From an uncultured Verrucomicrobiota bacterium (GTDB lineage Bacteria > Verrucomicrobiota > Verrucomicrobiia > Palsa-1439): a DNA stretch of 64,000 bases. The first letter of the stretch is position 1. Each line of letters opens with the position of its first letter. The stretch is taken from positions 180,633 to 244,632 of the forward strand of contig CAZHLM010000001.1 in assembly GCA_964533295.1 (NCBI GenBank), read 5' to 3'. Shown in pieces: positions 1 to 64,000 of the stretch. The notes under the pieces are model-generated. The model searched no databases, had not been told where the DNA came from, and saw only the letters and a program-made list of their open reading frames with translations. The translations under genes were made by a program, and so were the position numbers.

Positions 1-246
1 GTGAAGGTCGGCCAGCCGGTCACGGTCCGGCTGACCAGCCTGGACAACGAGCACCACACGGACGGCGGCGGCAAGCACCAGTGGGCCGTGGACGAACTGG
101 GCCTCAACGTGGTCGCGCCCCCGGAAGGCTCCAACGCGGTGACCTTCACGCCCGATAAGCCGGGCACCTACACCTACTACTGCGACATCTGCTGCGGGGG
201 CCGGGCCAACCCGACCATGCAGGGCACCCTGATCGTGGAAGGCTAG
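1..246 (+). CDS. cupredoxin-like copper-binding domain protein, C-terminal fragment (5' end outside window)
   Basis: The ORF track peptide has a beta-rich cupredoxin-like C-terminus with a Cys cluster YYCDICCGG...PTM resembling a divergent CuA/type-1 Cu site. It ends at TAG 244-246 and is truncated by the window edge. Confidence 0.45.
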   Translation: MKVGQPVTVRLTSLDNEHHTDGGGKHQWAVDELGLNVVAPPEGSNAVTFTPDKPGTYTYYCDICCGGRANPTMQGTLIVEG

Positions 247-248
247 CC

Positions 249-1070
249 GTGACGACCTCGCCCATCCGCCGCCTGCTGGTCCTCTCGCTGCTGGCCATCG
301 TCGCCCTGGGCGCCGTGGCCCTGACCGGCTTCTGGCACCCGAATGCGCCCTCGGAGGCCATGCGCGCCTACCTGCCGCAAATTACCCTGCCGGCGGTGGT
401 GATCGCCGGGATCGTCGACGGCATCAACCCGTGCGCCTTCACCGTGTTGCTGCTGTTCATCACGGCGATGCTCACCACGCTGCAAGCCGGGGAGCAGGAC
501 CTGCGCGCGGTCCGCGCCCGCCTGCTCGGCATGGGCAGCATTTACATCCTCGCCATCCTGCTCACCTACCTGGCCCTGGGGGTCGGGCTGCTCACGACCC
601 TGGATGCCTTCACGCGCGAGCACCTGCCGGCGCGGCTGGGCGCGCTGCTGGCCATCCTGTTCGGGCTGTGGATGCTCAAGGACTACTTCCTGCCGGACCT
701 GGGCTGGCGTCTCCAGGCCCCGGGCAAGGTCGGCCTGATCGCGCGCCAGTCCGCCAAGAAGGCCACGGTCCCGGCGCTGATCGTGGGTGGCTTCCTGATC
801 GGTCTGTGCACGGTGCCGTGCAGCGGCGCCGTGTACCTGGGCGTGCTCAGCCTGCTGGCCCTGCAGCCCACCGCCCTCCTGGGCTACGCCTACCTGGTCC
901 TGTACAACGTGATCTTCATCCTGCCCTTGGTCGTGATCCTGGTGGCCGCCTCAGCACGGCCGACCCTCAACCGCCTGGCGCACTGGAACCTGCACCACAA
1001 GGAGGGCGTCCGCCTGATCCTGGGCGCCGGCGTCGTCGCCATGGGCCTGGTGATCCTGGCGACGGTGTGA
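249..1070 (+). CDS. CcdA/DsbD-family thiol:disulfide transmembrane protein
   Basis: 273-aa polytopic membrane protein with a GINPCAF motif in the first TM and a second Cys pair CTVPC, typical of the DsbD/CcdA transmembrane core. GTG start, TGA stop. Confidence 0.6.
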   Translation: MTTSPIRRLLVLSLLAIVALGAVALTGFWHPNAPSEAMRAYLPQITLPAVVIAGIVDGINPCAFTVLLLFITAMLTTLQAGEQDLRAVRARLLGMGSIYILAILLTYLALGVGLLTTLDAFTREHLPARLGALLAILFGLWMLKDYFLPDLGWRLQAPGKVGLIARQSAKKATVPALIVGGFLIGLCTVPCSGAVYLGVLSLLALQPTALLGYAYLVLYNVIFILPLVVILVAASARPTLNRLAHWNLHHKEGVRLILGAGVVAMGLVILATV

Positions 1071-1077
1071 GGCGGCG

Positions 1078-3327
1078 TTGGCCACCCAGATAGGGAGAGT
1101 AAGCACGAACGCCCAGCGGCAGCTCGGTCGCTGGACGTTCGTGCTTGTCCTGGCGGTGAGCGCGTGTGCTCCGCCGGAGGCCACCCCAGACAGCCTGACG
1201 CCGACCTTACCACCCCCACGGATCACGACCGCGTTGCCCGATCCGCCAGAAGTCGTCGCCCAGCGTTTTCTCAAGGCCTGGGAGGCCGGCGACACCCTCA
1301 CGATGTATGGTCAGCTCTCGCCGGCCGGACAAGGCGCCATGAACCTGGAGGCCTTTCGAGACCGTTACCGCACGGTCTCAGACGCGCTCGGTGCCACCCG
1401 CGTGCAAGCGGTGCTGCTGGACACCACCACCGAAGGACGTCGCAGCCAGGTCGCTTTTCGAGTCACCTTCACGACGGCCCTGCACGGGGGGCTGACCCGG
1501 GAGTCATCACTCACCCTGAGTTTCAGAGACGGTCGTTGGTCCGTGGATTGGAGCCAGGCTGCCATCCTGCCTGAACTAGAGGGTGGCAACACGCTGTATG
1601 TCGATCACCAGTTGCCCGAGCGAGGCAGCCTCTATGACCGGAGCGGCCGGGCGCTGGTGGCCGTGTCTGACTGGGTGGCGGTCGGGGTCGTGCCCGGGCA
1701 GATGACGGAGGGCTCCGCGCTCGTGGACCGCCTCGCTCCGCTTCTCGGTCTGAAGCCTGAGGTGATCGAGGCCCGAATCGCATCTGCCCAGAGCGACTGG
1801 TACGTGCCCCTGGGCGAGTTCCCCGTGGGTGAAGCCCAACCGAACCTGGACGGACTCTCGGATCTGGCAGGGGTGGTGGCCACACCCCTGCGCACGCGCT
1901 ACTACTTCGGCGGATTGGCGCCCCAGGCGCTGGGCTACCTGGCCCCCCTCTCGCCCGAGACTCTGGCCGCTTACACGGTCCGGGGCTATCCGGGGGATGC
2001 GCGGGTTGGAGCCGCCGGGCTGGAGCAAACCCAGGAGGCGCGGCTGTCTGGACGGCCGGGAGGCGCGGTGTACTTGGTTTCCCCCGGTGGCGAAATCATC
2101 ACCAGGCTGGTGGAGGCCCCGGTGACATCGGCTGAGGACGTGTATACCACCCTCGACTTCGAGTTGCAGCAGGCCGCTCAAGCGGCGCTGGGCGACCTGG
2201 TCGGCGCCATCGTGGTGCTCCAGCCCGAGACGGGTGAAGTCCTGGCGCTGGCCAGCACACCGGGATACGACAGCAACCTCTTTGATCCCGCCAACCCGAA
2301 CTCGGTGATGCTACCCGCCGTGCTGGGCGACGCGCGCCGCCCGCTCTTCAATCGCGTGACCCAGGGCCAATACCCGCTGGGTTCGGTGTTCAAGATCGTC
2401 ACCATGGCCGCCGCGCTCGAGACGGGCGGGTACACGCCGGAGTCGCAACTGGACTGTACTTACGAATGGACAGGGCTTGGGCCAGACTACCCGAAATATG
2501 ACTGGAAAGAAGCCGGGCACGGAGTCCTCACCCTGGTCGAAGGCTTGATCGAGTCCTGCGACACCTGGTTCTACGACCTCGGGCTGGCCCTGGACGGGCG
2601 CGACCCGGCCCTACTGCCGCAGTTTGCGCGAGCCTTCGGACTGGGCGCGCCGGCTGGCCTGGTGGATCTCCCGGATGCGCCCGGGCTGGTGCCTGACCCG
2701 GACTGGAAACTGAAGGCGACCGGCGTGCCGTGGTGGCCGGGCGATGCCGTCAACCTGGCCATCGGCCAGGGCGACCTGCTGGTGACGCCACTGCAAGTGG
2801 CCAGGCTCGTGGCAGCGGTGGCCAACGGCGGGACCTTATACCGGCCGCAGCTCGTCCACCACGTTGCCCCACCCGATGGGCCTCCATCATTTGAATTTAG
2901 CCCAGAAGCCGACGGGCAGCTCCCCATCTCCGGTGAGACCCTGGCCGCCCTTCAAACGGCGCTGCTGGGGGTGACGCAACACCCGAAGGGCACGGCCTTC
3001 CAGCGGTTTCGTGGTCTGGGCATCCCGGTGGCAGGGAAGACCGGGACGGCGCAAGCCCCGGGGGCCACCAGCCTGCCGCACAGCTGGTTCGCAGGCTACA
3101 CACTCGCCGATCGACGGGATCGGCCCGACATCGCCATCGCCGTCCTGGTCGAAAACGCCGGGGAAGGCTCAGCGGTGGCCGCCCCCATCTTCCGACGCCT
3201 AGTGGAAACTTACTTTGAAGGTCGGCCCCGCACCCGCTTTCCATGGGAAAGCGCCATTGGTGTCCCGGCTGAGCCCAAGAGTACACCCACGCCAGACTTT
3301 GCCGCGTCCGAGACTCCTCCCCCCTAA
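1078..3327 (+). CDS. penicillin-binding protein 2-type peptidoglycan transpeptidase
   Basis: 749 aa. N-terminal lipoprotein-like signal (LAVSAC), NTF2-like N-domain, PBP dimerisation region and a transpeptidase domain with SVFK (SxxK) active-site motif. Pro-rich C-tail. Confidence 0.8.
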   Translation: MATQIGRVSTNAQRQLGRWTFVLVLAVSACAPPEATPDSLTPTLPPPRITTALPDPPEVVAQRFLKAWEAGDTLTMYGQLSPAGQGAMNLEAFRDRYRTVSDALGATRVQAVLLDTTTEGRRSQVAFRVTFTTALHGGLTRESSLTLSFRDGRWSVDWSQAAILPELEGGNTLYVDHQLPERGSLYDRSGRALVAVSDWVAVGVVPGQMTEGSALVDRLAPLLGLKPEVIEARIASAQSDWYVPLGEFPVGEAQPNLDGLSDLAGVVATPLRTRYYFGGLAPQALGYLAPLSPETLAAYTVRGYPGDARVGAAGLEQTQEARLSGRPGGAVYLVSPGGEIITRLVEAPVTSAEDVYTTLDFELQQAAQAALGDLVGAIVVLQPETGEVLALASTPGYDSNLFDPANPNSVMLPAVLGDARRPLFNRVTQGQYPLGSVFKIVTMAAALETGGYTPESQLDCTYEWTGLGPDYPKYDWKEAGHGVLTLVEGLIESCDTWFYDLGLALDGRDPALLPQFARAFGLGAPAGLVDLPDAPGLVPDPDWKLKATGVPWWPGDAVNLAIGQGDLLVTPLQVARLVAAVANGGTLYRPQLVHHVAPPDGPPSFEFSPEADGQLPISGETLAALQTALLGVTQHPKGTAFQRFRGLGIPVAGKTGTAQAPGATSLPHSWFAGYTLADRRDRPDIAIAVLVENAGEGSAVAAPIFRRLVETYFEGRPRTRFPWESAIGVPAEPKSTPTPDFAASETPPP

Positions 3328-3510
3328 GCCCCACCTGGCTCTCCTCGGTGACACTGCCGTGCCGGCCTGAGACAGCGATGCCGAAACTGTTAAGGATAAG
3401 GGTGATACCTGTCACAGACTTTGGCGAATGAACGTCAGTTCTCCAGCCCTGCCATTTGTTTCAATATCAGGAGGACCTGTGAATTCCGTTCCGGGAGACC
3501 CTGAAAAAAG

Positions 3511-4182
3511 ATGAAGAACCACCCCTACAGCGAAAGTGTCGAGATGTACCTCAAGACGCTGGCCGTCCTAGGTGGGGCCTGCGAGCCCGTGCCAGTCGCG
3601 CAGGTCGCCGAGCGCCTGGAGGTCACGCCGGTCTCCGCCAACGAGATGATGCAGCGCCTGGCGCGCGAAGGCCTGGTCACTCACCAGCCCTACAAGGGCG
3701 TGCAGCTCACCGAGGCCGGCCGTCAATTAGCCCATAACGTCATCCGCCGCGAGCGGCTGTGGGAGAGGTTCCTCGCAGATCACCTGAAACTGGACTGGGC
3801 GCTCGTCCATGATTGGGCCTGCCAGTTGGAGCACGCCACCGCGCCGGAGGTCATCGAGGCCCTGGACGCGTTCCTCCAGTATCCGGCCGCCTGCCCGCAG
3901 GGCAACCCCATCCCGCGCGCCAACGGCGAGATCGAGCCCGCCACGAGTGTCCTCCTGGACCAGTTATCGGTCGGCCAGTCAGCGCGCCTCCTGGCCTTCG
4001 AGGATGAGAGCGCCGAGGTGCTGGGCTATGTTCAAAAGCGCGGCCTGCGACCCGGCCTCGCGGTGACCGTGACCGAGATCGCGCCCAAGCACGGCCCGCT
4101 CACGTTGCGGGCTGGCGATCAAGAGGTCGTCCTGGGCGTGGCCCTCGCGGCCACCGTGCGCGTGGAACCCATTTCCCTTTAA
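3511..4182 (+). CDS. DtxR/IdeR-family metal-dependent transcriptional repressor with C-terminal FeoA-like SH3 domain
   Basis: 223 aa. N-terminal winged-helix plus metal-binding and dimerisation region typical of DtxR/MntR (MKNHPYSESVEMYLKTL...). AAGGAGG-less but clean ATG at 3511. Sits directly upstream of the feo genes. Confidence 0.8.
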   Translation: MKNHPYSESVEMYLKTLAVLGGACEPVPVAQVAERLEVTPVSANEMMQRLAREGLVTHQPYKGVQLTEAGRQLAHNVIRRERLWERFLADHLKLDWALVHDWACQLEHATAPEVIEALDAFLQYPAACPQGNPIPRANGEIEPATSVLLDQLSVGQSARLLAFEDESAEVLGYVQKRGLRPGLAVTVTEIAPKHGPLTLRAGDQEVVLGVALAATVRVEPISL

Positions 4183-4192
4183 GGAGGCTGGT

Positions 4193-4379
4193 ATGTCCGA
4201 GACAACGTCCCTCAGCCGATTACGGCCTGGCCAGACGGGCGTCATCCTGCGCGTCGGCGGACGTGGCCCCGCTCGGGGACCCGGTGGAGTATCGCGTCAA
4301 GGATTACTACCTCTCCTTACGGCAGGAGGACGCCTCCAGGATCGAAGTGAGCACCGAGACCAGAGGTGTCCATGGCTGA
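4193..4379 (+). pseudogene. feoA: feoA, disrupted (internal deletion plus frameshift)
   Basis: Strong RBS AAGGAGG precedes ATG 4193. Frame 1 encodes the FeoA N-terminus MSETTSLSRLRPGQTGVILRVGG. The FeoA C-terminus APLGDPVEYRVKDYYLSLRQEDASRIEVS is encoded in a different frame ending at TGA 4377-4379. The central RRLLELGLxPG segment is missing. Confidence 0.55.
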
Positions 4380-5019
4380 TAAACGGGCCACTTACCGGTC
4401 CCTCGGTGCGCAGGGGCTTCTGGGCGCGGGCAGTTGTCATGACGTGCCGCGCCCGGCGCAGACTGTCTCTGGGTCGGCTTCGGGGCTCAAGGACCGCGGC
4501 TGCGATCTGGTGCTGGCTCTGGCCGGCAACCCCAACGCCGGAAAGACCACCCTCTTCAACACCCTGACCGGGCTGCGCCAACACGTAGGCAACTGGCCCG
4601 GCAAGACGATCGAAAAGAAAGAAGGCTCCTGCCGATTTGAGCGACTGACCTTGGGAGTGGTGGATCTGCCCGGCACGTACAGCCTGACCGCGTATTCGCC
4701 GGAGGAGGTCATCGCCCGCGACTTCGTCCTTGAGGCCTGGCCGGACGTCATCATCGACGTCGTGGATGCGACCAACCTGGAGCGCAACCTGTACCTGACG
4801 GTCCAGCTTCTGGAGCTGGGGGTCCCGCTGGTGCTGGCACTCAATATGGCCGACGAGCTCCGCCGGCAGAAAGGCGCCATCGATCTGTGCGCCCTTTCAA
4901 TTGCGCTCGGCGGCATCCCGGTGGTTCCGACGGCCGCCAGCCGGGGCGAGGGCATTGACGAGTTGCTGGCGCAGGCCGTCCGCGTCGCGAGAACATCCGC
5001 CCAGAGGCACGGGACATGA
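4366..5019 (+). CDS. feoB: FeoB N-terminal part: G-protein domain plus start of GDI helical domain (true start may be the GTG near 4507)
   Basis: G1 motif AGNPNAGKTTLFNTLTG, with G2-G4 motifs following. TGA stop overlaps the next ATG (ATGA at 5016-5019). Confidence 0.8.
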   Translation: MSMADKRATYRSLGAQGLLGAGSCHDVPRPAQTVSGSASGLKDRGCDLVLALAGNPNAGKTTLFNTLTGLRQHVGNWPGKTIEKKEGSCRFERLTLGVVDLPGTYSLTAYSPEEVIARDFVLEAWPDVIIDVVDATNLERNLYLTVQLLELGVPLVLALNMADELRRQKGAIDLCALSIALGGIPVVPTAASRGEGIDELLAQAVRVARTSAQRHGT

Positions 5020-6710
5020 GCGCCCCGACCGCGGCCCTGGCCGCTTTTCGCGTGGACTACGGCCACGACGTTGAAGAAGCGATCCAATGCCTCACGGCTG
5101 CCCTGGCGGAAGCGGACCTGGGGGGCGGCCGTTATCCGCCTCGCTGGCTGGCTCTCAAACTCCTGGAGGGCGAGACCGATATCGTGGCCCGGGTGCAGCA
5201 ACTCCCGGACAGCCGTCCGATCCTGACCCTGGCCCATGAACTGTCCACCGGCCTGCGCGAGCGGCACCATGACGATCCGGACCTGATCCTGGCCGATCGG
5301 CGGTACAGCTTTATCAACGGCCTGGTCCGGCAGGTGGTCCGCCGCCCGCTGGGGGATCGCCTGGCACTGACGCGGCGCATCGACAACGTCGTTACCCACC
5401 GCTGGCTGGGCCTGCCTATCTTCTTCGCCGTCATGTACCTGGTCTTCTACCTGGTCATGAACGTCTCCGCACCCTACCTGAATTGGGTGGACGGCGTGAT
5501 CAACGGTCCGATCGCCCGTTGGCTGGCCGCGATCCTGGGAGTGTTGCGAGCCCCAGAGTGGCTGCGCTCGCTAGTCGTTGACGGCGTGGTGGCGGGCGTG
5601 GGCAGCGTGCTGGTCTTCGTGCCAGGCTTGCTGATCCTGTATTTCTTCTTGGCGCTGCTGGAGGACTCCGGATACCTGGCGCGTGCTGCCTTCGTCATGG
5701 ACCGCTTCATGCGCGTGGTCGGCCTGCACGGCAAATCCTTCATCCCCATGATCCTGGGCCTGGGCTGCGCCGTGCCCGCGATTTACGCCACCCGGACCAT
5801 CGCCGGCCGCCGGGACCGTCTCGTGACCGCCCTGCTGGTGCCCTTGATGTCGTGCTCGGCGCGCCTGCCCGTCTACGTCGTCTTCGGCCTGGCCTTCTTC
5901 GGGGACCGCGCCGACGTGGTTGTTTGGACGTTGTACGCGCTGGGCATCCTGACCGCTATCCTGGCCGGGCTGGTATTCACGCGCACCCTGCTCAAGCCAG
6001 ACCTGACCTCGGCTTTTGTCCTGGAACTGCCGCCGTATCGCTGGCCGTCCCTCAAAGGCGTCCTGATCCATACCTGGGACCGGACCAGCGGGATGCTCCA
6101 CAAGGCCGGCACCACCATCCTGGCGGTCTCGATCTTGATGTGGCTGCTGCTCAATCTACCCTGGGGCGTGACCGCGCCTCGCGACTCGTATTTCGGGCGT
6201 GTCAGCGCCGCGATTGCGCCGGCCTTTGAGCCGCTCGGCTTCGGCCGCTGGGACACGGCCGGCGCCCTGGTCAGCGGCTTCGTGGCCAAGGAGGTGGTGG
6301 TCAGCACCCTGAGCCAGATGTACGTCGGCAGTCAAGGCGACCTGGACAGCGCCGTGCCCCCGACCTTGGGCGAAGACTTGCTCGGCATTGTCACCGGCTT
6401 CGCGACGGCCACGTTCGAGTCGGGCAAGACGCTGGTTAGCGTGCTCCCGGGCGTCAACCTGGTGACGGCCGACGCCCAAGCCGAGGATACGGCCCTCAGC
6501 CAGGCGCTGCGCGCTCGCTTCACGCCGCTGACCGCCTTTGCGTTGCTGGTGTTTGTCCTGTTGTATGTGCCGTGCGCCGCCACGCTCGGCGCCCTCACCC
6601 ACGAGTTCGGCCGGCGCTGGGCCGTATTTTCGGCCGTGTACCAGACCCTGGTGGCCTGGCTGGCGGCCTTCCTGGTCTACCAGGGGGGCCGGCTGCTGGG
6701 GCTGGGGTAA
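5016..6710 (+). CDS. feoB: FeoB C-terminal part: rest of helical domain plus polytopic Fe2+ permease domain
   Basis: 564 aa. Gate-motif-containing membrane domain homologous to the FeoB nucleoside-transporter-like core. Translationally coupled to the upstream G-domain ORF. Confidence 0.8.
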   Translation: MSAPTAALAAFRVDYGHDVEEAIQCLTAALAEADLGGGRYPPRWLALKLLEGETDIVARVQQLPDSRPILTLAHELSTGLRERHHDDPDLILADRRYSFINGLVRQVVRRPLGDRLALTRRIDNVVTHRWLGLPIFFAVMYLVFYLVMNVSAPYLNWVDGVINGPIARWLAAILGVLRAPEWLRSLVVDGVVAGVGSVLVFVPGLLILYFFLALLEDSGYLARAAFVMDRFMRVVGLHGKSFIPMILGLGCAVPAIYATRTIAGRRDRLVTALLVPLMSCSARLPVYVVFGLAFFGDRADVVVWTLYALGILTAILAGLVFTRTLLKPDLTSAFVLELPPYRWPSLKGVLIHTWDRTSGMLHKAGTTILAVSILMWLLLNLPWGVTAPRDSYFGRVSAAIAPAFEPLGFGRWDTAGALVSGFVAKEVVVSTLSQMYVGSQGDLDSAVPPTLGEDLLGIVTGFATATFESGKTLVSVLPGVNLVTADAQAEDTALSQALRARFTPLTAFALLVFVLLYVPCAATLGALTHEFGRRWAVFSAVYQTLVAWLAAFLVYQGGRLLGLG

Positions 6711-6771
6711 GGGCGGCCGGGTCAATCAAACCCGGCCCGGCCAGGGGCAGCAGCCAGCTCGAGAGCGGACG

Positions 6772-7065
6772 ATGTTGACCCAGGTCCTGACGCTGTTGGC
6801 TGAACACCGCGGCGGGCTCAACCTCCAGGAGATGAGCCGCCGCCTGGACGTTCAACCGGGCGCACTGGAAGGCATGCTGGAACTGCTCGTCTCTAAGAGA
6901 CGGCTGGTCAAGCTGGACCCGCGCGACCAACCCTGCGGCCAATGCCCGCTGCACGCTGATTGCAACCTGGTCACCGGCAGCCAACCCCGCTACATGCTCG
7001 TTCGCCGGTGCGGGCTCGGGGACCAGGCCCTCCGGCCGAGGGGTCTTCTCCCACCGGGGTTGTAG
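6772..7065 (+). CDS. feoC: FeoC-like small winged-helix protein
   Basis: An internal ATG at 6772 gives a 97-aa peptide MLTQVLTLLAEHRGGLNLQEMSRRLDVQPGALEGMLELLVSKRRL...CGQCPLHADC. This is a winged-helix region followed by a Cys cluster as in FeoC/YhgG, immediately downstream of feoB. Confidence 0.45.
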   Translation: MLTQVLTLLAEHRGGLNLQEMSRRLDVQPGALEGMLELLVSKRRLVKLDPRDQPCGQCPLHADCNLVTGSQPRYMLVRRCGLGDQALRPRGLLPPGL

Positions 7066-7161
7066 CGCGGACCGCCGCTCAGGCGACTCGTCCAAATCAG
7101 GATCAAATCCCGGTCGAATTCAGCAGCTTGCCAGGCTGGCTGCGGGGTGGCGAGTTGTTTC

Positions 7162-7368
7162 TCATTCCTGCGTCTCCCGACGGCGCGGCCATCCGTAGAG
7201 CATCAAGGCCAGCGCGCCATCCAGCGCTGCCAAGGCCCAATTTCCGCGCACGCCTGACCGCACGCCATAGGGCGTGAAAGGGGAGCCCTTCACGGCAAGA
7301 AAGACGTGGTCGAGCGCGCCGCCAAAAAAGAGTCCCGACAGGAACAGCGAGATCTTTGACCAGCTCAT
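7162..7368 (-). CDS. hypothetical small membrane protein
   Basis: 68-aa ORF with two hydrophobic helices and a basic C-terminus. No recognisable family. Confidence 0.25.
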   Translation of the reverse strand: MSWSKISLFLSGLFFGGALDHVFLAVKGSPFTPYGVRSGVRGNWALAALDGALALMLYGWPRRRETQE

Positions 7369-8055
7369 GGTGTCACACTTTCAACCGGGCCTGAGCCCTG
7401 TGTAGCCAGAATCCTCTAAGGTGGGCCACGAGTCCGTTCTTTCCTCATGGAGAGAGTTCCGCACGGGGCGTCCGCGATTGTACTCGTGCCGGCCTCATTT
7501 TCTCATGATCGTCATTCTCCGACCGAGACACAGTGCTTGATCTTCTCAGGCGCGGGGCGCTGCCCGCCGGTTCGATCCTGCGGGTCACGGGCCATTTGGC
7601 CTATACCAAAGCGGGCGCAATGGCGCTCTCGCGCAAGGCGTTATATTGTTACCCTTTACGAAGGAAGAGTCCCTGGCAAAACCGATGTCCGCGTGCCGAA
7701 CACGCACTGCTGGATGTTCTGCTCCTAACCGGGCCGGCTTACATTCCGGTGCCGCGCTTTGGCTCGGGCGCGCCGCCGGGCGGTCCACAGGTCTCCTTTG
7801 GTCCGCAGCGCGTGACCGGCGCCACCCACTTCGGAAGCTCTGCGCTGGCGAGAGCCGCCCGCTGTGCATCGGCCGCCATCGACCTGCTGCCGGCCGTGCT
7901 GTCCTGGCTCGGCCTGGCCGCGCTGCGGCGGTCCTGACGAACCTGGGTGGACGCGCCCTCACGGCTTAGGTCGTCTTGAGGGCACCTGGCATGAACAGGT
8001 GGGCGCGGATCAGGTAGAGGCGCGAAGTTGCGCCCAACGCAAATTGGAGGACGAC

Positions 8056-8724
8056 ATGTCGACGACACTGGCAACCCCGATCCACACCTCGACGAACGAG
8101 GTGGACAAGCAGGCCACGGCGCTGGCCCGGGACCGCTACGACCGGCAGGCCCCCGTTTACGACCGCCGCCAGGGCCTGCTGGAGGCCTTCCAGCGCCCAT
8201 GGCGCCAGCGGCTGTGGCGCCTGGCGACCGGCCCACGCGTACTGGAAGTCGGCGTCGGCACGGGCCTGAACATGCCCTTCTGGCCGGGCCACCTGCAGAT
8301 TGTGGCGACCGACTTTGCGCCACGGATGCTGGAGCGCGCCCGCCACCGCGCCGCGAAGTTGGGACTGGCCGCCGACCTGCGTCTCGCCGATGTCCAGGCG
8401 CTAGAGTTCGCGGACAGCGCCTTCGACACGGCGGTGGCCACCTGCGTGTTCTGCTCAGTGCCGGACCCGGTCCTGGGCCTGCGGGAGCTGGGTCGCGTCG
8501 TGCGGCCGGGCGGCCAGATCCTGCTGCTGGAGCACATGCGGCCCGAGAGCGCTATCATGGGGGCGATGACCGATGTGATCTCCCCGCTGTTTGTGCGCTT
8601 GACGGGTGCTAACATGAACCGGCGCACCCTGGACAATATCCGTGCGGCTGGGCTCGAAATTGAGTCGGTCGATGACCTGGCGATGGCCGGCATGTTCAAG
8701 TTCGTCGTGGCGCGACCCGGGTGA
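8056..8724 (+). CDS. class I SAM-dependent methyltransferase (Methyltransf_11-like)
   Basis: RBS GGAGG at 8046-8050, ATG 8056. Motif I VLEVGVGTG, motif post-I LRLADVQAL, motif II VVRPGGQILLLE. Confidence 0.75.
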   Translation: MSTTLATPIHTSTNEVDKQATALARDRYDRQAPVYDRRQGLLEAFQRPWRQRLWRLATGPRVLEVGVGTGLNMPFWPGHLQIVATDFAPRMLERARHRAAKLGLAADLRLADVQALEFADSAFDTAVATCVFCSVPDPVLGLRELGRVVRPGGQILLLEHMRPESAIMGAMTDVISPLFVRLTGANMNRRTLDNIRAAGLEIESVDDLAMAGMFKFVVARPG

Positions 8725-8805
8725 CGGCGCCTGGAGATTCTTTAGGACGTCATTGACGTGGAAGACACTCAATCCGCTCCCCGGCTTCAATAGAGGACCA
8801 TTCCC

Positions 8806-9926
8806 GTGAACAGGCCGTCTGGCTTCGCGCTGATCGCGTTGCTGGGTACGCTGCTGGGCAGTTGTGCCAATTTGCCCCCTAATGGCGTGTCAACGCCGGC
8901 TGCGGCGCCTTCGGCAATTTCGAGCGCGTCGGCGGTTACAACCCAGCGTCCATCACCTGCGCCCGGCTGGCCCACGGACGGCTGGCCCACTTCGCGCCCC
9001 GAGGACCAGGGCCTGGATCCGCAAACGTTGGCCGAGATGCTGGCCACGATCCAGGCCCGGCGCCTGAATCTACACAGCCTGCTGGTCATTCGAAACGGCA
9101 CTCTGGTCAGCGAAACGTACTTCGGGCCCTATCAAGCGGATACACCACACGAATCCTATTCAGTCACCAAGAGCTTCATCGCCACGCTTATCGGCATCGC
9201 ATCAGACCGCGGCGCCATCGACCAGCTCGACCGGCCGATCCTCGACTTCTTCCCTGAGCAGGCCGCCCGCCGGGATCCCCAGAAGCAGGCCATCACGTTG
9301 GAGGACCTGTTGACGATGCGGGCCGGCCTGGAATGGGAAGAAGGGGACGCCGCCTACCGGGCCCTGTATCAGAGCCCGGATTGGGTGGAATTTATGCTTG
9401 AGCGGCCGATGGCTGGCCCACGTGGGAAGGTGTTCAACTACTGCTCGGGATGCTCTCATCTGTTGTCGGCTCTGCTGGAGTCCGCCACAGGCATGAATCC
9501 ACGAGCCTTCGCGGAGGAAACGCTCTTCGGGCCACTCGGCATACGGTCGGCGCGGTGGGCCACCGACTCAGCCGGAATACCCATCGGCGGCTGGGGCCTG
9601 CAGCTCACGCCGCGCGACATGGCCAAACTCGGTTACCTGTATCTCCAGCGGGGCGAATGGGCTGGACAACGCATCGTGTCGGCCCAATGGGTAGAGGCCG
9701 CCATCCAGACGCATACACCCACGGAGGACGACTTAGGCTACGGGTATCAGTGGTGGACCTACCCTGCTCTTGGGGCTTATGCGGCTCTCGGGCGGGGGGA
9801 CAGATGATCTTCGTGGTCCCAGGCGACCACTTGGTCATCGTGACCACTGCGGAAATGGACGGTCACGAAGAAATCTTTGAGTTAATCGAGCGATACCTTC
9901 TTTCCGCCGTGCAGACACCGCCCTAA
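8806..9926 (+). CDS. serine hydrolase of the beta-lactamase/PBP4* family, lipoprotein, interrupted by a frameshift near 9795-9805
   Basis: Lipobox-like LLGSC. SVTK (SxxK) active-site motif. The frame breaks at a G6 homopolymer near 9792-9797 (ggcgggggga). The downstream frame (ORF 9450..9926) encodes the conserved C-terminus GQMIFVVPGDHLVIVTTAEMDG. Confidence 0.6.
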
Positions 9927-9969
9927 GGTGAGCTGTTGCCGAAGGCGGCGACGCTGCGACGAGTAGGGT

Positions 9970-10965
9970 GTGTCCCCGGGCATCCAGCGGGTGGGCCAGG
10001 CGCAACTGGAACGACTGGCCCAGCGAGATTTCGGGGTACCATTGGGCATGCACCCCGAGACGAGAACTTCGCTCCCACCCCTTGGAGGCGCCCGCGGTGA
10101 CTGGCGTTATCGCCTGCTTCGGTTCCATCTGCCCCTGGCGCTTGCGAGTGCCGGGGTCATTCTCCTCTGGCTGAGTGTTCCCCTCTTCCAGGCAGCCGGC
10201 CACCAGTCCCCGCCAGAGTCAGCCAGCCACACCGGCGCTCACCCGGCCTCGTCGGGAGCGGATCACGCCGGTGATCACCGATCGCCGCGGACAGGCTCCC
10301 AGACCGCCGGCCACCAAGGTCCAGGGCAGGCAGGCGGCGAGAACCCCGCAACGACCCATCCTGCGACGCAACCGGCCATTGTGGACGACCGCGTCTTCAT
10401 CGCGCGGTTCACCACCGCCAGCGGCTACGTCGCGCTGGGATGGCTGGCGCTCACGCTCCTCATCGGACCGGCCAACCTCCTGCTGGACAGGCGGAACCCT
10501 GTCTCAAGCTATCTGCGTCGCGACATAGGCGCATGGACGGCCATCGTCAGCCTGATCCACGTCATTGCCGGGTTCTTTGTGCACGGGCCCGCAGCGCCCT
10601 TCGGCGAACGGGTGCGCTTCTATTTCTCGACGCCCGACGGCAGGCTCTTGACCAACAGCTTTGGCCTGGGGAACTGGTCCGGGCTGGCCGCCACCCTGAT
10701 CGCGGTGGGATTGCTCGCGATTTCCAGCAACTTCGCCCTCGCGAAGCTCAAAGCGGGACCGTGGAAGTGGCTGCAGCGCCTGAACTACGCCTTGTTCCTG
10801 CTCGTCATTCTGCATGCGATTTATTACGGTGCACTGTCGCGGGTCACCACCCCCACGACGATCCTGCTGGGCCTCTTCGCCGGCGCGGTCTTCGCCGGAC
10901 AGATGCTGGGAGTTTGGCTGTGGCGGCGGAAGCGGGCGCGCACAACGGCCAGGCCGCCGGCGTGA
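9970..10965 (+). CDS. ferric-reductase-like transmembrane domain protein (MsrQ/YedZ family) with His-rich N-terminal segment; start uncertain
   Basis: Six-TM core with conserved His in TM helices and a WKWLQRLNYALFLLVILHAIYY motif resembling MsrQ. No msrP partner in the window. Confidence 0.45.
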   Translation: MSPGIQRVGQAQLERLAQRDFGVPLGMHPETRTSLPPLGGARGDWRYRLLRFHLPLALASAGVILLWLSVPLFQAAGHQSPPESASHTGAHPASSGADHAGDHRSPRTGSQTAGHQGPGQAGGENPATTHPATQPAIVDDRVFIARFTTASGYVALGWLALTLLIGPANLLLDRRNPVSSYLRRDIGAWTAIVSLIHVIAGFFVHGPAAPFGERVRFYFSTPDGRLLTNSFGLGNWSGLAATLIAVGLLAISSNFALAKLKAGPWKWLQRLNYALFLLVILHAIYYGALSRVTTPTTILLGLFAGAVFAGQMLGVWLWRRKRARTTARPPA

Positions 10966-12566
10966 GCGGCGTCGGCGCGAGCGACACGCCGTCCAGACCG
11001 GCGGCCTCGTGGTTGAATGAGCGGGGCGCAGCTCGCGAATCATCAAGAGCTTGATGGCCACACGGTTACCTGAAGCCGCGAAAGCCGTCCAGGCAACTCG
11101 AAAGCGTCGCGCCAGTTGATCGTGACTCTCGCCGGGTGGAAGAAGCGCTTGACAACCGGCTTGCTTGAGCAGACTCCTGCAGTATCCAGCACCCGTCTGG
11201 GATTAACTTGGACAGCGTGTGCTTAGCACGTCCTGGTGGTCTGGAGCAGAACGGCTTGCTGACCGGGCGCGGTAGTGGCATAAAGGGCGGCGAGGTCGCC
11301 AACGCCATTAAGGCGCATGAAGCCCCCCAGCGAACCCGTCAGTTGGGCGATCCCACAGGCAGCCATGAAGATGGCCCGGATCGGCGTGTGGCGGCGCAGG
11401 ACACCTGCCAGTGTCAGCAGACTGCCGCCTATCATCAGCCAGGCCACTGCGTCGAGGGTCATCGCCACGCGATACAGAGTGGGGTTGCGGACGGCCGGCA
11501 AGAGTTCTACACAGTCTGCTCCCAGAGCATTGTCCGATGCCTGCTGGCCGATGCTGCCGAAAATCACCATTGGGAGCGCAAGTGCCGTCAGCGCGGTTCC
11601 AGTGACCGGCGCGACAGGAAGCGCAGCCAGAGGGTGGAGTCAGCGCGGGTTTGTTCGAGGGACATTGGCTGCATAATGTTCTCCATCAGCGATTGTCAAA
11701 CTCTTTGGGCAGCATGAAATGGATGAATACCCAAATGGCTATCTGTTGGAGCGGTCAGATGACCATCCTGAGCAGCCGCCTCTATCATTTCAACATTACG
11801 CCATTGATTCTTGGTGATCTGGCTTCTGGCAGTGCTGACATTTTTATCACGGGCCGCGGCCGTTAAGGGATCAGGCACCCCCTGGGGCCTGCGTCTCTAT
11901 CCGCCGATATACCTCCTAGTGCTCAACGCCCTAACGATCCAACTATCCAAGGTGGTTTGCTATTCTTTTCGCCTTCGTCGTGCGACTAGGGATCGTGGGC
12001 GGGCGCCGGCGGCTCAGTGGTTGCGAATGTCGCGTCTGGGGCGCCCCGCTCGGCCGCCCGATGGGACGACCATTGGCTTCTTGCGTGACCGCGAGGATAA
12101 ACTCGACGTTTACCTGATGTAATCCAGATGGGACGGTGTCAAGCGGCTTATGGATGACCCTTCCCAAGATGTTTCTGCCTAGCAAATTGGTCGGGCCAAT
12201 ACAAGAACCGTCACTTCGGCCCTTTCTCCACCTCAGTAAACACAATAAGATTGTGTTTCCTTGCGTTATCATAAGAACGAGGCGAGTCCTGCGAACACAA
12301 GCTAACCAGTTGGCCCATGACTTTCACTTGACGGGTGCTTTTTGCGAGCCTACACTCTCCGCTACGGGAACGCGCCTAAACATCCCGCCACCGTCGTCTC
12401 GGGAAGCAAGCTACTGAGTTTTGAGAAAATAACTTGACACCCCGGCCGCAAAAAAAGGCCCAGACTAGGGCGTTTTGCGCATACCAGGTGTCAAATCATC
12501 GATTGAAATTCAGTAGCACCGCCGATCAAATCTCTCCTATCGGTCCTGAACACTGGAGGTGTTCCC

Positions 12567-13679
12567 ATGCATCACGAACCTGCGCCGAGGCCCGCGTTCG
12601 ACCCCCCTTACCGGTCGGAAGAGTTGGCGTCGCTACCGCCACTTCTTGCCACCGAACCACCGCCTGCAACGTCCGAAATTACAGTGGCCAGCGTCATGGT
12701 CTCCGGTGCTCACGGTGAGCCACACATCTCACACCGCATCACGCCGATTCACTCCGAGACAGGCGTGTACCGGGTTGACACCGTTCTCACCGGCGGCAAC
12801 TTCCACTCGCACCCGCGCGCCCTGAAGATACCCGGCCGTCGCTTCGACCCGACCCGAGTTTCTGTACCCGGCTGGTCGTCCGAGCCTTACCGACCCCGCT
12901 TCCGCGATCTGCGTTACGTACCGGCTGCCGCGGCCGCTCCCATGCCCCGGCAGGTCCGGACCCGGAAAGGGGTGGAACTGGAACCCTATATCATCTATCC
13001 ACCTGATCGCCGCTACGTGTTCGATGACACGTCGTATCCTTGGTGTACCGTTGGGGCGGTGTACTCAGTGAGTCTGGCCAGTGGCGTCTTGGTCGGACCG
13101 CGCCATATGCTGACCGCCAGCCATGCCATCGACTGGCAGCCCGATGGCAGTTTCGGACAGGTACGATTCGTGCCGGCCTCGTTCGACGCACAGGCGCGGT
13201 TTGGCACTGCGTATGCAACAGCCATCTACTACTATCGCCGGCTCGCCGGCGGCCCGCAGAACTCCGACGATGTGGCTGAGGATTATGTGGTGTGTGTGCT
13301 GGATACCCCGATGGGCGATCTGCTGGGCTGGATGGGTTCTCGGGTGTACGACGATGATTGGAACGACCAACCCTATTGGTCACACATTGGATACTCGATT
13401 GACATCGGCAATGGCGGGCTGCGACCGTCCTATCAGGATCAAGCTACTTTCGACGATGCCGACGGTCCGGGCTTCTTGGGGACCGGCGATGGCTTGGACA
13501 TGCGGACTCGGACAGGCGATGTCACCTATGGCGATTCGGGTGGCCCATTTTTCGAGTTCTGGCCCGATGGACCGTATGTCGTGGGTGTCACCAGCGCGGG
13601 CAGTCCAGTTGGTAACTGGTGCGGTGGCGGGGAGCCAATGGTGAACATGATCCGCCAGGCACGCCGCGACGATCCTTGA
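12567..13679 (+). CDS. trypsin-like (S1 family) serine protease with about 150-aa N-terminal pro-region, no signal peptide
   Basis: Catalytic triad context: His in LTASHAI, Asp in DYVVCVL, Ser in GDSGGPFF. No N-terminal hydrophobic signal. Preceded by an unusually low-GC intergenic region. Confidence 0.75.
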   Translation: MHHEPAPRPAFDPPYRSEELASLPPLLATEPPPATSEITVASVMVSGAHGEPHISHRITPIHSETGVYRVDTVLTGGNFHSHPRALKIPGRRFDPTRVSVPGWSSEPYRPRFRDLRYVPAAAAAPMPRQVRTRKGVELEPYIIYPPDRRYVFDDTSYPWCTVGAVYSVSLASGVLVGPRHMLTASHAIDWQPDGSFGQVRFVPASFDAQARFGTAYATAIYYYRRLAGGPQNSDDVAEDYVVCVLDTPMGDLLGWMGSRVYDDDWNDQPYWSHIGYSIDIGNGGLRPSYQDQATFDDADGPGFLGTGDGLDMRTRTGDVTYGDSGGPFFEFWPDGPYVVGVTSAGSPVGNWCGGGEPMVNMIRQARRDDP

Positions 13680-13913
13680 AGGCTTCTCTCGTTAGGAGGT
13701 GTAGCAATTTCAAAACTTCTTTGGTGCCTGTTTCGTGTCAGCCGGGATGGGACAGGTTGAGGGCTTGAGTAGAGGTCTTCCACATTTTCGTGTTCGAGCC
13801 ACATGCAGTAACCGAGCGGAGTAGATCCAGCTTGGCCCTGCCCGCGCGGCACATTTAGCGCTTTAGAAGCTTGAGTTTGTTGACCTGGCCTTCGGTTTGG
13901 CCGTTGCTCCAAG

Positions 13914-13952
13914 GTCAAGATCAGGCCGCCCGGACGGCGGCCTGATCTTGAC
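13914..13952. terminator. strong GC-rich stem-loop (17-bp perfect stem, 4-nt loop) between the convergent protease genes
   Basis: GTCAAGATCAGGCCGCC cgga CGGCGGCCTGATCTTGAC seen directly in sequence. No flanking T-run, so an intrinsic terminator is only one possibility. Confidence 0.35.
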
Positions 13953-14161
13953 GCAAACTAATCGCGATAGTCTTGAACTCCCGTACGTAAGGGTTCGGTA
14001 AGCTTTTGGGGTCCATCCTGTCGTACCCACAGCAGCTTGTGCTGCCATTCGGCACGCCAGGCCCTCCGCCGCCTCAGGGACCGGATCCTGGCGATCCCCT
14101 GGCCGCTGGTCGCCAGCTATATCCGCCGCCTGACTCGTTAAAGTCATCCGGCGCCTGGAGC

Positions 14162-15307
14162 TCAGGCCCAGTTGGCGTAGCCGTACTTCACTAGGTCCAC
14201 CATATGCTGGCCGCCGGCAAAAACCGAGTGGTCTTCGGTCACATGGAACCACCCCAGTGAGAACTCTTCCTCGTTCCCACTGGCGATGCCAACGACGCGC
14301 GGGTCCCGTCCAAACCAGCCGAAGAGCGGCCCGCCGGACCAGCCGCCCGGCAGGAACTCGGCCGTCTCGAGTTCCCGCCCATCCCCATCTGAGTCGACGT
14401 CCTCGATCCGCAGGTCGGGCGCAAGCATCGGCCGGTTATTATTGCTGCCCGGGTAACCGATCGACTGCCAGCCCGAGCGCCGGTAGCTGTCGTCATCAAA
14501 GTAATACCAAGTGCCCATCCAGCCCGCCTGGCGCCCGATCGGCTGGTACAGGCTGGCAATCACATAGTCGCGGCCGTGCACGTCGTCCTTTTCGGTCCGG
14601 ATGCCGCGCGCGTGCTGTACAAATGCGCTGCCAAAGGGCCGGGGGTTAGGATCGCCGTTCCGGAAGCCGGGGATGAATTCCATCGACCACTGTGTGGCCC
14701 CCCAGGGCACGGCGTGGCTGGCGGTCAGGATCAGGTTGGGCCCGACCAAAACCGCGCTCCCAATCTGGTCCAGCTGGCCTGGGACCCGCGCGATGACGCG
14801 CCCGACCGTGCACCACGGCCAGTTGCGCTCCGCCAGTTCTGCCGCCACCAGCCCGCCGTTGATCAGCTCCCGCTCGTGAGGCCCGGCCTGAATACCGCCC
14901 ACTACCACCGGGACCATTAGCACGCGCTGCGGGCGCGGGATGATCCGGGGGAGATAGCGCACGCCGAGCGAGCCAGGCCGGTAACTCTCCGGCAGGGGGA
15001 GGCGGCGGGCCTTCCGGATCAGGTCTCCCGGCTCGAGCCGGTCGGCCGAGGTCACAGGCTGGCCCAAGAAGAAAGAGTCGGTGCCCGGGCGAAGGCAGAC
15101 CTGCCAGCGGTTTTCGCCCAGCGCCTCCACGGCCGCCTGCGGCGTGCGGCCGCCCAGCACTGTCAGGCAGACCTCAGGTTTAGGCGTCGGCGGCCGGTCC
15201 TCGGTCGCTTCCTCCGGCTCGATCCAGGCGAGGTCATCCAGGGTCAGGAGCGGCGGTGCCTCGCCTTCGGACTTCGGCGAACGGCGGGCGGCCGCCAGCC
15301 AGACCAT
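14162..15307 (-). CDS. trypsin-like serine protease, paralog of 12567..13679 (conservative start at internal ATG 15307; frame is open to 15427)
   Basis: Same architecture as its paralog: WPWCTVGRV, LTASHAV, DYVIASL, and GGWSGGPLF in place of GDSGGP. The pro-region is also homologous (PPLLT...EPE...). No signal peptide. Confidence 0.7.
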   Translation of the reverse strand: MVWLAAARRSPKSEGEAPPLLTLDDLAWIEPEEATEDRPPTPKPEVCLTVLGGRTPQAAVEALGENRWQVCLRPGTDSFFLGQPVTSADRLEPGDLIRKARRLPLPESYRPGSLGVRYLPRIIPRPQRVLMVPVVVGGIQAGPHERELINGGLVAAELAERNWPWCTVGRVIARVPGQLDQIGSAVLVGPNLILTASHAVPWGATQWSMEFIPGFRNGDPNPRPFGSAFVQHARGIRTEKDDVHGRDYVIASLYQPIGRQAGWMGTWYYFDDDSYRRSGWQSIGYPGSNNNRPMLAPDLRIEDVDSDGDGRELETAEFLPGGWSGGPLFGWFGRDPRVVGIASGNEEEFSLGWFHVTEDHSVFAGGQHMVDLVKYGYANWA

Positions 15308-15356
15308 CTGCTTGGCCCGCTCGGGGCTATAGACGCTCGTGGTCAACTCCCAGCGC

Positions 15357-15706
15357 TCATCCAGGGGGAAAAAGCCCCCGCCCGCATGCCGCACAGTGGT
15401 AATACGCCCGTTCGACTTCGATCTCACCCGCCTCGGTCACGATCCGCCGCCGGCGTTTGCCCTTGGACTTCATCTTCCGGCCACACGCCGGGCAACTCGG
15501 CCAGACCGGCAACTCGGCGGCGCTCTCTTGGGCCAACGCGCTGGCAATCGCCTGCTCAATCGCCTGCCCCGCGCCCCGGGCCACCCGTTCAATATCAGCC
15601 AGGCTGGCTTCCCCGGGGGCCTTTCGCTCGGCCAGCGCCTGGGCCAGGGCGGCTTCTACCGCCGCCCGCAACCGGGCTTCCAATTCGGCTTTGCCCTCTC
15701 CCATCG
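15357..15706 (-). mobile_element. 5' remnant of an IS transposase gene (ISKra4-family-like zinc-ribbon N-terminus), no catalytic domain
   Basis: RBS AAGGAGG plus ATG 15706. The peptide CPACGRKMKSKGKRRRRIVTEAGEIEVERAYYHCAACGRGLF is followed, after a 1-nt slip in a T5C5 run at about 15363-15380, by PLDERWELTTSVYSPERAKQ. This Cys4 ribbon plus PLD...LGL...SP pattern is as remembered for ISKra4-type transposase N-termini. It then runs directly into the protease paralog. Confidence 0.45.
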
Positions 15707-15735
15707 GCGGCCTCCTTCGGCGTGAAGGCCGCAGT

Positions 15736-17850
15736 CTACTCCCGACCGGCCAAAATCTGCGAATGCACCCGCAGCAGCCGCGACGAATTCGCCAGGATGC
15801 CCAAATCCGGCAGAGATTGCGCGGCGGCGGCAAAGATGGGCGGCAGGAAGCCAAAGGCGGCCAGCGTCAGCCCCGCCACATTGTAAATGGCGGTGAAGAC
15901 CAGGTTCATTTTGACCACCTGCATCGTCCGCCGCGCGATGCGAAAGACCTCTGGAACAAGCGCCCAGTCGTCGCGCATCAGCGCGATGTGGGCGGCCTCG
16001 ATGGCGATGTCGGTTCCCGCCGCGCCCATTGCGATGCCCACATCTGCCTGCGCCAATGCCGGTGCATCGTTCACTCCGTCGCCCACCATCACCACAGTGC
16101 GGCCTTGCGCCTGATACGCTTTCACCACCGCAATCTTGTCTTCGGGGAGAAGATTGGCGCGATACCTTACGCTGAGCTTGTCAGCGAGCGCGGCAGCTGT
16201 GCGCTCGTTGTCACCGGTGAGCAGCTCAACTTGCGGCACACCTAAAGCGCGCACAGCGTTCAGTGCCGCAGGCACCTCGGGGCGCAGAGTATCGGCGGCA
16301 GCTAACACCCCCGCGAGTTCATCATTGCGCGCCACAAACAAGAGTGTCTTGCCCTGCGCTTCGAAAGCGTGGGCTATAGATAGCGACTCAGCCATGGGGA
16401 TGAGACGGCGGTTGCCCACCGTCACGATGCTTCCATCCACCTTCGCGCGCAGACCCATGCCGGGGATGGCTTCAAAATCTTGGGGTTCGGCCAACGGTAG
16501 ATTCCGGGCACGAGCCGCCACGCGCACCGCTTCGGCCAGCGGATGCTCCGAGTAGCGTTCGGCAGACCCGGCCAGCGCGAGCACCTCCGAGGTGGATAGT
16601 CCGTTCAATGGAATCACGTCGGTGATTTGCGGCTGGCCGAGGGTGAGCGTGCCGGTCTTGTCAATCAGGAGTACGTCGGCGTGCGCCAACGTCTCGATGT
16701 ATTTGCCGCCCTTGATGAGCAGGCCGCGCTTCGCGCCGGCCCCGATCGAGGCCAGCATCGCAATCGGCGTGGCCAGTGCGATGGAGCAGGAACACGCCAC
16801 GACCAGCACGGCGGCGGTGGACAACGGGTTGCGGCTGATGAGGAAAGTGATTGCGGCCAGGCCCGCGACCATCGGCAGATAATAGGCCGTGAACTTGTCG
16901 GCGAAGCGCTGCACATCGGCCCGGTGCGCTTCGGCCTCTTCTACCATCTTGATAACGCGACCAAAAGTGGTATCGGCCCCAACATGGGTGGCCCGGACTC
17001 GCAAACTGCCCAGCCTGGCAATGGTCGCGGCAAACACTCTCGCACCGGGGCCGGCCTCGACTGGCATGGACTCGCCCGTGATGGTTGCCTGATCCACGGT
17101 GGCCTGTCCCGACGTGACTTCGCCATCCACCGGGATTTTCTCACCAGGCCGGACGATGACGGTATCGCCGACGCTCACTTCGGTAATCGGAACTTCGATT
17201 TCTACACCATCCCGCTCGACGCGGGCCGTTTGCGGGGCCATCGCCGTCAGGTCTTTCACCGCGCGGCGGGCGCGTTCGGTGGTGAAGCTTTCGGCGTAAT
17301 CGCCGACGCGCATAAAGAAGACGACAACAGCGGCCGTCGCCCACTGCCCGATGGCCAGCGCGGCCAGCACGCCGAGTGTCATCAGCGTGTGTGAGGTGAC
17401 CTGCCGCTTGAGGGCGGCGCGCAGGACGTTGCGGAAGATGGGCCATCCGCCGAGGATGACCAACAGCACCCCGATGGGGAAAGGCACCAGTTCGGTGATG
17501 CGCTCGAACAGGCCCAGCCACTCGCCGACGACGATGACGAACAACACTGCACCGAACACGACGGCTAAGAGTGTGACCACCCGGCGAGTGAAATCGTTCA
17601 ACCCAGGCGGGGCAGCCGGCGTTGCGACTGACTCCGGCACCGAATAGTTTCCGGCGCTGGCGACGGCCTTGCGGAGGGCGGGCAAACTCACCCGCGCCGG
17701 GTCGAGCCGAATAACGGCTTTCTCGGAAGACAAAAAGACGTTGACGGACTCAACGCCCGGCACAGCGGCAATAGCGTGCTGGACATGCTGAGTGCATTCG
17801 GCGCAGTCCATACCAGCGATTGGAATCGTGAGGGTTTGAAGTTTATCCAT
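15736..17850 (-). CDS. P1B-type heavy-metal-translocating ATPase with CSC transmembrane metal motif and N-terminal HMA (GMDCAEC) domain
   Basis: HMA domain, DKTGTLT phosphorylation site, [10 protein letters not shown] hinge. The TM6 motif is [13 protein letters not shown] (CSC instead of CPC). Confidence 0.85.
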
Positions 17851-18196
17851 GCGTGGGCTCCTGTGGGGAATTGTAGCGCGCGCATTCGGACACGCCCTTT
17901 GCCACGTCTACCAATAATTCATCGATGAGACGCAGGAATTGCCCGATGCGCCTGTCACTCAACTCATAGTAACCGGAGCGTCCCTGCGGTATCTCGATCA
18001 CGAGGCCGCAGTCGCGCAAACAGGCGATATGAGCAGAGACATCCGATTGTGCAAGGCCGGTTGCCTCTGCGATTTCGCTCACCGTCAATGGTCCGGCTCG
18101 GAGGGGCTCCAGGATTAAGAGCCGGGGCGGGTCGGCGAAGCCCCGTAACAGTTTGGTGCGCAGGTCTATGACTTCTCTGCTGGCGATAAGTCGCAT
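17843..18196 (-). CDS. ArsR/SmtB-family metalloregulator
   Basis: w[45 protein letters not shown]-terminal ECARYN. Translationally coupled (8-nt overlap) to the downstream ATPase. Confidence 0.75.
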
Positions 18197-18230
18197 ACGC
18201 TCCTCAATCCCGTTGATATACTCTTCCTCC

Positions 18231-20357
18231 TCAGGCCCGCAGCATCCGCAAGCCACTACCGATGACGACGAACTCGCTGATCTCGTGGCCCAGTACGGCG
18301 ATAGGCAGGGAGAAGACGCCGGCGACCGCGCCAACGACTAACGCGCCGATCACCAGGGCCGACAGCCCCAGGTTCTGGTTCACGACCGACTGGTTGCGCT
18401 TCGCCAACCGGAGCGCGTAAGCCAGCTTCTCCAGATCGTCTGCCATCAGGGCCACGTCGGCGGTTTCCAGCGCCACGTCCGTGCCCGCCGCGCCCATCGC
18501 CACGCCCACGGTCGCTTCGGCCAGCGCCGGAGCATCGTTCACCCCGTCGCCCACCATCGCGACGTGGCCATGTCGCTGAGACAGCTCGCGCACTTTCACC
18601 AGTTTGTCTTCCGGCTTCAAGTCGGCATATACCTCGTCAATGCCCAACTCTCGGGCGATGGCCTGTGCGGTGCGTTCGTTGTCGCCGGTGAGCATCACAA
18701 CCTTCTGAACGCCCGCCGCGTGCAGCGCGTCAATCGCTTTGCGCGCATTCGGGCGGATGTTGTCGCGGATGGCGATCAGGCCCCACGGCGCCTGCTCGTC
18801 GCCGACGACCACCACGGTCTTGCCTTCGCCCTGAAGCTGTTGAATGTCGTCCCACGCGCCATGCAAAGAGACGCCCAGGCGGGCGTGAAACAGGTCCGGG
18901 CTGCCGACGTATACGGTATGCCCGTCCAGGCGCGCCGACGCCCCCGCCCCGGTCAGCGACCGGAAGCTGTCCAGTTCCGCTGGAGCAACTGTCTGCTGCT
19001 CAGCATGGCGGACGATAGCCCGCGCCAGGGGATGACCGCTGCGCCGCTCGATGCCAGCCGCTACCGCCAGCACTTCTTGGGCAGAAGTCGTAGGTTGATC
19101 CGGGTCGGTGCGGCAGAGCACCACATCGGTTACTTCCGGTTCGCCTCTCGTCAGCGTGCCGGTCTTATCCAGCGCCACCACCTTTACTTTCGCCAGTTCT
19201 TCGACGTAGACGCCGCCCTTGATGAGCACGCCCTGGCGCGCGCCCGTGCCGAGTGAAGCCACCAGGGTGATGGGGATCGAGATGACCAGGGCACACGGGG
19301 CGGCGGCCACGATGAAGACCGTGGCGCGGGTGATCCAGGTCGTCCAATCGGCGCTGAAGAACAGCGGCGGAATCGCGGCGATGAGAATTCCGATAAGCAG
19401 CACCGCCGGGCTGTAGCGCGCGCCGAAGCGTTCGATGAAGCGCTGGCTCCTGCCTTTCTTCTCCTGGGCCTCTTCGACCATGTGGATGATGCGCGCGATG
19501 GTGTTCTCGGCGAAGGTCTTGGTCGCCCGGACTTCCAGCGCACCCTCGCCGTTGATGCTGCCCGCGAACACTGTGTCGCCGGGCTGCTTCTCCACCGGCA
19601 CGCTCTCGCCCGTGACCGGGGCCTGGTTCATGCTGGAAGCGCCGACGAGCACCACGCCGTCCGTGGCGACGGACTGTCCCGGCTTGACGATGAACACGTC
19701 GCCCACTTCCAGTTCTTCGACCGGGATCTCACGCTCGACCCCATCGCGCCGGACCAGCGCGACCTTCGGCGCCAGGTTCATCAGCGCCTTGATCGCCGCA
19801 CGGGTTTTCTCTTCCGTGTAACCTTCAGCCGCTTCGCTGATGGAATACAGGAAGACCAGCATGGCGCCTTCGGCGGCCTGGCCCATGATCATCGCCACGA
19901 CAGCAGCCACGCTCATAAGCAGCTCAATGCCGATCTCGCGCTCGAAGATCAACTCTTCGATGGCTTCCCGGCCAAAGAAATATCCGCCGATGAGGATGGC
20001 GGCAACATAAATGACGGTTGAGACAATCTCTGGTGCGCCAGCCAGCCCGATGAGCCAGCCGGCGAGCAACAGCACACCCGACGCAGCCGACGTGAGCACC
20101 TTGGGGTTGCGCCAGGGTTTAGGCTGCTCGGCCATCTCCATGCCCTTTTGCGGTGGAAAGCCGAGCGCTTCCAGCTTTTCTTTCAAGGCTTCGGGCCGGG
20201 TCAGCGCCGGATCGTAGGTCAATGTGACTTTGGCGGATTTCGGATAGACCTTTAGCCCAGTCAGCCCCGCGAAGCTTTGCAGGCCACGCTCAATGTTGGC
20301 TGCATCATGTTCGCAATCGAGGTTGGCAACACGAAGTTCGAGTTGTTTGGTGTTCAT
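18231..20357 (-). CDS. P1B-type heavy-metal-translocating ATPase with APC transmembrane motif and degenerate HMA domain
   Basis: [17 protein letters not shown]. The TM6 motif is AAAPCALVISIP. The N-terminal ferredoxin-like domain has a single Cys (NLDCEHD) instead of CxxC. Confidence 0.85.
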   Translation of the reverse strand: MNTKQLELRVANLDCEHDAANIERGLQSFAGLTGLKVYPKSAKVTLTYDPALTRPEALKEKLEALGFPPQKGMEMAEQPKPWRNPKVLTSAASGVLLLAGWLIGLAGAPEIVSTVIYVAAILIGGYFFGREAIEELIFEREIGIELLMSVAAVVAMIMGQAAEGAMLVFLYSISEAAEGYTEEKTRAAIKALMNLAPKVALVRRDGVEREIPVEELEVGDVFIVKPGQSVATDGVVLVGASSMNQAPVTGESVPVEKQPGDTVFAGSINGEGALEVRATKTFAENTIARIIHMVEEAQEKKGRSQRFIERFGARYSPAVLLIGILIAAIPPLFFSADWTTWITRATVFIVAAAPCALVISIPITLVASLGTGARQGVLIKGGVYVEELAKVKVVALDKTGTLTRGEPEVTDVVLCRTDPDQPTTSAQEVLAVAAGIERRSGHPLARAIVRHAEQQTVAPAELDSFRSLTGAGASARLDGHTVYVGSPDLFHARLGVSLHGAWDDIQQLQGEGKTVVVVGDEQAPWGLIAIRDNIRPNARKAIDALHAAGVQKVVMLTGDNERTAQAIARELGIDEVYADLKPEDKLVKVRELSQRHGHVAMVGDGVNDAPALAEATVGVAMGAAGTDVALETADVALMADDLEKLAYALRLAKRNQSVVNQNLGLSALVIGALVVGAVAGVFSLPIAVLGHEISEFVVIGSGLRMLRA

Positions 20358-20362
20358 CTTTC

Positions 20363-20665
20363 TTATTCCATCGGGATGATCTCGCGGTACTTGCCGCCAA
20401 GGGACTGCTCCGGTAATTCCTCAGCGTACTCGACCGTGACGTGGTCGAGCTTGTACCTGGCGAGCAGGCGCGTGAGTTCGGTATGCACTGCCTTCCAGAC
20501 GCGGCCCGGGTCAGAGCCGTGCGCGAAACGCAGGCACACACGCAGGTTCGTCGGCTTGGTCTGCACGGCCTGGAATTGCTCGATCCCCGGTAGCCGCCAC
20601 CGAGTATTCTGGCTTAATGTCGTACCTTCTGACTTATTTCCACTTCGAGTAATAACTGTAGACAT
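20363..20665 (-). CDS. small protein resembling a cation-diffusion-facilitator cytoplasmic C-terminal domain (stand-alone)
   Basis: About 100 aa: PGIEQFQAVQTKPTNLRVCLRFAHGSD...LLARYKLDHVTVEYAE. This follows the beta-alpha-beta-beta-alpha pattern and spacing of CDF C-terminal domains (compare E. coli YiiP CTD). Ends 5 nt before the ATPase start. Confidence 0.3.
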   Translation of the reverse strand: MSTVITRSGNKSEGTTLSQNTRWRLPGIEQFQAVQTKPTNLRVCLRFAHGSDPGRVWKAVHTELTRLLARYKLDHVTVEYAEELPEQSLGGKYREIIPME

Positions 20666-20691
20666 AGTTAGCGGTTGGGCATCGCCGCCTT

Positions 20692-21483
20692 TCAACGTAT
20701 CACCCGAGGCAAAAATCGTCCGGTGCGTTTCATATAGTCGCGATACGCGTCGCCGAATTTCCCGATCATCACGCGCTCTTCACGCTCGACGCGCAGGAGC
20801 ACGATCACACACAGGCCGACGAGCGGAACACCGCCGACGAGCCAGCTCCGCGTCAGCAGTAGAATCGCCGCCATGGACAGAAACAATGCCGTATACATCG
20901 GGTGGCGCATGTAGCGATAAGGCCCGCTGGTCACCAGCCTATGCTCCCGGCGCACATGGAGCGTCGGCGAAAAATTGCTCCCCAGGGCCTGCTGCGTCCA
21001 CGCGAGGAGGGGAAGACTGACTATGCCCAGCACAACGCCCAGCCACTGCAATCATTGCGGCAGCGGCAGTTCCGCCCACGCCAGGACCTGCGGGCGAACG
21101 ATGTAGAGTAAGACATCGAGGAAAAATATTGCGCCAATGAGGGCGCGCAAGGCGATATTCAGCTTACCTTCTTTGTATTCAACCTGCCCCTGCACTAGCC
21201 GGGCGCGCCACTGGAAATACACACGGATCGCGGCAAACAGCGTGAAGAAGACGACAAAGACGCTGTGGAAAAACGTTTGGCTCATTCTAAGACTCTGTGC
21301 CAACGAACCGGCTATGCTTTCACAAAGTTCGCCGAGAAAAAGTACCACGGCCCGGGCATGGCTTGTAGTCGAAAGCCCGTCGCCTCTGCCAATCGTTTCA
21401 CTGTCGCGCGGGATTGGTAGTGTGGGTCGGGAAAGATTTCCGTGATCGAAAGCTGGCCGCCAGATTTGAGCGCCGCATAACAC
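20692..21483 (-). pseudogene. isoprenylcysteine carboxyl methyltransferase (ICMT/CzcN-like) family membrane protein interrupted by an in-frame TGA at 21052-21054
   Basis: One continuous frame: ...AWAELPLPQ-TGA-LQWLGVVLG...RYMRHPMYTALFL (ICMT RHPxY region). The N- and C-halves are listed as ORFs 21052..21483 and 20692..21051 in the same frame. Probable start ATG 21285. Confidence 0.55.
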
Positions 21484-21938
21484 TGCCGCAACGCCGCTTC
21501 ACGGTTCGGGATTTCGCCCAGTACCGTGCAGAAATAAATCACGTCAAAACTATCTGGTGGAAAATGCGGTTGCGTCGCATCGCCCACACTCGTCGTCAGG
21601 TTCGACGCACCGGCCTGCGCCGCCCGCGCTTTGAGCCGTTCAATCATCCCCGGCTGGATATCCAGGCCGACGACTTCGCCGCCGGGTAGCACACGCCGGG
21701 CGGCCGGGATGAGCAGCCGACCGGGCCCCGGCCCTATTTCGAGCACCCGATAGCCAGGTCGCAGCCCAATGCGATCCAGGGTAGTCTGCGTGCCCAGGAC
21801 TCTATCCATCACAGGGCCATCCACAAACCCAGCCAGCCATGTGGGGCAGGGGAGCGAGCGGCGACGGCTCGCCCAGCGCCACCACAGATTGACGGCCACC
21901 AGTGCAAGCAGGAGCAGAACCATGCTTCTCAGGAACAT
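21312..21938 (-). CDS. class I SAM-dependent methyltransferase with N-terminal membrane anchor
   Basis: VLEIGPGPGRL motif I, DVIYFCTVL, ALKSGGQLSITE. Hydrophobic N-terminus. Confidence 0.7.
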   Translation of the reverse strand: MFLRSMVLLLLALVAVNLWWRWASRRRSLPCPTWLAGFVDGPVMDRVLGTQTTLDRIGLRPGYRVLEIGPGPGRLLIPAARRVLPGGEVVGLDIQPGMIERLKARAAQAGASNLTTSVGDATQPHFPPDSFDVIYFCTVLGEIPNREAALRQCYAALKSGGQLSITEIFPDPHYQSRATVKRLAEATGFRLQAMPGPWYFFSANFVKA

Positions 21939-21945
21939 GGTCTCT

Positions 21946-22401
21946 TCACCCCCCCTGTAACCCTCGGAGTGGCCTCAACATCCGATAGAACAGCAAGACT
22001 GCTCCCATCACCAGGGCCACGTCGGCCAGATTAAAGGGGACACCGGCACGCAGGTAATCGACCGGATGGCCGACTCGCCAGCCATCGGCCAGGTTGCCCA
22101 GCAGTCCCCCGAGAAAAACTGCCACTGCGGTACGATAGAGGGCGTCGGGGACAATGTGGCGCTTGTACCACCACAAGAAGGGCACACCGATAATCGTCAA
22201 CACAACAAAAAAGGAGGCGGTATCAAGCATCGCACTGCCAGGGCTGACGGGCCGTGTGATCCCCATCCGTCCGAGAATGAACAGGCGGGACGCGCCTTCC
22301 GGCAGGGCAAATTCCACGACCAGGTCAAAAGCCTGATCTAGCAGCAATAGAGCAAACGAGATCACGGTGAACCGGTGCGGTCGCCAATTCATTGCAGGCA
22401 T
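21946..22401 (-). CDS. lspA: lipoprotein signal peptidase II
   Basis: Conserved LspA boxes including FNLADVALV and VDY. Four TM helices. 151 aa. Confidence 0.8.
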   Translation of the reverse strand: MPAMNWRPHRFTVISFALLLLDQAFDLVVEFALPEGASRLFILGRMGITRPVSPGSAMLDTASFFVVLTIIGVPFLWWYKRHIVPDALYRTAVAVFLGGLLGNLADGWRVGHPVDYLRAGVPFNLADVALVMGAVLLFYRMLRPLRGLQGG

Positions 22402-22913
22402 TATTCGCTGTCTGGCGAAGCTTTCGGAATGCGTCCAGCTATGAGCAGAAGGATCAGACCCAGCACGATGAAACTGTCCGCCAGGTTGAAAGTCGGCCAG
22501 CGGGCCGTGCCGAGGCCCAGGTCGAGGAAATCGGTGACGCGGCCATCCGGCAGGCGGTCGGCGAAGTTGGCAATCGCCCCGCCGAGAATCAGCCCGATGG
22601 GCCAGGCCGCCGCACGAGTCTGTTCGCCGCTGCGGAGGGTGTTCACCAGCCAGACCGCCAGGCCAATGATGATGAGGCCGGTGATGACGAGCGGCCAGAT
22701 GCCGCCGTTGGCAAACAGCCCGAATGCCACGCCGGTGTTATAGCTAAGCGTGAGACGGAACATGTCACCCAATATCGGCACAGGCCGATGAAGGCGAAGC
22801 GTTTGCTCCGCCCAGAGTTTGGACACGCTGTCCGCGACCAACGCCAGCAGCAGTCCCAGTAACACTCCTGAAACGGCTTTGAGTTTTCTATCCATTACCA
22901 TGCCTGCCAACAT
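22401..22913 (-). CDS. lspA: lipoprotein signal peptidase II, second tandem copy
   Basis: NTGVAFG, FNLADSFIV. Overlaps the downstream lspA by 1 nt. Confidence 0.8.
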   Translation of the reverse strand: MLAGMVMDRKLKAVSGVLLGLLLALVADSVSKLWAEQTLRLHRPVPILGDMFRLTLSYNTGVAFGLFANGGIWPLVITGLIIIGLAVWLVNTLRSGEQTRAAAWPIGLILGGAIANFADRLPDGRVTDFLDLGLGTARWPTFNLADSFIVLGLILLLIAGRIPKASPDSE

Positions 22914-22976
22914 CGAGTTATCACATTATCAAATGATGATATAACGCACCAAAATAAAAAGGCCTACGCACGATCC

Positions 22977-23732
22977 TCAACGCACGCCTGCCATCCGCAA
23001 CTTCATGTCGATCCGGGCCGCCGCTTCAGCAAAGAAGATTTCGGCTTGAGGGTAGGCCAGCCAGACCAGGCCAAGGCCGAACAGGAAGCCGGTCAGCAAC
23101 CGCATCCACCAATTGAACGAGCCGATGACGTCGGTAGCATAAAACCAAAGCGGAAAGGCATTCGCCGTCAGCGCCGCCAGCCAGACGTTCGTTTCGCGGA
23201 ACCCAACTCCAAGTCCCATCAGGTCACTAATAAAGTGGGTGCCGCCGTCTATGGCAATGGGGAAGGTGAGCAGGGCAAAAGCCCACAGCGGCAGCGGGCG
23301 CAGCCGTTTGCTCAAAGGCCGCCAGACGAGTATCAGGAGCCAAATCGCGCCATACATCGCAGTCGTCCGGTCACACCACGCCACCTTGTAACCTAACTGC
23401 TGATTGCCGATGAACTGGCGCAGGAGGAGGGGATTATTGGTTGGCTGCCAGGCTGCCTGAATCTCGGCCAGCGAGTACATGGATTTCATGCCGAATAAGT
23501 AGTAGGCTCGCTCAGGCAGTTGGTGACACTCGAAGGAATAAATGAAGTAGATCGCGCGCGCCAGGCCGGTTGCGCCCACCTTCATGAATACCGGCGCCAG
23601 CCACGGGAGGGTGATAAATATCCCGAAGAACGTGATAAAGGTTGCCACCCAATTGCGGCTGAGCCCTAACACCAGCCGGTTGGCGACAATGGCGTTGCGG
23701 CGGGACGGTGACATCTCAAGCGGAGTGCTCAT
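22977..23732 (-). CDS. DUF2085-like membrane protein (CHQLPER motif)
   Basis: Internal ATG 23732 (MSTPLEM...). Polytopic, with a conserved YSFECHQLPERAYYLFG box characteristic of DUF2085. Confidence 0.5.
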   Translation of the reverse strand: MSTPLEMSPSRRNAIVANRLVLGLSRNWVATFITFFGIFITLPWLAPVFMKVGATGLARAIYFIYSFECHQLPERAYYLFGMKSMYSLAEIQAAWQPTNNPLLLRQFIGNQQLGYKVAWCDRTTAMYGAIWLLILVWRPLSKRLRPLPLWAFALLTFPIAIDGGTHFISDLMGLGVGFRETNVWLAALTANAFPLWFYATDVIGSFNWWMRLLTGFLFGLGLVWLAYPQAEIFFAEAAARIDMKLRMAGVR

Positions 23733-23754
23733 GCAGTTCGTAACCGTGCGCGCG

Positions 23755-24177
23755 TCAGGCGCGTGCCCGTCCGCGAAGTGCCCGGCGCGGGATCCGCCGA
23801 CCCGTATGAACTCTGGATGCCTGGGTCGGCTGAGATTCCGCAGCCCGGATGTTGTAGCGGGTGCATTCGTAGACACCGCGCGCCACATCCGCCAGGAGCG
23901 ACTCGGTCAGAGCCAATAGTTCACCCACGCGGTCATCGCTCAGATGGTAAGTGACGTAGCGGCCCTCTTGTTCAGCTATCACCAGCCCACAGTCGCGCAG
24001 ACAGCCCAGGTGATTAGAGACATTGGATTGGGAGAGGCCGGTGGCCTCGACGATCTCGCTCACGGTCAGCGGCCCGCTGCGCAGGGCATCCAGGATGCCC
24101 AGGCGCGAGGGATCTCCGAACCCCCGAAAGAGTTTGGCCTTGACTTCCAGACCCGTCTTATCTGCCGTCAACAACAT
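23755..24177 (-). CDS. ArsR/SmtB-family metalloregulator (paralog of 17843..18196)
   Basis: w[45 protein letters not shown]-terminal YECTRYN. Confidence 0.75.
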   Translation of the reverse strand: MLLTADKTGLEVKAKLFRGFGDPSRLGILDALRSGPLTVSEIVEATGLSQSNVSNHLGCLRDCGLVIAEQEGRYVTYHLSDDRVGELLALTESLLADVARGVYECTRYNIRAAESQPTQASRVHTGRRIPRRALRGRARA

Positions 24178-24190
24178 CTGGCGCTCCTTA

Positions 24191-24220
24191 TATCATTGCA
24201 TCAGAGATTGATGATATATT
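24191..24220. promoter_or_regulatory. AT-rich nested palindrome TATATCATTGCATCAGAGATTGATGATATA, candidate ArsR operator/promoter
   Basis: Perfect 8-bp arms TATATCAT/ATGATATA plus inner CATCA/TGATG. Located 14-43 nt upstream of the arsR start at 24177. AT-rich in a GC-rich genome. Confidence 0.35.
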
Positions 24221-24325
24221 AGCATGGCTGACGAGTATTGTACAGAGGCCACCCACGCCAATCAGCCGTTAAACACTATCGGCGCCATGTGGCGCCGATA
24301 AAGATGACCAGATGCCGATCAAGAG

Positions 24326-25498
24326 TCACGGCCCGTCGTGCGGCTCGGTCGCGCCGGGCATGTGCTCCGGGGGATGCTCTGGGGAGTGGACAGACATCTG
24401 CGTGGCTGAAGGCAAAAGCTTATGCTCGGGATCGTGGTCCGGGGTGTGCTCTGGCATTTGCGTTGCCCAGGGTGTGTGCTCGGGGGTGTGGGCTGGCGGC
24501 ATGTACTCCGGTGTATGGGTCGAGATGGGTGTTGCCCAGGGTGTATGCTCCGGCGTATGGCCCGGCATTTGCGTGTGCTCGGCTGTCGGTTGCGCCCTGT
24601 GCTGCGGCGTATGGCTCATCTCGGGTGTCGGCCACGGTGTGTCGTCAGTCGGCGCGTTCCCATGATTGGCCGGGCTGGACGCGCCGCGCGGCGTGGAAGA
24701 GCGCTCCGGCACTGGGACAATCGGCGCGCCCGTATGGGTCATCACCTTCAACCGCAGGGCCAGCAGCCCGCCATTGCCCTGCACGCGGACATGCGCTTGG
24801 ACAATCAGCCCCACAGTCGGTGTGCCTTCGACCACCGTCTGGTCGTTCACCTGCAGGGCCAGTCCGCTCACGATCCACCGCCCTGGCTCCAGCGCTTCCA
24901 GGCGTCCCTCCAACTCAAGGGCCACTTCACGGCCGAGGCCCACAAGCGTGCGAATCTCTTCCTGCCGTTCCGCCGCGTACTGGCGCTCGATAGCGCTGCG
25001 AGCCTGTGGATCAAGTGTCAGACCCAGGCGCACCTCCTCCCAGGTACGCTTGACGCCATACAGGGCGTCGCCCGGCAGGCTATTGGCTGAGGCGGTGATG
25101 GTCAGAACGCTTGTGACGACGATGACTACCATCAAGTTAAGCGCCACGCGCAATACGAGTTTCATTCCTCTGGTCTCCTTTCCGATCAACAGATCGCGCA
25201 GTGCGGTGACAATCCGCACTGAATAACGGGAAAGGAGCTCGGATGATACGGGACGAACCACCCCTGCTTCAGGGGGCTGGTAAACGCGCGCAGCCGCCAG
25301 CAGGCGTTCCCGCCCGGCGATGAGCGCCTCCGGGCTGGAGCGAGGGGCGGGCAAGCGCCGCACCCAGGTAGCCGTGGAAAGGAGCGGGCGCAGTCGTCCC
25401 GCCTCGGCGGGGTGATGGGCCAGGCAGGCCTCGCCGCTTTCCCCGGCGCGCAGCCGGCCCAGGCACTCGTCCAGAACCAGATCGAAGTCAGGGCTCAT
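24326..25498 (-). CDS. membrane-spanning anti-sigma factor with extracytoplasmic domain and C-terminal His/Pro-rich HTPEHTPW repeat tail
   Basis: Overlaps the upstream ECF sigma gene by 11 nt. N-terminal cytoplasmic Cys/His region, one TM (LVLRVALNLMVVIVVTSVLTI), then an about 170-aa domain, then repeats such as HTPEHTPWATP, HTPEYMPPAHTPEHTPWATQMPEHTPDHDPEH. Confidence 0.55.
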   Translation of the reverse strand: MSPDFDLVLDECLGRLRAGESGEACLAHHPAEAGRLRPLLSTATWVRRLPAPRSSPEALIAGRERLLAAARVYQPPEAGVVRPVSSELLSRYSVRIVTALRDLLIGKETRGMKLVLRVALNLMVVIVVTSVLTITASANSLPGDALYGVKRTWEEVRLGLTLDPQARSAIERQYAAERQEEIRTLVGLGREVALELEGRLEALEPGRWIVSGLALQVNDQTVVEGTPTVGLIVQAHVRVQGNGGLLALRLKVMTHTGAPIVPVPERSSTPRGASSPANHGNAPTDDTPWPTPEMSHTPQHRAQPTAEHTQMPGHTPEHTPWATPISTHTPEYMPPAHTPEHTPWATQMPEHTPDHDPEHKLLPSATQMSVHSPEHPPEHMPGATEPHDGP

Positions 25499-26042
25499 AG
25501 CAACCTTCCTTCACGACGGCGCGGTGGAGGGCGGCCAGTGCCCGATGTTGAAGGGAGCGAATGGCGCGCTCATTCTTCCCCATAATGGCGGCGACTTCCT
25601 CGACCTCACGGTCCTCGACGAAGCGGAGCATGATCAATTGACGCTGCTCCTCAGTCAGCCAGCGCAGCGCCTTCGCCAGGCACTCCTGCGCCAGGTGATA
25701 CTCGGCCACAATGGCGGGATGTCCGGTCTCGCCGGCGACCAGGGCTTCTTCTAGCGGCACGGGCGCAACCGCGTTCCGGACGCGGTAGTGGTCCGCGATC
25801 AGATTGCGGGCGATGGTATACAGCCAGGCCAGGATCGGACGGCCACAGTCGGTATAGTCCCCCACCTTCTTGACCATGCGTGCGAATACTTCAGCGGTCA
25901 GGTCCTCCGCTGCGACCTGATCGCCCACGCGGTAATAGACATAGGTGAACACCGATGGTTGATGGCGTTCGTAAAGCGCGACCAGTGCGTCCGGATCACC
26001 GTGCCGGGCGCGCTGAATGAGATCGGATTCGCAGGAATCCAA
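25488..26042 (-). CDS. ECF-type RNA polymerase sigma-70 factor
   Basis: Region 2 (VFTYVYYRVGD...AEDLTAEVF) and region 4 HTH (RQLIMLRFVEDREVEEVAAIMGKNERAIRSLQHRA). Confidence 0.85.
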   Translation of the reverse strand: MDSCESDLIQRARHGDPDALVALYERHQPSVFTYVYYRVGDQVAAEDLTAEVFARMVKKVGDYTDCGRPILAWLYTIARNLIADHYRVRNAVAPVPLEEALVAGETGHPAIVAEYHLAQECLAKALRWLTEEQRQLIMLRFVEDREVEEVAAIMGKNERAIRSLQHRALAALHRAVVKEGCYEP

Positions 26043-26107
26043 GTGGTTGACCTTTCTACCGCCGTGATTAACGGGGGAAACGCCGGTTTTGATACGGCCA
26101 GGCGGCT

Positions 26108-27592
26108 TCAGGCGCTCCGCCCAGCCGGCAGGCGCAGTGAGAAGCGTGCGCCGCGGGCTGGGCCGGTCGGGTGGGCCGTTGGGCTCTCCACCATTGCCTG
26201 GCCCCCGTGCGCCTCGGCAAGCTGCCGGACAATGGCGAGACCCAGGCCGGAGCCGCCCGTCGCCCGGTTTCGCGACTTCTCAGCCCGCCAGAATCGGTTG
26301 AAGACGTGGGGGAGATCCTCCGCCAGAAGGCCTGGTCCTTCGTCACGGACGGCCAGCTCGACGCCGCCGGGCGCAGGCCGGGCCTCGACAGCGACGCAGG
26401 TGCCCGCCCGCGTGTAGCGCAGCGCGTTGTCCACCAGGTTGCCCAGGGCCTGTGCCAGCCGCTCAGGATCGGCCTGGATTTCGGGTAGTCCCGGCGCTAC
26501 CTCGGTCGCCAGCGTGATGCCCTTCTCGCCGGCGCGCAGACGCAATCGATCTGTCACCTGCTGAACCAGCGCGCCCACATCCACCGGGCGCTTTTCCAAG
26601 CGCAGCTGCCTGGCCTCCGCCAGGGACAGCGTGCGCAGGTCGCCGATCAGCCGGTTGAGGAGCAAGGCTTCCTGGTGGAGGGAGGCCAACTCTTCTGAAC
26701 TGGCCGGCAGCACGCCGTCGAGCATCGCCTCCAGGTTGCTCTGCATCACCGACAGCGGGGTGCGCAGTTCGTGGGCAATGTCGGCGATCATGTTGCGGCG
26801 CTCGACGGCGTAGCCTTGCAGGGTCTCGGCCATCTGGTTGAAGGTGAGGGCGACCTGCCCGACCTCGTCTTTGTCGCCGACCCACGCGCGCCGACTCAGA
26901 TCACCCTGGGTAATGCCACGCGCGGCGGCGGACAGACTGCGCAAAGGTCGGATGATCTGAAAGAAGAGAATAGATCCCATTACCAGCGCGACACCGCCCG
27001 CCGCCAGGCCGGCCCACAATACGGAGCGATTGACTGCGCCAAGAAAATCACCGGCCGGTGTGGCGGGCGCGTCGAACGGCGTGACGATCAACGTGCCGAC
27101 GCGCCGTTGCTCGACCGTGATCGGCATCCCCCGCGCAACGTCGTCGGCCGGCAAACGGGTTCCGACCAGCGCCCCGGCCGTGTCCGCCACCACCAACGCC
27201 TCGGCGTCGGTAAGAATCAACCGGTTGCCGGAGGCGGCCCACATGTTATCGCTCATCATGCCGGGCTCATTCCACCATCCCCCCATGCCTTCCATCATGT
27301 CCATGCCGTCCCCCATCATGTCCCCCATCCAGCCCTCTCCGCCTGTGCCGCCAGCCGCCCACGGATTCTGCAAAACCGTTTCAACGCCACTCCACGAACC
27401 GGAACGCGCGTAGTAGCCGGCCAGCGCCGGGGCCAGCCAGGCCGCCCACTGACGTCCGCTCTGGGTCACGTACAACTCAAACTGCCCGGTCGTCGCCCGG
27501 CTGACCAGGAAGACGACCATGCCGGTACCGACGACGATGACCAGCGCAAACGCCCCCATCAGCTTGATCCACAAACTGCGCGTCATCCTCAC
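26108..27592 (-). CDS. two-component sensor histidine kinase with Met/Gly/Trp-rich periplasmic sensor domain
   Basis: Two TM helices, HAMP, H-box ADIAHELRTPL, N/G1/G2 boxes. The periplasmic loop contains GWMGDMMGDGMDMMEGMGGWWNEPGMMSDNMW. Confidence 0.85.
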   Translation of the reverse strand: MRMTRSLWIKLMGAFALVIVVGTGMVVFLVSRATTGQFELYVTQSGRQWAAWLAPALAGYYARSGSWSGVETVLQNPWAAGGTGGEGWMGDMMGDGMDMMEGMGGWWNEPGMMSDNMWAASGNRLILTDAEALVVADTAGALVGTRLPADDVARGMPITVEQRRVGTLIVTPFDAPATPAGDFLGAVNRSVLWAGLAAGGVALVMGSILFFQIIRPLRSLSAAARGITQGDLSRRAWVGDKDEVGQVALTFNQMAETLQGYAVERRNMIADIAHELRTPLSVMQSNLEAMLDGVLPASSEELASLHQEALLLNRLIGDLRTLSLAEARQLRLEKRPVDVGALVQQVTDRLRLRAGEKGITLATEVAPGLPEIQADPERLAQALGNLVDNALRYTRAGTCVAVEARPAPGGVELAVRDEGPGLLAEDLPHVFNRFWRAEKSRNRATGGSGLGLAIVRQLAEAHGGQAMVESPTAHPTGPARGARFSLRLPAGRSA

Positions 27593-28347
27593 GCCTCCGC
27601 AAACTTGTAGCCGACGCCATACACGGTAAGAAGGTAGCGCGGCTCGCGTGGATCGGGTTCGATCTTCTGCCGCAGATTCTTCACGTGCTGGTCAATGGTG
27701 CGCTCATAGCCTTCATACGTTGGCCCCTGCGCTTGTTCGAGCAGTTGGGCACGCGTATAGACTCGTCCCGGATAGCGCACGAAGGCCACCAGCAGATCGA
27801 ACTCGTTGGGGGTCAACTCGACCGGTTTGCCGGAAACGGTGACGGTGTGCCGTTGAAGGTCTAGGCGGATATCAGAGGCTTCGATGAACTCTGGGGGCGC
27901 CCCGGGTTGTTCGGCGCGGCGCAGAACGGCGCGCACCCGGGCCACGACTTCGCGCGGCGAGAACGGCTTGGGGATGTAGTCGTCGGCGCCCAGTTCGAGT
28001 CCAATGAGCCGGTCCACTTCTTCGCTCCGGGCGGTGAGCATGATGATGGGCACGTTGGAGTCGCGCCGAAGTGTCCGGCACACATCCAGACCATCCTGCT
28101 CACCCGGCAGGTTCAGGTCGAGCAATACCAGCGCCGGCTTCTCATGGCGGAAGGCGGCCAGCCCTTGTGCGCCATCGGTGGCCCACACGACGCTATATCC
28201 GGCCTGCTCCAGATAGAGCCGCACGGTACGCATGATCTTCGCTTCATCTTCGATGATCAGAATCTTCTTCGCCACGGCCGTATAACGCAACGCAGGGGCG
28301 TCGCACGCTGTGCGAACGCCCCACGTCTGAATGATCGGATCAGGCAA
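27589..28347 (-). CDS. OmpR-family response regulator (alternative GTG start at 28275)
   Basis: Receiver domain KILIIEDE...LLDLNLPG...PIIMLTA, winged-helix C-terminus. 4-nt overlap with the kinase gene. Confidence 0.85.
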   Translation of the reverse strand: MPDPIIQTWGVRTACDAPALRYTAVAKKILIIEDEAKIMRTVRLYLEQAGYSVVWATDGAQGLAAFRHEKPALVLLDLNLPGEQDGLDVCRTLRRDSNVPIIMLTARSEEVDRLIGLELGADDYIPKPFSPREVVARVRAVLRRAEQPGAPPEFIEASDIRLDLQRHTVTVSGKPVELTPNEFDLLVAFVRYPGRVYTRAQLLEQAQGPTYEGYERTIDQHVKNLRQKIEPDPREPRYLLTVYGVGYKFAEA

Positions 28348-28762
28348 GCTGCGCGCCGCAGTGCGGACAGTTGCGCCAATCCGTCTGGGCTGGCTGGCCG
28401 CAATTGGGACAGGCGCGTGACGGTCCGGCGGCGGTGAGCGGGACAGTGTTGCGCGTCAGAGCCTGCACCCGCCACACGCCGCCGGCGACGAGCACCACGA
28501 GCAGGCCCAGTGGGAACAGCCCCATGAGGATCATGCCGATCCAGCCAACGGGGTTGATGCCCATCATGCCAGGGCCGCCCCAGCCGCCCAGACCTGCTCC
28601 GGGCACCAGGGTCATCCCCAGGCCATTCCAGCCGCAGCCATTATAGCCCCAGCCGCCTGCTCGTCCCCAGAGCAGGGGGACCAGCAGATTCGCCCCGAGC
28701 GCGAGCGCCAGCAGGGTTATCCCACCAATCACCAGCCCACGCGTCCAGTTCATGTTTTTCAT
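28340..28762 (-). CDS. small membrane protein with Gly/Trp/Met-rich loop (GWGYNGCGWNG...GGPGMMGINPVGW) and C-terminal zinc ribbon (CPNCG...CPHCG)
   Basis: 140 aa. TM1, low-complexity G/W/M segment, TM2, then CxxC-x10-CxxC. Confidence 0.6.
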   Translation of the reverse strand: MKNMNWTRGLVIGGITLLALALGANLLVPLLWGRAGGWGYNGCGWNGLGMTLVPGAGLGGWGGPGMMGINPVGWIGMILMGLFPLGLLVVLVAGGVWRVQALTRNTVPLTAAGPSRACPNCGQPAQTDWRNCPHCGAQLA

Positions 28763-28794
28763 GATCTATTCTCCGAGGTAAGTTTTCGTTCGAC

Positions 28795-29757
28795 CTACGG
28801 TATAAGAATTAGCTGATCTATGTAGGGGCCGTATTGTTTGTGATACCAGACCTCGCCCGTTAGGCCGCTGACGCTGACCATCCCGATGATCTGATCGGCC
28901 TGCCAGACATCGAAAGTGTAGTAGCCGTAGAAGGTCAGCGGGTCGCCAGCCGTCGCGCCGGGCACATTGAGGTCGAGCGAAGCCTGGGCGATTTGTCTCG
29001 CCTGCTCAGCCGTAACGGTCATCTCCCTGGCTGCTCCCTGACCATAACGAGAGTTCCAACTGACGTTGGGGCCCGGCTCGGGCCAGACCTGTCCGGTGGC
29101 CGGGTCAACCATCAGGGCAAATGCGTGGCGGCCGGTGCTCTGCTCGCGAACGCGTGCATAGTATCCATCGCCAAACCGGATCACTTCGGCCAGCGACAGA
29201 TCGGGGTTGTTGAACGCGACCAGATAAGCCCGCACGGCTTGCGCGGCGGCGTCCAGAGAAGCGATGGGCTGAGCCGTGCTGGGAAGCGTCTGAGAGTGGT
29301 CACGATAGCTATTGTTCCCTCTATATCCGCCCATCCCCCAACCATCGTTCATCATGCCGCCCCGCATCCCCCAGTTCCCATTCATCGCACCGGGCATACT
29401 ATAACCGGGCGCAGCGTTGTACTGTGGGGACATGCCAGGCCTCATCTCCCAGTCGTCCCAACCCCTGTTTCCCATGCTGCCGGTCCAGCCGCCGTAGCCA
29501 CCCGGCCATCCGTCAGGTTGCGGCGGCGTCGCAGAGCTGGGGGCAATCGGGCCATTGTCCGCAGCCAGCGGCAACAGTGTGGTGGTTTGAGATGGCAAAT
29601 CGGCGCTGGTCAACGGTGAGGCTGTGGACAACGGCTCGACCACAATAGCCGCCCGCCTCGCTGGAGCTAACGCCATCCCCGACGCTAACCCGGCAGACGC
29701 CAGCACGACGCCGCCAACGACAAAGCCCAACACTCTGAAGATAGTGGTGCGGTTCAT
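28795..29757 (-). CDS. secreted/anchored protein with Met/Gly/Trp-rich region followed by two PepSY-like domains
   Basis: N-terminal hydrophobic anchor. Region GWPGGYGGWTGSMGNRGWDDWEMRPGMSP...GMRGGMMNDGWGMGGY. The C-terminal about 170 aa has PepSY-like alpha/beta pattern. Confidence 0.5.
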   Translation of the reverse strand: MNRTTIFRVLGFVVGGVVLASAGLASGMALAPARRAAIVVEPLSTASPLTSADLPSQTTTLLPLAADNGPIAPSSATPPQPDGWPGGYGGWTGSMGNRGWDDWEMRPGMSPQYNAAPGYSMPGAMNGNWGMRGGMMNDGWGMGGYRGNNSYRDHSQTLPSTAQPIASLDAAAQAVRAYLVAFNNPDLSLAEVIRFGDGYYARVREQSTGRHAFALMVDPATGQVWPEPGPNVSWNSRYGQGAAREMTVTAEQARQIAQASLDLNVPGATAGDPLTFYGYYTFDVWQADQIIGMVSVSGLTGEVWYHKQYGPYIDQLILIP

Positions 29758-29772
29758 CGCGCTTATTCCGTT

Positions 29773-30411
29773 TCAGTTGTTGGGCGCGCCGGCTGCCACC
29801 CAGTTCACGAGTGTCTGAATCTGCGCCTGGGTCAGCGACGGGCCGCCATAGGGCATATAGCCGCTGGCGACATACTGAATCAGGCGACTGCCAACCGGGT
29901 CACCCGGAAGGATGACCGGCCCATTCGTACTGCCACGCAGCACGCTGTCGTAGTCGGTCAGGTACAGGCCGCGCGCGCCGCCGTGACAGGCCACACACCG
30001 CGCCTCGAAGATCGGTTGAATGTCTTTCTGGAATGAAACCGATGTGGTAGTCGGTGCGGGAACTGTTGACGTGATGGCGGTCGAACGGCCCCAGTACCCA
30101 TGCATCGGCATCATGCCCATTCGCATCGAGCCCATCCCCCAACCGCCCCAATCTTCACGCCAGCTGCCATTGCCACAACAGCCGTTCATCATCCCCGGCC
30201 CGCCCCAGCGCATCCCTGATCTCGACCCCCAACCCCACGGATCACCCCCTGTGTTGCCGGGATTGGGGTTGATATACGCGCCGGGTGACATGGGGGTTGG
30301 GACTGCGACCGATCCACGCGATTGGGCCAGGGCCACCCCGGCAAAAAAGAACGCGCCAGTCAGCACGAGGGCCAACGCTGCCACAAGACCAACGGAAAGT
30401 ATTTTGCGCAT
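29773..30411 (-). CDS. secreted mono-heme c-type cytochrome with N-terminal Met/Gly/Trp/Cys-rich region
   Basis: Signal peptide. GPGMMNGCCGNGSWREDWGGWGMGSMRMGMMPMHGYWG. Heme site CVACHG plus distal MPYGG Met ligand. Confidence 0.65.
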   Translation of the reverse strand: MRKILSVGLVAALALVLTGAFFFAGVALAQSRGSVAVPTPMSPGAYINPNPGNTGGDPWGWGSRSGMRWGGPGMMNGCCGNGSWREDWGGWGMGSMRMGMMPMHGYWGRSTAITSTVPAPTTTSVSFQKDIQPIFEARCVACHGGARGLYLTDYDSVLRGSTNGPVILPGDPVGSRLIQYVASGYMPYGGPSLTQAQIQTLVNWVAAGAPNN

Positions 30412-30655
30412 GATCTACCTCCAGGGCTGTTCTCGAGTTTCTGGCGGCAGTCTAGCGGGAGATTGTGTAGAAGCTGTGAGACTGATTTGAGATTGGCGTA
30501 TACCGGACCCTTGACACCACTCAAGCACCAACCATCATTCCATCCACTAATATGAGTATCTTGGTCGGCCTTGTCCGCTCTAGCCGGTGACACTTATTCT
30601 GTTTTCAGGGTGACATTATCCACATGATGAGCAGGGTGCCTCTGCCTATCATCGC

Positions 30656-30669
30656 TAATGAGAATGACT
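30656..30669. promoter_or_regulatory. Fur-box-like sequence TAATGAGAATGACT upstream of fur (putative autoregulation)
   Basis: 11/14 match to a TAATGATAATCATT half-consensus. Lies 33-46 nt upstream of the probable fur start, in the divergent region shared with the Met-rich operon. Confidence 0.25.
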
Positions 30670-30701
30670 TGCAACAGCAACAACCCAACGGACGGTCTCC
30701 C

Positions 30702-31151
30702 ATGACCACTCACGCCGAAACGCTTGCCACCCTACGCGCCACCGGTCACCGCATCACGCCCCAGCGCCAGATCGTGCTGGAGGTGGTCGAAACCAGCGGC
30801 GAGCACCTGGACGCCGAGGCCATCTATCAGCGGGCGCGGCAGAACGACCCCAGCATCAGCCTGGCTACGGTCTATCGCACCCTCACGGTCCTCAAAGACA
30901 TGGGCTTGATCGAGCAGCGTTATCTGGCCCGAGATCATGCCCGCGAGCACTACGAACCCGTGGGCGCGCCCGAACACTATCACTTCACCTGCCTGGGCTG
31001 CCGCAAGGTCGTTGAATTCCAAAGCCCGCGCGTGAAACAGATGCGCGCTGAATTGCAGCAGGAATTGGGGTTAGAAGTCTCACACGCCTGTATCTGCCTG
31101 GAAGGATACTGTCAGACCTGCGCGGCGAAACGTCAAGCCGCAAAGGAATAG
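30702..31151 (+). CDS. Fur-family transcriptional regulator
   Basis: Internal ATG 30702 (MTTHAETLATL...). DNA-binding helix TPQRQIVLEVV, HxH/CxxC metal sites (HYHFTCLGC...CICLEGYCQTC). Confidence 0.8.
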   Translation: MTTHAETLATLRATGHRITPQRQIVLEVVETSGEHLDAEAIYQRARQNDPSISLATVYRTLTVLKDMGLIEQRYLARDHAREHYEPVGAPEHYHFTCLGCRKVVEFQSPRVKQMRAELQQELGLEVSHACICLEGYCQTCAAKRQAAKE

Positions 31152-31160
31152 GGGATCCTG

Positions 31161-32450
31161 ATGGAAGCCTTTGTCATCACCTTGCGCGAGGGAATGGAGG
31201 CCGCCCTCGTGGTCGGCCTCATCCTCACTTACCTCAGCCGTACCGGGCGGACCGGGTTGCGCCGCTGGGTGTATGCCGGGCTGGGCCTGGCGGCCGCCGC
31301 CAGCCTCCTGGGCGCGGCCGGTTTCAACCTGGCCGGGTTTGACCCGGAGAACGAAGTCCTGGAAGGCACGTTGCTGGCCGTCGCCGCCGTGCTCGTGTTC
31401 AGCCTGGTCGTGTGGATGTGGCGCGCTGCGCGGGGACTCAAACAGCACATCGAGGGGCGGCTGGACTCGCTCACGGCGCCAACCGGCCAGACCAGACGGC
31501 AAGGCTGGGGCCTGCTGGCCTTTGTCTTCTTCATGGTCTTCCGCGAGGGCGTGGAGATGATCCTCTTTCTGGCCGCGCTCTCGCTGGCAGAGACGCCTGA
31601 CCTGGTGGGCCTGATCGGCGGGCTGACCGGGTTGGGGCTGGCCGGGTTGTTTGGCGTCATGTTCGTGAAGGGCAGCCTGCGGATCAACCTGCGCCGCTTC
31701 TTCGCCGTTACCGGTTTTGTGCTGATGGTGCTCGTCGTGCGGCTGGCCGCCGGAAGCCTGCACGAATTCTTCGAGGTCGGGCTGCTGCCGAGCACGCCCG
31801 CGCTCCTGGCCGTGATCGGCTTCATCGTCAAAGACAGCACCTCCACGCTGATCCTCATCGCATTGGTGGCCTTGCCCGTGCTCACCATGCTGCCCGAGAT
31901 GCGCCTGCGCCCGGCGGCGCTGGCCGCGCTCCCGGATGAAACTGGACCGGAGCGGCGCAAGCGCCTGGCCACGCTCTATCGCTCGCGGAACTGGCAGGCG
32001 GCGCTCGTGAGCGTGACGCTGGCGACGGTGCTGCCGCTGGGCACGGCCGCCTATGCGATGGGCCGGGCCGCCTACCGGCCCGATCCTCAGGCCGTAGCGG
32101 TACGCGATGACGGGATGGTGCATATCCCCGTGGAGGCCCTCATCCCCGGCCAGCTCAACCTGTATTTCTATCAAGGCACCGAGGTGGATGTGACCTTCAT
32201 GGTCATCAAGCGCGACGAGGACGACATCGCGGTGGCGCTCAACGCCTGCGGCATCTGCCCCCCGCGCGGTTACCATCAGGAGGGTGGGACGCTGATCTGC
32301 GACAACTGCAATGCCCCGATCAATATGGAAACTGTGGGCATGCCGGGTGGGTGCAACCCGGTCCCACTGACGGCTTCTCTGGCCGGGGGCGAGGTGCTGA
32401 TTGCCGCCGCCGACCTCGAGGGCGCGCAGACCGTCTTCGCGGCGAGGTGA
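31161..32450 (+). CDS. FTR1/EfeU-family high-affinity iron permease fused to a C-terminal DUF2318-like Cys-rich domain
   Basis: Two REGxE motifs (TLREGMEAALVV, FREGVEMILFLAAL) in a 7-TM core. C-terminal about 160 aa with CGICPPRGY...CDNCNAPI. Confidence 0.75.
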   Translation: MEAFVITLREGMEAALVVGLILTYLSRTGRTGLRRWVYAGLGLAAAASLLGAAGFNLAGFDPENEVLEGTLLAVAAVLVFSLVVWMWRAARGLKQHIEGRLDSLTAPTGQTRRQGWGLLAFVFFMVFREGVEMILFLAALSLAETPDLVGLIGGLTGLGLAGLFGVMFVKGSLRINLRRFFAVTGFVLMVLVVRLAAGSLHEFFEVGLLPSTPALLAVIGFIVKDSTSTLILIALVALPVLTMLPEMRLRPAALAALPDETGPERRKRLATLYRSRNWQAALVSVTLATVLPLGTAAYAMGRAAYRPDPQAVAVRDDGMVHIPVEALIPGQLNLYFYQGTEVDVTFMVIKRDEDDIAVALNACGICPPRGYHQEGGTLICDNCNAPINMETVGMPGGCNPVPLTASLAGGEVLIAAADLEGAQTVFAAR

Positions 32451-32457
32451 GCGTCCT

Positions 32458-33792
32458 ATGCTGCTGCGCCTTCTCAAAGACACACTGCGCCGCCGAACCC
32501 GCCGCCTGCTTGTCGCCATGCTGGCCGTGACCACCGGCGCCTCGCTGGCCGCTGCGCTGCTGGGCATCTCGCTCGACATCACCGGCCAGATGGGCCGCGA
32601 ACTGCGCGCGTACGGGGCGAACATCCTCGCCTCGCCCGCCAATGGCGATCTGAGACTAGAGATCGGTGGGGTGCCGCTGCGGGTGTCGGGCGAGCGAGTG
32701 CTGCTGGACGAAAACGAATTGGTGAAGTTGAAGACCATCTTCTGGCGGCACAACATCGTGGGCTTTGCGCCGTACCTCACTGCCCTCGCCCAGGTGAACG
32801 GTCAGACCGTGGCCGTCACCGGGACGTGGTTCGACAAGCCCCTCACTCTGCCCAAAGGCGCCGCCATCCGCACTGGCTTTGCCAAGACAGAGGGCGCGTC
32901 TGACGAGGCCACCTTCCGCACGGGCGTCAAGACCATCGCGCCGTGGTGGCAGGTGCAGGGCGATTGGTTGCAGGACGACGATCAGGGATCGGCGATGGTT
33001 GGGGCGGGGCTGGCCCGGCGGATGGGCTGGCAGGTCGGAGACCAGATCGCGCTCACGGTCGAGGACCGGGCCGCCCGCTTCCGGATCATCGGCCTCGTCA
33101 GCACCGGTGGCTACGAGGAAGATCAGGTCTTCGTCGCCCTCCCGGCGGCGCAGGCGCTCCTGAACCTCTCGCAGGGCGCGGATCGCGTGCAGATCAGCGC
33201 GCTGGTCGAGCCGGACGCAAATCTGCGCCCTGACCTGCGCGGCCTCGATCCCGCCGAGATGACGCCCGAACAGTACGCGACGTGGTACTGCTCGCCGATC
33301 ATGGGCGCGGTGCTCACACAAATCAAGGAAGTTCTGCCAGACGCCGATGTGCGCCCGATCCGCCAGATCAGCCAGGCCGAGGTAGATTTCCTCGGCAAGA
33401 TCGGCCTGCTGATGACGCTGCTCGCGATCGCGGCGCTGAGCGGCTCGGCGCTGGCGGTGATGACGGTGATGACGGCTTCGGTGATGGAGCGCCGGGCCGA
33501 GATCGGGCTGATGAAAGCCCTCGGCGCGGACGACGGCCACATCGCCCTCATCTTCCTCAGCGAAGCGGCGCTGATCGGGTTGGCCGGCGGCGCGGCGGGC
33601 TACCTGCTCGGCCTGGGGCTGGCGCAGGGGCTGGTCCGCACGGTGTTTTCGGTCGGCGGGGACGCGCAAAGCGCGCCCGTCGTCCTGCCGATCACGCTGC
33701 TCCTGGCGCTGGCCGTGGCCTTATTGGGCAGCGCTCTGCCGGTGCGCCAAGCCGTGCGCTTCGATCCGGTGTTGTTGTTGCGAGGGAAATGA
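32458..33792 (+). CDS. ABC transporter permease, FtsX/MacB-like (first of two)
   Basis: ATG 32458 (MLLRLLKDTL...). N-terminal TM, large periplasmic domain, C-terminal 3-TM FtsX bundle. Confidence 0.75.
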   Translation: MLLRLLKDTLRRRTRRLLVAMLAVTTGASLAAALLGISLDITGQMGRELRAYGANILASPANGDLRLEIGGVPLRVSGERVLLDENELVKLKTIFWRHNIVGFAPYLTALAQVNGQTVAVTGTWFDKPLTLPKGAAIRTGFAKTEGASDEATFRTGVKTIAPWWQVQGDWLQDDDQGSAMVGAGLARRMGWQVGDQIALTVEDRAARFRIIGLVSTGGYEEDQVFVALPAAQALLNLSQGADRVQISALVEPDANLRPDLRGLDPAEMTPEQYATWYCSPIMGAVLTQIKEVLPDADVRPIRQISQAEVDFLGKIGLLMTLLAIAALSGSALAVMTVMTASVMERRAEIGLMKALGADDGHIALIFLSEAALIGLAGGAAGYLLGLGLAQGLVRTVFSVGGDAQSAPVVLPITLLLALAVALLGSALPVRQAVRFDPVLLLRGK

Positions 33793-34946
33793 GTATGCAC
33801 TTTGCATGGCGAATTCTTTCCGGCTCGCTTCGGCATCAACGCGCGCGCCTGAGCATCGCGGCGCTGGCGATGGCGCTGGGCAGTGCGCTCGTCTCAGGGC
33901 TGCTGAACCTGTCCGGCGACATCGGCGGGCAGGTCGGGCGCGAGCTGCGCGCCTACGGAGCGAATCTCGTCATTCGCCCACGCGGGCCGTCGTTGCGCGT
34001 CGGCAGCGGTGAGCTGGACTTTGGGGCGGTTTCAGCCCCGGCGACGATCCGCGAATCGGATCTCGAATCGGTCAAACGAGTCGAAGGCGTGGTCGGCCTG
34101 GTTCCATACCTGCACGCGGTGGTGGAGGTCGAGGGGCGTCCGGCCGTCCTTGCGGGTGTTGACCTGATGGCCGCTCGCGCGCTCAACGCGTGGTGGCAGG
34201 TGCAGGGGCGGTGGCCTGAAGTAAAGGATGAGGTTCTCATCGGCGGGCGAGCCGCGGCCGCGATGGGTCTCGAGCCGGGCGGAGTGATCACGGTCGGCTA
34301 TGGACGTGAAGCGCGAACGATGCGCCTCGTGGGTCTGCTCGAAACGGGCGGCGCGGAGGACGATCAATTCGTCGCCGATCTTCCCATGGTCCAATCGCTC
34401 ACCGATCAGTCTGGACAGGTTGGGCTGGTCATGGTCAGCGCACTGACCTCCGGCCGGCCGCTGGAGGCCGTGGCACAGGAAATCCAGACCCTCCTGCCCG
34501 ACGCGGAAGTGCGGACCCTGGCGCAGTTCGCCCAGGCCGAGGCGACGGTGCTGGATAAGGTGCGCCTGCTCATCGGTCTGGTAGCGGCGTTGGTGCTGAT
34601 CGCCGGCGCGCTGACCGTGGCCGGGACGCTCAACACGCTGGTGATCGAACGGCGAACGGAGATTGGCTTGATGAAGGCGCTGGGCGCCGCCGACCGGCGG
34701 GTGGCCGGCTTGTTCCTGGCTGAAGCGTTGTGCGTCGGCGCGATCGGAGGAGCCGTGGGATATCTGGCCGGCGTGGGTCTGGCCCTCCTCATCGGGCAAC
34801 AGGTCTTCGAGGCGATCATCATGCCCACGGCCTGGGCATTTCCGGGCACGCTGCTCGTGGGGCTGATCGTCACGCTGGTGGCCGGGCTTCTCCCGGTGAA
34901 GCGCGCATTGCAGATTGATCCCGTCAGGACATTGCGAGGCGAATAA
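33789..34946 (+). CDS. ABC transporter permease, FtsX/MacB-like (second)
   Basis: ATGA overlap with the upstream gene at 33789-33792. Same architecture: MSMHFAWRILSGSLRHQRARLSIAAL... Annotated ORF 33282..34946 is an out-of-context N-terminal extension. Confidence 0.75.
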   Translation: MSMHFAWRILSGSLRHQRARLSIAALAMALGSALVSGLLNLSGDIGGQVGRELRAYGANLVIRPRGPSLRVGSGELDFGAVSAPATIRESDLESVKRVEGVVGLVPYLHAVVEVEGRPAVLAGVDLMAARALNAWWQVQGRWPEVKDEVLIGGRAAAAMGLEPGGVITVGYGREARTMRLVGLLETGGAEDDQFVADLPMVQSLTDQSGQVGLVMVSALTSGRPLEAVAQEIQTLLPDAEVRTLAQFAQAEATVLDKVRLLIGLVAALVLIAGALTVAGTLNTLVIERRTEIGLMKALGAADRRVAGLFLAEALCVGAIGGAVGYLAGVGLALLIGQQVFEAIIMPTAWAFPGTLLVGLIVTLVAGLLPVKRALQIDPVRTLRGE

Positions 34947-35704
34947 TGACTGATAGCGTTGTGCAGGCAATCAAACTTGCGCGGGTCTACGGCGAGGTGA
35001 AGGCCCTGGATGGGGTGGACCTGGAAGTGGCCCGCGGCGAGTGGGTCAGCGTGATGGGGCCATCCGGTTCGGGCAAGACGACCCTGTTGAACATCCTGGG
35101 CGGCCTCGACCGGCCGACTGCCGGGCAGTTGCGCGTGGACGGGGTAGAGGTCACGACGCTGCTGTCCAAGGCGCTCACCCACTTCCGGCGCGAGATGATC
35201 GGGTTAGTTTTCCAGCAGTTCTACCTGATCCCGTACCTCACGGCGCTGGAGAACGTGATGCTGGCACAATACTTTCATAGCCTGGCCGACGAGGCCGAGG
35301 CGCGCGCCGCGCTCGAGGCGGTGGGGCTGGGCCAGCGTCTGCATCATTTGCCCGCGCAACTTTCCGGTGGGGAGCAGCAGCGCGTGTGCATTGCCCGTGC
35401 GCTCATCAACCAGCCCAAGATTATCCTGGCCGATGAGCCGACCGGCAATCTCGACGCGGCTAACGAGGAGATCGTCTTGGACATTTTTCGCCGCTTGCAT
35501 GCGCAGGGGCATACGCTGGTCATCGTCACCCACGACGCCCGCGTGGGTCGCCTGGCGGATCGGCTGATCACGCTCGAACATGGGCGGGTCGTGCGCGCCG
35601 AATCGAATGGGCACGACCGGCCCAAGACGGCGCAACTGATGCAGCCTGTGCCTCTCGGCGCATCGGGCAACAGGCCCGGCGTGGAAGGCAACAGCAAGGG
35701 CTGA
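34946..35704 (+). CDS. ABC transporter ATP-binding protein (MacB/LolD-like)
   Basis: Walker A GPSGSGKTT, signature LSGGEQQR, Walker B ILADEPTGNLD, H-loop. Confidence 0.9.
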   Translation: MTDSVVQAIKLARVYGEVKALDGVDLEVARGEWVSVMGPSGSGKTTLLNILGGLDRPTAGQLRVDGVEVTTLLSKALTHFRREMIGLVFQQFYLIPYLTALENVMLAQYFHSLADEAEARAALEAVGLGQRLHHLPAQLSGGEQQRVCIARALINQPKIILADEPTGNLDAANEEIVLDIFRRLHAQGHTLVIVTHDARVGRLADRLITLEHGRVVRAESNGHDRPKTAQLMQPVPLGASGNRPGVEGNSKG

Positions 35705-35762
35705 AGGTTGACAGGCAGGGCTGACTGCCAGGGCCGATCCACACCCTGGGCCGCACGTCAGA

Positions 35763-36467
35763 TTAGCGTTCGAGGGCCGCGACGATAGCGCGTTTCAGAA
35801 TCTCATAGTTGGACCCGCCCGCGATCAGTTGATCGTTCAGGAACAGGGAGGGGGTCCCGCGCACGTCGGCCTGCTGGCCCTGCCGCGTCTCTTGCTGCAC
35901 CTTCTCAGTATACCGGCCGGAGTCCAGGCACTCGTTGAATGGGCCGGCCTCCAACCCCAGCTCGGTGGCAAAGCGCTTGAGGTTCTCCCGGCTAAAGGCG
36001 CCAGCGTTCTCTCCAGCCCAGTTCGCAATCAGCGCGTCGAAATACTCCCAAAAACGTCCCTGCTCGTTGGCGCACTCGGAGGCTTCCGCCGCCCACTGCG
36101 ACTCGGGCCCCAGAAAAGCAAAATGGCGGTAGACGAAACGCACCTTGCCCGTGCTGACAAACTCTTGCTTCAACGTGCGCGCCGTGGTCATGGCAAACTG
36201 CCGGCAGGCCGGACATTGGAAGTCGCCATACTCGACCAGGGTTACCGCGGCCTCCGCCGCGCCTAGGCTCTTGTCCTGGCTGGTGGCCGCCGGCGGCGGC
36301 GCCGGCAGAAGCCTGGGCAGCAGGGTGAACGCCAGACCGCCGACGACGGCCAGGGCCAGCAGCGCCCACAATGCCCTCGTCAGCGACCGGCGCCGCTGCT
36401 CGCGCTGCCGCCGTTCTCGCTGCGTGATGGACTTCGAAAGTGATACTTGCTTTGCTTTGGATGACAC
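35763..36467 (-). CDS. DsbA-like thioredoxin-fold thiol:disulfide oxidoreductase, membrane-anchored
   Basis: N-terminal TM. Catalytic FQCPACRQF (CPxC). C-terminal cis-Pro region (GTPSLFL). Confidence 0.8.
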   Translation of the reverse strand: MSSKAKQVSLSKSITQRERRQREQRRRSLTRALWALLALAVVGGLAFTLLPRLLPAPPPAATSQDKSLGAAEAAVTLVEYGDFQCPACRQFAMTTARTLKQEFVSTGKVRFVYRHFAFLGPESQWAAEASECANEQGRFWEYFDALIANWAGENAGAFSRENLKRFATELGLEAGPFNECLDSGRYTEKVQQETRQGQQADVRGTPSLFLNDQLIAGGSNYEILKRAIVAALER

Positions 36468-36486
36468 GAAGCCGCCTCCGTATTGA

Positions 36487-37704
36487 TCAGAGCACCCAGA
36501 TCAGCAGCCCGAGCCCGAGCGCCGCCATCAGCCCGCCTGTCACGGTTCGCACCATCCGTGACGAACTGCGCTCCCAAACCTGCATCTTCTTGGCCACCAG
36601 CGGGTTGAGCGATAAGGCCAAGATCAGAATCAGGGGCGCGACGAACATCAGGTTGTAGAGGGCCAGGTACACTGCCCCTTGCCAGAAATCAGCCTGGCTG
36701 CCCAGCAAGCCCAGAATGGCGACATACGGGCCGCCCGAGCAAGGAAAGCTCTCCAGCCCCATCAGGCTGCCCAGGACCAGCGTCGCGGGCAACGTGGCGC
36801 GGTAGATCCACTTCTTCAGACCCTCCTTGCCTATTTCCGGTAATTCCAGTCGCAGAGGAAACTTCGGGAACAGGCCATTCAGGACGTTCACCAGGCCAAA
36901 AAGCATGAGCAGGGCCGCCCCCATCTGGCCCAGCCAGTGGCCCTGCACCAGGTTGGAGGCCTGCAGCAGACCCAGGCCCACCAGGAAATAGACCGCGTAA
37001 ACGGCGCCGATGTAGACGGCCCCCATCTTCACGATCGAGCCTGTATTCTTCCGGATGGAAAACAGGAATGTGATGAAGAACAGCAGGATCGCCATGGCGC
37101 ACGGGTTGATCCCGTCGACCAGGCCGGTGAGCAGCACCGCCGAGAGCAGCAGGGTATGATCGGCGCTCGGGCTGCTGGCCGCCGTAAATGTGGTGCGGTT
37201 GGCCTCGAACCAACTCAGGTAAGTTCCCACAGCGGTGCCTGGAGGATAGGTCTGGACCGGGCCGGCAAACGCCCAGGCCCGATACCCTCCGTCACCGCCT
37301 TCCTCGCTGTAAATGAGGAGGCGTTCCGGGGACTCGGCCTCATGGGCCAACAGCGCCCGCACCACGGCCTCGGGCGGCTCACCCATCAAGATGATCCGGC
37401 CGCCGTCGATATACGTCGCCAGGTGACTTTGAAGTTCCAGGGGCACGCCTAGGCGCTCGTTCAGGTCGTTCAGCTCGACCCGGTGCTCGGGCTGGTTGAT
37501 ATAGTCCTTTTGAGTGACCTGGACCTCGAATTCCGTCAGGAGCGCCACCAACTCCCCGTCGACGTACCGCAGGCACTCGTCACAGGCTTCGTTGTAGTAG
37601 ATCACTGCCTGGCGGTTGACCACGCCGGCCGCGGGCGTCGCGGCTTCGCTCCAGAGCGAGACGATCACAATGGACAAGAGCACAGAGTAACGCATAGAAC
37701 CCAT
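36487..37704 (-). CDS. DsbD/CcdA-like transmembrane thiol:disulfide transporter with N-terminal periplasmic domain
   Basis: Periplasmic domain with CDEC. TM core with DGINPCAM and ESFPCSGGP Cys motifs, like the gene at 249..1070. Confidence 0.65.
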   Translation of the reverse strand: MGSMRYSVLLSIVIVSLWSEAATPAAGVVNRQAVIYYNEACDECLRYVDGELVALLTEFEVQVTQKDYINQPEHRVELNDLNERLGVPLELQSHLATYIDGGRIILMGEPPEAVVRALLAHEAESPERLLIYSEEGGDGGYRAWAFAGPVQTYPPGTAVGTYLSWFEANRTTFTAASSPSADHTLLLSAVLLTGLVDGINPCAMAILLFFITFLFSIRKNTGSIVKMGAVYIGAVYAVYFLVGLGLLQASNLVQGHWLGQMGAALLMLFGLVNVLNGLFPKFPLRLELPEIGKEGLKKWIYRATLPATLVLGSLMGLESFPCSGGPYVAILGLLGSQADFWQGAVYLALYNLMFVAPLILILALSLNPLVAKKMQVWERSSSRMVRTVTGGLMAALGLGLLIWVL

Positions 37705-37708
37705 CTCC

Positions 37709-38062
37709 TCAGCAGCACGTCAGCGTCTTGGGAATATCCCCAGCCTTGAGCGGTCCAAAGGGATTGCCATACTGGCGGATGTTGGCGATCATCGCCCGGT
37801 TGGCCTCGGTCTCGACGCCCTGAGACACCTGCCGGGCGCGGATGCGCTCGCCGTCGGGATCATGCCCCACCGGGCACACAATCCGGCAGGCCCGGCACAA
37901 AGTGCACTGGAAAACAAGCACCGAAGCGATTTCGTTCGCGGCCAGGATCGCGCGCCCCCTCGGGCTGATCTGCTCCTGGCGGAGGACCTCAAAGACTGGG
38001 CAGGCTTCGCGGCACAGCCCGCAGGCAATGCAGTCGGGATTGTCGAGCAATTCGGTCAGCAT
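37709..38062 (-). CDS. 4Fe-4S dicluster ferredoxin-domain protein (GlcF N-terminal-half-like)
   Basis: Two CxxCxxCxxxCP motifs (CIACGLCREACP, CTLCRACRIVCP). Confidence 0.7.
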   Translation of the reverse strand: MLTELLDNPDCIACGLCREACPVFEVLRQEQISPRGRAILAANEIASVLVFQCTLCRACRIVCPVGHDPDGERIRARQVSQGVETEANRAMIANIRQYGNPFGPLKAGDIPKTLTCC

Positions 38063-39228
38063 AACTTCCCCCGGTTGAACACGCCGTGCGGGTCGTAGCC
38101 CTGTTTCAGTGGACCGAGTTCGCAGCGCAGGGCCTCCCCCACCCAGGCTTTCTTCTTGAGGCCGATGCCGTGCTCGCCACTCACCTGCCCGCCCCAGGCC
38201 GCGACCCGGCGATAGAGCTCGACCAAGCGGGTATCACCTGGGGCGAAGCAGGGATGGAGGAGGCCCAGCCCCAGATGGCCGAACACCGGAATCCCCTCAC
38301 CATCCAGCCAGTCCAGCAGTTCGGGCAGGCCCGTCTCCCCCAGGCGCGGGTCCTCAATGACGGGATAGCCACGCCGCGCCAGCAGCGGATAGAGACCGTC
38401 ACGGGCGCGCCACAGCGCAGCCGCCCGATCCCCCTGCAGCTCGCCGCCTCCGCCCTCGAATTCGGCGAACAAGTGCGGGTACGCGGCCCAGCCGATGGCG
38501 GCAGCCGCATGCCGGTTCAGGTACTCGAGCGCCGTCAGGCACGGGTCCGCCAGCCACGCGGCGCGCTGGTCCAGCAGGGCAGCCGTGGTCTCAAAGGGTT
38601 GCAGCGTGATCGAGCGCTGCTCGGGCAGGGGCGCCAGACGCAGCGTGAGTTCGACGAGAATACCGGTCGTCCCCTCTCGGCCAGCAACGGCGACCAATTG
38701 GTCATGGGGTAACACCTGGACCACTCCCTGGCCGTCCACCAGCCAGGCCACGTCTACCCAGTTGCTCATCACGCCGTAGCGCACGGCGTGCAGCCCGGCG
38801 GCGTTGGTCGCCAGCATTCCGCCCAGGGTGGCCGTTCGGTGGCTGCCGGGCACGACGGGCAGGAACAACCGGTGAGGTCGCAGAAATCGGTTCAGCACGC
38901 CCACGGCGACGCCGGCCCCGACACGCACGCGCGCCTGTGCCGGATCAGGGAAGTCGATGGCAGTCAGGCGCGAGACGTCCACGACAACGGAGGCCTGGGG
39001 CACCGCGCCGCCACACAGGCCGGTGCCGGCCCCGCGCGGCGTCAAATCCACCCCTTCGGCGACGGCCCACTGCACCAGGGCCGATATCTGCCCCGCCGTT
39101 TCGGGCCAGACGACGGCCAGGCAATCGCCCTGCAGACGCGAGGCGTCCTGCCGATACACACAGCGTTCCGCGGCCTCCGTCGATAGTCTTTCGGGTCCAA
39201 CGATATTCTGAAGCGGCTTCAAGTTCAT
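38056..39228 (-). CDS. FAD-linked oxidase (GlcD/D-lactate dehydrogenase family)
   Basis: FAD-binding PCMH domain (TPRGAGTGLCGGAVP) and C-terminal FAD-oxidase_C domain. Confidence 0.8.
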   Translation of the reverse strand: MNLKPLQNIVGPERLSTEAAERCVYRQDASRLQGDCLAVVWPETAGQISALVQWAVAEGVDLTPRGAGTGLCGGAVPQASVVVDVSRLTAIDFPDPAQARVRVGAGVAVGVLNRFLRPHRLFLPVVPGSHRTATLGGMLATNAAGLHAVRYGVMSNWVDVAWLVDGQGVVQVLPHDQLVAVAGREGTTGILVELTLRLAPLPEQRSITLQPFETTAALLDQRAAWLADPCLTALEYLNRHAAAAIGWAAYPHLFAEFEGGGGELQGDRAAALWRARDGLYPLLARRGYPVIEDPRLGETGLPELLDWLDGEGIPVFGHLGLGLLHPCFAPGDTRLVELYRRVAAWGGQVSGEHGIGLKKKAWVGEALRCELGPLKQGYDPHGVFNRGKLC

Positions 39229-39926
39229 GAGCGACCGTCAGCTTCCCGACCTATCAAGGCCTCGCTCAACTCCAGCACCTGGACGTCACCGGCGTTTTGC
39301 TTGAAGTGGGCATAGCACAAGGGGCAGGCCGTGCATACGCGCTTGTTCGCCACCTGCGCCAGGCGTCGGCGCGCAATCGCGTCAGCCAGTTCGGGAAAGT
39401 TGGACTTCACCCCGCCGCCGCCTCCGCAGCACAGGCTGTGTTCGCGGTTATCCGGAAGTTCGCCCACCTGCCATCCCGCTGCCGCCAGCAGACGCCGCGG
39501 TTCCTCGTAGATGCCTGACCAGCGCCCCAGATGGCAGGGGTCGTGGTAAGTAAGCGGGGCGGCCTCCGCTCGGTGGGTCCGGGCCGGGCGGAGGACTTGC
39601 GTGACGTGCCAGGCCTCCAGCCCGTAATCCACCTTGAGAGTGTGGTAGCAGCCCGGGCAGTTGGTGATGATCTTGCGGATGCCATACCGCGCCAGCGTCT
39701 CCAGATTCTTGCGCCTGAGGTCCTCAAAATCCTTCAGATAGCCCGCGCGCTTGGCGGGACTGCCGCAGCACAGCACCTCGCCCGGCAGGACGACGAAATC
39801 GATCCGCGCCTGACGCAGCAAGCGTTCGTAGCGCTCGGCCACCTCAGGCAGCGCATACTGCGTGACGCAACCGGGATAGTAGAGCGTGTTTCCGCCGGAC
39901 AATCTCTCCAGGAAACTTTTGAACAT
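39225..39926 (-). CDS. Fe-S oxidoreductase with two CCG cysteine-rich domains (GlcF C-terminal-half/LutA-like)
   Basis: CCG motifs LCCGSP...NCPGCY and LCCGGGGG...ACPLCY. Confidence 0.75.
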   Translation of the reverse strand: MFKSFLERLSGGNTLYYPGCVTQYALPEVAERYERLLRQARIDFVVLPGEVLCCGSPAKRAGYLKDFEDLRRKNLETLARYGIRKIITNCPGCYHTLKVDYGLEAWHVTQVLRPARTHRAEAAPLTYHDPCHLGRWSGIYEEPRRLLAAAGWQVGELPDNREHSLCCGGGGGVKSNFPELADAIARRRLAQVANKRVCTACPLCYAHFKQNAGDVQVLELSEALIGREADGRS

Positions 39927-39932
39927 GGCGAC

Positions 39933-40331
39933 CTACGGCCCCTGGATCAGGGCGTGAAACTTGGCCTGCGCCTCGGGCTGCTCGGGATCGTTGCTGCGGA
40001 TGTACACCACGCGCGTGATGCTGCCATACAGGTGATCTTCCAGCGGATCGAGCGAGACCCTGAGCTCCGCCGTTCCGCCGGCCGGGATCTCGTCCAGGCT
40101 GATCTCCGCCTTGGTGCAGTCGCAGGAGGTGCTGATCTTCTGGATGGTGAGCGGGCTGCCGCCCTCGTTGCGGACCGTAAACGTGAGCTCGATGAGTTGT
40201 TGAGGCACCTCGCCCAGCTCCTGTCTGGCGGGCTCGATGACGATGCGCGGCGGCGCCGCGCCGCAACCCGCCCACAGCGTGGCAGCGGCAAGCCAAAAGG
40301 CGACGAGCAGGGATTGTCGGAAGTGGTTCAT
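39933..40331 (-). CDS. DUF1573-like lipoprotein
   Basis: Internal ATG 40331. Lipobox LWAGCG. Conserved FTVRNEGGSPLTI and CDCT pattern of DUF1573. Confidence 0.5.
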   Translation of the reverse strand: MNHFRQSLLVAFWLAAATLWAGCGAAPPRIVIEPARQELGEVPQQLIELTFTVRNEGGSPLTIQKISTSCDCTKAEISLDEIPAGGTAELRVSLDPLEDHLYGSITRVVYIRSNDPEQPEAQAKFHALIQGP

Positions 40332-41255
40332 CAGTTGACCTCGGACCATGCACCTCCCGGAGACGTGAGTCACAGCGGTGGATTTCGGGAGACCCGTTCA
40401 CTCCGGCGGTATCAGGCTGCAATTCTCAAACTCACCCGCTGGGTGCGACCACACGCAGGACCGTGGTGTACGCCCCGGCCATTCCCAGAGGGTGAGCCCG
40501 ATCAGGTTCGCGGGGTTATGCGGAGATGGGCGGACGATCGAGGTGAGACGCGTGGAAAGCGCGCGCGGTCGGAGGCGGAAAGACCACCGTGATCTTCGGT
40601 GCCACGGGCAGGACAAACGCCAGGCAGACGGGCAGCCGGTCGGCGCAATAGGTGCATGTGCCGGCCTGATCGCCGGTCTGGGGGCTAGTCACCGCCGGCG
40701 CACAGCCGCGGGCCTCCGGCTGCGAGCGCAGACAATCTGCGTCCGTAGTCGTGATAAGGGCCAGGCTGAGCGTCAACAGGATGGCCAGGGACCCGCGCAG
40801 ACGGGAGGCGCCGGGCCAATACTCACCGAACCGGGATAGGCCAATCATCCCCTCTAAATTACAAGAACCTCGGATGAGAAGAATGTGTAGAATGTCACAT
40901 AATATGCCTGCTATCCCGCCCGCATGAGCAGCTCGCTGGCCACTATCGTCTTTATTGGCACGGCGTGGCGCCAACACACCATGCCGGCGGCCCGGACGAG
41001 GATTTCCGGGCGTGCTGCTGGTGGGCAGGTCCGTCACTCTCCTGGCCGGGCTCGTCCCAGCGAAGTGCGCGTCGAAGGCGCTCACCCACTGCTGGCGCGA
41101 GACGGTCGGGCCAAGGTTAGTCACGTAGATAGGCAGCCTGGCTGACCGCCTCGAAGAGCGCAGGGATTGCGTTTGCAGGTTTCACGCTGGAATTCCCAGT
41201 TCGGGTGAAGACCGGGATTAGCTTCCGCTCTTTGGGGCTCCATCCTGAAGTGCTG

Positions 41256-42254
41256 TCAAAACACGACAACGCGTGTGCCTTCAGGAGCCCGCACGTAATC
41301 CTCTCCAGGTGGGACGACGGGCAGCGTCCAGCGATACAGCCACTTGGCGTCTGCCGGCGTCAGGTTGATGCAACCGCGGCTGCGCGGCGTGCCGTAATCG
41401 TTGTGCCAGTACGTGCCGTGCAGCGCCACGCCCGTCCAGTAGATATAGGACACCCACGGCACACCCGGCAAATCAAAGCCGTTGCCATCGCTTGCCGCCA
41501 TGTGGCGCGACGGCCGCTTCTGCTCTACTTTGAATTCTCCGCTGGGCGTTGCCGCTCCCCGGCGCCCGGTCGAGACGCGAGCAGTCAAGGCGATCGCGCC
41601 ATTCTCATACGCGGTCAGGCTCTGCTGTTTCAAATCCACTTCGATGCGCTTGTCGGTCACGTTTGATGAGATCGGCGTCAGCTCGTCGTCATCCACACGG
41701 CGCAGGCTCTCAGCCAACACAAAGTAGTAGACCTTGTACCGGTCATCCAGCACGCGATACCACACGCGGCCCTTCTTATCCGTGACCGATTGGTCTACCC
41801 AGTGCGTGCTGGCGTAGTAAAAGCGATAGACCTTCTTCGGGTTGCCATCGTCATTGCGCCAGGCCTCGGTGAAGGGCACTGTCACTTCAGCCAGAAACCC
41901 TTCTTTGGGTACGTCCACAATTGGCTGGTTCAGGTCATTGCGTACCGGCTGGATCAGCGACGAATGTACCCAGCCCTCGTCCGTGCGCCACCAGACCGGG
42001 TTCTGCGATTGGCCGGGGTCGCCACCCTTCTTCTCTTCATAGATGTTGACAAGGGTGTCGGCCCAATACACCTTCGATTGCGCCTTGCCCGTGAACGCCG
42101 GCCGGTCGTAGGCCCGCAGCGAGGAGTTCGTGACGCGGCCCAGGGCGATAGGCGCCTCGGCGGGCTGCGCCCGCTGTGGCAAGTCCAATACGAGGCCCAG
42201 TGCAGCCATGGCTGTAACTTTGAGAAAATCACGGCGAGGGATAAGGCGCGCCAT
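41256..42254 (-). CDS. L,D-transpeptidase (YkuD family) with twin-arginine signal peptide
   Basis: Tat motif RRDFLKVTAMAALG. Catalytic HGTYWHND...SRGCINL (His/Cys). Confidence 0.8.
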   Translation of the reverse strand: MARLIPRRDFLKVTAMAALGLVLDLPQRAQPAEAPIALGRVTNSSLRAYDRPAFTGKAQSKVYWADTLVNIYEEKKGGDPGQSQNPVWWRTDEGWVHSSLIQPVRNDLNQPIVDVPKEGFLAEVTVPFTEAWRNDDGNPKKVYRFYYASTHWVDQSVTDKKGRVWYRVLDDRYKVYYFVLAESLRRVDDDELTPISSNVTDKRIEVDLKQQSLTAYENGAIALTARVSTGRRGAATPSGEFKVEQKRPSRHMAASDGNGFDLPGVPWVSYIYWTGVALHGTYWHNDYGTPRSRGCINLTPADAKWLYRWTLPVVPPGEDYVRAPEGTRVVVF

Positions 42255-44556
42255 CTTCTGGAGCTCCCAGGGGTGCCACGGGTGTTGGCAGTGTCTTGAA
42301 GTAGTCTAGCAGCACAGTTTCGTAAACCACTACGTTCGCTTGTTTGAACAGATCGTCGGTGAGCTGCGCCAACCTCTCCTCGTGCTTCTGCTGAGTGAGA
42401 ATTTCCTCGATATAGGGCCTGGCCTGCTCGAAGGCCAATCGTTCCGGCTCAGTGCGCTCAATAACCTGTACGATGTACAGGCTGTCTCCAAATTGAAAAG
42501 GCCGGCTGATCTCGTCTGGCTGTAACGGCAGAATCGCCTCGTGGAATGGATGCAGTTGCGCCTCGGCCAGGATATCTTCACTCTCCCCGATCCAGCCGTC
42601 GAGTTCGCCGCCGTTAGCGGCAGTCTCCGGGTCTTCGGAGTATTCCTGTGCGACGGCGGCAAAGTCTGCGCCCTGCTGGAAGAGGCCCGGCACGAGTTTT
42701 TTGTAGGCTTCGTCGGCGCGGGCGCGCGCGGCGTTCTGTTCGTCTTCGGTGGAACCCAGCCCGATGCGGATATAGCGGATGCGCGACCTGGGCGGCAGGG
42801 CCATCAGGTCAATGTTCTCATCGTAGAACTTTCGCAGCTCCTCGTCGGTCACCTGGATCTTGTCGTCAATCTCTTCCTGGTGCAGCATTTGCTTGAGCAC
42901 CTGCAGGCGCGCCTCGTCCACCAGCGGCTTGTTCTGCACGTCCAGCAGTTGGTCGTAGGTGTCTTCCACGAGCAGGAGACGCTCGATCAACAATTCCGCC
43001 AGTTGCTGCATGCCTTCCGGACCGCCGTACTGCGCCTGGGTGGAAATATCCAGCTCTTTGTACTCCGTGTAAAACTGCCTCAACGTATACTGCCGTCCCT
43101 TGAGCGTGAAGAGCGTTTTGCCGGCGTTAGCGTTGAACCATTCCTCAGTTTTCTGTTGCTGAACGGCCGCCATCACCACGGGTCGCACTTCATCCAGCGT
43201 CTGCGTGCGTGCGGGCTGAAGTTCGTTGAGCCGGACGATGTAGAAAAAGTCGCCCGCGCGAAAGACATCGCTCAATTCGTTCGCCGTCAGCGCGAACACC
43301 GCAGCATCCCAGGCCGGGTCGCGGGTGCCCTCGCTAAAAGTCGTGCCGGTGAAGGCCAGTGTGCCGGTGATCGCGCCAGCGACCTCGCCAAACGTTGCAC
43401 CTGAGCGCAGTTTGAGCAGCGCATCGTCGGCGTTCTGGCGAGCGGCAGCCTCATCGGCGCCCGCGGGGAATTGCAGTTCATCCACCACGGCGCGGCGCGA
43501 GAGTTTGAACAGGTCGAGGTTGGCGTCGTAATAGCGGCGCAAGTCGTCCTCGGCCGGGGCCGGTACGTCCAGCAGTTCGAAATTGCGGGTGATCGAGGCG
43601 TTGTCCTTCAGGCGCTTGATATACCCTTCGATATATCCCTGCTCGCGTTGCGACACGAGCGTCTGCCGGATTTGATCGCGCACTTGGTCAAGGGTTTGGT
43701 CCCCGAACTGCGCTTTGTTGGCGTTGTAGTAATCCTGGATTTCGCTCTCCGTCACCTGGATTTCGCCCTCGTGTCGCTGGAGGTCGAGCGACTCCAGGTT
43801 GAGGCTCTCGGTGATGTGCTGCATGGTGTGGCTGAAGTCTTCGTCGCGGTCTGGCTGGCGCGTGGCCGCCCAGCGCCGCACCAGTTCATCCATCACCATG
43901 TCCTCGACCACGGCCAGCAGCGTATCCGGCGTGCGGGCAACGACCTGATACTCTTCCGGCACGAGCAGTTTCAAGTGGGCTTCCACATCGGCGATGGTGA
44001 TCTGGCCGCCATCGAATGTGGCGATCACGTCGGAGGCAGGCGGCTTAGGCGCAGTCAGGCTCAGCCACCAGAGATAGGCTTGTGGCCACCAGCGATAGCC
44101 GCCTGCAAACCACAGACCGATGACGAACACCGCGGCCAGCCCGGCGTACAGCGCGCCCGTGCGCAGGCGCCCCAGCCAGATTTGTCGCGCCGTCGGCGCG
44201 GGTTCAGGCGCTGCCTGTTGGCTGGCTACCCCCTCCCCTTCAACCGGCAGGCCGGGTCCGGCGCCGGTCTCCCAAACCAGTGGCGCAGCCTCGCCAGTGG
44301 GTTCGACTGAGGGCGCGACTTCCGATGGGGGAGTCTCGACCACTGCCGCGGCGGGTTCTGCAGCCAGGGGAACCGCTGAAGCCTCGACCGACGATTCGGC
44401 GCTTATCGTCGGCGGCAAAGCTTCGACTTCGGGCGGCGCGACCTCAGGGGGCAGGGCCGGTTTCTCGACCGGCGGCGTCTGTGGTTCGGGCCTCGGTTCG
44501 CCACCGCGCAGGGCGTTGACGATGTCGTCCCAGACTTGCTTCCAGCCTTCAGCCAT
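42229..44556 (-). CDS. SurA/PpiD-like peptidyl-prolyl cis-trans isomerase with two parvulin domains and Pro-rich N-terminal region
   Basis: 775 aa. Pro/Ala/Glu-rich N-terminus, one TM, SurA-N-like helical regions, parvulin boxes (...ANGGELDGWIGE...FQFGDSLYIVQVIERTEP). Confidence 0.6.
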   Translation of the reverse strand: MAEGWKQVWDDIVNALRGGEPRPEPQTPPVEKPALPPEVAPPEVEALPPTISAESSVEASAVPLAAEPAAAVVETPPSEVAPSVEPTGEAAPLVWETGAGPGLPVEGEGVASQQAAPEPAPTARQIWLGRLRTGALYAGLAAVFVIGLWFAGGYRWWPQAYLWWLSLTAPKPPASDVIATFDGGQITIADVEAHLKLLVPEEYQVVARTPDTLLAVVEDMVMDELVRRWAATRQPDRDEDFSHTMQHITESLNLESLDLQRHEGEIQVTESEIQDYYNANKAQFGDQTLDQVRDQIRQTLVSQREQGYIEGYIKRLKDNASITRNFELLDVPAPAEDDLRRYYDANLDLFKLSRRAVVDELQFPAGADEAAARQNADDALLKLRSGATFGEVAGAITGTLAFTGTTFSEGTRDPAWDAAVFALTANELSDVFRAGDFFYIVRLNELQPARTQTLDEVRPVVMAAVQQQKTEEWFNANAGKTLFTLKGRQYTLRQFYTEYKELDISTQAQYGGPEGMQQLAELLIERLLLVEDTYDQLLDVQNKPLVDEARLQVLKQMLHQEEIDDKIQVTDEELRKFYDENIDLMALPPRSRIRYIRIGLGSTEDEQNAARARADEAYKKLVPGLFQQGADFAAVAQEYSEDPETAANGGELDGWIGESEDILAEAQLHPFHEAILPLQPDEISRPFQFGDSLYIVQVIERTEPERLAFEQARPYIEEILTQQKHEERLAQLTDDLFKQANVVVYETVLLDYFKTLPTPVAPLGAPEDGAPYPSP

Positions 44557-44568
44557 CGAACGTCACCT

Positions 44569-45684
44569 TCACGGGGCAGGTGTCGGTGCGGGAGCAGGGT
44601 TGCCCAACAGCCGCAAATTCACCTCGCCGCCGTTGCGCGTGTCCACCGTGTACACCTGCACGCGCGGCAGAATCTTCTCCAGTGTTTCCAGGTACAGCCG
44701 GTAGCGCGTCACGTCTTCGCCGTAAATTTCCGAGTTGGTTTGATACTCGGCCAGCACGGCCTCGAAAGCCTGCGCCGCGCCATTGGCCTGCGCCAGCGCG
44801 TCGGAGCGATAAGCCTGCGCCTGCGCCAGGATACCCTCGGCCTGGCCGCGCGCTTCGGGGAGGAGGCTGTTGGCGTAGCCGGTAGCTTCGTTGATGGCGC
44901 GGGCCTTGTCTTCTCGGGCGCTGTTGACGTCGGTGAAGGCGGCCGCCACCTCGTCGGGCGGGAAGGCTTTCTGCAGATTGAGCCCGACGACGACCAGGCC
45001 GCTGTTGTAGTCGTCCAGCCGCTTCTGCGTCTCAACACGGATGGCGTCTTGCAATGCCTGCCGTTCGGTGGTGAGGATGTCGTCCACCGGTAGTTGATTA
45101 ACGAGGCCCGTGACGGCCTGCCGCACCGCGTCGCGCACCAGGCGGTAGGGCGCGTATTGCACGTTGACGAGATAGGCAGCGGGGTCGCGCACCTGATACT
45201 GCACCACGATTTCCACGTCAATCACGTTGGTATCGCCGGAGAGCACCTGAAGTTTAGAAGGAGGCTCGGGATGCTCGTGGCCCTCTTCGGGTTCGGCCAC
45301 GCCGACGACTTCGCGGCGCACGTCGCCCACGTTGACAAGGTCCACGCGGTCAATGGGCCAGGGCAGGCGATAGTGCGCGCCCGGCTCTGCGCGCGGCTCG
45401 ACGATAGCCCCGAAGCGCCGCACGACCGCAGCCTCGCCCGGCGCAACGATGTACACGCCGGTGGCGAGATAGCCCGCGATGGCAAGACCGATGAGTCCCC
45501 ACAGGACCCGATTCCATTTGAGATGGCCGAAGGCGGCGCGCAGGTCAGCCAGCGGCGATTCGCCATCGCCGACCAGGCTACGAATGAATCGGGCGACAGC
45601 CTGTCCGATCTGGCGCAACAAGCCAGGCCAATCAAAGCGCGGGCGCTGTGGTGGAGGAGGTGGAGTGGGTGTGTCGGTCGTCAT
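44569..45684 (-). CDS. hflK: SPFH/band-7 protein, HflK-like
   Basis: N-terminal TM then YIVAPGEAAVVRRFGAIVEPRAEPGAHYRLPWPIDRV, followed by a coiled-coil. Confidence 0.7.
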   Translation of the reverse strand: MTTDTPTPPPPPQRPRFDWPGLLRQIGQAVARFIRSLVGDGESPLADLRAAFGHLKWNRVLWGLIGLAIAGYLATGVYIVAPGEAAVVRRFGAIVEPRAEPGAHYRLPWPIDRVDLVNVGDVRREVVGVAEPEEGHEHPEPPSKLQVLSGDTNVIDVEIVVQYQVRDPAAYLVNVQYAPYRLVRDAVRQAVTGLVNQLPVDDILTTERQALQDAIRVETQKRLDDYNSGLVVVGLNLQKAFPPDEVAAAFTDVNSAREDKARAINEATGYANSLLPEARGQAEGILAQAQAYRSDALAQANGAAQAFEAVLAEYQTNSEIYGEDVTRYRLYLETLEKILPRVQVYTVDTRNGGEVNLRLLGNPAPAPTPAP

Positions 45685-45693
45685 CCGGGCCTC

Positions 45694-46638
45694 CTACGGC
45701 GTGACCGTCGCCGTCGGTGTCGGGGTGGCGGTCACCTCGGAGTTGCTGTTGACGCTCGCGCTGGAATTTCCCGGGTTGAGGTATTGCAGCAGCTCCGAGT
45801 CAGATGGCAGGATGAGGGTCGTATTGCTGTCAATGAACGTCTCATAAGATTGCAGGGTGCGCAGGAAGCGATAGAACTCCGGGTCTTTGCCGAAGGCGGC
45901 GGCGTAGATGGCGATGGCCTCCGCGTCGGCCTGGCCGCGCGTCTCAGCCGCCTGCTGGTTGGCGTCGGCCAGGATTTGCGCTTTCTGCGCATCGGCGTCG
46001 GCGCGAATCTTGGCCGCCTGTTCAGTGCCCTCCGAGCGGAACTGGCGGGCGATGGCTTCGCGCTCGGCCTTCATGCGCTGGAAGACGCTGGTGAGGTTGG
46101 CCTGCGGGAATGTGAGCTGCTTGAGGCGCACGTCAGTGACGGCAAAGCCATATTGCGTCGTGCGGCCTGCCGCGCCCTGCGTCACAGCGTTCAGAGTATC
46201 GGGCAGTTTCAACTGCGCTGCGTCGGTGGTGACGAGTTGACTCAGTTCCACCTGGCCGAGCGCTACTCCGAGTTCAGAAGCCACAATGTCGGCCAGGCGC
46301 GTCTCCGCGCCCACCGGGTCGCGTACGGTTCGGAGGAAGGTCAGCGCGTCGGTCACTTCCCAGGTGGCGTAGGCTTCGAGGACGATGTTCTTTTTGTCTG
46401 CCGTCAGGAATTCAGTCTGCGGCAGGTTGTAGACGCGCAGCTGGTTGTTGATGCGCACCACGCTTTGTATGGGATCGGGCAGTTTGGCGTAGAGGCCCGG
46501 CTGGGTGATGACGTTCACCGGCTGGCCGAACTGCGTGACGATGGCGTACTCGGTGGCGTCCACTTGAAAGAAGACCAGGTAGGCGGCCAGAAACGCGAGG
46601 GCTATGAAGCCGAGGGCGAGGTTGCGGATGAGTTTCAT
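45694..46638 (-). CDS. hflC: SPFH/band-7 protein, HflC-like
   Basis: ATG 46638 (MKLIRNLALGFIALAF...). FQVDATEYAIVTQFGQP. Long Ala/Gln-rich coiled-coil. Thr/Pro C-tail. Confidence 0.7.
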   Translation of the reverse strand: MKLIRNLALGFIALAFLAAYLVFFQVDATEYAIVTQFGQPVNVITQPGLYAKLPDPIQSVVRINNQLRVYNLPQTEFLTADKKNIVLEAYATWEVTDALTFLRTVRDPVGAETRLADIVASELGVALGQVELSQLVTTDAAQLKLPDTLNAVTQGAAGRTTQYGFAVTDVRLKQLTFPQANLTSVFQRMKAEREAIARQFRSEGTEQAAKIRADADAQKAQILADANQQAAETRGQADAEAIAIYAAAFGKDPEFYRFLRTLQSYETFIDSNTTLILPSDSELLQYLNPGNSSASVNSNSEVTATPTPTATVTP

Positions 46639-46690
46639 AGAAGTTATTCCTTCTCCTCGTAGAGAGTCAGTAACGATGAGGCGATGGCCC

Positions 46691-46996
46691 TCAGTGGTTT
46701 CCGAACCAAGCGAACGCCTCAATAAACAGCCACTGAAAGGCGTGCCAGAGCCGTACCAGTGCCAGGTACACGTGCGTGAGTGAATGCAGCGATGGTTGCC
46801 ACAAAAGGAGGGACAATCCCACCATGACAGTGGCAAACGAGCAAAGTGCATAGTCAAGCCAGTTCAGGCGGAAACGGAGTGGGGCGGTGGCGCGAACGCG
46901 CGCCATCGTTCCCGGCAGCAGCGTAGCCGGCGCAGGTGGGATGGGATAAGTTCGCAATGCGTCGTCCACGGCCTGGAAATCTCGTTGTTGGGTCAT
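46691..46996 (-). CDS. hypothetical small membrane protein
   Basis: 101 aa with two hydrophobic helices, between hflC and the CDF::HflK gene. No family recognised. Confidence 0.3.
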   Translation of the reverse strand: MTQQRDFQAVDDALRTYPIPPAPATLLPGTMARVRATAPLRFRLNWLDYALCSFATVMVGLSLLLWQPSLHSLTHVYLALVRLWHAFQWLFIEAFAWFGNH

Positions 46997-47029
46997 CGGG
47001 ATGCCTTCAGAACCGGCTGTGTGCGTTCT

Positions 47030-48601
47030 TCACGGCTGGGGCGGAAAGGTCTGCGCGTTGCCCGAAGGGGCGCCGGGGAACCACAGGTCGGTGGTCTGCA
47101 GGCGCACGGCGGCGTCCAACACGAATTTGCGTGAACCGGGCAGGACTTTCTCGACGGCTTCGAGGTACAGGCGCAGGCGGGTGATTTCGGGCGCATCGGC
47201 ATACGCGCCCTGGCGGCTGGTGAACAACGCCGCGTCGCCCGCCGCCAGCGCCACCTTTTCGGCGCGGTAAGCGCTGGCGGCCTGGACGGTTTTTGCGGCG
47301 TCGCCGCGCGCCACGGGCAGGACCTCGTTCTGGTACGCCAGGGCTTCATTAATGAAGGTATTCTTGTCCTCGCGCGCGCTGGCCACGTCGCGGAACGCCT
47401 CGGCCACTTCCGGCGGGGGGCTGCTCTCCAGCAGTTGCACCCCGACGACTTGCAGGCCGGAGGCGTAACTGTCGAGAGCCGTTTGCGTCAGTGCGGCGGC
47501 GCGTTGCTGGATAGCGGATTTGTCCACGGTGAGCAGGGCATCCACGCCCTCGTTCGCCACCACCTGCCGCATCGCGGCGTCGGCGGCTTGCAGCACCGTG
47601 CCTTCAGGGTCTACCACGTTGAGCAAGAACGCGGCGGGATCGGTCACGGTGTAATGAATGCTCAGGCGCACATTGATGAGGTTCTCGTCGCCGGTGAGCA
47701 TGAGGCTGGCCGGAGCCTCGGCGCGGCGGATGCTGTTCACGGCCACGATGTCCACGCGGTCCACCGGCCACGGCAGGCGGTAATGCAGGCCAGGGCCGAC
47801 ATTCCCGGCAAGCACACTTCCGAAGCGGCGCACGACGGCGGCCTCGCCCGGCTGAACCGCGTAGAAACCGGAAAGCAGATACAGCGCCAGCAGTACGAGG
47901 GCGGCCGCCGGGACGAACACGCGCCACACGCCCGCCGCCACAAGCGGATGTCGGTGCACGTGGCCGGCGGTTTCGCCTTCGATGTCTAGCGTCTCCCGGT
48001 GGCGCAAGGCGTTGACCGCCGAGGACGCAATCTCGTAGCCGGAGAAGAGGATGAAGACCACCACCACGGCGGCGGCGGCCTTGTCCAGATTGGGCAGGCC
48101 GAGCGCCGCGCCTGCCAGCCCGGCCACCACCACGATGGAAGCATAGATGTCCATCTGCGAGTGATAGCCCCCGGCGATGAGGGCGGGCGAGTTAGTCTGC
48201 CGCCCGACGTAGAGTTTGTAACGCGCGATGAAGTAGGCCGCCGCGACTGTGACGAGCGAGGCCAGCGTGATGGGGCCGAGGTTCGCGAGTTCGGGCGGCT
48301 CGCCGCTCAATACCTCCAGCACGATGTCGAAACCGACGTAGAAGATGGCGGCGGCCACCGCCAGCGCCACCCAGTTTTCGATGGCGCTCACCTGGCCTTT
48401 GCGCTGGGCGCGCGCCTCGTTCCACCGGCTGAGGAGCAGGCCGACGAGCACGAAGCCGCCGATGGCGGCGTCGGCGATGGAGTGCAGGGCGCTGGCCCGC
48501 AAGGCCAGGCTGCCGGATGCGCCTGCGAGCCAGAATTTGAAGGCGATAAGCAGCAGGTTGATGACGATGGTGACGAGGACCGTGCGTTCTTTGCGGTTCA
48601 T
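47030..48601 (-). CDS. fusion protein: cation-diffusion-facilitator transmembrane domain (no CDF C-terminal domain) fused to an HflK-like SPFH domain
   Basis: ATG 48601 (MNRKERTV...). Six-TM CDF core with site-A motifs HSIAD (TM2) and HSQMD (TM5). Then one TM helix and YAVQPGEAAVVRRFGSVLAGNVGPGLHYRLPWPVDRV plus coiled-coil, in a single uninterrupted frame. Confidence 0.65.
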   Translation of the reverse strand: MNRKERTVLVTIVINLLLIAFKFWLAGASGSLALRASALHSIADAAIGGFVLVGLLLSRWNEARAQRKGQVSAIENWVALAVAAAIFYVGFDIVLEVLSGEPPELANLGPITLASLVTVAAAYFIARYKLYVGRQTNSPALIAGGYHSQMDIYASIVVVAGLAGAALGLPNLDKAAAAVVVVFILFSGYEIASSAVNALRHRETLDIEGETAGHVHRHPLVAAGVWRVFVPAAALVLLALYLLSGFYAVQPGEAAVVRRFGSVLAGNVGPGLHYRLPWPVDRVDIVAVNSIRRAEAPASLMLTGDENLINVRLSIHYTVTDPAAFLLNVVDPEGTVLQAADAAMRQVVANEGVDALLTVDKSAIQQRAAALTQTALDSYASGLQVVGVQLLESSPPPEVAEAFRDVASAREDKNTFINEALAYQNEVLPVARGDAAKTVQAASAYRAEKVALAAGDAALFTSRQGAYADAPEITRLRLYLEAVEKVLPGSRKFVLDAAVRLQTTDLWFPGAPSGNAQTFPPQP

Positions 48602-48775
48602 GCCATGGATTTCTCCGCCTGAAGGGACTCGACAAATATCTGGCCTCAGCCCGCACGCCGATTGGGCCAAGGCCAGTCGCTATGAAGCCGGACACCCGAG
48701 CATTCGGCGCAGCAGACTATAGCCGCGCCGGTTCAGAAAGTCCTGTACAAGTTCTGAAATTTGGATGAGAGCAGA

Positions 48776-50161
48776 CTATTGTGAGGCGTATTCGGGGAGC
48801 GTAATGCTCACCATTGTGCCACGCCCGGCGGCGCTTTCGACCGCCACCTCTCCGCCGTGTTCACGCACCGTCCAGTGGACGATGGCTAGGCCCAGGCCGA
48901 CGCCGGGAAGGCGTTCGCCGGAGGGTACGCGGAAGAACGGCTCGAAGATATGCGGCAGGGCGTCGGGGGGAATGCCGGGGCCGCAGTCTTCCACGCTCCC
49001 CTTCACCTGGCCCTCTTCGCGCCAGACGTTGAGGGTGACAACGCCTCCTGGCGGTGAGTGTTTCACCGCATTGTCAATCAGGTTGATGAACGCCTGCCGC
49101 AAGCGGTCAGGGTCGCCGCGCACGCAGGCCGGTTCGCACCGGTCTACTTTGAGCGTAACACTTCCCGTGGTCGATTGCGCTGCCTCGTAGGCTTCCATGA
49201 GCACATCATCCAGGGCGACCGGCTCAAGTGGGGACAAATGCCAGCCTGCTTCGGCCTGGGCGAGGAGCAGCAAATCGTCCAGCAGGCGGGCCACGTGCCG
49301 GCCGGTGCGCTGGAGCGCGGCGAGGGTTTCCTGCCGCCGCGCCGGGTCGTCGCCGAAGGCCGCCAGCAAGTCCACGTTGCCCAGCATGGAGGCGAGCGGC
49401 GTGCGGAGCTCGTGGGCGGCCTCCGCCAGGAAGCGCCGCTGGCTGTCGAACAGGATGTGCAGCCGGTCCAGCATTTCGTTGAAGGTGGTGGCCAGCGTGC
49501 CGACCTCATCGGCAGGGCCGGAATACGCCACGCGGCGCGAGAGGTCTTCGGCCCGGACAATGTCGCGTGCAGTCTGCGTGACGCGCGCCACAGGCCGCAA
49601 GCCCAGGCGGGCGAACACCCATCCGCCCGCCCATCCGAAAAGCAGTACCAGGGCCGTGCCGATGGCATAGATGAGCCGCAGACGACTGAGTGTGGTCTCC
49701 GACCCGGCGAGCGACTGCCCCACCTGCGCCGCACCCACAATCCGGCCGTCGCGTTGGATGGGGCGGTAAAACAACTGCACGGGTTGACCCGAAATTTCCG
49801 TCGCGGCGTAGAAGCTTTCGCCCGCTAACGCCCGGTTGAGGTCGGCGGCCGGCACGGGCAATTGCTGCGCGCCCAGGTTGAATGAGTGTGCGACGACCAC
49901 GCCTTCGGTGTTGAACAACTGAACGTAGATACCGGGCGAGCGGAACTCGTCGGTGGCTTCCTGGGAGATGCCCTCGATTGGGCGATTGGGCACCACGGCG
50001 ACCGCGTCGGCGACGTGGTTGGCGCGTTCGGCCAGGGTGTTGTTCACTTCGGCGCGCAACGAGTCGGACAGGACCCGGTACGAAATCAGGATGAAGCCCA
50101 ACAGGCCCAGGGCTGTCAGGCCCAGATGCCACAGGGTGAGTCGCCAGCGCAATGGGATCAT
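48776..50161 (-). CDS. two-component sensor histidine kinase
   Basis: Two TM, HAMP, H-box AAHELRTPLASM, HATPase boxes (DNAVKHS, GLGLAIV). Confidence 0.85.
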   Translation of the reverse strand: MIPLRWRLTLWHLGLTALGLLGFILISYRVLSDSLRAEVNNTLAERANHVADAVAVVPNRPIEGISQEATDEFRSPGIYVQLFNTEGVVVAHSFNLGAQQLPVPAADLNRALAGESFYAATEISGQPVQLFYRPIQRDGRIVGAAQVGQSLAGSETTLSRLRLIYAIGTALVLLFGWAGGWVFARLGLRPVARVTQTARDIVRAEDLSRRVAYSGPADEVGTLATTFNEMLDRLHILFDSQRRFLAEAAHELRTPLASMLGNVDLLAAFGDDPARRQETLAALQRTGRHVARLLDDLLLLAQAEAGWHLSPLEPVALDDVLMEAYEAAQSTTGSVTLKVDRCEPACVRGDPDRLRQAFINLIDNAVKHSPPGGVVTLNVWREEGQVKGSVEDCGPGIPPDALPHIFEPFFRVPSGERLPGVGLGLAIVHWTVREHGGEVAVESAAGRGTMVSITLPEYASQ

Positions 50162-50829
50162 GCCGCGTCATCCTGAAGCACATAGCCGACGCCGTGCAGG
50201 GTGTGAATCAACGGCGGGTCGCCGAGTTTGCGGCGCAGTCGAGAGATGTATACGTCCAGCACATTGGGGTCGTGCTCGTGATCCATGCCCCAGATGCAGG
50301 CGATGAGCGTCTCGCGTGAGAGCGCGTTCCGGGGATGTTCCAGGAAGAGGGCCAGCAGGTCGTATTCGGTGCGGGTCAGACGGATCACCTTGCCCCTGCG
50401 GCGCGCCACGCGGAGGTTGCCGTCCAACTCCAGATCGGCAAAGGTGATGAGATTGCTCATCCCACCCGTGCGGCGCAGCAACGCGCGCAGACGCGCCAGC
50501 AGTTCGTCAAACGCAAACGGCTTGACCAGATAATCGTCCGCCCCGGAGTCCAGCCCCATCACCCGGTCGGGCACAGCGTCGCGCGCGGTGAGCATGAGCA
50601 CCGGGCCGGTGAAGCCGGACTCGCGCAGCTGGCGGCAGGCCATCATGCCGTCCATGCCCGGCAGCATCACGTCGAGGAGGATGAGATCGGGGTGACTGCG
50701 GCGCAGTTGATCCAGCCCGGCCTCGGCGCTGGTGGCGACCCGTAGGCGGTAACCCGCGTACGTCAGCCCACGCCGCAGGTAGTCGGCAAACTCCAACTCA
50801 TCCTCAATAATGAGAAGATTGGCCTCCAT
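50158..50829 (-). CDS. OmpR-family response regulator
   Basis: LLIIEDE...ILLDVMLPGMDG...LMLTA receiver. Winged-helix output. ATGA overlap with the kinase. Confidence 0.85.
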   Translation of the reverse strand: MEANLLIIEDELEFADYLRRGLTYAGYRLRVATSAEAGLDQLRRSHPDLILLDVMLPGMDGMMACRQLRESGFTGPVLMLTARDAVPDRVMGLDSGADDYLVKPFAFDELLARLRALLRRTGGMSNLITFADLELDGNLRVARRRGKVIRLTRTEYDLLALFLEHPRNALSRETLIACIWGMDHEHDPNVLDVYISRLRRKLGDPPLIHTLHGVGYVLQDDAA

Positions 50830-50830
50830 G

Positions 50831-51208
50831 TCATCCCGATGCCCGATGGCGCACGAAGCCTCGCATGCCTAGCACAGCCGCCGTCGTACCCAGGGCCATG
50901 CCGGCCCCGAGCATGTGCGTATGTCCCAATGCACCCAAAATGAAAGAGGCGACCACTACCGCCAATCCGCCCAGGCAGATAATCACCGCCGGCCAGCGAG
51001 TCCTCCCAGGCTCGCCAAACTCCCATAGAGAAGCCGAGACAATGACCAGGCCGAAAAGAATGCCCAAGCGGACATCCGCCATGTGACTCGCGATCCCCAA
51101 AACGAAGGGGGAAAGGAAAAGCCCAAGCCCCGCCAGTAACGTCAACCAGTACATGCTCGCGGCTCGTATGACTCTGTCATCTTTGCCTGAGAAGACTCCT
51201 TTGACCAT
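50831..51208 (-). CDS. hypothetical membrane protein (SPW-repeat-like)
   Basis: 125 aa, four predicted TM helices, LSPFVLG-type motif. Confidence 0.35.
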   Translation of the reverse strand: MVKGVFSGKDDRVIRAASMYWLTLLAGLGLFLSPFVLGIASHMADVRLGILFGLVIVSASLWEFGEPGRTRWPAVIICLGGLAVVVASFILGALGHTHMLGAGMALGTTAAVLGMRGFVRHRASG

Positions 51209-51264
51209 CTATGTCTCTGCTGCATTGACTGCGTTCGTCTATCTGCACAGTGCGGCCGGACAGT

Positions 51265-51684
51265 CTAGCGGTCTTCATGCTCGCCCGCCGAACTCTGGCT
51301 GCGCAGCATGATCGCCAGACACGCAATCAGCGCTAATTCAACGAGCTTTGAGATGGAATCCACCAGGCCCACCGGTTCCACCTCGCCCGCCTCAGGCCCG
51401 AAGAACGGGAGGCCGAGAGTCCGGGTGACAGCCCAGAGCGCGATGATGGCGGCATTGCCGAGGATGCCTGTCCATAGCAGTTCGCGCTGTGGGGGCGTGT
51501 AGGCCAGCACAATCAGGGCGAACAGCCACTGGCAGGCCGAGGCAATCACAAAGAAAACCCCATAGCCAATCCACTCCTCAAAGTGATCGGGCGCAACCAG
51601 AATGTGGATGAAGCCGGCTAATGCCGAGAGCGCTGCGGCGGCGTATTGCCAGCGTTTGTCGAGGGCTGATAGTTGTGCAGACAC
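51265..51684 (-). CDS. hypothetical membrane protein
   Basis: 139 aa, four hydrophobic helices, acidic C-tail. No family recognised. Confidence 0.35.
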   Translation of the reverse strand: MSAQLSALDKRWQYAAAALSALAGFIHILVAPDHFEEWIGYGVFFVIASACQWLFALIVLAYTPPQRELLWTGILGNAAIIALWAVTRTLGLPFFGPEAGEVEPVGLVDSISKLVELALIACLAIMLRSQSSAGEHEDR

Positions 51685-51717
51685 TTGGCCTCCAGATCGT
51701 CGTGAAGAGATGTGGAA

Positions 51718-52152
51718 TCATTGGTCCTGGACCGTGATAGTAACGGGGACGTCACCGGCGTTGCGGAACCGCAGAGTCAGCGAATAAACATCGCCGGCCT
51801 TGAGATCTTGCTTCAGCTCGATGAGCATGACGTGCAGACCGCCGGGCTTGAACTCCACCGTGCCGCCCGCGGGGATGTCAACGGTCGCCTGTGGGTGCAT
51901 GGACATGACGTTATTGGCGTCCACCATGGTCATGTGCATCTCGGCCTGCCCGGCGCTATCGGTTGTTACGCCGAGGAGTGTATCGGCGTGGACTGTGCCG
52001 TTGCGAATGATGAAGTAGGCGGCGCCGTTGTTGCCCGCTGCAGCCGGGCGCGACCACCCGTCGCTGACGCTAAGCGCCGGGGAAGAACATGCGGACAATC
52101 CGAGCAGGATACCTAAGAGCGTGCGGACGAAGATGATGGTTTTGACTTTCAT
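51718..52152 (-). CDS. copper chaperone PCu(A)C (DUF461) lipoprotein
   Basis: Lipobox LSACS. H(M)x10M...HxM copper motif (AEMHMTMVDANNVMSMHPQ). Confidence 0.7.
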   Translation of the reverse strand: MKVKTIIFVRTLLGILLGLSACSSPALSVSDGWSRPAAAGNNGAAYFIIRNGTVHADTLLGVTTDSAGQAEMHMTMVDANNVMSMHPQATVDIPAGGTVEFKPGGLHVMLIELKQDLKAGDVYSLTLRFRNAGDVPVTITVQDQ

Positions 52153-52174
52153 CGGGTTCTTCCACCTTGCGGCC

Positions 52175-52861
52175 TCATGGCGACATGTTTTGATGGTTCA
52201 TCACCGGCTCATCGGGCACGGGCGGGAAACCTTTGCGCCGTAACAGGTCTTGCATATAGGCGATCTCGCTCGTCTGCGCGTCCACGATGGACTGAGCCAG
52301 CCGGCGGACCTGGGGCTGTTGCGCGCGTTCCAGCGCGCCCTGTCCCATGATCACGCCGCCGCGATGATGCGGGATCATCAACTGCAGGAACAGTCCGTCC
52401 GCCGCCACGCCTTTCAGGCCCGCCAGCTGGTTGATCTGTTCGCGCGTCGCCATGCCGGGCATTGAGTAGCCAGCCGGCATGCCCATCCACGCCATGGCCG
52501 GGTCGGTACTGGCGATGGGTAAATTCCACACCGTCAGCCAGCCCTGCATCTGGCCGATCTGCGCCTGCTGCGTCAGCATGATGTCGAGCGCGAGCTGGCG
52601 CATCTCAGGGTCGTCGGTGCGGTCGCGCAATAGCGTCGCCATATCCACCGCCTGCGCGTGGTGCCTCATCATATCGCGGGCGAAGCCCACGTCCGGGGAG
52701 CTCGCGCTGGGCGCGAGGTTTTGCCGCGCGCCCAGCCAGAAGGCGAGCACCGCCACAATCACCAGCAACGCGCCAAATGACGCGAGCACGCTCGCGTCAA
52801 ATGCGAGCACGGCGCGGGGCGAGGGCGACTCGGCGGGCATTTGTTCAGTCGTCATCCTCAT
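52175..52861 (-). CDS. DUF305-domain protein (membrane-anchored)
   Basis: Two DUF305 four-helix repeats with FARDMMRHHAQAV and MIPHHRGGVIM motifs. Confidence 0.7.
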   Translation of the reverse strand: MRMTTEQMPAESPSPRAVLAFDASVLASFGALLVIVAVLAFWLGARQNLAPSASSPDVGFARDMMRHHAQAVDMATLLRDRTDDPEMRQLALDIMLTQQAQIGQMQGWLTVWNLPIASTDPAMAWMGMPAGYSMPGMATREQINQLAGLKGVAADGLFLQLMIPHHRGGVIMGQGALERAQQPQVRRLAQSIVDAQTSEIAYMQDLLRRKGFPPVPDEPVMNHQNMSP

Positions 52862-52866
52862 GTCTC

Positions 52867-53517
52867 CTAGCCCGGCTGTCCAACACCACCGGTGCAGGGC
52901 GCGCCCGGCTCCGGCGCCAGCGGGCTCAGTTCATACTTCTGGATGAAGCGCATCAGCCGGGGATCGTCGGCCCGTTCCAATTTGAGTTGATAGCCCCACG
53001 CGGAGATCACAATTGGACTGGGCAAGTCTGGGTACGGGCTGAGCAGGCGATAGCCGCTCTGCCGAGCCAGATCCTGAAGTTGCTGGATTTCAGCGGCGGG
53101 GAGATCAGGCCGGTAGGTGATCCATACCGCGCCGTGTTCGAGCGAGTGAACGGCGTTCTCGTTCTGGAGGGGCTGAGTGTATGCGCCACAGTTCTGCCAC
53201 GCCGGCTCGTGCGGACCACCGACCGGGGGCGTCTGTGCGTAAGCGACGGCTCCCTGCACGTGACCGCGCTCGAGCGCGGGGAATTGTTCGACGCCCTCAA
53301 TCGGCTTTGAGGCTTCCGCCCGGGCCGCTAAGGTTTGGTAGACGGCGAGCGCCACGATACCGACCACGGCCAGCAGGATGACGCTAACGACAGTCGTTCC
53401 CGTGATCGTCCGGCGTCGGCGGACCTTGCGGCGCGCCCCGGCAGGCTTCTTTTTCTTTGTCGTCTGTTCCATCAACTCTTCTCCTTGTTTTAGAGCCACC
53501 GCCGCACGTTGCGCCAA
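52867..53517 (-). CDS. DUF3105-domain protein (membrane-anchored)
   Basis: Lys-rich N-terminus, one TM, HSLEHGAVWITY core typical of DUF3105. Confidence 0.6.
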   Translation of the reverse strand: MAQRAAVALKQGEELMEQTTKKKKPAGARRKVRRRRTITGTTVVSVILLAVVGIVALAVYQTLAARAEASKPIEGVEQFPALERGHVQGAVAYAQTPPVGGPHEPAWQNCGAYTQPLQNENAVHSLEHGAVWITYRPDLPAAEIQQLQDLARQSGYRLLSPYPDLPSPIVISAWGYQLKLERADDPRLMRFIQKYELSPLAPEPGAPCTGGVGQPG

Positions 53518-53590
53518 CAGGCGAGTCAGGTGTTCCTCTTCTCAGGACGCGTTGGTGCTCCTGCGCGCTCAACCGTGATTATGATCGCCT

Positions 53591-56344
53591 CTAAGGAGTA
53601 CCGATGGGCGTGGCCGTAGGCGCAAACAGTTCCGATGGCGGGGTGACGGTTGCGGGCAGATGATAGGTCGTGTATTCGGTCATCATGTGGTGATTCGGTC
53701 CATCCATTGTCCAGCGGACAATCCGCAGCGTGGCGGGGTCCACCTCCAAGACGTAGTCATAGCGCAAGTCGCCAGTCCCGACGGCAAATGTGACGGTCTG
53801 CCGGGCTTGGCTTTGACCACTCAACTCGCTCGTCGGCCCAAACTGCACGTCAATGGCCTCACGGCTGAAATTGAAATGGGGATATGCGATTATGGTAGCG
53901 GTCACGACGCCACTGTCATCGCGAAGTACTTCCACTGCCTCCATGGAGGCGAACTGATTCATCACTCCCTCGACTTGCTGCAAGAACAGCACAGCCTGCG
54001 AATCACTGACCCCTGGCGATGATGTGCCGGGCCCGGGTGGTTGGTATTCCTGTGCGCTCAACCGGCGGACGTAGTTGACTAAGTGCCAAATGTCTTCATC
54101 GTCGAACTGGTCTCCGAACGCTGGCATGGCGGTGTCCTTGATCCCTTCTTTGATCCAATAATACAGGTCGCCATCCGGGTGGCTCTCCGTATGCCCGGCG
54201 GTGAAGTCGGCGGGCGGCGGGGTGAGGCCAATGGCCCCTGGGCCATCGCCGCGCCCTTCCGGGCCGTGACACGTCACACAGTTGGCCTGGTAGAGTTCCT
54301 GCCCGCGCGTGATGGAGGCCGAGTCGGGCAAGATGGGATTGGTCACAAACTTCGCGGGCGTGAACTCGCGGACGAAGGTGAACAGCTGGACTCCCCCAAT
54401 CCAAAAAGCAAGCAGGCTCGGCAGGAATAGCAGCACCAACTGCCAGTCCTCCTTCGCGGCGCGGCCGGCGAGGAGTGACCAGGTGACGGCGAACAACACG
54501 AGAAAGACGCCCGTCGCCGCGCCGCCGCTGCGGGTCAGGAACTTGGTTAGTTGCTCAATCAGACCGGCCTGCCCACCTACCGGCTGAATCGCCCCGCTCA
54601 GACCGGCTTCCACGCGGTATGCGGCGAAAACGTCGAACGCCTCGGAACGGCGCACCGCGACTTCCACCTGCCACGGCCCTGCCAGACTCAGATAGCCGCC
54701 ATCCACGCGGTAATGTCCATCGCCGGATGATGGCGCGTTGGCTTCGGCCGTGCCGATGGATTGGCCCAAGAACGTGAAACGCAGCGATACTTCTTTGGCG
54801 TCCGCGACCGGCTGGCCGCTGGCATCCGTCACGTACACATCAAACGTGTTCTGCCCGACGAGCGCCGGTTCGAGGCTGAGCGAGATGTTCAAGTCTTCGG
54901 CGGGTTGCGCCAGCGTGACCTTCTCGGCCTGGCTGGACAGCAGGGGCGCATCTTGCCCGCGTTGCAGGTCGGTGAGTAGGCCGGCCGCGGCGAGGACCAG
55001 CAAGGCGAATACACCTTCCGCGCGCACCAGCCGCCCAAAGCGCTGTTGCAGCGTGAGCGCCGAAGCTGCTTCGGGATGGTCGAGGGCCGCGTCCAGCCTG
55101 GGCTTGATGATCAAGAGATTGACCGCCGCGATGCTGAAGGCGGGCACAGCCAGCGCTAGCTTGGCGAGCAAGGTCAGGCCATACGCTGTGCCGAAGAGCG
55201 CGGTCCAACTCCCGACGTGTTTCCAGGCCAGGTAGCTTCCGCTGACCAGCAGCGCGCCCACCGCGCCCGCCGCCAGCGCCGAGAAGTTGAGCGAGAGGCT
55301 CAAGTTGAGCCACGCCCGCGAGTTCGCCGGGAATGACCGTCCCATCCACAGCCCAAGCGCCAGTTGAAGCAGGCCCCCCACCCAGACCCCGGCAGCCAGG
55401 ACATGCACGACATCCACCGCGATGGCCTGTTGGGTATCCTGAGTAAGGGCGGCGCTGTGACTCACCAAGGCGGTTGTCAGCGCGAGGCCAATCAACGCCG
55501 CCAGTCCGGCCCACCATTCCCAGCCGCGTAAGCCTCGACGGCCTTCTCCCAACCCGACGTATAGATCTGCCATGGCAAAGCCCACCGTCGTCGTCACTAA
55601 AAAGCGAACCAACCACAGTGAGCCGAATTGCGTACCCAGCCAAGTTCTCAGGTTGTCGAAGCTCAACAGGTTTATCCTGGCGGCCTGCGCGATCAGGGTA
55701 AAAATCAAGCCCAATCCCACCAACGCTAACCCGGCGATGCCCACTTTCAGGCTCGCGCGTCCAAATGCCAAGTCAAGTCGCTCATCGGCTTCATTCAGCT
55801 CAACGCCCTTGAAGGCCGGGTTCCAGACCAACAGGCGGAAGGTGAGGAGGCCCAGTAGTAACGCGAGTCCGGTCAGGTTGAACCAGCGCGCGCCGGTGCT
55901 GAACGGGGTCGGCCGCTGCGCGGTGGATGAAACCGAGCCGGGCGCGGAGGTCAGTTGGGCAACTCCCACCCCGAACGGAAAACTGCCGCTGGTCGTGTGG
56001 CCGTCCACGGTGGAGAGCACTTCCCAACTGACGAGATACGTCCCACTGGAAAGCGGGGGCAGAGTCACGACGGGCGCCGTGCCATCGTCGCTGTCCGATT
56101 TCAAATCGCCGTTGTCCACTTGCCGGCCGGATTGGTCGAAGACGGCGATCCGGCTAAAGGCGGGCGCCACCGGCTCGGTCAGAAGAAGCCGAACTTGAGC
56201 CGGCGCGGTGTCGAGGAGGGTGTTGGGGGCCGGGTCAGCGGAGAGGAGCACGGCATGGGCGAAGGCTGGAATCGCCCTCGCCCAGAGCAGTGCCAATGCG
56301 CTGACCGCCACCCACACGATGAGAAAATGCCGGCGCGCCTTCAT
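53591..56344 (-). CDS. YcnJ-like multidomain copper protein: CopC domain plus CopD membrane domain plus YtkA-like Ig domain plus extra TM helices plus mono-heme cytochrome c domain plus C-terminal domain of unknown function
   Basis: ATG 56344 (MKARRHF...). Signal peptide then HAVLLSADPAPN (CopC with N-terminal His). Eight-TM CopD region. YtkA-like NISLSLEPALVGQNTFDVYVTDASGQPV. CVTCHGPEG...MPAFG heme site. Confidence 0.75.
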   Translation of the reverse strand: MKARRHFLIVWVAVSALALLWARAIPAFAHAVLLSADPAPNTLLDTAPAQVRLLLTEPVAPAFSRIAVFDQSGRQVDNGDLKSDSDDGTAPVVTLPPLSSGTYLVSWEVLSTVDGHTTSGSFPFGVGVAQLTSAPGSVSSTAQRPTPFSTGARWFNLTGLALLLGLLTFRLLVWNPAFKGVELNEADERLDLAFGRASLKVGIAGLALVGLGLIFTLIAQAARINLLSFDNLRTWLGTQFGSLWLVRFLVTTTVGFAMADLYVGLGEGRRGLRGWEWWAGLAALIGLALTTALVSHSAALTQDTQQAIAVDVVHVLAAGVWVGGLLQLALGLWMGRSFPANSRAWLNLSLSLNFSALAAGAVGALLVSGSYLAWKHVGSWTALFGTAYGLTLLAKLALAVPAFSIAAVNLLIIKPRLDAALDHPEAASALTLQQRFGRLVRAEGVFALLVLAAAGLLTDLQRGQDAPLLSSQAEKVTLAQPAEDLNISLSLEPALVGQNTFDVYVTDASGQPVADAKEVSLRFTFLGQSIGTAEANAPSSGDGHYRVDGGYLSLAGPWQVEVAVRRSEAFDVFAAYRVEAGLSGAIQPVGGQAGLIEQLTKFLTRSGGAATGVFLVLFAVTWSLLAGRAAKEDWQLVLLFLPSLLAFWIGGVQLFTFVREFTPAKFVTNPILPDSASITRGQELYQANCVTCHGPEGRGDGPGAIGLTPPPADFTAGHTESHPDGDLYYWIKEGIKDTAMPAFGDQFDDEDIWHLVNYVRRLSAQEYQPPGPGTSSPGVSDSQAVLFLQQVEGVMNQFASMEAVEVLRDDSGVVTATIIAYPHFNFSREAIDVQFGPTSELSGQSQARQTVTFAVGTGDLRYDYVLEVDPATLRIVRWTMDGPNHHMMTEYTTYHLPATVTPPSELFAPTATPIGTP

Positions 56345-56348
56345 CGCC

Positions 56349-56948
56349 TTATTTCCGGCGCAGGCTGACGACGCCCACCGCCAGCCCGGCCAGCCCGACG
56401 ATGATGCCTCCAATGGCTAGCCATTGGTTGAGCGTGGCGGAGGCCCGCAGCGCCTGGTTCTCGGCTTGCAGGGCGGTGAGTTGTTGGTTCATCTCAGGCA
56501 GAGAAGGCAAGACGATTGGGAATTGATAGTCTTCGGCCAGCCCGACTTCTTCGATTTCTTGCTCCAGGTCCACGTCCTGCTCTTCGATCTTGCCGGTGAG
56601 CTTCACCGTGTACGTGCCGCGCACGGTGGGGATGAAGTCGGCGGCATACTGGCCGGGCGCATCCTCGCCGAGCGGGTGCAGTTCCAGGTCGCGGGTTTGG
56701 CCGCCCGTGGCGACGGCGACTTGCAGGGTCGTGAGACTCTCGACGGGTTCTTTAGTTTCGGTGTTCCTGACACTCAGGAAGACGCCATTGGTTTCCCCCA
56801 GCAACACCGGCTCATTCACCCAGCCGATTTCGAGCGTGTAGTCGCCGACGGTGACTTCTTCGTGGGCCGAAGCCGGATGCGGGATAAGCAAGACGCCAAG
56901 CAGCAGCAGTGCGCTTAGAGCTGGGATGAGTTTGCGGAACATAGTCAA
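56349..56948 (-). CDS. YcnI-like (DUF1775-like) secreted protein with N-terminal His after signal peptide and C-terminal TM anchor
   Basis: Signal peptide ...HPASA|HEEVTV leaves His1 (histidine-brace-like). Beta-rich domain. C-terminal TM IGGIIVGLAGLAVGVV. Sits directly upstream of the YcnJ-like gene, as in the B. subtilis ycnI-ycnJ pairing. Confidence 0.4.
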   Translation of the reverse strand: MTMFRKLIPALSALLLLGVLLIPHPASAHEEVTVGDYTLEIGWVNEPVLLGETNGVFLSVRNTETKEPVESLTTLQVAVATGGQTRDLELHPLGEDAPGQYAADFIPTVRGTYTVKLTGKIEEQDVDLEQEIEEVGLAEDYQFPIVLPSLPEMNQQLTALQAENQALRASATLNQWLAIGGIIVGLAGLAVGVVSLRRK

Positions 56949-56993
56949 GCCTCCTGGCAGTTAGCGAAAACATGAAAGGGTAGACGATGAACT

Positions 56994-57419
56994 TCAGCAG
57001 GAGGCCGCGAGGCGTGGGGGCGGAGTGGGCGGGGGCGTCGCCCAGCCTTGCGCGGGCCAGGCCCGGTGGCTGAGGTGCCGCCACACACCGGCGCCGATCA
57101 GCGCCAGCATTAGATCGCCAATCGTTATCGGTGGCCCAGGCAAAGCTGCCACCGGTTGCGCATGGAACAACTCGAATAAGTAATCGTGCGTGTGGGGGCG
57201 GTCGGGCTGGCCGTCCGGGTGTGGATGATAGGTTCGCACGTCCGCGATGAGCCAGCACGGGCACAGGCCCGGCGGGGCAACCGCGATAAGGCCGGCCAAA
57301 AAGGCCAGCAGGATGACGATTCGTCGAAACCCGCACCGAGAATGGTAGCGGTTGGCGGGCGCGTCATTCGTTACGCGGGCGCTCCTCCCGTTCTCGATCG
57401 CACCGTGCCACCGGTCCAT
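56994..57419 (-). CDS. hypothetical membrane protein with CPC and His-rich segment
   Basis: Internal ATG 57419. One to two TM helices (IVILLAFLAGLIAVAPPGLCPCWLI) then HPHPDGQPDRPHTHDY. Weak support. Confidence 0.2.
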   Translation of the reverse strand: MDRWHGAIENGRSARVTNDAPANRYHSRCGFRRIVILLAFLAGLIAVAPPGLCPCWLIADVRTYHPHPDGQPDRPHTHDYLFELFHAQPVAALPGPPITIGDLMLALIGAGVWRHLSHRAWPAQGWATPPPTPPPRLAASC

Positions 57420-57432
57420 ATCTGCCAGGCGC

Positions 57433-58023
57433 CTACAGCCAGCGCCGCACGCGGCGGCAATAGGCGCGATAGGCTTCCCCATGTAATCGGGCCAGGTGCT
57501 CCTCTTCGAGCCGGATTTGAATGTGAATCAGCGCCGCGCCCAATACGCTGACCGCCAGGCTCGCGGCGCTAGGCAGGACGAGAAGCAGGCCAAGCAGCAT
57601 CACCAGCATCGAGAGGAAAATCGGGTTGCGCGAGACAGCGAACAGGCCGGTCTGCACGAGTTCTGTCCTTGTGTCAGCGTCAATACCGATGCGCCAGGCA
57701 TTCCCCATCTGTGCCTGCGCGATCAGCATCCAGACCAGCGCCAGCACGAGCAGTACCGTCCCAACCCACGTCAGCAACGGATGGCCCAGCCATGGGATTG
57801 GGGTCAACAACTCATAGGCGCTATCCGAAGCTGCATAGGTGATGACGATGACGGCAATCACAATCATGGTCAGCCTGAAAAGCCGGCCGACGAAGTCATG
57901 GGCGCTGTCGGTGTTCCCAAGTTGGTATGGGTTCACGCCTGTACGTTTCCAGACCAGGAAAGAGCGCCACACGAAAGCGGTGAGGAAGAAGGCGCTGAAA
58001 TAAAGTAGCAGAAACAGTTTCAT
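57433..58023 (-). CDS. isoprenylcysteine carboxyl methyltransferase (ICMT/PEMT) family membrane protein
   Basis: ATG 58023 (MKLFLLLYF...). Five TM. GLFAVSRNPIFLSMLV and C-terminal EEEHLARLHGEAYRAYCRRVRRW (the ICMT EE...Y motif). Confidence 0.65.
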   Translation of the reverse strand: MKLFLLLYFSAFFLTAFVWRSFLVWKRTGVNPYQLGNTDSAHDFVGRLFRLTMIVIAVIVITYAASDSAYELLTPIPWLGHPLLTWVGTVLLVLALVWMLIAQAQMGNAWRIGIDADTRTELVQTGLFAVSRNPIFLSMLVMLLGLLLVLPSAASLAVSVLGAALIHIQIRLEEEHLARLHGEAYRAYCRRVRRWL

Positions 58024-58096
58024 CAATCTCGTCTCCGGCGACTGTGAATGAACGATGCCGGTGCTGATAGAGAGGCGGCGCCGGTCGGGCGATAAT

Positions 58097-58579
58097 TTAC
58101 GGCTCCACTGGATAACCCGCTTCCGTCCAGGCGCGGAAGCCGCCGAGGATCGGTGTGACCTTAGTAAAGCCGTTGTCAAGGAGAATGCGCGCCGCACGGG
58201 CGCTGGACTCCTCGGCCGGTCAGGTGCAGTAGGTGATGATCCAATCCGAACGGCTGAGTTCGCCGAGGCGGCTCTCGAGTTCCGCTAACGGGAGAGACCG
58301 CGCGCCCGGGATGTGGCCGGCGGTATAAGGGTCGGGCTCGCGTACGTCCACGAACACGGCGGACTGGGCATCAAAGGCGGTCCGGGCGTCGGCGAGGCTG
58401 ACGCGGGGAATTTCTGGAAACGTGTCCTCGGCAGAATCTTGAAGGGGAGCCGTGGGTACCGTCGGGGTTGGGGAGAGCCCTAGGCTTATCAGGATTGCAC
58501 CGATCAGAAGCGTCAGGCCAACGCCGATCAGGACGAGCGGCCCGACAGGTCTGGTTTGGGGTCGAGTTGAGCGAGACAT
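58097..58579 (-). pseudogene. single-domain rhodanese/sulfurtransferase with in-frame TGA (58220-58222) two codons after the catalytic Cys; pseudogene or recoded
   Basis: RBS AAAAGGACGG plus ATG 58579. N-terminal TM. Rhodanese fold ...FVDVREPDPYTAGHIPGARSLP...SDWIITYCT-TGA-PAEESSARAARILLDNGFTKVTPILGGFRAWTEAGYPVEP-TAA. The C-terminal 40 codons are unmistakably the rhodanese C-terminus in the same frame. Confidence 0.6.
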
Positions 58580-58752
58580 TTGCCGTCCTTTTTATGCTAG
58601 AGGGTCAGTCTTCTCTATGGGGTCACCGGTTCGGTGTCGGTGGCCGGGCCGAACTGGCTGTAATAGCCGTCAACGTAGGCGCGGATCTCGGCCAGCGACT
58701 TGCCTTCCCGCATCAGTCGCATCGTGTCACGCACGATGTCCACGCAGATGCT

Positions 58753-59061
58753 TCAACCCAGCCCCATTTCGTCCCAGATCACCGTGCCGTCGGCGCGAAC
58801 GTCTTGAACGAAACAGTCCTTGACGCTGGTGTGCCCATCCACACCACAACCGCAATAGCAGGGGATCTTTTTCAGCACCGCCTGGTTGGCGAGCGCAAAT
58901 TGATAGGCCTCGCGAACCTGAGTGGGAGCATCCTGCATCTTCTGCGGCAAGGCCGATGCTGGTGCCATTTCCAGGTCATGGCCGGACGAGCCGGCGCCGC
59001 AGGCGCTGATCCACATCGCGGACAGCGCGACGAGAAGGGTGAACAGTGCGAGTCGTTTCAT
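58753..59061 (-). CDS. PCYCGC-motif lipoprotein (PF13798-like); frame remains open and protein-like past the TGA stop to 58615
   Basis: RBS GGAAAGGAGAGAGG plus ATG 59061. Lipobox ISACG. KKIPCYCGCGVDGHTSVKDCF. Stops at TGA 58753-58755; the next 45 in-frame codons encode SICVDIVRDTMRLMREGKSLAEIRAYVDGYY... Confidence 0.5.
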   Translation of the reverse strand: MKRLALFTLLVALSAMWISACGAGSSGHDLEMAPASALPQKMQDAPTQVREAYQFALANQAVLKKIPCYCGCGVDGHTSVKDCFVQDVRADGTVIWDEMGLG

Positions 59062-59096
59062 CGATCCTCTCTCCTTTCCCGGTTGACTGCTCATCC

Positions 59097-59720
59097 TCAA
59101 TACACCCAGGGGATGAGAAACTTTGTCCTTGCCTTGTAGCCCTGCCACTCTACGCCGAATGTCTCGGCTAGCACTTGCTCCTCGCGCCGTGCCCGCCTGT
59201 AGAACGAGGCCAGGCATATCACCAGGAGCAACAACGGCGTCCACGCGCGGTACACCAAGGTGATGCCCAACAGCAAAAGCCAGTAGCCCAGGTACATCGG
59301 GTGCCGGACGAACGCGTACGGCCCGTGCTGGATCAGCCGGTGTTGCGCTCGCAGCGGCGCGGCGAAACTGGTGCTGACTCCATACATCGCGCCGAGCGCC
59401 CAGCGCGCCCACAAGACCAGGAGCCACCCCGCGAGAAAAAGCACCAGCCCGGCAACCTGCAATATCCATGACACGAGGGGCGAAACAGTCAGCGGGAGCG
59501 GAAGCCACAACAGATAGCCCAGATAGGCAAAGAGCACGCAGGCACCAACTCCACCGACGATTTGCGCCCACGTGGGAAGCGTGAAGAACCAGTCACCCGA
59601 CCTAACCGGCCTGGCCTTTGGTCTGCGATAACTCGCCAGCCAGCTCGCGAGGATCACACCCAGCAGGATAATTGCTCCGGCGCTGACGATCCCGTTCGTG
59701 ATACTCTCAAAGATATCCAT
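59097..59720 (-). CDS. isoprenylcysteine carboxyl methyltransferase (ICMT/PEMT) family membrane protein
   Basis: Five TM. HGPYAFVRHPMYLGYWLL and EEQVLAETFGVEWQGYKARTKFLIPWV C-terminal motif. Confidence 0.7.
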   Translation of the reverse strand: MDIFESITNGIVSAGAIILLGVILASWLASYRRPKARPVRSGDWFFTLPTWAQIVGGVGACVLFAYLGYLLWLPLPLTVSPLVSWILQVAGLVLFLAGWLLVLWARWALGAMYGVSTSFAAPLRAQHRLIQHGPYAFVRHPMYLGYWLLLLGITLVYRAWTPLLLLVICLASFYRRARREEQVLAETFGVEWQGYKARTKFLIPWVY

Positions 59721-59729
59721 TCCGTCCGG

Positions 59730-60017
59730 CTACTGGAAAGCGCGCCGCATCACGCCAAAACCCCAGATAATCAAGACAAACCCCAGCCCAATGAGCATGC
59801 GATGAATCACTTCGTTGGCCTGGAAACTGAGGCGGGATAGGATGAACAATCCAGTTTCGGTGACAAATGCGACGCCTAACACCACGAAGCCAATGGTGAG
59901 GATCTGGATCCCCTGCCCCATGGCGCCGCCAACGCGTGGACGCGCCAGGAACATCGCCACCGTCAGGCCAACCGTGGCCAGATCGAGTATCAAGGACAGC
60001 GCCTGTAAGGGCTCCAT
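59730..60017 (-). CDS. hypothetical small membrane protein
   Basis: 95 aa, three hydrophobic helices, directly upstream of ICMT gene 59097..59720. Confidence 0.35.
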   Translation of the reverse strand: MEPLQALSLILDLATVGLTVAMFLARPRVGGAMGQGIQILTIGFVVLGVAFVTETGLFILSRLSFQANEVIHRMLIGLGFVLIIWGFGVMRRAFQ

Positions 60018-60127
60018 AAAGGCCTCCTGTTTGGTAGAGTTACAGAACCGGGCACGCCTTCACCTGTTGCGCGCGGTCAGTCTGCGTTATTCCAGCCGTT
60101 CATGCCCGTCCTGCCGCGGCCTGTCCC

Positions 60128-62470
60128 TCATGAGGCCCGATAGCCCAGAAGCCGGAGCGCGTTCAGCACTACCACAATCGTGCTGCCCTCATGAAACAGG
60201 ATGGCGATCCCGATGCCGGTCCAGCCGGTAAGCGAGGCGATCACCAGCAGTGCGATCACACCGAGCGAGATGAACAGGTTCTGCTGAATAATGGCCCGCG
60301 TGGCGCGGCCCAATCCAACCGCGAAAGGCAGCTTCGAGAGATCGTCGCCCATCAGGGCCACGTCGGCCGTCTCCAGCGCCACATCCGTGCCGGCGCCGCC
60401 CATCGCGATGCCGACGGTCGCGTTCGCCAGCGCGGGGGCATCGTTTACGCCGTCGCCCACCATCGCCGTCTGACCGAACTTCTCATTCAACTGGCGGACC
60501 GTGGTCACTTTGTCTTCCGGCAGGAGGTCGGCGCGGAAGGTGGTCAGGCCGACCTTCCCCGCAATCGCTTTCGCCACCCGGGCGTTGTCGCCCGTGAGCA
60601 TCACGGTTTCCTGCACGCCGAGGTGCCTCAGGGCCGCCATCGCCGACGCCGCCTCGAGGCGGAGCGTGTCGGCCACCGCGATCACGCCGGCCAGGGTCCC
60701 GTCAACCGCCACCAGCATGATGGTCTTGCCTTCGCCTTGCAGCGACTCCAGCCTGGCTTGCGCGTCGGCTGACACGGTCACATTCGACTCGTCCATCAAT
60801 TTAGGGTTGCCGATCAGCACCACTTGGCCGTTGACGGTTGAGCGCAGGCCGCGCCCGGTCAGCGACTCCACCTCGCCCGGGTCGGGAAGCGCCAGCCCTT
60901 TGCCTTGGGCCGCGCGCACGACGGCCTGCGCCAGCGGGTGGCCGGAGCGGTTTTCCACAGCGCCCGCGATCGACAGAAGCTGGGTGTCTTTCAGTTGCGC
61001 GCCGAACGCCACGACATCGGTCACTTCCGGCTGACCGTGGGTGATGGTGCCGGTCTTGTCGAAGGCGATGGCTTTGAGCCGGCCGAGATTCTCCAGATGG
61101 ACGCCGCCTTTGACCAGAACGCCGTTGCGCGCGGCCTGCGCGACCCCGGCCAGGATCGAGGCCGGCGTGCCGAGCGCCAGGGCGCACGGAGAGGCCGCGA
61201 CCAGAAGCGTCATCGCCCGCAGGAAAGACACCTGGAAGGGCACGCCAAACAAGGGCGGCACGGCGATCACGAGCAGGGTGATGACGAGCACCGCCGGCAC
61301 AAACACACGCTCGAAGCGCTCCACCGTCTGCTGCGTTGGGGACTTCTGGGTCTGGGCCTCCTCGACCATCTTCATGACCCGCGCCAGGGTGCTGTCCTGG
61401 GCCAGCCGGGTCACTTTTACCTCCAGCGCGCCCTCGCCGTTCACCGTCCCGGCGAAGACCCGGTCGCCGGGCGCCTTGTCCACGGGCGCGGACTCGCCCG
61501 TGACCGGCGCCTGGTTGACGGCCGACTGCCCGGCGAGCACGTCCCCGTCGACCGGGATCCGGGTGCCCGGCCTCACCACGACGATGTCGTCCAGGCGCAG
61601 CTCCTCGACCTGCAATTCCTGTTCGCGCTCGCCGCGTCTCACCAGGGCAGTCTTGGGTGCCAGGTCCGCCAGCGCCCGCACCGCCTGACGGGCGCGGTCA
61701 AGCGCCCGTTCTTCGAGCGCATGGCCCAGGCTGAAGAGGAAGAGCAGGAAGGCGCCCTCGGCGAACTCACCCAGGAACGCGGCGCCGAGGGCGGCCATGA
61801 CCATGAGCAGATCGGTATCGAAGTGGCGCTCCTTCACTGCATGCCAGGCGTGGCGGGACACGTCCCAGCCGCCAAAGACATAGGCGGCCAGGTAGAGCAC
61901 GGTGGCCACGAGGGCGGGCAGGCCGAGGAACGTCTCCCCCACCCAGCCGATGGCGACCAGGACGCCGGCGGTGACGCTGAACAGGATCTCGCGATTCTCC
62001 TGATACCAGCTTCGCCAGCCCTCGGCGGCGACGGTGTAGCCCAGCCCGCGCACGCGCTTCTCAATCGCCGCGCGGCTGGTGGCCTCCGTGTCGTACTCCA
62101 CCCGCAGCTTCTGCGACGGGTAATTCACACTCACAGCCAGGACGCCCGGCATTCGGCCCACGCCGTGCTCGATGACCTTGATGCAATCGGAGCAGTCCAT
62201 GCCCTCGATGGCGAGCAGGTCATGGTGAAAGCGGTTGGCGATTTGGGCGCCGGCACGCTGGGCGGCGCGTTTCACATCCGCGACGCTCATCAGGTTGGGG
62301 TCATAGTGCAGGCACAGGGTGACCGGCCGTTTCTCGCGCTCGAGGTGAACGCGCAGCAGGCCTCTCTGGTGGCGCAGGGCCGCCTCCAGCCGGTCCAGGC
62401 AACTGTCATCATCGGTCTCGACCCCGGGCAGGAGCACGGGGATCTCCAGTTCAATCGTTTTCTCGGACAT
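60128..62470 (-). CDS. P1B-type heavy-metal-translocating ATPase with SPC transmembrane motif and two N-terminal ferredoxin-like domains (second is HMA GMDCSDC)
   Basis: [21 protein letters not shown]6 VAASPCALALGTP. 780 aa. Confidence 0.85.
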   Translation of the reverse strand: MSEKTIELEIPVLLPGVETDDDSCLDRLEAALRHQRGLLRVHLEREKRPVTLCLHYDPNLMSVADVKRAAQRAGAQIANRFHHDLLAIEGMDCSDCIKVIEHGVGRMPGVLAVSVNYPSQKLRVEYDTEATSRAAIEKRVRGLGYTVAAEGWRSWYQENREILFSVTAGVLVAIGWVGETFLGLPALVATVLYLAAYVFGGWDVSRHAWHAVKERHFDTDLLMVMAALGAAFLGEFAEGAFLLFLFSLGHALEERALDRARQAVRALADLAPKTALVRRGEREQELQVEELRLDDIVVVRPGTRIPVDGDVLAGQSAVNQAPVTGESAPVDKAPGDRVFAGTVNGEGALEVKVTRLAQDSTLARVMKMVEEAQTQKSPTQQTVERFERVFVPAVLVITLLVIAVPPLFGVPFQVSFLRAMTLLVAASPCALALGTPASILAGVAQAARNGVLVKGGVHLENLGRLKAIAFDKTGTITHGQPEVTDVVAFGAQLKDTQLLSIAGAVENRSGHPLAQAVVRAAQGKGLALPDPGEVESLTGRGLRSTVNGQVVLIGNPKLMDESNVTVSADAQARLESLQGEGKTIMLVAVDGTLAGVIAVADTLRLEAASAMAALRHLGVQETVMLTGDNARVAKAIAGKVGLTTFRADLLPEDKVTTVRQLNEKFGQTAMVGDGVNDAPALANATVGIAMGGAGTDVALETADVALMGDDLSKLPFAVGLGRATRAIIQQNLFISLGVIALLVIASLTGWTGIGIAILFHEGSTIVVVLNALRLLGYRAS

Positions 62471-62559
62471 TCAGGCACTCCAAAGCAACACCAAGTTCCA
62501 GGCTCGCCCTGGCAGAAAGCGAGCCACAAGACATACAGACGCCGGCGGCAGGCGCGGCG

Positions 62560-62880
62560 CTAGGCTGAGAGGGCGACGGGGGGACGGAAGAAGGCGAAAC
62601 GCGGCGTCTCTGGATCGCGGGGGCGCGGCCAGACCAACGCCAACAGCACCAGGGCCAGTGGAAGGCTTAGCGGGATTGCCAGCGGCGCTTGAAATCCGGC
62701 GTGCAGGGCGCACGTCCCGGGGTCGAGTTCGCCCGCTGCCTGGGAAACATCCGGACATGCGGGGCGGGCCCGTTCCGGCGCCGGACAGGCCGCCGCCAGG
62801 AGCAGGTGGCCGATCAGTCCGGCGAGGACCAGGCCGATAATCACGGCCAGCGCCCAGCGTCTACTCTGGGGACTATCCAT
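62560..62880 (-). CDS. hypothetical small membrane protein with Cys-rich loop (CPAPERARPACPD...GTCALHAG)
   Basis: Internal ATG 62880. Two TM helices flank a Cys-containing loop. Lies between arsR and the SPC ATPase and overlaps arsR by 8 nt. Confidence 0.3.
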   Translation of the reverse strand: MDSPQSRRWALAVIIGLVLAGLIGHLLLAAACPAPERARPACPDVSQAAGELDPGTCALHAGFQAPLAIPLSLPLALVLLALVWPRPRDPETPRFAFFRPPVALSA

Positions 62881-63187
62881 GCCGGACGTGCTCCAGCCCC
62901 TGCCGGAATAGCGCCGCCACATGGTCGTCGTCCAGAGCGTAAAAGACCTGACGCCCTTCCTTGCGGGCCCGGACCAGGCGCATCTGTCGCAGGCCGCGCA
63001 TGTGGTGAGAAACCGCCGACTCGCTGACGTTGGCAGCCTGGGCCAGAGCGCTCACGTTCATTTCTCCATCGGCCAGGGCGGCGATGATGCGCACTCGGCT
63101 GGAGTCGCTGAACGCGCGGAACAGTTCCGCGACTTGCGCAGCGGTCCGTTCGTCGAGGAGGTGGGTCTTGGCTGTGGCGATCATCAT
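62873..63187 (-). CDS. ArsR/SmtB-family metalloregulator
   Basis: wHTH FRAFSDSSRVRIIAALADGEMNVSALAQAANVSESAVSHHMRGLRQMRLV. 104 aa. Confidence 0.75.
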   Translation of the reverse strand: MMIATAKTHLLDERTAAQVAELFRAFSDSSRVRIIAALADGEMNVSALAQAANVSESAVSHHMRGLRQMRLVRARKEGRQVFYALDDDHVAALFRQGLEHVRHG

Positions 63188-63194
63188 AGAAATA

Positions 63195-63229
63195 CCTGAA
63201 CGTATACTCAGATATGCATATCTTATTCA
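63195..63229. promoter_or_regulatory. AT-rich dyad CTGAACGTATACTCAGATATGCATATCTTATTCAG, candidate ArsR/SmtB operator
   Basis: Outer arms CTGAA/TTCAG, central perfect palindrome ATATGCATAT. Starts 8 nt upstream of the arsR start at 63187. Resembles 12-2-12 SmtB/CzrA-type operators (TGAAC...TTCAG). Confidence 0.35.
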
Positions 63230-63439
63230 GAACTGCCCTTTTGTCAATCCCCCGGACCGTGGAAGGTGATGCTCACCCGGGCCTGCCACAAGATCCCGCC
63301 TTTCCTGTCCGAGGCCCTTAGCTGCATGAGAACGCGTGGACGCTGAGGACGAGAAGGTTGGGTCCGCCATCTCAGAGACACTCCAGGATAAAATCGCCGC
63401 CTGGCAGGCTACCCCACACACATTGACTCACTCAAGGCT

Positions 63440-63810
63440 CTGTATTTCGCCGACGCCAGCCTAGCACGATCGTCGGCTTGGGGTTCGGCGGGTGACGGAC
63501 CTCTCGGGTGGCCTGTGGCAGCGGCCGGCGTTGGCGGGCTGCTCGACCACGACTCACCGCTCATCATCCTTGACAGGCTAACCGCCAGCCTGGACCCGCT
63601 CGGCAAGCGACCGATCTTCGACCTGCGGCCGTCTTCGTCACCCACCGCTCCGACACAATCCGCAAGGCCGAGAACATTATCGTGATGCTGGACGGCCGCC
63701 TGATCGAGATGGCAACCACGAGCAACTGGCCGCCAACACCCTTAAGTTCCGGTCGCTCTTCCTGGCGCAGGGCTCACACGTCAACCCATCCTCCAGGACA
63801 GCGGCCAGGG
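63440..63810 (+). pseudogene. decayed 3' remnant of an ABC exporter ATPase gene (signature to C-terminus) with multiple frameshifts
   Basis: Pieces in three frames: VTDLSGGLWQRPALA (LSGGQRQR-like), LLDHDSPLIILDRLTASLDPLGKRPIFDL (Walker B/D-loop region), IVMLDGRLIEM, GNHEQLAANTLKFRSLFLAQ (C-terminal helix). No Walker A upstream. Confidence 0.35.
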
Positions 63811-64000
63811 ATTTTAGCGGTAAGTGCCGGACGAGCGCGACACTTGATCCGGCCACGGGTTGCCCACATTTAGGGCTGGCCGTATTGTGGAGCAGCCTCG
63901 CCTTCACACTGCCGATTATCTGGGTGGGCGCTTCGGGGTGACTTCCCGAAGTGGGTTGGACCTCCTCCCATAGAAGCCCGGCGGCTGACCAGCCGCCGGG

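Follow-up and report, generated by a model that had tools for sequence, protein, structure and literature searches.

The minus strand of the 64,000-nt stretch of DNA analysed here (the window), from an uncultured Verrucomicrobiota bacterium of the Palsa-1439 lineage, encodes a genuine and intact P1B-type ATPase in which the CPC motif of the fourth transmembrane helix (TM4) is replaced by CSC, and which is predicted to export metal. The enzyme is probably a functional efflux pump for a thiophilic divalent metal, most likely Cd(II) and/or Pb(II) and possibly Zn(II). This class of substrate is favoured because pumps of this family are associated with a CmtR-like ArsR and its operator, because the MerR regulators paired with plasmid-borne copies carry a divalent-type cysteine, and because the N-terminal HMA domain is of the DCxxC type. 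In reviews of 2020 and 2026 (PMC7558416; PMC13460109), the P1B-7 subgroup is defined by CSC in TM4 and its substrate is entered as unknown. The protein adds another member to this known but uncharacterised kind of ATPase, and the TM5 and TM6 signatures, the regulators, the operator and the taxonomic range described below are additions to those reviews.

The 704-residue protein reaches 579 bits with TIGR01525, the NCBIfam model of heavy-metal P-type ATPases (cut-off 346), and matches the Pfam families HMA (residues 8-67), E1-E2_ATPase and Hydrolase. The P1B-type catalytic core (the DKTGT phosphorylation site, TGES of the A domain, and HP and GDGxNDxP of the N/P domains) is complete, with TGES at 258-261, DKTGT at 397-401, SEHP at 434-437 and GDGVNDAP at 590-597. 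Hydropathy peaks and the low-confidence helices of an AF2 model (84-111, 124-147, 155-166, 170-203, 295-339, 342-389, 632-665 and 671-693) agree with the eight-helix topology of P1B-type pumps (MA, MB, M1-M6), with the cysteine tripeptide in M4. The AF2 model, built from a shallow alignment, is too poor (pLDDT 68, pTM 0.36) to bear a geometric argument or a fold search. The 13-residue string bearing CSC (residues 350-362, nt 16765-16803) sits on AVLVVACPCAFGLATP of Archaeoglobus fulgidus CopA (PDB 3j09) in the HMMER alignment, and MAFFT pairs CSC exactly with the CPC of Escherichia coli CopA and ZntA. The replacement of CPC by C353-S354-C355 in the TM4-equivalent helix, reported in the initial annotation, is thereby borne out. 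In TM6, Q678 is aligned with Asp714 of ZntA and with the Met of CopA, and D682 with the second Ser of the CopA MxxSS motif. A positional equivalence of D682 and ZntA Asp714 was rejected, since Q678 occupies that position and D682 lies one helical turn further along TM6. The N-terminal HMA domain with GMDCAEC was also correctly recognized, and G13, M14, D15, C16, E18 and C19 are invariant in the 38 homologues aligned; its description as canonical holds for its presence and is refined to the DCxxC type of Zn/Cd/Pb pumps, rather than a generic one.

CSC is retained in 120 of the 120 closest homologous proteins and in 79 of 80 genome loci, mostly from Chloroflexota (the best 80 of 351 GTDB relatives, all at least 69% identical), and therefore cannot be put down to sequencing error or chance. 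The family also keeps YN in TM5, QSLPD in TM6 and an HMA motif reading GMDCxxC. With 351 relatives in GTDB species genomes and its frequency in Chloroflexota, the subgroup is not the rare one among metagenomes that it had been taken for. Further copies lie on plasmids from three phyla, among them plasmids of Streptomyces, Mycobacteroides abscessus and Shinella.

Phylogenetic analysis indicated that the CSC family forms a clade (99% bootstrap) separate from both the Cu(I) (P1B-1) and the ZntA-type groups. The P1B-1 clade (100% bootstrap) excludes the query, whose core identity to all groups other than the "PD" pumps described next is 35-45%. The nearest relatives of the CSC clade are unnamed CPC and CAC pumps with the same TM6 PD motif (P0128, P0136 and P0168 from Armatimonadota MAGs; P0127 and P0135), at 40-53% core identity. 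These "PD" pumps share TM6 x-P-D, TM5 (Y/F/W)-N and a DCxxC HMA domain with the CSC pumps, but in TM4 they show either the usual proline (CPC) or Ala in its place (CAC). All are uncharacterised, and a cluster look-up of the CPC/CAC relatives returned no functional name, just "cation-translocating P-type ATPase" (Armatimonadota MAGs). The grouping of CSC with CAC pumps has a moderate bootstrap value of 68%, and that of the whole PD group is about 26-37%.

The motifs agree with this separate placement. P1B-1 pumps are characterized by CPC, N(x)6YN(x)4P and M(x)2SS, where the query has CSC, YN followed by VAGLT without Pro, and QSLPD. P1B-2 pumps carry CPC, N(x)7K and DxG(x)7N, and the query has CSC, Asn at the Lys position and Gln at the Asp714 position, which does not exclude a ZntA-like substrate. 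The SPC (TM4) and HEGxT (TM6) motifs of P1B-4 pumps are absent from the query, and both occur in neighbouring pumps of related loci. What the query does have is CSC in TM4, the mark of P1B-7 as defined in PMC13460109. CSC thus lies in the CPC-equivalent helix, and the query clusters within no characterised subfamily, in support of the P1B-7-like assignment with unassigned substrate made in the initial annotation. A second CSC group, with SCSC in TM4 and NEGSA in TM6, joins the QSLPD group in 0 of 300 bootstraps. CSC therefore arose at least twice, and the motif alone defines no clade. The QSLPD group is likelier than the NEGSA group to correspond to the P1B-7 cluster of Smith, Smith and Rosenzweig (2014), because it is found in cultured bacteria and on plasmids.

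The CSC pump gene is the last of a co-directional island (Table 1) that runs from ArsR#1 through a DUF2085 gene, two lspA genes, methyltransferases, a CtpG-like APC pump and ArsR#2. The neighbours named in the initial annotation, an arsR-type regulator and an APC-motif ATPase, are present on the same strand; the ArsR#2 stop and the CSC ATPase start share 8 nt, and 34 nt separate the end of the APC ATPase gene from arsR. This layout is consistent with the co-transcription of the three genes that had been proposed. The HMA fold of the APC ATPase lacks CxxC (it reads LDCEHD), and close homologues of this pump adjoin CSC ATPases in six other loci. DUF2085 genes also stand between APC and CSC ATPases in two related loci (L043 and L044), lspA genes recur next to CSC ATPases elsewhere, and ICMT genes recur in related loci and on pDCB3.

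Table 1. Features of the CSC ATPase locus (positions in the window)
Feature	Position	Strand	Basis
CSC-motif P1B-type ATPase, 704 aa (HMA, 8 predicted TM helices, A/P/N domains)	15736..17850	-	ORF, profiles, alignment, hydropathy
TM6 Q678-S-L-P681-D682 signature	15805..15819	-	alignment
TM5 Y656-N657, position of Cu-pump YN and ZntA Lys693	15880..15885	-	alignment
DKTGT phosphorylation motif (D397)	16648..16662	-	motif check
C353-S354-C355 codons, TM4 motif in place of CPC	16786..16794	-	HMMER and MAFFT alignments
N-terminal HMA metal-binding domain with GMDCAEC (residues 13-19)	17650..17829	-	PF00403, 48.9 bits
ArsR#2, 117 aa, CmtR-like (HIACLRDCG and C-terminal SECARY)	17843..18196	-	
Second P1B ATPase, 708 aa (APC in TM4, HEISE in TM6)	18231..20357	-	
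ICMT/PEMT-family membrane methyltransferase, short	20692..21051	-	
Two tandem LspA genes (lipoprotein signal peptidase, Peptidase_A8), same co-directional cluster	21946..22913	-	
Weaker operator-like site ATATCATCATTTGATAATGTGATAACTC just upstream of first lspA	22915..22942	-	window scan
DUF2085 membrane protein between ArsR#1 and lspA	22977..23888	-	
ArsR#1, 140 aa, canonical CmtR-like (HLGCLRDCG and YECTRY), head of co-directional cluster	23755..24177	-	
Operator-like inverted repeat ATATCATCAATCTCTGATGCAATGATAT upstream of ArsR#1, overlapping a -10-like TAATAT	24190..24217	-	window scan

Regarding regulation, a CmtR-like ArsR lies directly upstream of the pump gene in 45 of the 76 informative CSC loci and within about 4 kb in 11 more (together about 74%), and in most loci the pump gene stands alone with its own regulator. 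All of these ArsRs carry H-L-x-C-L-R-D-C-G and Y-(E/Q)-C-T-R, and a C-terminal Cys is found in 45 of 45 adjacent orthologues. ArsR#2 combines an ArsR HTH fold (HTH_5, 54 bits) with a C-terminal Cys and a Cys-x3-Cys pair on the recognition helix, the ligand pattern of the CmtR (alpha4C) type; its HIACLRDCG aligns on HLSCLRGCG of CmtR (PDB 2jsc) so that the CxxxC pairs coincide. With 60.9 bits against the CmtR equivalog model NF047906 (NCBIfam; cut-off 150), the protein is CmtR-like in its ligands and not a CmtR orthologue, and its metal response is predicted. CmtR is a Cd/Pb sensor (PMC10961391). Neighbouring SPC/HEGST pumps in the same islands are accompanied by other ArsRs with an alpha5 DxH...HxxH site; therefore, two sensor types track two pump types. 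About 45 orthologous arsR genes are preceded by a conserved TTGACA-17-TATAAT promoter with the inverted repeat ATATCATCATATACTGATATGATGATAT. In the window this motif recurs at 24190-24217, ahead of ArsR#1; the weaker site before lspA has nine mismatches to the consensus and is for this reason tentative, a candidate for an internal regulated promoter. The 34-nt gap before ArsR#2 contains no operator or promoter of its own, and a generic promoter/terminator scan found 1 promoter where 2.5 are expected. About a quarter of the CSC loci have neither an adjacent regulator nor the operator. Upstream of the 21 "orphan" CSC ATPase genes, whose upstream neighbours are unrelated housekeeping genes, no ArsR operator stands out above background.

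On the plasmids of Streptomyces, M. abscessus and Shinella, MerR regulators take the place of ArsR beside the pump. The metal class of these regulators was read from the Ser/Cys-79 position, NCBIfam typing being ambiguous (the CueR, CadR, MerR and ZntR models all score under cut-off); four of four have Cys at the position occupied by Ser77 in the Cu(I) sensor CueR and by Cys in ZntR/CadR.

The P1B-2 pumps ZntA and CadA (E. coli ZntA; PDB 4umv) resemble the query in having two TM4 cysteines and a TM6 carboxylate, and their partner regulators are likewise of a kind that senses thiophilic divalent metals. The HMA motif of ZntA, GMDCAAC, is identical in the Shinella CSC pump and of the same D-C-x-x-C type in the query. 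Across the pumps compared, this type accounts for 11 of 13 HMA motifs of the PD clade, 27 of 30 of ZntA-type pumps and none of 81 from 54 Cu(I) pumps. Unlike ZntA/CadA, the query lies in a separate clade at 36-45% core identity, lacks the TM4 Pro, has YN instead of Lys in TM5, and carries its TM6 Asp one turn further along, with Gln at the Asp714 position. The cmtR-ctpG system of Mycobacterium tuberculosis offers a parallel in arrangement, as it also couples a P1B pump to an ArsR repressor with a recognition-helix CxxxC and a C-terminal Cys. CtpG has an APC motif and an MBD without CxxC, is regulated by CmtR and exports Cd (PMC13460109). The APC pump of the window shares its motif and its CxxC-free MBD, and this apparent analogy argues for a Cd-type substrate of the adjacent CSC pump. 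The window differs from cmtR-ctpG in phylum, in operator sequence and in the low score of its ArsR with the CmtR model. To our knowledge, the CSC pump has no mycobacterial chromosomal counterpart.

Several features count against the Cd/Pb/Zn class and would fit a serious but less likely alternative, the export of Cu(I)/Ag(I) by a pump that diverged from P1B-1 and serves copper detoxification or the supply of periplasmic cuproproteins via Sco/PCuAC. CopA is the best overall match of the query and shares its eight helices, its HMA domain and the N(x)6YN signature of TM5, where ZntA has Lys. Among solved structures, A. fulgidus CopA comes first, the PDB matches being marginally Cu-type (CopA 420 bits vs ZntA 349); the NCBIfam Cd model TIGR01512 scores 468 bits vs 442 for the Cu model TIGR01511. 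The JGI automatic name is Cu+-exporting ATPase. Copper genes also occur near several copies: a CopZ-like gene precedes the pump in Shinella and Diaphorobacter, where SCO, PCuAC, TlpA and multicopper oxidase genes flank the pump, and in two loci (L005 and L006) the vicinity holds genes for a multicopper oxidase, a cupredoxin, a CopA-like pump and CopCD. Against this, the Cu(I) ligands of TM6 are absent, with Gln and Pro-Asp replacing Met and Ser-Ser in every member, and the HMA motif is DCxxC, not the T/S/H-CxxC of CopA; even the adjoining CopZ-like proteins read GMDCGHC. The first NJ tree placed the PD clade beside the Cu clade, a sister relationship that was rejected at 3% bootstrap. The adjoining ArsRs are CmtR-like, the adjoining MerRs have Cys rather than Ser at the CueR-S77 position, and no directly adjoining regulator is CsoR, CopY or CueR, although BlaI/CopY-type and CsoR-type ("metal-sensing repressor") genes lie within a few kb of some copies.

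The CmtR-like S3 site could take up Hg(II), As(III) or Cu(I) as well, and three-Cys sites of sensors are good binders of Hg and As(III). A P1B specificity new to science for an S2-O/N membrane site with an S3 sensor, whether for Hg(II), As(III)/Sb(III) or for Co, Ni, Fe or Mn, would accommodate transmembrane ligands (C-S-C-S, Y-N and Q..D) that match no characterised subgroup; it would also suit the actinobacterial MerRs, which score best on the MerR (Hg) model (90.9 and 87.1 bits, under the cut-off of 150.85). This reading is improbable, as none of the copies examined has mer or ars genes next to it, we know of no P1B pump for Hg or As, and hard first-row ions would be served by the SPC/HEGST pumps with alpha5-type sensors in the same islands. 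The TM4 proline is conserved in nearly all P-type ATPases, and its loss might have disabled ion occlusion, so that the paralogue would be decaying or would no longer transport and its gene would merely be carried along with the APC pump; one locus (L022) indeed holds a CAC variant split into two ORFs. This reading is nevertheless highly improbable: all catalytic motifs are intact, hundreds of species at 70-83% overall identity show no change in CSC, YN or QSLPD, the gene mostly stands alone with its own regulator and has reached plasmids in three phyla, and the AF2 model keeps, with low confidence, a helix break at C353-S354.

For the preferred export of Cd(II), Pb(II) or Zn(II), the metal would reach the pump via the N-terminal DCxxC HMA domain or straight from the cytosol. 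It would then be bound in the membrane by C353 and C355 of TM4, with oxygen or amide donors from S354/S356, Y656/N657 (TM5) and Q678/D682 (TM6), and be expelled in an E1-E2 cycle powered by phosphorylation of D397. The break in the TM4 helix, normally due to Pro, is presumably maintained by other means. The CmtR-type ArsR would repress transcription by sitting on the AT-rich inverted repeat overlapping the -10 box, until metal at its three-Cys site (CLRDC on the recognition helix and the C-terminal Cys) frees it from the DNA. More tentatively, the CSC/QSLPD pumps may be exporters of Cd(II)/Pb(II) that evolved independently as a third lineage, which would have arisen from the CPC-bearing "PD" lineage unrelated to ZntA/CadA and would combine a Cys2-Gln-Asp site with a copper-pump-like scaffold lacking the TM4 proline. 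Sensor, 28-bp operator and pump might then form a self-contained module that is common across Chloroflexota and travels on plasmids in Actinomycetota and Pseudomonadota.

The P1B-7 substrate, which reviews as late as 2026 still give as unknown, hereby gains a testable hypothesis, the Cd/Pb/Zn class, which names a proposed ligand set (C353, C355, Q678 and D682) together with a defined repressor and operator, and can be approached in hundreds of orthologous loci. The family also indicates that the TM4 proline is replaceable in a conserved, presumably active P-type ATPase, and its CPC, CAC and CSC relatives form a graded series suited to mechanistic work. The sensor/operator pair could serve as a component of Cd/Pb biosensors. 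The pump is also plasmid-borne, and one of the plasmid copies comes from a clinical isolate of M. abscessus.

The ATPase carrying C353-S354-C355 in place of CPC (the CSC pump) reaches 579 bits with TIGR01525, the NCBIfam model for heavy-metal P-type ATPases (cut-off, 346 bits), and contains the Pfam domains HMA (residues 8–67), E1-E2_ATPase and Hydrolase. The catalytic motifs DKTGT, TGES, SEHP and GDGVNDAP are all unbroken, and the hydropathy profile matches the eight-helix P1B topology. HMMER aligned residues 350–362, which include CSC, column for column with VVACPCAFGLATP of A. fulgidus CopA (PDB 3j09), and MAFFT placed CSC onto the CPC of both E. coli CopA and ZntA. Because of these alignments, CSC can be assigned to the metal-site helix TM4 (P1B "TM6"), as the initial annotation had proposed; a position outside the TM6-equivalent helix, which it had named as a possible objection, is not what the CopA and ZntA alignments give. 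In the AF2 model, which is of poor quality (pLDDT 68, pTM 0.36), a helix break falls exactly at C353-S354, next to a segment of pLDDT <50, giving only a hint that M4 may remain unwound without proline.

Phylogenetic placement rested on a neighbour-joining tree (546 core columns, 300 bootstraps) of the 150 top-ranking representatives from 50% clustering, to which neighbouring pumps, the plasmid copies and the E. coli proteins CopA and ZntA were added; the tree is distance-based, and its references were sampled with a bias towards the query. The pump falls in a CSC clade with the TM6 signature QSLPD (bootstrap 99%), which joins relatives carrying CAC at 68%. It lies outside the Cu(I) clade with MxxSS (100%), to which the CSC clade is sister in only 3% of bootstraps. 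Core identity is 47–71% to other CSC/QSLPD members, 40–53% to CAC/CPC relatives sharing the TM6 "PD" motif and 35–45% to every other group; the nearest relatives come from MAGs, those of Armatimonadota among them, and are unnamed. Clear clustering within a characterised subfamily was thus not found, and the helix position and this placement together support the earlier P1B-7-like reading. P1B-7 is defined in reviews by the CSC motif, with its substrate given as unknown (PMC7558416; PMC13460109). A second CSC group, with SCSC in TM4 and NEGSA in TM6, lies within the HEGS-type clade and unites with the CSC/QSLPD group in 0 of 300 bootstraps, so that CSC has at least two separate origins and is insufficient by itself to define a clade. 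Of the two groups, QSLPD and NEGSA, the first is likely the published P1B-7, since it is present in cultured bacteria, and the pump is a new member of the known, uncharacterised class of CSC-motif, P1B-7-type pumps. Three members of the second group (P0159, P0183 and P0222; ~770–910 aa, Anaerolineaceae MAGs) read VVSCSCSLVLSVP in TM4.

The CSC motif is present in all 120 of the closest database proteins (72–100% identical), nearly all of which also share TM5 YN, a 12-residue TM6 string and the HMA motif GMDC(A)EC. The initial annotation had described such pumps as a rare subgroup, a view that does not hold for environmental data: 351 relatives turned up when one genome for each GTDB species was scanned, and the best 80 of these (≥69% identical) keep CSC in 79 cases and are nearly all from MAGs of Chloroflexota (Anaerolineae). 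Plasmid copies with 60–68% identity occur in Shinella, Diaphorobacter, Streptomyces and a clinical Mycobacteroides abscessus isolate, and the actinobacterial ones are devoid of the HMA domain. On the M. abscessus plasmid pGD22-1 (19.7 kb), the CSC pump (68% identical, no HMA) is paired with a MerR, and next to the two lie a BlaI/CopY-M56 pair and a cluster of genes for TauE, ferredoxin and ferric-reductase-like proteins. The contig of the window likewise has a weak Ferric_reduct gene, ~5 kb downstream of its pump. At another locus (L022, 6001–8087), an orthologue with CAC for CSC is broken into two ORFs, probably through pseudogenisation or a frameshift in the assembly.

Nine transmembrane residues are invariant in 38 aligned homologues, namely C353, S354, C355 and S356 in TM4, Y656 and N657 in TM5, and Q678, P681 and D682 in TM6. 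TM6 is without the Met and Ser-Ser of CopA; compared with ZntA, Asn replaces the TM5 Lys, Gln occupies the Asp714 position, and the TM6 Asp lies one helical turn beyond it. In the sampled HMA motifs, the first Cys is preceded by T/H/S in 77 of 81 from 54 Cu(I) pumps (by E or N in four, by Asp in none), whereas Asp precedes it in 27 of 30 ZntA-type motifs and 11 of 13 from the PD clade. GMDCGHC also occurs in chaperone-like genes fused upstream of proteobacterial copies.

Upstream sequence was long enough at 76 related loci; an ArsR gene lies directly upstream of the pump in 45 of them and within ~4 kb in 11 more, usually with lspA, DUF2085 or an APC pump between, and ~21 have neither an adjacent regulator nor the conserved operator described below. 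Every ArsR of the 45 and 11 loci contains H-L-x-C-L-R-D-C-G and a C-terminal Y-(E/Q)-C-T-R, and the CxxxC pair aligns on the same pair of M. tuberculosis CmtR (PDB 2jsc). ArsR#2, the ArsR beside the pump, has its second-best match in the CmtR model of NCBIfam, at 60.9 bits, below the equivalog cut-off of 150. CmtR senses Cd and Pb (PMC10961391) and controls CtpG, an APC-motif Cd pump without CxxC (PMC13460109); the APC motif and the missing CxxC are shared by the window's APC pump. SPC/HEGST pumps of the same islands accompany another ArsR with the alpha5-type site DDDHxxxLFxxGLDHVxHG, and therefore sensor type tracks pump type. On plasmids, the partner of the pump is a MerR-family regulator in place of ArsR. 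The Cu(I) sensor CueR has Ser77 where ZntR and CadR have Cys; all four plasmid MerRs have Cys there and, by the established Ser/Cys rule for MerR metal sensors, would be divalent-ion sensors. Model-based typing is ambiguous.

Conservation is striking upstream of the CmtR-like arsR genes, where TTGACA, a 17-nt spacer and TATAAT precede an inverted repeat, a Shine-Dalgarno sequence and then the start codon; the repeat, with consensus ATATCATCATATACTGATATGATGATAT, is a candidate operator. No operator was found at ArsR#2, where the gap to the APC pump stop codon is only 34 nt. The co-directional order is ArsR#1, DUF2085, LspA, LspA, methyltransferase, ICMT-like, APC pump, ArsR#2 and CSC pump. Judging from spacing, the island would be transcribed from one or two ArsR-controlled promoters with the CSC pump last, and the pump as final gene of an ArsR-controlled island is the most economical reading.

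Features of the metal island and its edges in the window
Feature	Position	Strand	Remark
Protein of ~400 aa	12567-13679	+	weak trypsin-like match only; downstream of pump
Protein of ~400 aa	14162-15427	-	weak trypsin-like match only; downstream of pump
Zinc-ribbon protein, 115 aa	15357-15704	-	weak DUF6431 match; immediately downstream of pump
CSC-motif P1B ATPase	15736-17850	-	ORF of 704 residues
ArsR#2, 117 aa	17843-18196	-	8-nt overlap with pump start codon
APC pump	18231-20357	-	APC in TM4, HEISE in TM6, HMA fold with LDCEHD for CxxC
ICMT/PEMT-family membrane methyltransferase	20692-21051	-	
LspA	21946-22401	-	tandem paralogue
LspA	22401-22913	-	tandem paralogue
Weaker operator-like copy	22915-22942		before first lspA
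ArsR#1	23755-24177	-	more canonical second ArsR
Operator-like site	24190-24217		before ArsR#1
DUF5667/DUF5666 protein	24326-25498	-	
ECF-type sigma factor	25488-26042	-	adjoining
HAMP/HisKA sensor kinase	26108-27592	-	adjoining

A thiophilic divalent metal is the predicted substrate of the CSC pump on three independent lines of evidence, namely the divalent-type thiolate sites of two unrelated regulator families, the DCxxC HMA domain, and the loss of the TM6 Cu(I) ligands together with the gain of a carboxylate. Export of Cu(I)/Ag(I) is a serious, if less probable, rival, supported by the retained TM5 YN, by CopA as the best structural match and by the copper genes flanking several copies. The divalent reading has our moderate confidence, and within it Cd/Pb is our best guess: the sensor is CmtR-like, the companion pump resembles CtpG, and LspA and ICMT-family genes, reminiscent of PbrC and CzcN, recur nearby. 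With lower probability, the substrate may instead be another soft species (Hg or As(III)) or a first-row ion. That the CSC pump is a dead paralogue is very unlikely in view of the family conservation and the stand-alone operons. New here are the family signature CSCS / YN / QSLPD / DCxxC, a CmtR-like sensor dedicated to the pump, together with a defined candidate operator, the wide Chloroflexota distribution with plasmids in two further phyla, and a testable substrate prediction for P1B-7-type pumps.

Several companion genes recur. APC pumps of near-identical type accompany CSC pumps at six other loci (L043, L044, L047, L052, L057 and L062). The tandem lipoprotein signal peptidases (LspA) lie within the metal cluster and presumably resemble PbrC of the lead-resistance pbr operon; LspA genes are likewise found next to the CSC pump at 10 or more further loci. 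ICMT/PEMT-family membrane methyltransferase genes, presumably CzcN-like, recur by CSC and SPC pumps at several loci (e.g., L013, 6241–6729), and one is directly upstream of the HMA and CSC pump pair in Diaphorobacter pDCB3. A DsbB and thioredoxin-fold (DsbA-like) pair near the CSC pump (L010, 3959–5043; L013, 9120–10189; L062, ~11200–12970) is located ~3 kb upstream in Shinella, immediately downstream in Diaphorobacter and ~3 kb downstream in one Chloroflexota locus, which suggests a link to periplasmic thiol repair under metal stress. At one island edge, the DUF5667/DUF5666 protein has a long His/Pro-rich terminal tail with HTPEH-like repeats and may be a metal-binding anti-sigma partner; a sigma and DUF5667 pair also flanks the CSC pump at locus L007. 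At the other edge, the zinc-ribbon and trypsin-like stretch downstream of the pump may be left over from a DNA insertion, and GC content goes down to 0.59 at 12–14 kb of the window.

What the first reader, a model, noticed from the sequence alone, without database searches (positions are those of the whole stretch)
26108..27592. Histidine kinase whose periplasmic sensor domain carries the same Met-rich motif as its putative target proteins
Between TM1 and TM2 the kinase contains GGTGGEGWMGDMMGDGMDMMEGMGGWWNEPGMMSDNMW. This matches the composition and the EPGMM/GMM/GWW units of the three downstream-encoded proteins. A sensor that displays the same metal-binding low-complexity motif as the products it likely regulates suggests direct Cu(I)/Ag(I) sensing by a Met cluster, unlike the His/Met-pocket CusS/CopS sensors. 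Alternatively it suggests motif-mediated interaction between sensor and effector proteins.
Basis: seen in the sequence. Interest (0 to 1): 0.7.

Follow-up and report, generated by a model that had tools for sequence, protein, structure and literature searches.

The report
Sensor kinase with disordered Met-rich loop
This is a real membrane sensor kinase whose outward-facing domain carries a floppy, methionine-rich loop of the same composition as three exported proteins in its own operon; it belongs to a large, unstudied Chloroflexota family that most likely senses copper-type metal stress, though no metal binding has been shown.

Summary
ORF 26108-27592 (-) is a TM1-sensor-TM2-HAMP-HisKA-HATPase kinase. 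Residues 81-118 hold 10 Met, 12 Gly and 4 Trp, with no His or Cys anywhere in the outside domain.

- **Structure:** the sensor is predicted as a small PDC (PAS-like) fold, closest to WalK, CitA and BaeS, not CusS. The Met-rich stretch is a low-confidence (likely disordered) loop between helix alpha2 and strand beta1.
- **Family:** the trait is not unique. The sensor profile finds about 2,200 cluster representatives. Loops from 122 of the top 150 were examined; all relatives that carry an organism label are Chloroflexota. The loop varies in sequence and length but keeps its composition (Met 15.7% versus 1.9% elsewhere). About 19% of relatives have Met-poor loops instead.
- **Operon:** the three Met-rich proteins lie upstream of the regulator and kinase, not downstream. 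A conserved 11-bp-period direct-repeat box precedes the operon and equivalent genes in related loci, marking them as the likely regulon.
- **Context:** neighbourhoods are rich in metal genes (P1B ATPases including a Cu(I)-type, ArsR, multicopper oxidases, a CopM-like DUF305 protein).

Best reading: an outside-facing Cu(I)/Ag(I) stress module with a disordered thioether antenna (confidence about 0.5). This is a new variant of a known kind.

The parts
26108..27592 (-). Histidine kinase ORF, 494 aa from GTG 27592; the probable real start is ATG 27586
   Evidence: Pfam finds HAMP, HisKA and HATPase_c. Best NCBIfam match is BaeS_SmeS at 258 bits, below its 500 cutoff.
27503..27571 (-). TM1 (aa 8-30)
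   Evidence: Hydrophobic stretch WIKLMGAFALVIVVGTGMVVFLV. It is part of the long helix 7-64 in the AF2 model.
27038..27502 (-). Extracytoplasmic sensor domain (aa 31-185), predicted PDC/PAS-like fold; no His or Cys
27224..27358 (-). Gly/Met/Trp/Asp-rich loop (aa 79-123; core 81-118 = nt 27239-27352) between helix alpha2 and strand beta1, predicted disordered
   Evidence: pLDDT is <50 for residues 87-109. The homologous position is Gly/Met-rich in 81 of 122 family representatives.
26969..27037 (-). TM2 (aa 186-208)
   Evidence: continuous helix 179-228 running into HAMP.
26816..26959 (-). HAMP domain (aa 212-259)
   Evidence: Pfam PF00672, E=1e-11.
26612..26800 (-). HisKA/DHp domain (aa 265-327); the phospho-acceptor His274 is nt 26771-26773
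   Evidence: Pfam PF00512. The H-box AHELRTP is located.
26123..26470 (-). HATPase_c catalytic domain (aa 375-490)
   Evidence: Pfam PF02518, E=1e-26.
27589..28347 (-). OmpR/PhoB-family response regulator; the ORF is over-extended and the likely start is GTG at 28275 (228 aa, as in orthologs)
   Evidence: Response_reg plus Trans_reg_C. Best NCBIfam matches are MtrA/BaeR; cztR_silR_copR scores 156, below its 279 cutoff. Its stop overlaps the kinase start by 4 nt.
28340..28762 (-). p140: small membrane protein, TM - Gly/Trp/Met-rich outside loop (nt 28547-28666) - TM - cytoplasmic zinc ribbon (nt 28343-28426)
   Evidence: Zn_ribbon_3, E=1e-8. Sequence. Homologs sit upstream of related kinases in L083, L089, L098, L107, L131 and L132.
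28795..29757 (-). p320: N-terminally anchored exported protein with a Gly/Met/Trp-rich region (nt 29308-29514) and a C-terminal tandem PepSY-like domain (nt 28798-29292)
   Evidence: No Pfam hit for the protein itself. Homologs occur in 13 related loci. 7 of 9 homologs give weak PepSY hits, best E=1.6e-4 at 22.4 bits against a 24-bit cutoff.
29773..30411 (-). p212: signal peptide, Gly/Met/Trp-rich region (nt 30091-30258), then a c-type cytochrome domain (CVACH at aa 139-143; nt 29776-30066)
   Evidence: PSCyt1 and Cytochrome_CBB3 hits. A homolog is in L131. An analogous Met-rich cytochrome c occupies the same operon position in L085.
30464..30481 (-). Candidate response-regulator operator TCTCACA-GCTT-CTACACA, two half-sites 11 bp apart, 53-70 nt upstream of the p212 ATG
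   Evidence: It is the only match to YTHCACANNNNYTHCAMA (<=1 mismatch) in the 64 kb; 0.31 expected. Related loci hold 36 matches against 4.4 +/- 2.4 in shuffles. 33 of 36 are on the kinase strand, and 31 lie in front of annotated cassette genes.
24326..26042 (-). Context, same strand and downstream of the kinase: ECF sigma factor (26042..25488) and an anti-sigma-like DUF5667/DUF5666 protein with a Pro/Thr/His-rich tail (25498..24326). Whether they belong to the operon is uncertain.
   Evidence: Pfam. 65-nt gap after the kinase. A terminator-like hairpin at 24321-24305 follows the anti-sigma-like gene. Tail composition.
15736..24177 (-). Context, a metal island: ArsR-family repressor (24177..23755), DUF2085 (23888..22977), two LspA paralogs, a methyltransferase, and two HMA-domain P1B ATPases (20357..18231 and 17850..15736)

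Best explanation
**What it is.** The ORF is a genuine membrane histidine kinase from an uncultured Anaerolineae-like Chloroflexota bacterium. Its outside domain is a small PDC (PAS-like) fold of the WalK/BaeS type. The connection between helix alpha2 and strand beta1 is expanded into a roughly 40-residue Gly/Met/Trp/Asp-rich loop that is predicted to be disordered.

**Operon.** With its OmpR-type regulator it closes a five-gene operon. The first three genes encode exported or membrane proteins with the same composition:
- a Met-rich cytochrome c;
- a Met-rich tandem PepSY-like protein;
- a TM-loop-TM zinc-ribbon protein.

**Most likely mechanism.** This is an extracytoplasmic soft-metal stress module, with Cu(I)/Ag(I) the best guess.
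1. The thioether- and Trp-rich loop acts as a multivalent, moderate-affinity antenna for Cu(I).
2. Metal loading compacts the loops or cross-links them, either within the kinase dimer or to the like-composed accessory proteins.
3. This shifts the PDC domain and TM2 and raises kinase activity.
4. The phosphorylated regulator binds the direct-repeat box and raises expression of the operon.
5. The Met-rich products buffer or process the metal. Because they share the sensor loop's chemistry, they compete with it and close a feedback loop.

**Shown here:** domain architecture, predicted fold and loop confidence, family-wide conservation of composition, operon structure, the conserved box, and the metal-gene context.

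**Inferred:** metal identity, binding by the loop, binding of the box by this regulator, and the feedback.
For: - **Architecture and topology:**
- **Ligand options:** the outside domain has no His or Cys. Met, Trp and Asp/Glu of the loop are the only soft-ligand candidates.
- **Loop confidence:** pLDDT is <50 for residues 87-109, within an otherwise confident model of mean 87.7.
- **Selection for composition:** in 122 representatives that are <50% identical to each other, the homologous loop is 15.7% Met against 1.9% in the rest of the same proteins. 81 of 122 have >=4 Met. Sequence and length (9-92 aa) are not conserved. ATG-rich coding runs against the 64% GC of the window.
- **Orthologs:** all six Chloroflexota orthologs at 54-63% identity, and all but one of 61 loci with an extractable loop, keep Met in the loop.
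- **Regulon:** the conserved box CTTCACA-N4-CT(T/A)CA(C/A)A occurs once in the window, in the operon promoter. It is 8-fold enriched in related loci, in front of the regulator gene and the Gly/Met-rich accessory genes.
- **Metal context in relatives:**
  - two HMA P1B ATPases and an ArsR repressor in the window;
  - ArsR plus an ATPase divergent from the regulator-kinase pair in L001, L003 and L004;
  - a Cu(I)-type ATPase (YHS, 2x HMA, CPC/YN/MAFSS) directly upstream of the cassette in L138;
  - multicopper oxidases in L114 and L129;
  - a DUF305 (CopM-family) plus LTXXQ protein directly upstream of the regulator-kinase pair in L142-144;
  - CopC/CopD-like and SCO1-like ORFs in L003, assigned by eye and motif, not by profile;
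  - the Pfam census of neighbours.
- **Enrichment:** P1B ATPases occur in 8 of 59 non-redundant loci, although the median flank is only about 4 kb.
- **Precedents:**
  - the CusS flexible Met/His loop contributes to activation (PMC10100754);
  - the copMRS operon (PMC4335983);
  - the disordered SilE sponge (PMC5008109);
  - the CueO Met-rich domain recruits Cu(I) (PMC11494321).
Against: - No experiment of any kind supports binding.
- 23 of 122 family representatives have <=1 Met in the loop (Gly/Arg/Gln repeats, or acidic/Trp-rich). The fold therefore signals without Met.
- The canonical Cu(I) spacing MxM is depleted (97 against 174 expected) and MxxM is at expectation. MM and MxxxM are enriched instead.
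- The two ATPases in this window are not classical Cu(I) pumps. They carry CSC and APC transmembrane motifs and score higher on the Cd/Zn-type model than the Cu-type model. From memory, the ArsR protein resembles Cd/Pb-sensing CmtR.
- Relatives with fewer Met sit mainly beside rhodanese, thioredoxin and OsmC genes, not metal pumps.
- The metal association is partly confounded by shared ancestry among close relatives.
- Low pLDDT does not prove disorder.
- The conserved YYxxxGSWxGVE surface of the folded core could bind a different ligand or a partner protein.
Confidence: 0.5

Rival explanations
1. Accessory-protein sensing. The kinase loop is a docking element for the like-composed tails of the co-regulated exported proteins (PepSY-like, DUF2680-like, TM-loop-TM zinc-ribbon). 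These proteins hold the kinase off or on, as CpxP does for CpxA, ZraP for ZraS, or YycH/YycI for WalK. The real stimulus, metal or not, acts by titrating them.
For: - Accessory genes are conserved next to the kinase and share its box promoter.
- The composition of partner tails tracks that of the kinase loop. In L003 the partner has 12 Met in 40 residues and the loop 9 in 40. In L081 the partner tail is GRG/GFG-rich and the loop is GRGQGSMG.
- p140 has the same TM-loop-TM layout as the sensor.
- A CpxP/ZraP-family LTXXQ domain is fused to the DUF305 protein next to related kinases.
Against: - The correlation in composition rests on a few clades and is not phylogenetically independent.
- No interaction was modelled or measured.
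- This reading is compatible with, rather than exclusive of, metal bridging.
Confidence: 0.2
2. Oxidant sensing. [quoted passage not shown] The Met-rich products act as sacrificial antioxidants.
For: - Met is the residue most readily oxidised in exported proteins, and HprSR responds to chlorine oxidants (PMC9805139; PMC9302797).
- AhpC/TSA, OsmC, thioredoxin, rhodanese and DsbA-like genes are frequent neighbours.
- A cytochrome c is in the operon.
Against: - No Met sulfoxide reductase family (MsrA, MsrB, MsrP) appears among the top neighbour families.
- Explicit copper genes (Cu-ATPase, multicopper oxidases, DUF305/CopM-like protein) are not explained.
- Thioredoxin and DsbA genes are also common in copper and cytochrome-maturation loci.
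Confidence: 0.12
3. General envelope-stress or hydrophobic-ligand sensing of the BaeS type. Flexible Met side chains form a 'methionine bristle' surface that binds unfolded or hydrophobic molecules rather than metals.
For: - The best family match over the whole protein, sensor included, is BaeS_SmeS (258 bits, aa 17-469).
- The fold resembles the BaeS and WalK sensors.
Against: - The score is far below the BaeS cutoff of 500.
- No efflux pump or chaperone regulon lies nearby.
- The acidic, Gly-rich loop is not hydrophobic overall.
- The metal-gene context is left unexplained.
Confidence: 0.08
4. The loop is a functionally neutral, fast-evolving spacer. Its composition is a lineage habit of exported Chloroflexota proteins, and sensing is done elsewhere (PDC core, transmembrane helices).
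For: - The loop is hypervariable in length and sequence, and about 19% of relatives lack Met.
- Weak 9- and 12-nt tandem duplications underlie part of it.
Against: - An 8-fold Met enrichment is maintained across hundreds of diverged lineages, against GC pressure.
- In the 64-kb window, Met-rich regions occur only in this operon.
- In related loci, nearly all Met-rich neighbours are cassette members.
- The loop's C-terminal end is semi-conserved as [DN]-M-[WM]-x-M-M-G.
Confidence: 0.08

Closest known systems
CusS/CusR (E. coli), also CopS and SilS: Cu(I)/Ag(I)-sensing two-component systems
   Same: - Membrane kinase with an alpha/beta outside domain, HAMP and HisKA, paired with an OmpR-type regulator.
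- A flexible Met-containing loop contributes to activation in CusS (PMC10100754).
- Metal-resistance gene context.
   Different: - The sensor domains are not homologous by sequence. TIGR01386 covers only aa 184-472 and scores below its cutoff.
- The His42/Phe43/His176 interface site has no counterpart, since the domain has no His.
- The loop here is about 40 aa with 10 Met, free of His, and in a different place in the fold.
- There is no RND efflux operon.
Synechocystis copMRS operon (CopM = DUF305 copper-binding protein plus CopRS)
   Same: - An exported metal-binding protein is encoded upstream of the regulator and kinase in one self-controlled operon (PMC4335983).
- Related kinases in L142-144 have a DUF305 protein in exactly that position.
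   Different: - The window has no DUF305 protein. Its accessory proteins are a Met-rich cytochrome c, a PepSY-like protein and a zinc-ribbon membrane protein.
- Homology of the CopS sensor to this family was not tested.
BaeS and WalK extracytoplasmic PDC sensor domains
   Same: - Best sequence-family match is BaeS_SmeS, over aa 17-469.
- Best structural matches are WalK 4ywz/7dud and BaeS 5wvn.
- Same TM-PDC-TM-HAMP layout.
   Different: - The score (258) is well below the BaeS equivalog cutoff (500).
- Those sensors have no Gly/Met-rich insertion.
- Different regulons (efflux pumps; cell-wall hydrolases).
SilE/PcoE metal sponges, and the Met-rich inserts of CueO and PcoA
   Same: Disordered or partly disordered Met-rich segments facing the outside that bind or recruit Cu(I)/Ag(I) (PMC5008109; PMC11494321).
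   Different: - Those are effector proteins or enzymes, not sensor domains.
- They are usually rich in both His and Met, with MxM or MxxM spacing.
- Here His is absent, and MM and MxxxM dominate.
CpxA-CpxP and ZraS-ZraP: a kinase plus a regulon-encoded periplasmic modulator
   Same: The regulon includes exported proteins that could feed back on the sensor. An LTXXQ domain appears beside related kinases.
   Different: No LTXXQ protein is in the window, and no interaction evidence exists.
HprSR (E. coli), an oxidant-sensing system of the CusS family
   Same: An outside-facing sensor for which Met chemistry has been proposed as the trigger. The role of Met residues in HprS is recalled from memory. 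The oxidant response is documented in PMC9805139.
   Different: No msrPQ-type regulon here. The Met density is far higher and sits in a low-complexity loop.

Membership tests
Class I transmembrane histidine kinase (HAMP-HisKA-HATPase_c) | HAMP, HisKA with H-box His, and HATPase_c domains after two transmembrane helices | tested here: met
   Pfam hits all exceed their cutoffs. His274 sits in AHELRTP. The AF2 model has mean pLDDT 87.7.
Heavy-metal sensor kinases CusS/CopS/SilS/CzcS (NCBIfam TIGR01386) | Whole-protein score at or above the curated cutoff, including the sensor region | tested here: not met
   170.4 bits against a 292.55 cutoff. The match covers aa 184-472 only, which is TM2 to the kinase core.
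Heavy-metal sensor kinases CusS/CopS/SilS/CzcS (NCBIfam TIGR01386) | Membrane-proximal His/Phe metal site on the helices flanking the sensor (CusS H42, F43, H176) | tested here: not met
   No His or Cys anywhere in aa 31-185. The CusS sites are taken from PMC10100754.
Heavy-metal sensor kinases CusS/CopS/SilS/CzcS (NCBIfam TIGR01386) | Cu/Ag-dependent activation | not testable with these tools
   Needs autophosphorylation or reporter assays.
BaeS/SmeS envelope-stress kinases (NCBIfam NF012163) | Score at or above the equivalog cutoff | tested here: not met
   Best hit of all families, but 258.1 bits against a cutoff of 500. It is BaeS-like, not BaeS.
PDC / extracytoplasmic PAS-like (sCache-type) sensor fold | Long N-terminal helix packed on a central antiparallel sheet; structural similarity to CitA, DcuS, PhoQ or WalK sensors | tested here: met
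Met-rich Cu(I)/Ag(I)-binding disordered segments (SilE/PcoE, CueO insert, Ctr1 Mets motifs) | High Met density in a flexible, outside-facing segment | tested here: met
   10 Met in 38 residues. pLDDT <50. Topology.
Met-rich Cu(I)/Ag(I)-binding disordered segments (SilE/PcoE, CueO insert, Ctr1 Mets motifs) | Canonical MxM / MxxM (often with His) ligand spacing | tested here: not met
   Across 173 loops, MxM is depleted (97 against 174 expected), MxxM is about as expected (183 against 170), and MM and MxxxM are enriched. His is 1.6%.
Met-rich Cu(I)/Ag(I)-binding disordered segments (SilE/PcoE, CueO insert, Ctr1 Mets motifs) | Measured Cu(I)/Ag(I) binding | not testable with these tools
   Requires purified protein.
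copMRS-type autoregulated operon (metal-binding accessory gene + regulator + kinase) | Accessory exported protein(s) encoded upstream of the regulator and kinase in one unit, under a regulator-type operator | tested here: met
   Gene gaps of 15, 32 and about 64 nt, and a 4-nt overlap. Candidate box at 30464-30481. Binding of the box by the regulator is inferred.
copMRS-type autoregulated operon (metal-binding accessory gene + regulator + kinase) | Accessory protein of the DUF305 (CopM) family | tested here: not met
   None in the window. Present next to related kinases in L142-144.

The most novel reading that the evidence does not exclude
The composition-matched disordered regions in the sensor and in its own regulon products implement a sensing principle not yet described for two-component systems. 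The kinase carries a tethered copy of the extracellular metal buffer. It reads out buffer saturation, or forms metal-bridged assemblies between disordered regions of the sensor and accessory proteins. The loop also behaves as a swappable specificity cassette: Met-rich, His/acidic-rich or Gly/Arg/Gln-rich in different lineages.
Probability: 0.2. Interest if true: 0.8.

Novelty: new variant of a known kind. Interest (0 to 1): 0.6.

Why it matters
- **Sensing by composition.** If the loop is the ligand-binding element, a kinase would sense a metal through a disordered, composition-defined segment rather than a folded pocket. That would extend what is known from CusS.
- **A defined, testable module.** The work outlines an unstudied but very common Chloroflexota module: kinase, regulator, Gly/Met-rich accessory proteins and a predicted operator. 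Chloroflexota are abundant in wastewater, sediment and soil, where copper and silver exposure matters.
- **Annotation.** The predicted operator and the accessory families (PepSY-like, DUF2680-like, TM-loop-TM zinc ribbon, Met-rich cytochrome c) give a route to naming thousands of 'hypothetical' genes.

Tried and rejected
- **Second word-index profile search** with a 31-sequence sensor alignment: only 11 hits and no new taxonomy, probably swamped by low-complexity words.
- **afdb50 fold library:** not available.
- **Exact-protein look-up of the window kinase:** not on record, so the source organism or sample stays unknown.
- **PDB sequence searches:** nothing for the sensor profile or for p320.
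- **Literature:** no description of Met-rich loops in kinase sensors, of DUF2680 function, or of this system in Chloroflexota.
- **A TGTCACC direct repeat** near the fur start was considered as the operator. It was dropped because it is absent from all related loci.
- **Regex screens for copper-protein motifs** were mostly uninformative and were replaced by Pfam scans.
- **No tandem DNA repeat** underlies the His-rich tail of the anti-sigma-like protein.
- **P0013's contig** gave little context.
- **'A shared EPGMM/GWW motif':** only PGMM is shared, with two of the three proteins, so the motif claim was replaced by a composition claim.
Full report
**1. The observation**

- The ORF at 26108..27592 (-) encodes 494 aa. 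Its GTG start overlaps the stop of the upstream regulator gene. An ATG two codons later (27586) gives MTRSLW..., the N-terminus seen in orthologs.
- Pfam finds HAMP (212-259), HisKA (265-327) and HATPase_c (375-490), and nothing for residues 30-195.
- The quoted stretch is residues 81-118, nt 27239-27352. It holds 10 Met, 12 Gly, 4 Trp and 7 Asp/Glu of 38 residues.
- At the local Met frequency of 2.2%, P(>=10 Met in 38) is 8e-9.
- Among all six reading frames of the window, the only other 40-aa windows with >=7 Met are in two neighbouring ORFs of the same operon and in one out-of-context frame.
- The outside domain (aa 31-185) contains no His and no Cys. Its Met residues are 89, 92, 93, 97, 99, 100, 103, 112, 113, 117 and 156.

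**2. Operon and corrections**

All genes are on the minus strand, in this order:

| Gene | Coordinates | Description |
|---|---|---|
| p212 | 30411..29773 | signal peptide, Gly/Met/Trp region, c-type cytochrome domain with CVACH |
| p320 | 29757..28795 | membrane anchor, Gly/Met/Trp region, C-terminal domain |
| p140 | 28762..28340 | TM, Gly/Trp/Met loop, TM, cytoplasmic zinc ribbon |
| regulator | ORF 28347..27589 | OmpR-type; likely start GTG 28275 |
| kinase | 27592..26108 | this finding |

- Sources.
- Gaps are 15, 32 and about 64 nt, and the regulator and kinase overlap by 4 nt.
- The four low-complexity regions are alike in composition (cosine 0.83-0.96, against about 0.5 to background).
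- They share almost no exact words. Only PGMM (p212, p140) and GMGG (p320) are common 4-mers.
- Only weak 9- and 12-nt tandem repeats underlie the kinase loop.
- Downstream on the same strand lie:
  - an ECF sigma factor;
  - an anti-sigma-like DUF5667/DUF5666 protein with a Pro/Thr/His-rich tail;
  - an ArsR repressor and a DUF2085 protein;
  - two LspA paralogs and a methyltransferase;
  - two HMA-domain P1B ATPases.
- Divergent on the other side are Fur, an FTR1-FtrD fusion and a MacB-like ABC system.

**3. Structure**

- AlphaFold2 with a 63-sequence alignment gives mean pLDDT 87.7.
- The predicted elements are:
  - helix 7-64 (TM1 plus alpha1);
  - alpha2 at 70-80;
  - a segment with pLDDT <50 at 87-109;
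  - a short helix at 117-120;
  - strands at 123-129, 133-137, 156-160 and 163-172;
  - a continuous helix 179-228 (TM2 into HAMP).
- By Foldseek it matches WalK (prob 0.98-0.99) and the BaeS sensor (5wvn, prob 0.80).
- CusS is in neither list. No PDB chain is detectable by sequence.
- The domain is therefore a small PDC/PAS-like sensor, and the Met-rich stretch is an insertion in the alpha2-beta1 connection that is probably disordered.
- From the usual PDC topology this connection lies at the membrane-distal end. That placement is an inference.

**4. Family**

- NCBIfam's best match is BaeS_SmeS (258 bits, cutoff 500) over aa 17-469.
- The heavy-metal kinase model TIGR01386 scores 170 against a cutoff of 292.55 and covers only aa 184-472. 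The regulator likewise falls below the CusR/CopR-type model.
- A profile of the sensor region (A1) searched against 1.84 billion cluster representatives finds 2,219 proteins at E<=1e-3 and 1,050 at E<=1e-10.
- I re-aligned the best 150 and extracted the loop between the conserved Trp78 and Arg124 in 122 of them:
  - median length is 30 aa, range 9-92;
  - composition is Gly 25.9% and Met 15.7%, against Met 1.9% in the rest of the same proteins;
  - 81 have >=4 Met;
  - 23 have <=1 Met, mostly GRGQG-type repeats and a few acidic/Trp-rich loops.
- The commonest tripeptides are MMG, GMM, GMG, GQG and GRG.
- MM and MxxxM spacings are enriched and MxM is depleted. The loop's C-terminal end is semi-conserved as [DN]-M-[W/M]-x-M-M-G.
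- Every relative that carries an organism label is Chloroflexota: Anaerolineae, Caldilineaceae, Phototrophicaceae, Ca. Flexifilum, Chloroflexaceae and Thermoflexales.
- The six full-length genome orthologs (54-63% identity) all have a Met-rich loop of different sequence.
- A Chloroflexaceae homolog (34%) has a His/Asp/Glu-rich loop at the same site. An Eubacteriales homolog and P0016 have no Met-rich loop.
- Composition, not sequence, is what is conserved. This holds against a 64% GC background in which ATG is disfavoured.

**5. Accessory genes and regulon**

- In 61 related loci with an extractable loop, Met-rich neighbours are almost always members of a few families:
  - p320 homologs in 13 loci;
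  - p140 homologs in 6 loci;
  - a Met-rich cytochrome c in L131 and, as an analogue, L085;
  - a secreted DUF2680-like protein with Gly/Met(/His) tails in at least 19 loci.
- p320 homologs give recurrent sub-threshold PepSY hits: 7 of 9, best E=1.6e-4.
- The composition of the partner tails follows that of the kinase loop, Met-dense with Met-dense and GRG/GFG with GRGQG. The comparison involves few independent clades.
- Comparing promoters revealed a conserved direct repeat, CTTCACA-N4-CT(T/A)CA(C/A)A, with 11-bp period. A -10-like element usually follows.
- Written as YTHCACANNNNYTHCAMA with <=1 mismatch, it occurs once in the 64-kb window. That site is 30464-30481 (-), 53-70 nt upstream of the p212 start. 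0.31 matches are expected by chance.
- In 427 kb of non-redundant related loci it occurs 36 times, against 4.4 +/- 2.4 in shuffles. 33 of the 36 are on the kinase strand.
- Most lie 10-135 nt upstream of an annotated cassette gene. A few fall inside over-extended ORF calls.
- The sites precede DUF2680-like genes (15), p320-like genes (6), p140-like genes (2) and regulator genes (8).
- This is the architecture expected for an OmpR/PhoB-type activator site. It supports autoregulation and places the Gly/Met-rich proteins in the regulon. Binding by this regulator is inferred.

**6. What is sensed**

Gene context favours soft metals, copper in particular.
- ArsR plus a P1B ATPase lie divergently upstream of the regulator-kinase pair in L001, L003 and L004.
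- L138 has a YHS-HMA-HMA ATPase with the Cu(I) signature CPC / YN / MAFSS directly upstream of p320-like, regulator and kinase genes.
- L114 and L129 have multicopper oxidases.
- L142-144 have a DUF305 (CopM-family) protein fused to an LTXXQ/Metal_resist domain, with MDHSxMM motifs, directly upstream of the regulator and kinase. This mirrors the Synechocystis copMRS operon (PMC4335983).
- L003 carries CopC/CopD-like and SCO1-like ORFs, assigned by eye and motif only.
- In the Pfam census of neighbours of kinases with the most Met-rich loops, the top families are:
  - P-type ATPase/HMA and ArsR;
  - AhpC-TSA and cytochrome c;
  - PCYCGC, multicopper oxidase and ZIP;
  - MerR.
- P1B ATPases occur in 8 of 59 non-redundant loci although the median flank is only about 4 kb.

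Against a simple copper reading:
- The two ATPases in this window have CSC and APC motifs and score better as Cd/Zn-type.
- Relatives with fewer Met are surrounded mainly by rhodanese, thioredoxin and OsmC genes, plus two CsoR-type repressors.
- MxM motifs are depleted.
- About 19% of the family lacks Met in the loop.

**7. Mechanism and rivals**

- The best-supported model (confidence about 0.5) has four steps:
  1. The loop acts as a multivalent thioether/Trp antenna for Cu(I)/Ag(I).
  2. Metal-dependent compaction or cross-linking of the loop switches the PDC-TM2-HAMP relay.
  3. The regulator then activates the box promoters.
  4. The like-composed products buffer or process the metal and compete with the sensor loop.
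- Precedents:
  - the flexible Met/His loop of CusS (PMC10100754);
  - the disordered SilE sponge (PMC5008109);
  - Cu(I) recruitment by the CueO Met-rich domain (PMC11494321).
- Rivals and their confidences:
  - accessory-protein sensing of the CpxP/ZraP/YycHI kind (0.2);
  - Met-oxidation sensing as proposed for HprS (0.12; PMC9805139);
  - BaeS-like envelope or hydrophobic-ligand sensing (0.08);
  - a neutral spacer (0.08).

**8. Comparison and novelty**

- The protein works like a CusS/CopS-type metal sensor but is not a member of that family. Its sensor is WalK/BaeS-like in fold and belongs to an uncharacterised Chloroflexota family.
- No paper in the searchable library describes Met-rich disordered loops in kinase sensors of this kind, or this cassette.
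- I rate it a new variant of a known kind. The specific gene is one ordinary member of its family. The family-level picture (loop, matched accessory proteins, operator) is what is new and testable.

Noticed in passing
window 30464-30481 (-), and 36 sites in related loci (e.g. L003:4424, L004:7224, L098:3831 and 4308, L107:365 and 841, L002:2394): A conserved 11-bp-period direct repeat, CTTCACA-N4-CT(T/A)CA(C/A)A, sits in front of the regulator gene and the Gly/Met-rich accessory genes. It is a candidate operator defining the regulon of this kinase family.
   Followed up: yes
L001:9531-10292, L002:2440-3096, L003:6735-7316, L004:9695-10318, L005:9544-10272, L081:9518-10054, L082:5397-5855(-), and about 12 more loci: A secreted DUF2680-like helical protein with Gly/Met(/His)-rich tails is the commonest partner of this kinase family, although the window lacks it. 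Its tail composition tracks that of the kinase loop.
   Followed up: partly
L007:1849-3513 (Chloroflexaceae MAG): A 34%-identical homolog carries a His/Asp/Glu-rich insert (GHHHRYEEDDEDDEEEHEDND...) at exactly the loop position that is Met-rich here. This hints that the loop is a swappable specificity cassette.
   Followed up: no
L142:3859-5028 (also L143, L144): A DUF305 (CopM-family) protein fused to an LTXXQ/Metal_resist (CpxP/ZraP-like) domain, with MDHSxMM motifs, is encoded directly upstream of a related regulator-kinase pair. The arrangement resembles copMRS.
   Followed up: partly
window 24326-25498 (-): The anti-sigma-like DUF5667/DUF5666 protein next to an ECF sigma factor ends in a roughly 125-aa Pro/Thr/His/Glu-rich tail (16 His; HTPEHTPWAT-like units) with no DNA tandem repeat. 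It may be a second sensor based on a low-complexity region. The L104 counterpart has a Pro/Gly/Thr tail with almost no His.
   Followed up: partly
window 15736-17850 (-) and 18231-20357 (-): The two HMA-domain P1B ATPases have unusual transmembrane motifs. One has CSC with a GMDCAEC N-terminus. The other has APC with HEISEF and a degenerate LDCEHD metal-binding motif. Orthologs of both types sit next to related kinases (L001/L003 and L004/L114). Their substrate metals are unclear.
   Followed up: partly
window 23755-24177 (-): The ArsR-family repressor has an [12 protein letters not shown] motif plus a C-terminal Cys. From memory this resembles the Cd/Pb sensor CmtR. It is conserved next to the ATPase in L001, L003, L004 and L114. 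Its ORF overlaps the over-extended DUF2085 ORF (22977-23888).
   Followed up: no
window 29773-30411 (-); L085:3735-4427; L131:851-1546: A c-type cytochrome fused to a Gly/Met-rich N-terminal region recurs as the first gene of the cassette. It could be a haem-based Cu(I) oxidase or Cu(II) reductase, which is pure speculation.
   Followed up: partly
window 30624-32450 (+); L085:229-3124: Iron-uptake genes flank the cassette in two independent loci: Fur plus an FTR1-FtrD fusion here, and FeoB plus DtxR-FeoA in L085. This suggests a copper-iron link or a general metal island.
   Followed up: no
window 21946-22913 (-): Two tandem signal peptidase II (LspA)-like paralogs lie within the metal island; the assignment is by eye from the ORF translations, not from a profile hit.
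   Followed up: no
window 30585-30620: A TGTCACC direct repeat with 23-bp spacing lies next to the fur start codon. It is not conserved in related loci and may be a Fur-related site.
   Followed up: partly

What the first reader, a model, noticed from the sequence alone, without database searches (positions are those of the whole stretch)
29773..30411. c-type cytochrome fused to a Met/Cys-rich putative metal-binding region
A single 212-aa secreted protein carries a heme c site (CVACHG plus MPYGG distal Met). Upstream of it is GPGMMNGCCGNGSW...MRMGMMPMHGYWG, including a vicinal Cys pair. Coupling a Cu(I)-type Met-rich site to a heme electron carrier suggests a metal oxidation/reduction role, for example Cu(I) to Cu(II) detoxification or electron shuttling. 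This would be distinct from multicopper oxidases.
Basis: partly seen in the sequence, partly recalled or inferred. Interest (0 to 1): 0.6.

Follow-up and report, generated by a model that had tools for sequence, protein, structure and literature searches.

The report
Met-rich cytochrome c in sensor operon
A small exported heme protein with a floppy tail rich in methionine, tryptophan and glycine is the first gene of a conserved, probably self-regulated sensor operon of Chloroflexi bacteria; it probably handles a soft metal such as copper outside the cell, but that role is untested.

Summary

The tail is conserved in composition (G 22%, M 8%, W 6%; MM, GWG and PGMM over-represented) but not in position. 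The Cys-Cys pair occurs in only 11 of 49.

The gene heads a conserved Anaerolineae operon: cytochrome, Gly/Met/Trp-rich PepSY-like protein, two-TM zinc-ribbon protein, OmpR-type regulator, histidine kinase. Every extracytoplasmic segment, including the kinase's sensor loop, carries the same Met-rich grammar. A conserved triple direct-repeat promoter precedes the operon. The cassette sits in metal-homeostasis islands.

Best reading: a regulator-controlled effector or co-sensor that captures a soft metal, probably Cu(I), next to a heme. Metal identity and redox role are inferred. Classical Cu(I) Met motifs are not enriched, and the three P-type ATPases in the window are not Cu(I)-type.

Verdict: new variant of known kinds; moderate interest.

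The parts
30448..30492 (-). Operon promoter. Three direct repeats 11 bp apart (TCAAA / TCACA / ACACAAT), then a TAGACT -10-like hexamer. Presumed binding site of the operon's OmpR-type regulator.
   Evidence: The same 45-bp architecture lies upstream of the first cassette gene in 9 independent loci. The pattern occurs once in the window, with 0.08 matches expected by chance. It occurs once in each of 18 cassette loci, always upstream and in the same orientation; L007, L016/L017 and L096/L097 have no exact match. Binding by the regulator is inferred.
30417..30421 (-). GGAGG ribosome-binding site 5 nt upstream of the ATG
   Evidence: Read directly from the sequence.
30325..30411 (-). Signal peptide, aa 1-29 (MRK, hydrophobic core, ALA|QS)
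   Evidence: Translation. AlphaFold2 helix at aa 2-24. A-x-A-Q is present in 20 of 49 homologues. Cleavage was not tested.
30055..30324 (-). Disordered Gly/Met/Trp-rich segment, aa 30-119. Includes GPGMM, GWG and the Cys78-Cys79 pair (30175-30180).
   Evidence: pLDDT below 50 for aa 28-112. Family composition is G 22.3%, M 8.1%, W 6.2%, K 0.2%. Against shuffles, MM has z=15, GWG z=12.8 and PG(x)MM z=17. The Cys-Cys pair is in 11 of 49 homologues.
29776..30054 (-). Monoheme cytochrome c domain, aa 120-212. Heme motif C139-V-A-C-H143 at 29983-29997; distal Met186 at 29854-29856.
28795..29757 (-). Second operon gene, 320 aa. Signal peptide, Gly/Met/Trp-rich segment (aa 82-149, 29311-29514), then a C-terminal region resembling two PepSY domains.
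   Evidence: Met/Gly scan. The homologue in L005 hits PepSY at E=6e-5, 23.7 bits against a cutoff of 24, so borderline; the window protein itself has no Pfam hit. In L005 and L008 the N-terminal module of the neighbouring gene is a paralogue of the cytochrome's (64/123 and 47/110 identities).
28340..28762 (-). Two-TM membrane protein with an extracytoplasmic GWG/GGPGMMG loop (aa 33-74, 28541-28666) and a cytoplasmic zinc ribbon.
   Evidence: Pfam Zn_ribbon_3 at E=1.2e-8. Homologues follow the cytochrome gene in L001, L003, L005, L008, L014, L016, L185 and L210. Topology is inferred from the sequence.
27589..28347 (-). OmpR/PhoB-family response regulator. The true start is probably near VAKKILIIEDE.
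   Evidence: Pfam Response_reg and Trans_reg_C. All NCBIfam hits fall below the equivalog cutoffs.
26108..27592 (-). Histidine kinase (TM, sensor, TM, HAMP, HisKA, HATPase) with a Met-rich loop in its extracytoplasmic sensor (aa 81-118, 27239-27352).
   Evidence: Pfam domains. The loop has 10 Met in 30 aa. An equivalent Met-rich loop is present in the kinases of L001, L005, L008, L010, L185 and L186.

Best explanation
SHOWN. The ORF encodes an exported monoheme c-type cytochrome. Its heme domain is a FoxE/PSCyt1-like class I fold with His143 and Met186 as axial ligands. The domain hangs on a roughly 90-aa disordered tail rich in Gly, Met and Trp.

The gene is the first cistron of a tight operon: cytochrome, Gly/Met/Trp-rich PepSY-like protein, two-TM zinc-ribbon protein, OmpR-type regulator, histidine kinase. 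This operon is conserved in Anaerolineae-type Chloroflexota. A conserved promoter with three 11-bp-spaced direct repeats precedes it.

All extracytoplasmic segments of the operon share the same MM / GWG / PGMM grammar. That includes a loop inserted in the kinase's sensor domain.

INFERRED. The kinase senses an envelope signal through its Met-rich loop, and the phosphorylated regulator activates its own operon from the repeats. The induced Met-rich proteins are then both the response and a feedback input. This is the logic of ZraP-ZraSR, CpxP-CpxRA or SilE-SilRS.

The most likely signal is a thiophilic metal, Cu(I) or Ag(I). The thioether- and indole-rich tail would capture it transiently. In the cytochrome, the tail would hold it next to a heme that takes the electron (Cu(I) to Cu(II)) and passes it to the respiratory chain. 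That would make it a heme-based counterpart of the Met-rich domain plus T1 copper site of CueO.
For: Cytochrome identity.

Operon and its conservation.
- Intergenic gaps are 15 nt and 32 nt. The zinc-ribbon and regulator ORFs overlap by 8 nt as called, although the regulator's true start is probably later. The regulator and kinase overlap by 4 nt.
- The cytochrome / zinc-ribbon / regulator / kinase order recurs in L001, L003, L005, L008, L014, L016, L185 and L210. L012 keeps cytochrome, regulator and kinase, with no zinc-ribbon hit detected.

Promoter. The pattern occurs once in the window and once in each of 18 cassette loci, always upstream of the first gene.

Shared grammar:
- Only three ORFs in 64 kb are Met/Gly-rich, and all three are in this operon.
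- Kinase loops and zinc-ribbon loops are Met-rich in every locus read.
- MM, GWG and PGMM have z-scores of 13-17 against shuffles.
- In sister cassettes the Met content of the kinase loop tracks that of the first gene: 13, 10 and 10 Met against 2 where no such gene exists.

The tail behaves as a module:
- It occurs alone (L008, L185), fused to PepSY-like domains (window, L005, L152, L186), fused to a helical domain (L103, L129, L135, L209), or fused to cytochrome c.
- Neighbouring genes carry paralogous copies.
- More distant Chloroflexota paralogues of the heme domain have Pro/Ala/Thr linkers and no adjacent two-component system.

Heme and Met-rich sequence recur together. L010 has a second, unrelated cytochrome c with GGGGGMMGSMQMMGGMM directly before its CVTCH motif.

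Metal context:
- P1B ATPases, ArsR/SmtB regulators, CDF, ZIP, a two-domain multicopper oxidase, a cupredoxin, DUF3105, Feo and FTR1 lie around the cassette.
- The same window holds a CopC-CopD-YtkA-cytochrome c fusion with DUF305 and DUF3105.

Analogy: the Met-rich domain of CueO recruits Cu(I) for oxidation (PMC11494321).
Against: - No experiment exists, and no named orthologue.
- The classical Cu(I) motifs MxM and MxxM are not enriched (z=1-2).
- His is scarce in the tail (1.6%).
- The P1B ATPases in the window carry APC, CSC and SPC/HEGST motifs and lack the Cu(I) signature CPC with YN and MxxSS.
- The kinase and regulator score below the NCBIfam heavy-metal-sensor cutoffs and look BaeS/MtrA-like.
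- Flanking genes point as much to Fe and Zn as to Cu.
- Thioether ligation stabilises Cu(I), so oxidising it needs a high-potential heme, and the potential is unknown.
- Some cassettes lack a detected cytochrome (L186; L152 is cut off), so the heme is not essential to the module.
- The TTCACA-type repeat promoter is widespread next to OmpR-type systems, so it says nothing about the signal.
Confidence: 0.42

Rival explanations
1. Oxidant sensing and scavenging. The Met-rich tails and the kinase's Met-rich loop are oxidised to methionine sulfoxide by HOCl or H2O2. This acts as a sacrificial sink and as the signal, as in MrpX of Azospira and HprS of E. coli. The heme domain would act as a peroxidase-like or electron-relay partner.
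For: MrpX is a secreted Met-rich protein induced by a dedicated envelope regulator, and it scavenges hypochlorite (PMC4436054). Met appears as MM doublets rather than metal-type MxxM spacing. An ECF sigma factor with a DUF5667 anti-sigma pair follows the cassette in the window and lies nearby in L005, L008/L009 and L096. That Met oxidation is the HprS signal is from my own knowledge.
Against: No methionine sulfoxide reductase (MsrP/YedY, MsrA or MsrB) appears among the Pfam-annotated genes around the cassette, nor in the window ORFs scanned. The equally conserved Trp and Gly enrichment is not explained. The flanks are metal transporters and metalloregulators.
Confidence: 0.2
2. Ordinary electron carrier on a flexible tether. 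The protein is simply a small membrane-proximal cytochrome c serving respiration. The tail is a spacer whose odd composition is a lineage-specific low-complexity habit. The two-component system senses redox or oxygen, in the manner of ResDE, and adjusts its supply.
For: Chloroflexota paralogues have the same heme domain on Pro/Ala/Thr linkers behind a lipobox, which is a classic tethered cytochrome. The tail is disordered and poorly conserved in position. The repeat unit resembles PhoP/ResD-type boxes (own knowledge). The promoter type is generic.
Against: The composition is not genome-wide: only three ORFs in 64 kb have it, all in this operon. The same grammar sits in the kinase sensor loop and in the zinc-ribbon protein's loop. 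The tail also exists as a stand-alone secreted protein and on non-redox domains under the same promoter. Short motifs are strongly non-random.
Confidence: 0.18
3. FoxE-like Fe(II) oxidase for iron homeostasis. The heme domain oxidises Fe(II) outside the membrane, either to detoxify it or to supply Fe(III) to the neighbouring FTR1-type permease. That permease normally needs a ferroxidase partner.
For: FoxE is the closest solved relative by both sequence and fold. The gene is divergently adjacent to fur and an FTR1/FtrD-like fusion, and no P19 or cupredoxin partner was seen. In L001, L014 and L015 it lies directly downstream of DtxR, FeoB and FeoA.
Against: The iron genes are not the conserved neighbours. 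In L005, L008, L010, L012 and L096 the flanks are CDF, P1B ATPases or a multicopper oxidase. A Met/Trp/Gly tail is a poor Fe ligand set. FoxE is a diheme protein encoded in the foxEYZ operon, whereas this protein is monoheme. The heme domain belongs to a very large family with mostly unknown functions (14,464 cluster representatives).
Confidence: 0.1

Closest known systems
FoxE, the diheme Fe(II) oxidoreductase of Rhodobacter ferrooxidans SW2 (PDB 5mab), and the Pfam PSCyt1 domain
   Different: This protein is monoheme, not diheme. It has no foxY or foxZ neighbours. It carries a Met/Trp/Gly-rich tail that FoxE lacks, and it sits in a two-component operon of Chloroflexota.
Met-rich domain of the cuprous oxidase CueO (and the Gly/Met-rich insert of Aquifex McoA)
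   Same: A flexible Met-rich segment sits next to a one-electron acceptor in an exported protein. In CueO this segment recruits Cu(I) for oxidation (PMC11494321).
   Different: The acceptor here is heme c rather than a T1 copper with a trinuclear cluster, so O2 cannot be reduced by the protein itself. The motif grammar is MM / GWG / PGMM rather than MxxM or HxxM. The comparison with McoA is from my own knowledge.
Accessory or sponge proteins encoded beside their two-component systems: ZraP-ZraSR, CpxP-CpxRA, SilE-SilRS and PcoE
   Same: A secreted, partly disordered, ligand-binding protein is encoded next to the two-component system and under its control. It can act as both output and feedback input. 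This is own knowledge used as an analogy, supported here by the conserved promoter.
   Different: There is no LTXXQ fold and no HxxM or MxxH motifs. A heme domain is attached. The kinase and regulator are not members of the ZraS, CpxA or SilS families.
MrpX, the Met-rich periplasmic hypochlorite scavenger of Azospira suillum
   Same: It is a small secreted Met-rich protein induced by a dedicated envelope stress regulator (PMC4436054).
   Different: MrpX works with a YedY/MsrP reductase under SigF/NrsF control. No reductase was seen here, and the regulator is a two-component system.
PccH, the monoheme cytochrome of Geobacter sulfurreducens (PDB 4rlr)
   Different: The similarity is low and confined to the N-terminal helix and heme motif. 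Its context is unrelated.

Membership tests
Class I-type c cytochrome (Pfam PSCyt1 / Cytochrome_CBB3) | CxxCH heme-attachment motif | tested here: met
   C139-V-A-C-H143 is present; C139, C142 and H143 are invariant in 49 homologues.
Class I-type c cytochrome (Pfam PSCyt1 / Cytochrome_CBB3) | Distal Met ligand in the C-terminal half | tested here: met
   M186-P187 is invariant and aligns with the M-P of both FoxE heme domains. Actual ligation was not measured.
Class I-type c cytochrome (Pfam PSCyt1 / Cytochrome_CBB3) | Score above the curated family threshold | tested here: met
   PSCyt1 scores 28.5 bits against a cutoff of 22. Cytochrome_CBB3 scores 27.0 against 27, which is borderline.
Class I-type c cytochrome (Pfam PSCyt1 / Cytochrome_CBB3) | Export signal and covalent heme incorporation | not testable with these tools
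   A signal-peptide-like N-terminus is present. No cytochrome c maturation gene (WWD motif) is in the window. Heme staining is needed.
FoxE Fe(II) oxidoreductase | Two heme c domains in one chain | tested here: not met
   The protein has a single CxxCH motif and a single domain.
FoxE Fe(II) oxidoreductase | foxEYZ operon context | tested here: not met
   The neighbours are a PepSY-like protein, a zinc-ribbon protein, a response regulator and a histidine kinase.
FoxE Fe(II) oxidoreductase | Fe(II) oxidation activity | not testable with these tools
   A biochemical assay is needed.
Cu(I)/Ag(I) Met-motif proteins (CueO Met-rich domain, PcoE/SilE, Ctr1 Mets motifs) | Enrichment of MxM, MxxM, HxxM or MxxH motifs | tested here: not met
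   MxM has z=1.1, MxxM z=2.0 and MxxxM z=-0.7 against shuffles. MM has z=15. His makes up 1.6% of the tail.
Cu(I)/Ag(I) Met-motif proteins (CueO Met-rich domain, PcoE/SilE, Ctr1 Mets motifs) | Genomic linkage to Cu(I) export or oxidation genes | tested here: inconclusive
   A multicopper oxidase, a cupredoxin and DUF3105 lie nearby in L001 and L010, and a CopCD-cytochrome c fusion lies 22 kb away in the window. The P1B ATPases in the window are APC, CSC and SPC types.
Cu(I)/Ag(I) Met-motif proteins (CueO Met-rich domain, PcoE/SilE, Ctr1 Mets motifs) | Cu(I)/Ag(I) binding | not testable with these tools
   Metal titration is needed.
Heavy-metal sensor two-component systems (NCBIfam TIGR01386 / TIGR01387; CusRS, CopRS, SilRS) | Score above the curated subfamily cutoff | tested here: not met
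   The kinase scores 170.4 bits against a cutoff of 292.55. The regulator scores 156.2 against 279.2. The best sub-threshold hits are BaeS and MtrA.
MrpX/MsrP-type Met-rich oxidant scavenger systems | Adjacent periplasmic methionine sulfoxide reductase | tested here: not met
   No Msr or YedY family appears among the annotated genes of the cassette loci, nor among the window ORFs scanned.

The most novel reading that the evidence does not exclude
A heme-based cuprous (or argentous) oxidase and co-sensor. Disordered MM/GWG/PGMM tails form a shared soft-metal-binding layer on the cell surface of Chloroflexota. That layer links a histidine kinase's sensor loop, a zinc-ribbon membrane protein and secreted effectors. 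The cytochrome drains electrons from tail-bound Cu(I) into the respiratory chain. This would give copper detoxification that does not depend on the O2-reducing chemistry of multicopper oxidases, and a signalling system in which sensor and effectors recognise the ligand through the same low-complexity grammar.
Probability: 0.15. Interest if true: 0.8.

Novelty: new variant of a known kind. Interest (0 to 1): 0.55.

Why it matters
Cuprous oxidation outside the cytoplasm is known only from multicopper oxidases, which need O2. Many Anaerolineae live in low-oxygen sludge and sediments and are hard to culture. If the tail binds Cu(I) or Ag(I) and the heme takes the electron, this would be a second, heme-based route.

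Whatever the metal, the operon is a clean natural case of one low-complexity grammar (MM, GWG, PGMM). That grammar appears in a kinase's sensor loop, in a membrane accessory protein, and in several secreted proteins with interchangeable C-terminal domains: cytochrome c, PepSY-like, helical or none.

This makes a testable model for how disordered Met-rich regions work in signalling. The role of such regions is still debated even for CueO (PMC11494321).

It also assigns a context to a slice of the large, functionally blank PSCyt1 cytochrome family.

Tried and rejected
- I looked for further regulon members with the promoter pattern and a position weight matrix. There was no second site in the window or in the flanks of the cassette loci. 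The local regulon appears to be the operon itself.
- A metagenome scan with the promoter pattern mostly returned a generic TTCACA-repeat promoter next to many OmpR-type systems, including low-GC organisms. It is therefore not specific to this cassette. It was useful only for finding sister cassettes.
- I recalled CopJ of cop clusters as a cytochrome c comparator. The paper I could read describes Rubrivivax CopJ only as carrying a CxxC motif (PMC4600104), so I dropped it.
- I guessed that the helical first-gene proteins of sister cassettes are CpxP/ZraP-like (LTXXQ). Pfam gave only a sub-threshold DUF2680 hit (E=3.5e-4), so no claim is made.
- I expected the neighbouring P-type ATPases to be CopA-like. 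Motif inspection says otherwise.
- Literature searches for Met-rich cytochromes or copper systems in Chloroflexi/Anaerolineae found nothing relevant.
- The FoxE functional paper (PMC3408196) is not held.
- I found no cytochrome c maturation gene in the window.

Full report
**1. The observation**

The ORF at 29773-30411 lies on the minus strand and encodes 212 aa. A GGAGG ribosome-binding site sits 5 nt upstream of the ATG.

Pfam places aa 130-205 in cytochrome c families. PSCyt1 scores 28.5 bits against a cutoff of 22, and Cytochrome_CBB3 scores 27.0 against 27.

A search of 5.8 billion proteins found 62 relatives. Most are 190-260 aa, unnamed and from metagenomes; the few with names are Anaerolineae or Chloroflexi MAG proteins.

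In an alignment of 49 of them, C139, C142, H143, M186 and P187 are invariant. The heme site and the distal Met are therefore real family features.

AlphaFold2 models a signal-peptide-like helix (aa 2-24). It gives no structure for aa 28-112 (pLDDT below 50). It gives a largely confident four-helix domain for about aa 121-212.

**2. The heme domain**

A profile of the family matches both heme domains of FoxE at E=1.8e-10. FoxE is the diheme Fe(II) oxidoreductase of Rhodobacter ferrooxidans (PDB 5mab). FoxE's M-P residues align with the M-P of the family's GYMP.

The domain belongs to a very large family. 14,464 cluster representatives match at E of 0.001 or better, and many are multi-repeat proteins. 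Only about 35 of the best 150 also align over the N-terminal region.

**3. The tail**

Across the 49 homologues the region between signal peptide and heme domain is 74-138 aa long. Its composition is G 22.3%, M 8.1%, W 6.2%, P 10.5% and K 0.2%. Every member has at least 4 Met and 2 Trp.

Pairwise identity in the tail is 30%, against 64% in the heme domain.

The tail is not random low complexity. Against composition-preserving shuffles:
- MM doublets, GWG and PG(x)MM are over-represented (z=15, 12.8 and 17).
- The classical Cu(I) spacings MxM, MxxM and MxxxM are not (z=1.1, 2.0 and -0.7).

The vicinal Cys pair occurs in 11 of 49 homologues, and five have no Cys in the tail at all.

More distant Chloroflexota paralogues carry the same heme domain behind a lipobox and a Pro/Ala/Thr linker. 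So the position is a tether, and in this subfamily the tether has been replaced by a Met/Trp/Gly module.

**4. The operon**

The downstream genes on the same strand follow closely:
- a 320-aa secreted protein with its own Gly/Met/Trp segment and a PepSY-like C-terminal half (its L005 homologue hits PepSY at E=6e-5, borderline);
- a two-TM protein with an external GWG/GGPGMMG loop and a cytoplasmic zinc ribbon;
- an OmpR-type regulator;
- a histidine kinase.

The kinase's external sensor carries an inserted loop, GGTGGEGWMGDMMGDGMDMMEGMGGWWNEPGMMSDNMW.

In the whole 64 kb window only three ORFs reach 5 Met and 7 Gly within 30 aa. They are the kinase, the 320-aa protein and the cytochrome.

The order cytochrome, zinc-ribbon protein, regulator, kinase recurs in L001, L003, L005, L008, L014, L016/L017, L185 and L210. 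L012 keeps cytochrome, regulator and kinase, with no zinc-ribbon hit detected. L010 has a SHOCT protein and a second cytochrome c in place of the zinc-ribbon protein.

The kinase loop and the zinc-ribbon loop are Met-rich in every locus I read.

Adjacent genes share paralogous copies of the signal peptide plus tail module: 64/123 identities in L005 and 47/110 in L008.

**5. The promoter**

Upstream of the first cassette gene, nine independent loci share one architecture. It has three direct repeats 11 bp apart (TCAAA / TCACA / ACACAAT) followed by TAnnCT.

In the window it lies at 30448-30492 and is the only match; 0.08 matches are expected by chance. In 18 cassette loci it occurs exactly once, always upstream and co-oriented.

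Direct repeats at helical spacing are what OmpR/PhoB-type regulators bind (own knowledge). I therefore infer autoregulation. No second site was found nearby.

A metagenome scan showed that this repeat type is common next to OmpR-type systems. In sister cassettes whose regulators are 53-66% identical, the first gene is again a secreted Gly/Met-rich protein. It occurs alone, on PepSY-like domains, or on a helical domain.

The Met content of the kinase loop tracks that of the first gene.

**6. Genomic context**

The cassette always sits among metal genes:
- P1B ATPases, ArsR/SmtB regulators, tandem LspA genes and an ECF sigma/anti-sigma pair (window);
- Fur with an FTR1/FtrD-like fusion and an ABC transporter (window);
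- DtxR, FeoB and FeoA (L001);
- CDF and ZIP (L005);
- a multicopper oxidase, ZIP, a cupredoxin and DUF3105 (L010, and downstream in L001);
- ArsR with a P1B ATPase (L008, L096).

The window also holds a copper cluster 22 kb away. It comprises a PCuAC-like lipoprotein, DUF305, DUF3105 and a 940-aa CopC-CopD-YtkA-cytochrome c fusion. That fusion is a second case in this genome of heme c joined to a copper module.

Against a simple copper story:
- the window's three P1B ATPases have APC, CSC and SPC/HEGST motifs rather than the Cu(I) signature;
- the kinase and regulator are below the heavy-metal-sensor cutoffs.

**7. Mechanism**

Shown:
- an exported monoheme cytochrome on a disordered Met/Trp/Gly tail;
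- its position as first gene of a conserved operon with a conserved repeat promoter;
- a grammar shared with the sensor loop.

Inferred:
- The kinase senses an envelope signal through its Met-rich loop.
- The regulator induces the operon.
- The Met-rich products are both response and feedback, as in ZraP, CpxP or SilE.

The chemistry of thioethers and indoles points to Cu(I) or Ag(I). The heme next to the tail suggests electron removal, by analogy with the Met-rich domain of CueO, which recruits Cu(I) for oxidation (PMC11494321). Confidence is 0.42.

Rivals:
- Oxidant sensing and scavenging by Met oxidation, as for MrpX (PMC4436054), at 0.20. No sulfoxide reductase was seen nearby.
- A plain tethered electron carrier, at 0.18. 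It does not explain the shared grammar.
- A FoxE-like Fe(II) oxidase serving the FTR1 or Feo neighbours, at 0.10. The iron genes are not the conserved neighbours.

**8. Comparison and novelty**

The heme domain is a member of the PSCyt1/FoxE-like cytochrome family. The protein is not a FoxE: it is monoheme and in the wrong operon. It is not a classical Met-motif copper protein, and its regulators are not CusRS-type.

I found no paper on this fusion or operon. I rate it a new variant of known kinds, of moderate interest (0.55). The module-level finding, one low-complexity grammar shared by sensor and effectors, is more interesting than the single protein.

Noticed in passing
window 53591-56413 (-), with 51718-53517 (-): A 940-aa fusion of CopC, CopD, YtkA-like and cytochrome c domains (CVTCH at about aa 712). 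Upstream of it are DUF3105, DUF305 and a lipoprotein whose H/M motifs look like a PCuAC copper chaperone. It is a second heme c / copper-module fusion in the same window.
   Followed up: partly
window 18231-20357, 15736-17850 and 60128-62470 (all -): Three HMA-type P1B ATPases have non-CPC transmembrane motifs: APC with HEISE, CSC, and SPC with HEGST. None has the Cu(I) signature YN/MxxSS. The CSC type is a poorly characterised subgroup (own knowledge).
   Followed up: partly
window 30624-35704 (+): Fur is followed by an FTR1 permease fused to an FtrD-like iron-sulfur domain, two MacB/FtsX permeases and an ABC ATPase. No P19 or cupredoxin partner was seen. The ferroxidase step of this uptake system is unassigned.
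   Followed up: no
L010 9058-9567: In one cassette a second, unrelated cytochrome c (Pfam Cytochrom_C) carries GGGGGMMGSMQMMGGMM immediately before its CVTCH heme motif. This looks like a convergent pairing of Met-rich sequence with heme c.
   Followed up: partly
loci L098-L216 (metagenome scan); for example L216 261-584 and L194 4535-5089: The TTCACA triple direct-repeat promoter is widespread next to OmpR-type two-component systems, including low-GC organisms. In L216 it precedes a 107-aa secreted protein with 19 Met. In L194 and L216 it also precedes DUF6803-type membrane proteins; the Pfam hit was obtained on the L216 734-1240 protein, and the L194 protein ends in a His/Met-rich tail.
   Followed up: partly
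window 24326-26042 (-); also L005, L008/L009 and L096: An ECF sigma factor with a DUF5667/DUF5666 anti-sigma-like protein follows the kinase in the window and in L005 and lies within a few kb in the other loci. Its relation to the two-component system is unknown.
   Followed up: no
window 42229-48670 (-): A CDF transporter fused to a Band 7/SPFH domain, two further Band 7 proteins and a large PPIase form a block. The same block lies next to the cassette in L005.
   Followed up: no
window 4366-6710 (+) and 21946-22913 (-): FeoB is split into two overlapping ORFs, the G-domain and the membrane part. Two signal peptidase II genes lie in tandem inside the metal island.
   Followed up: no
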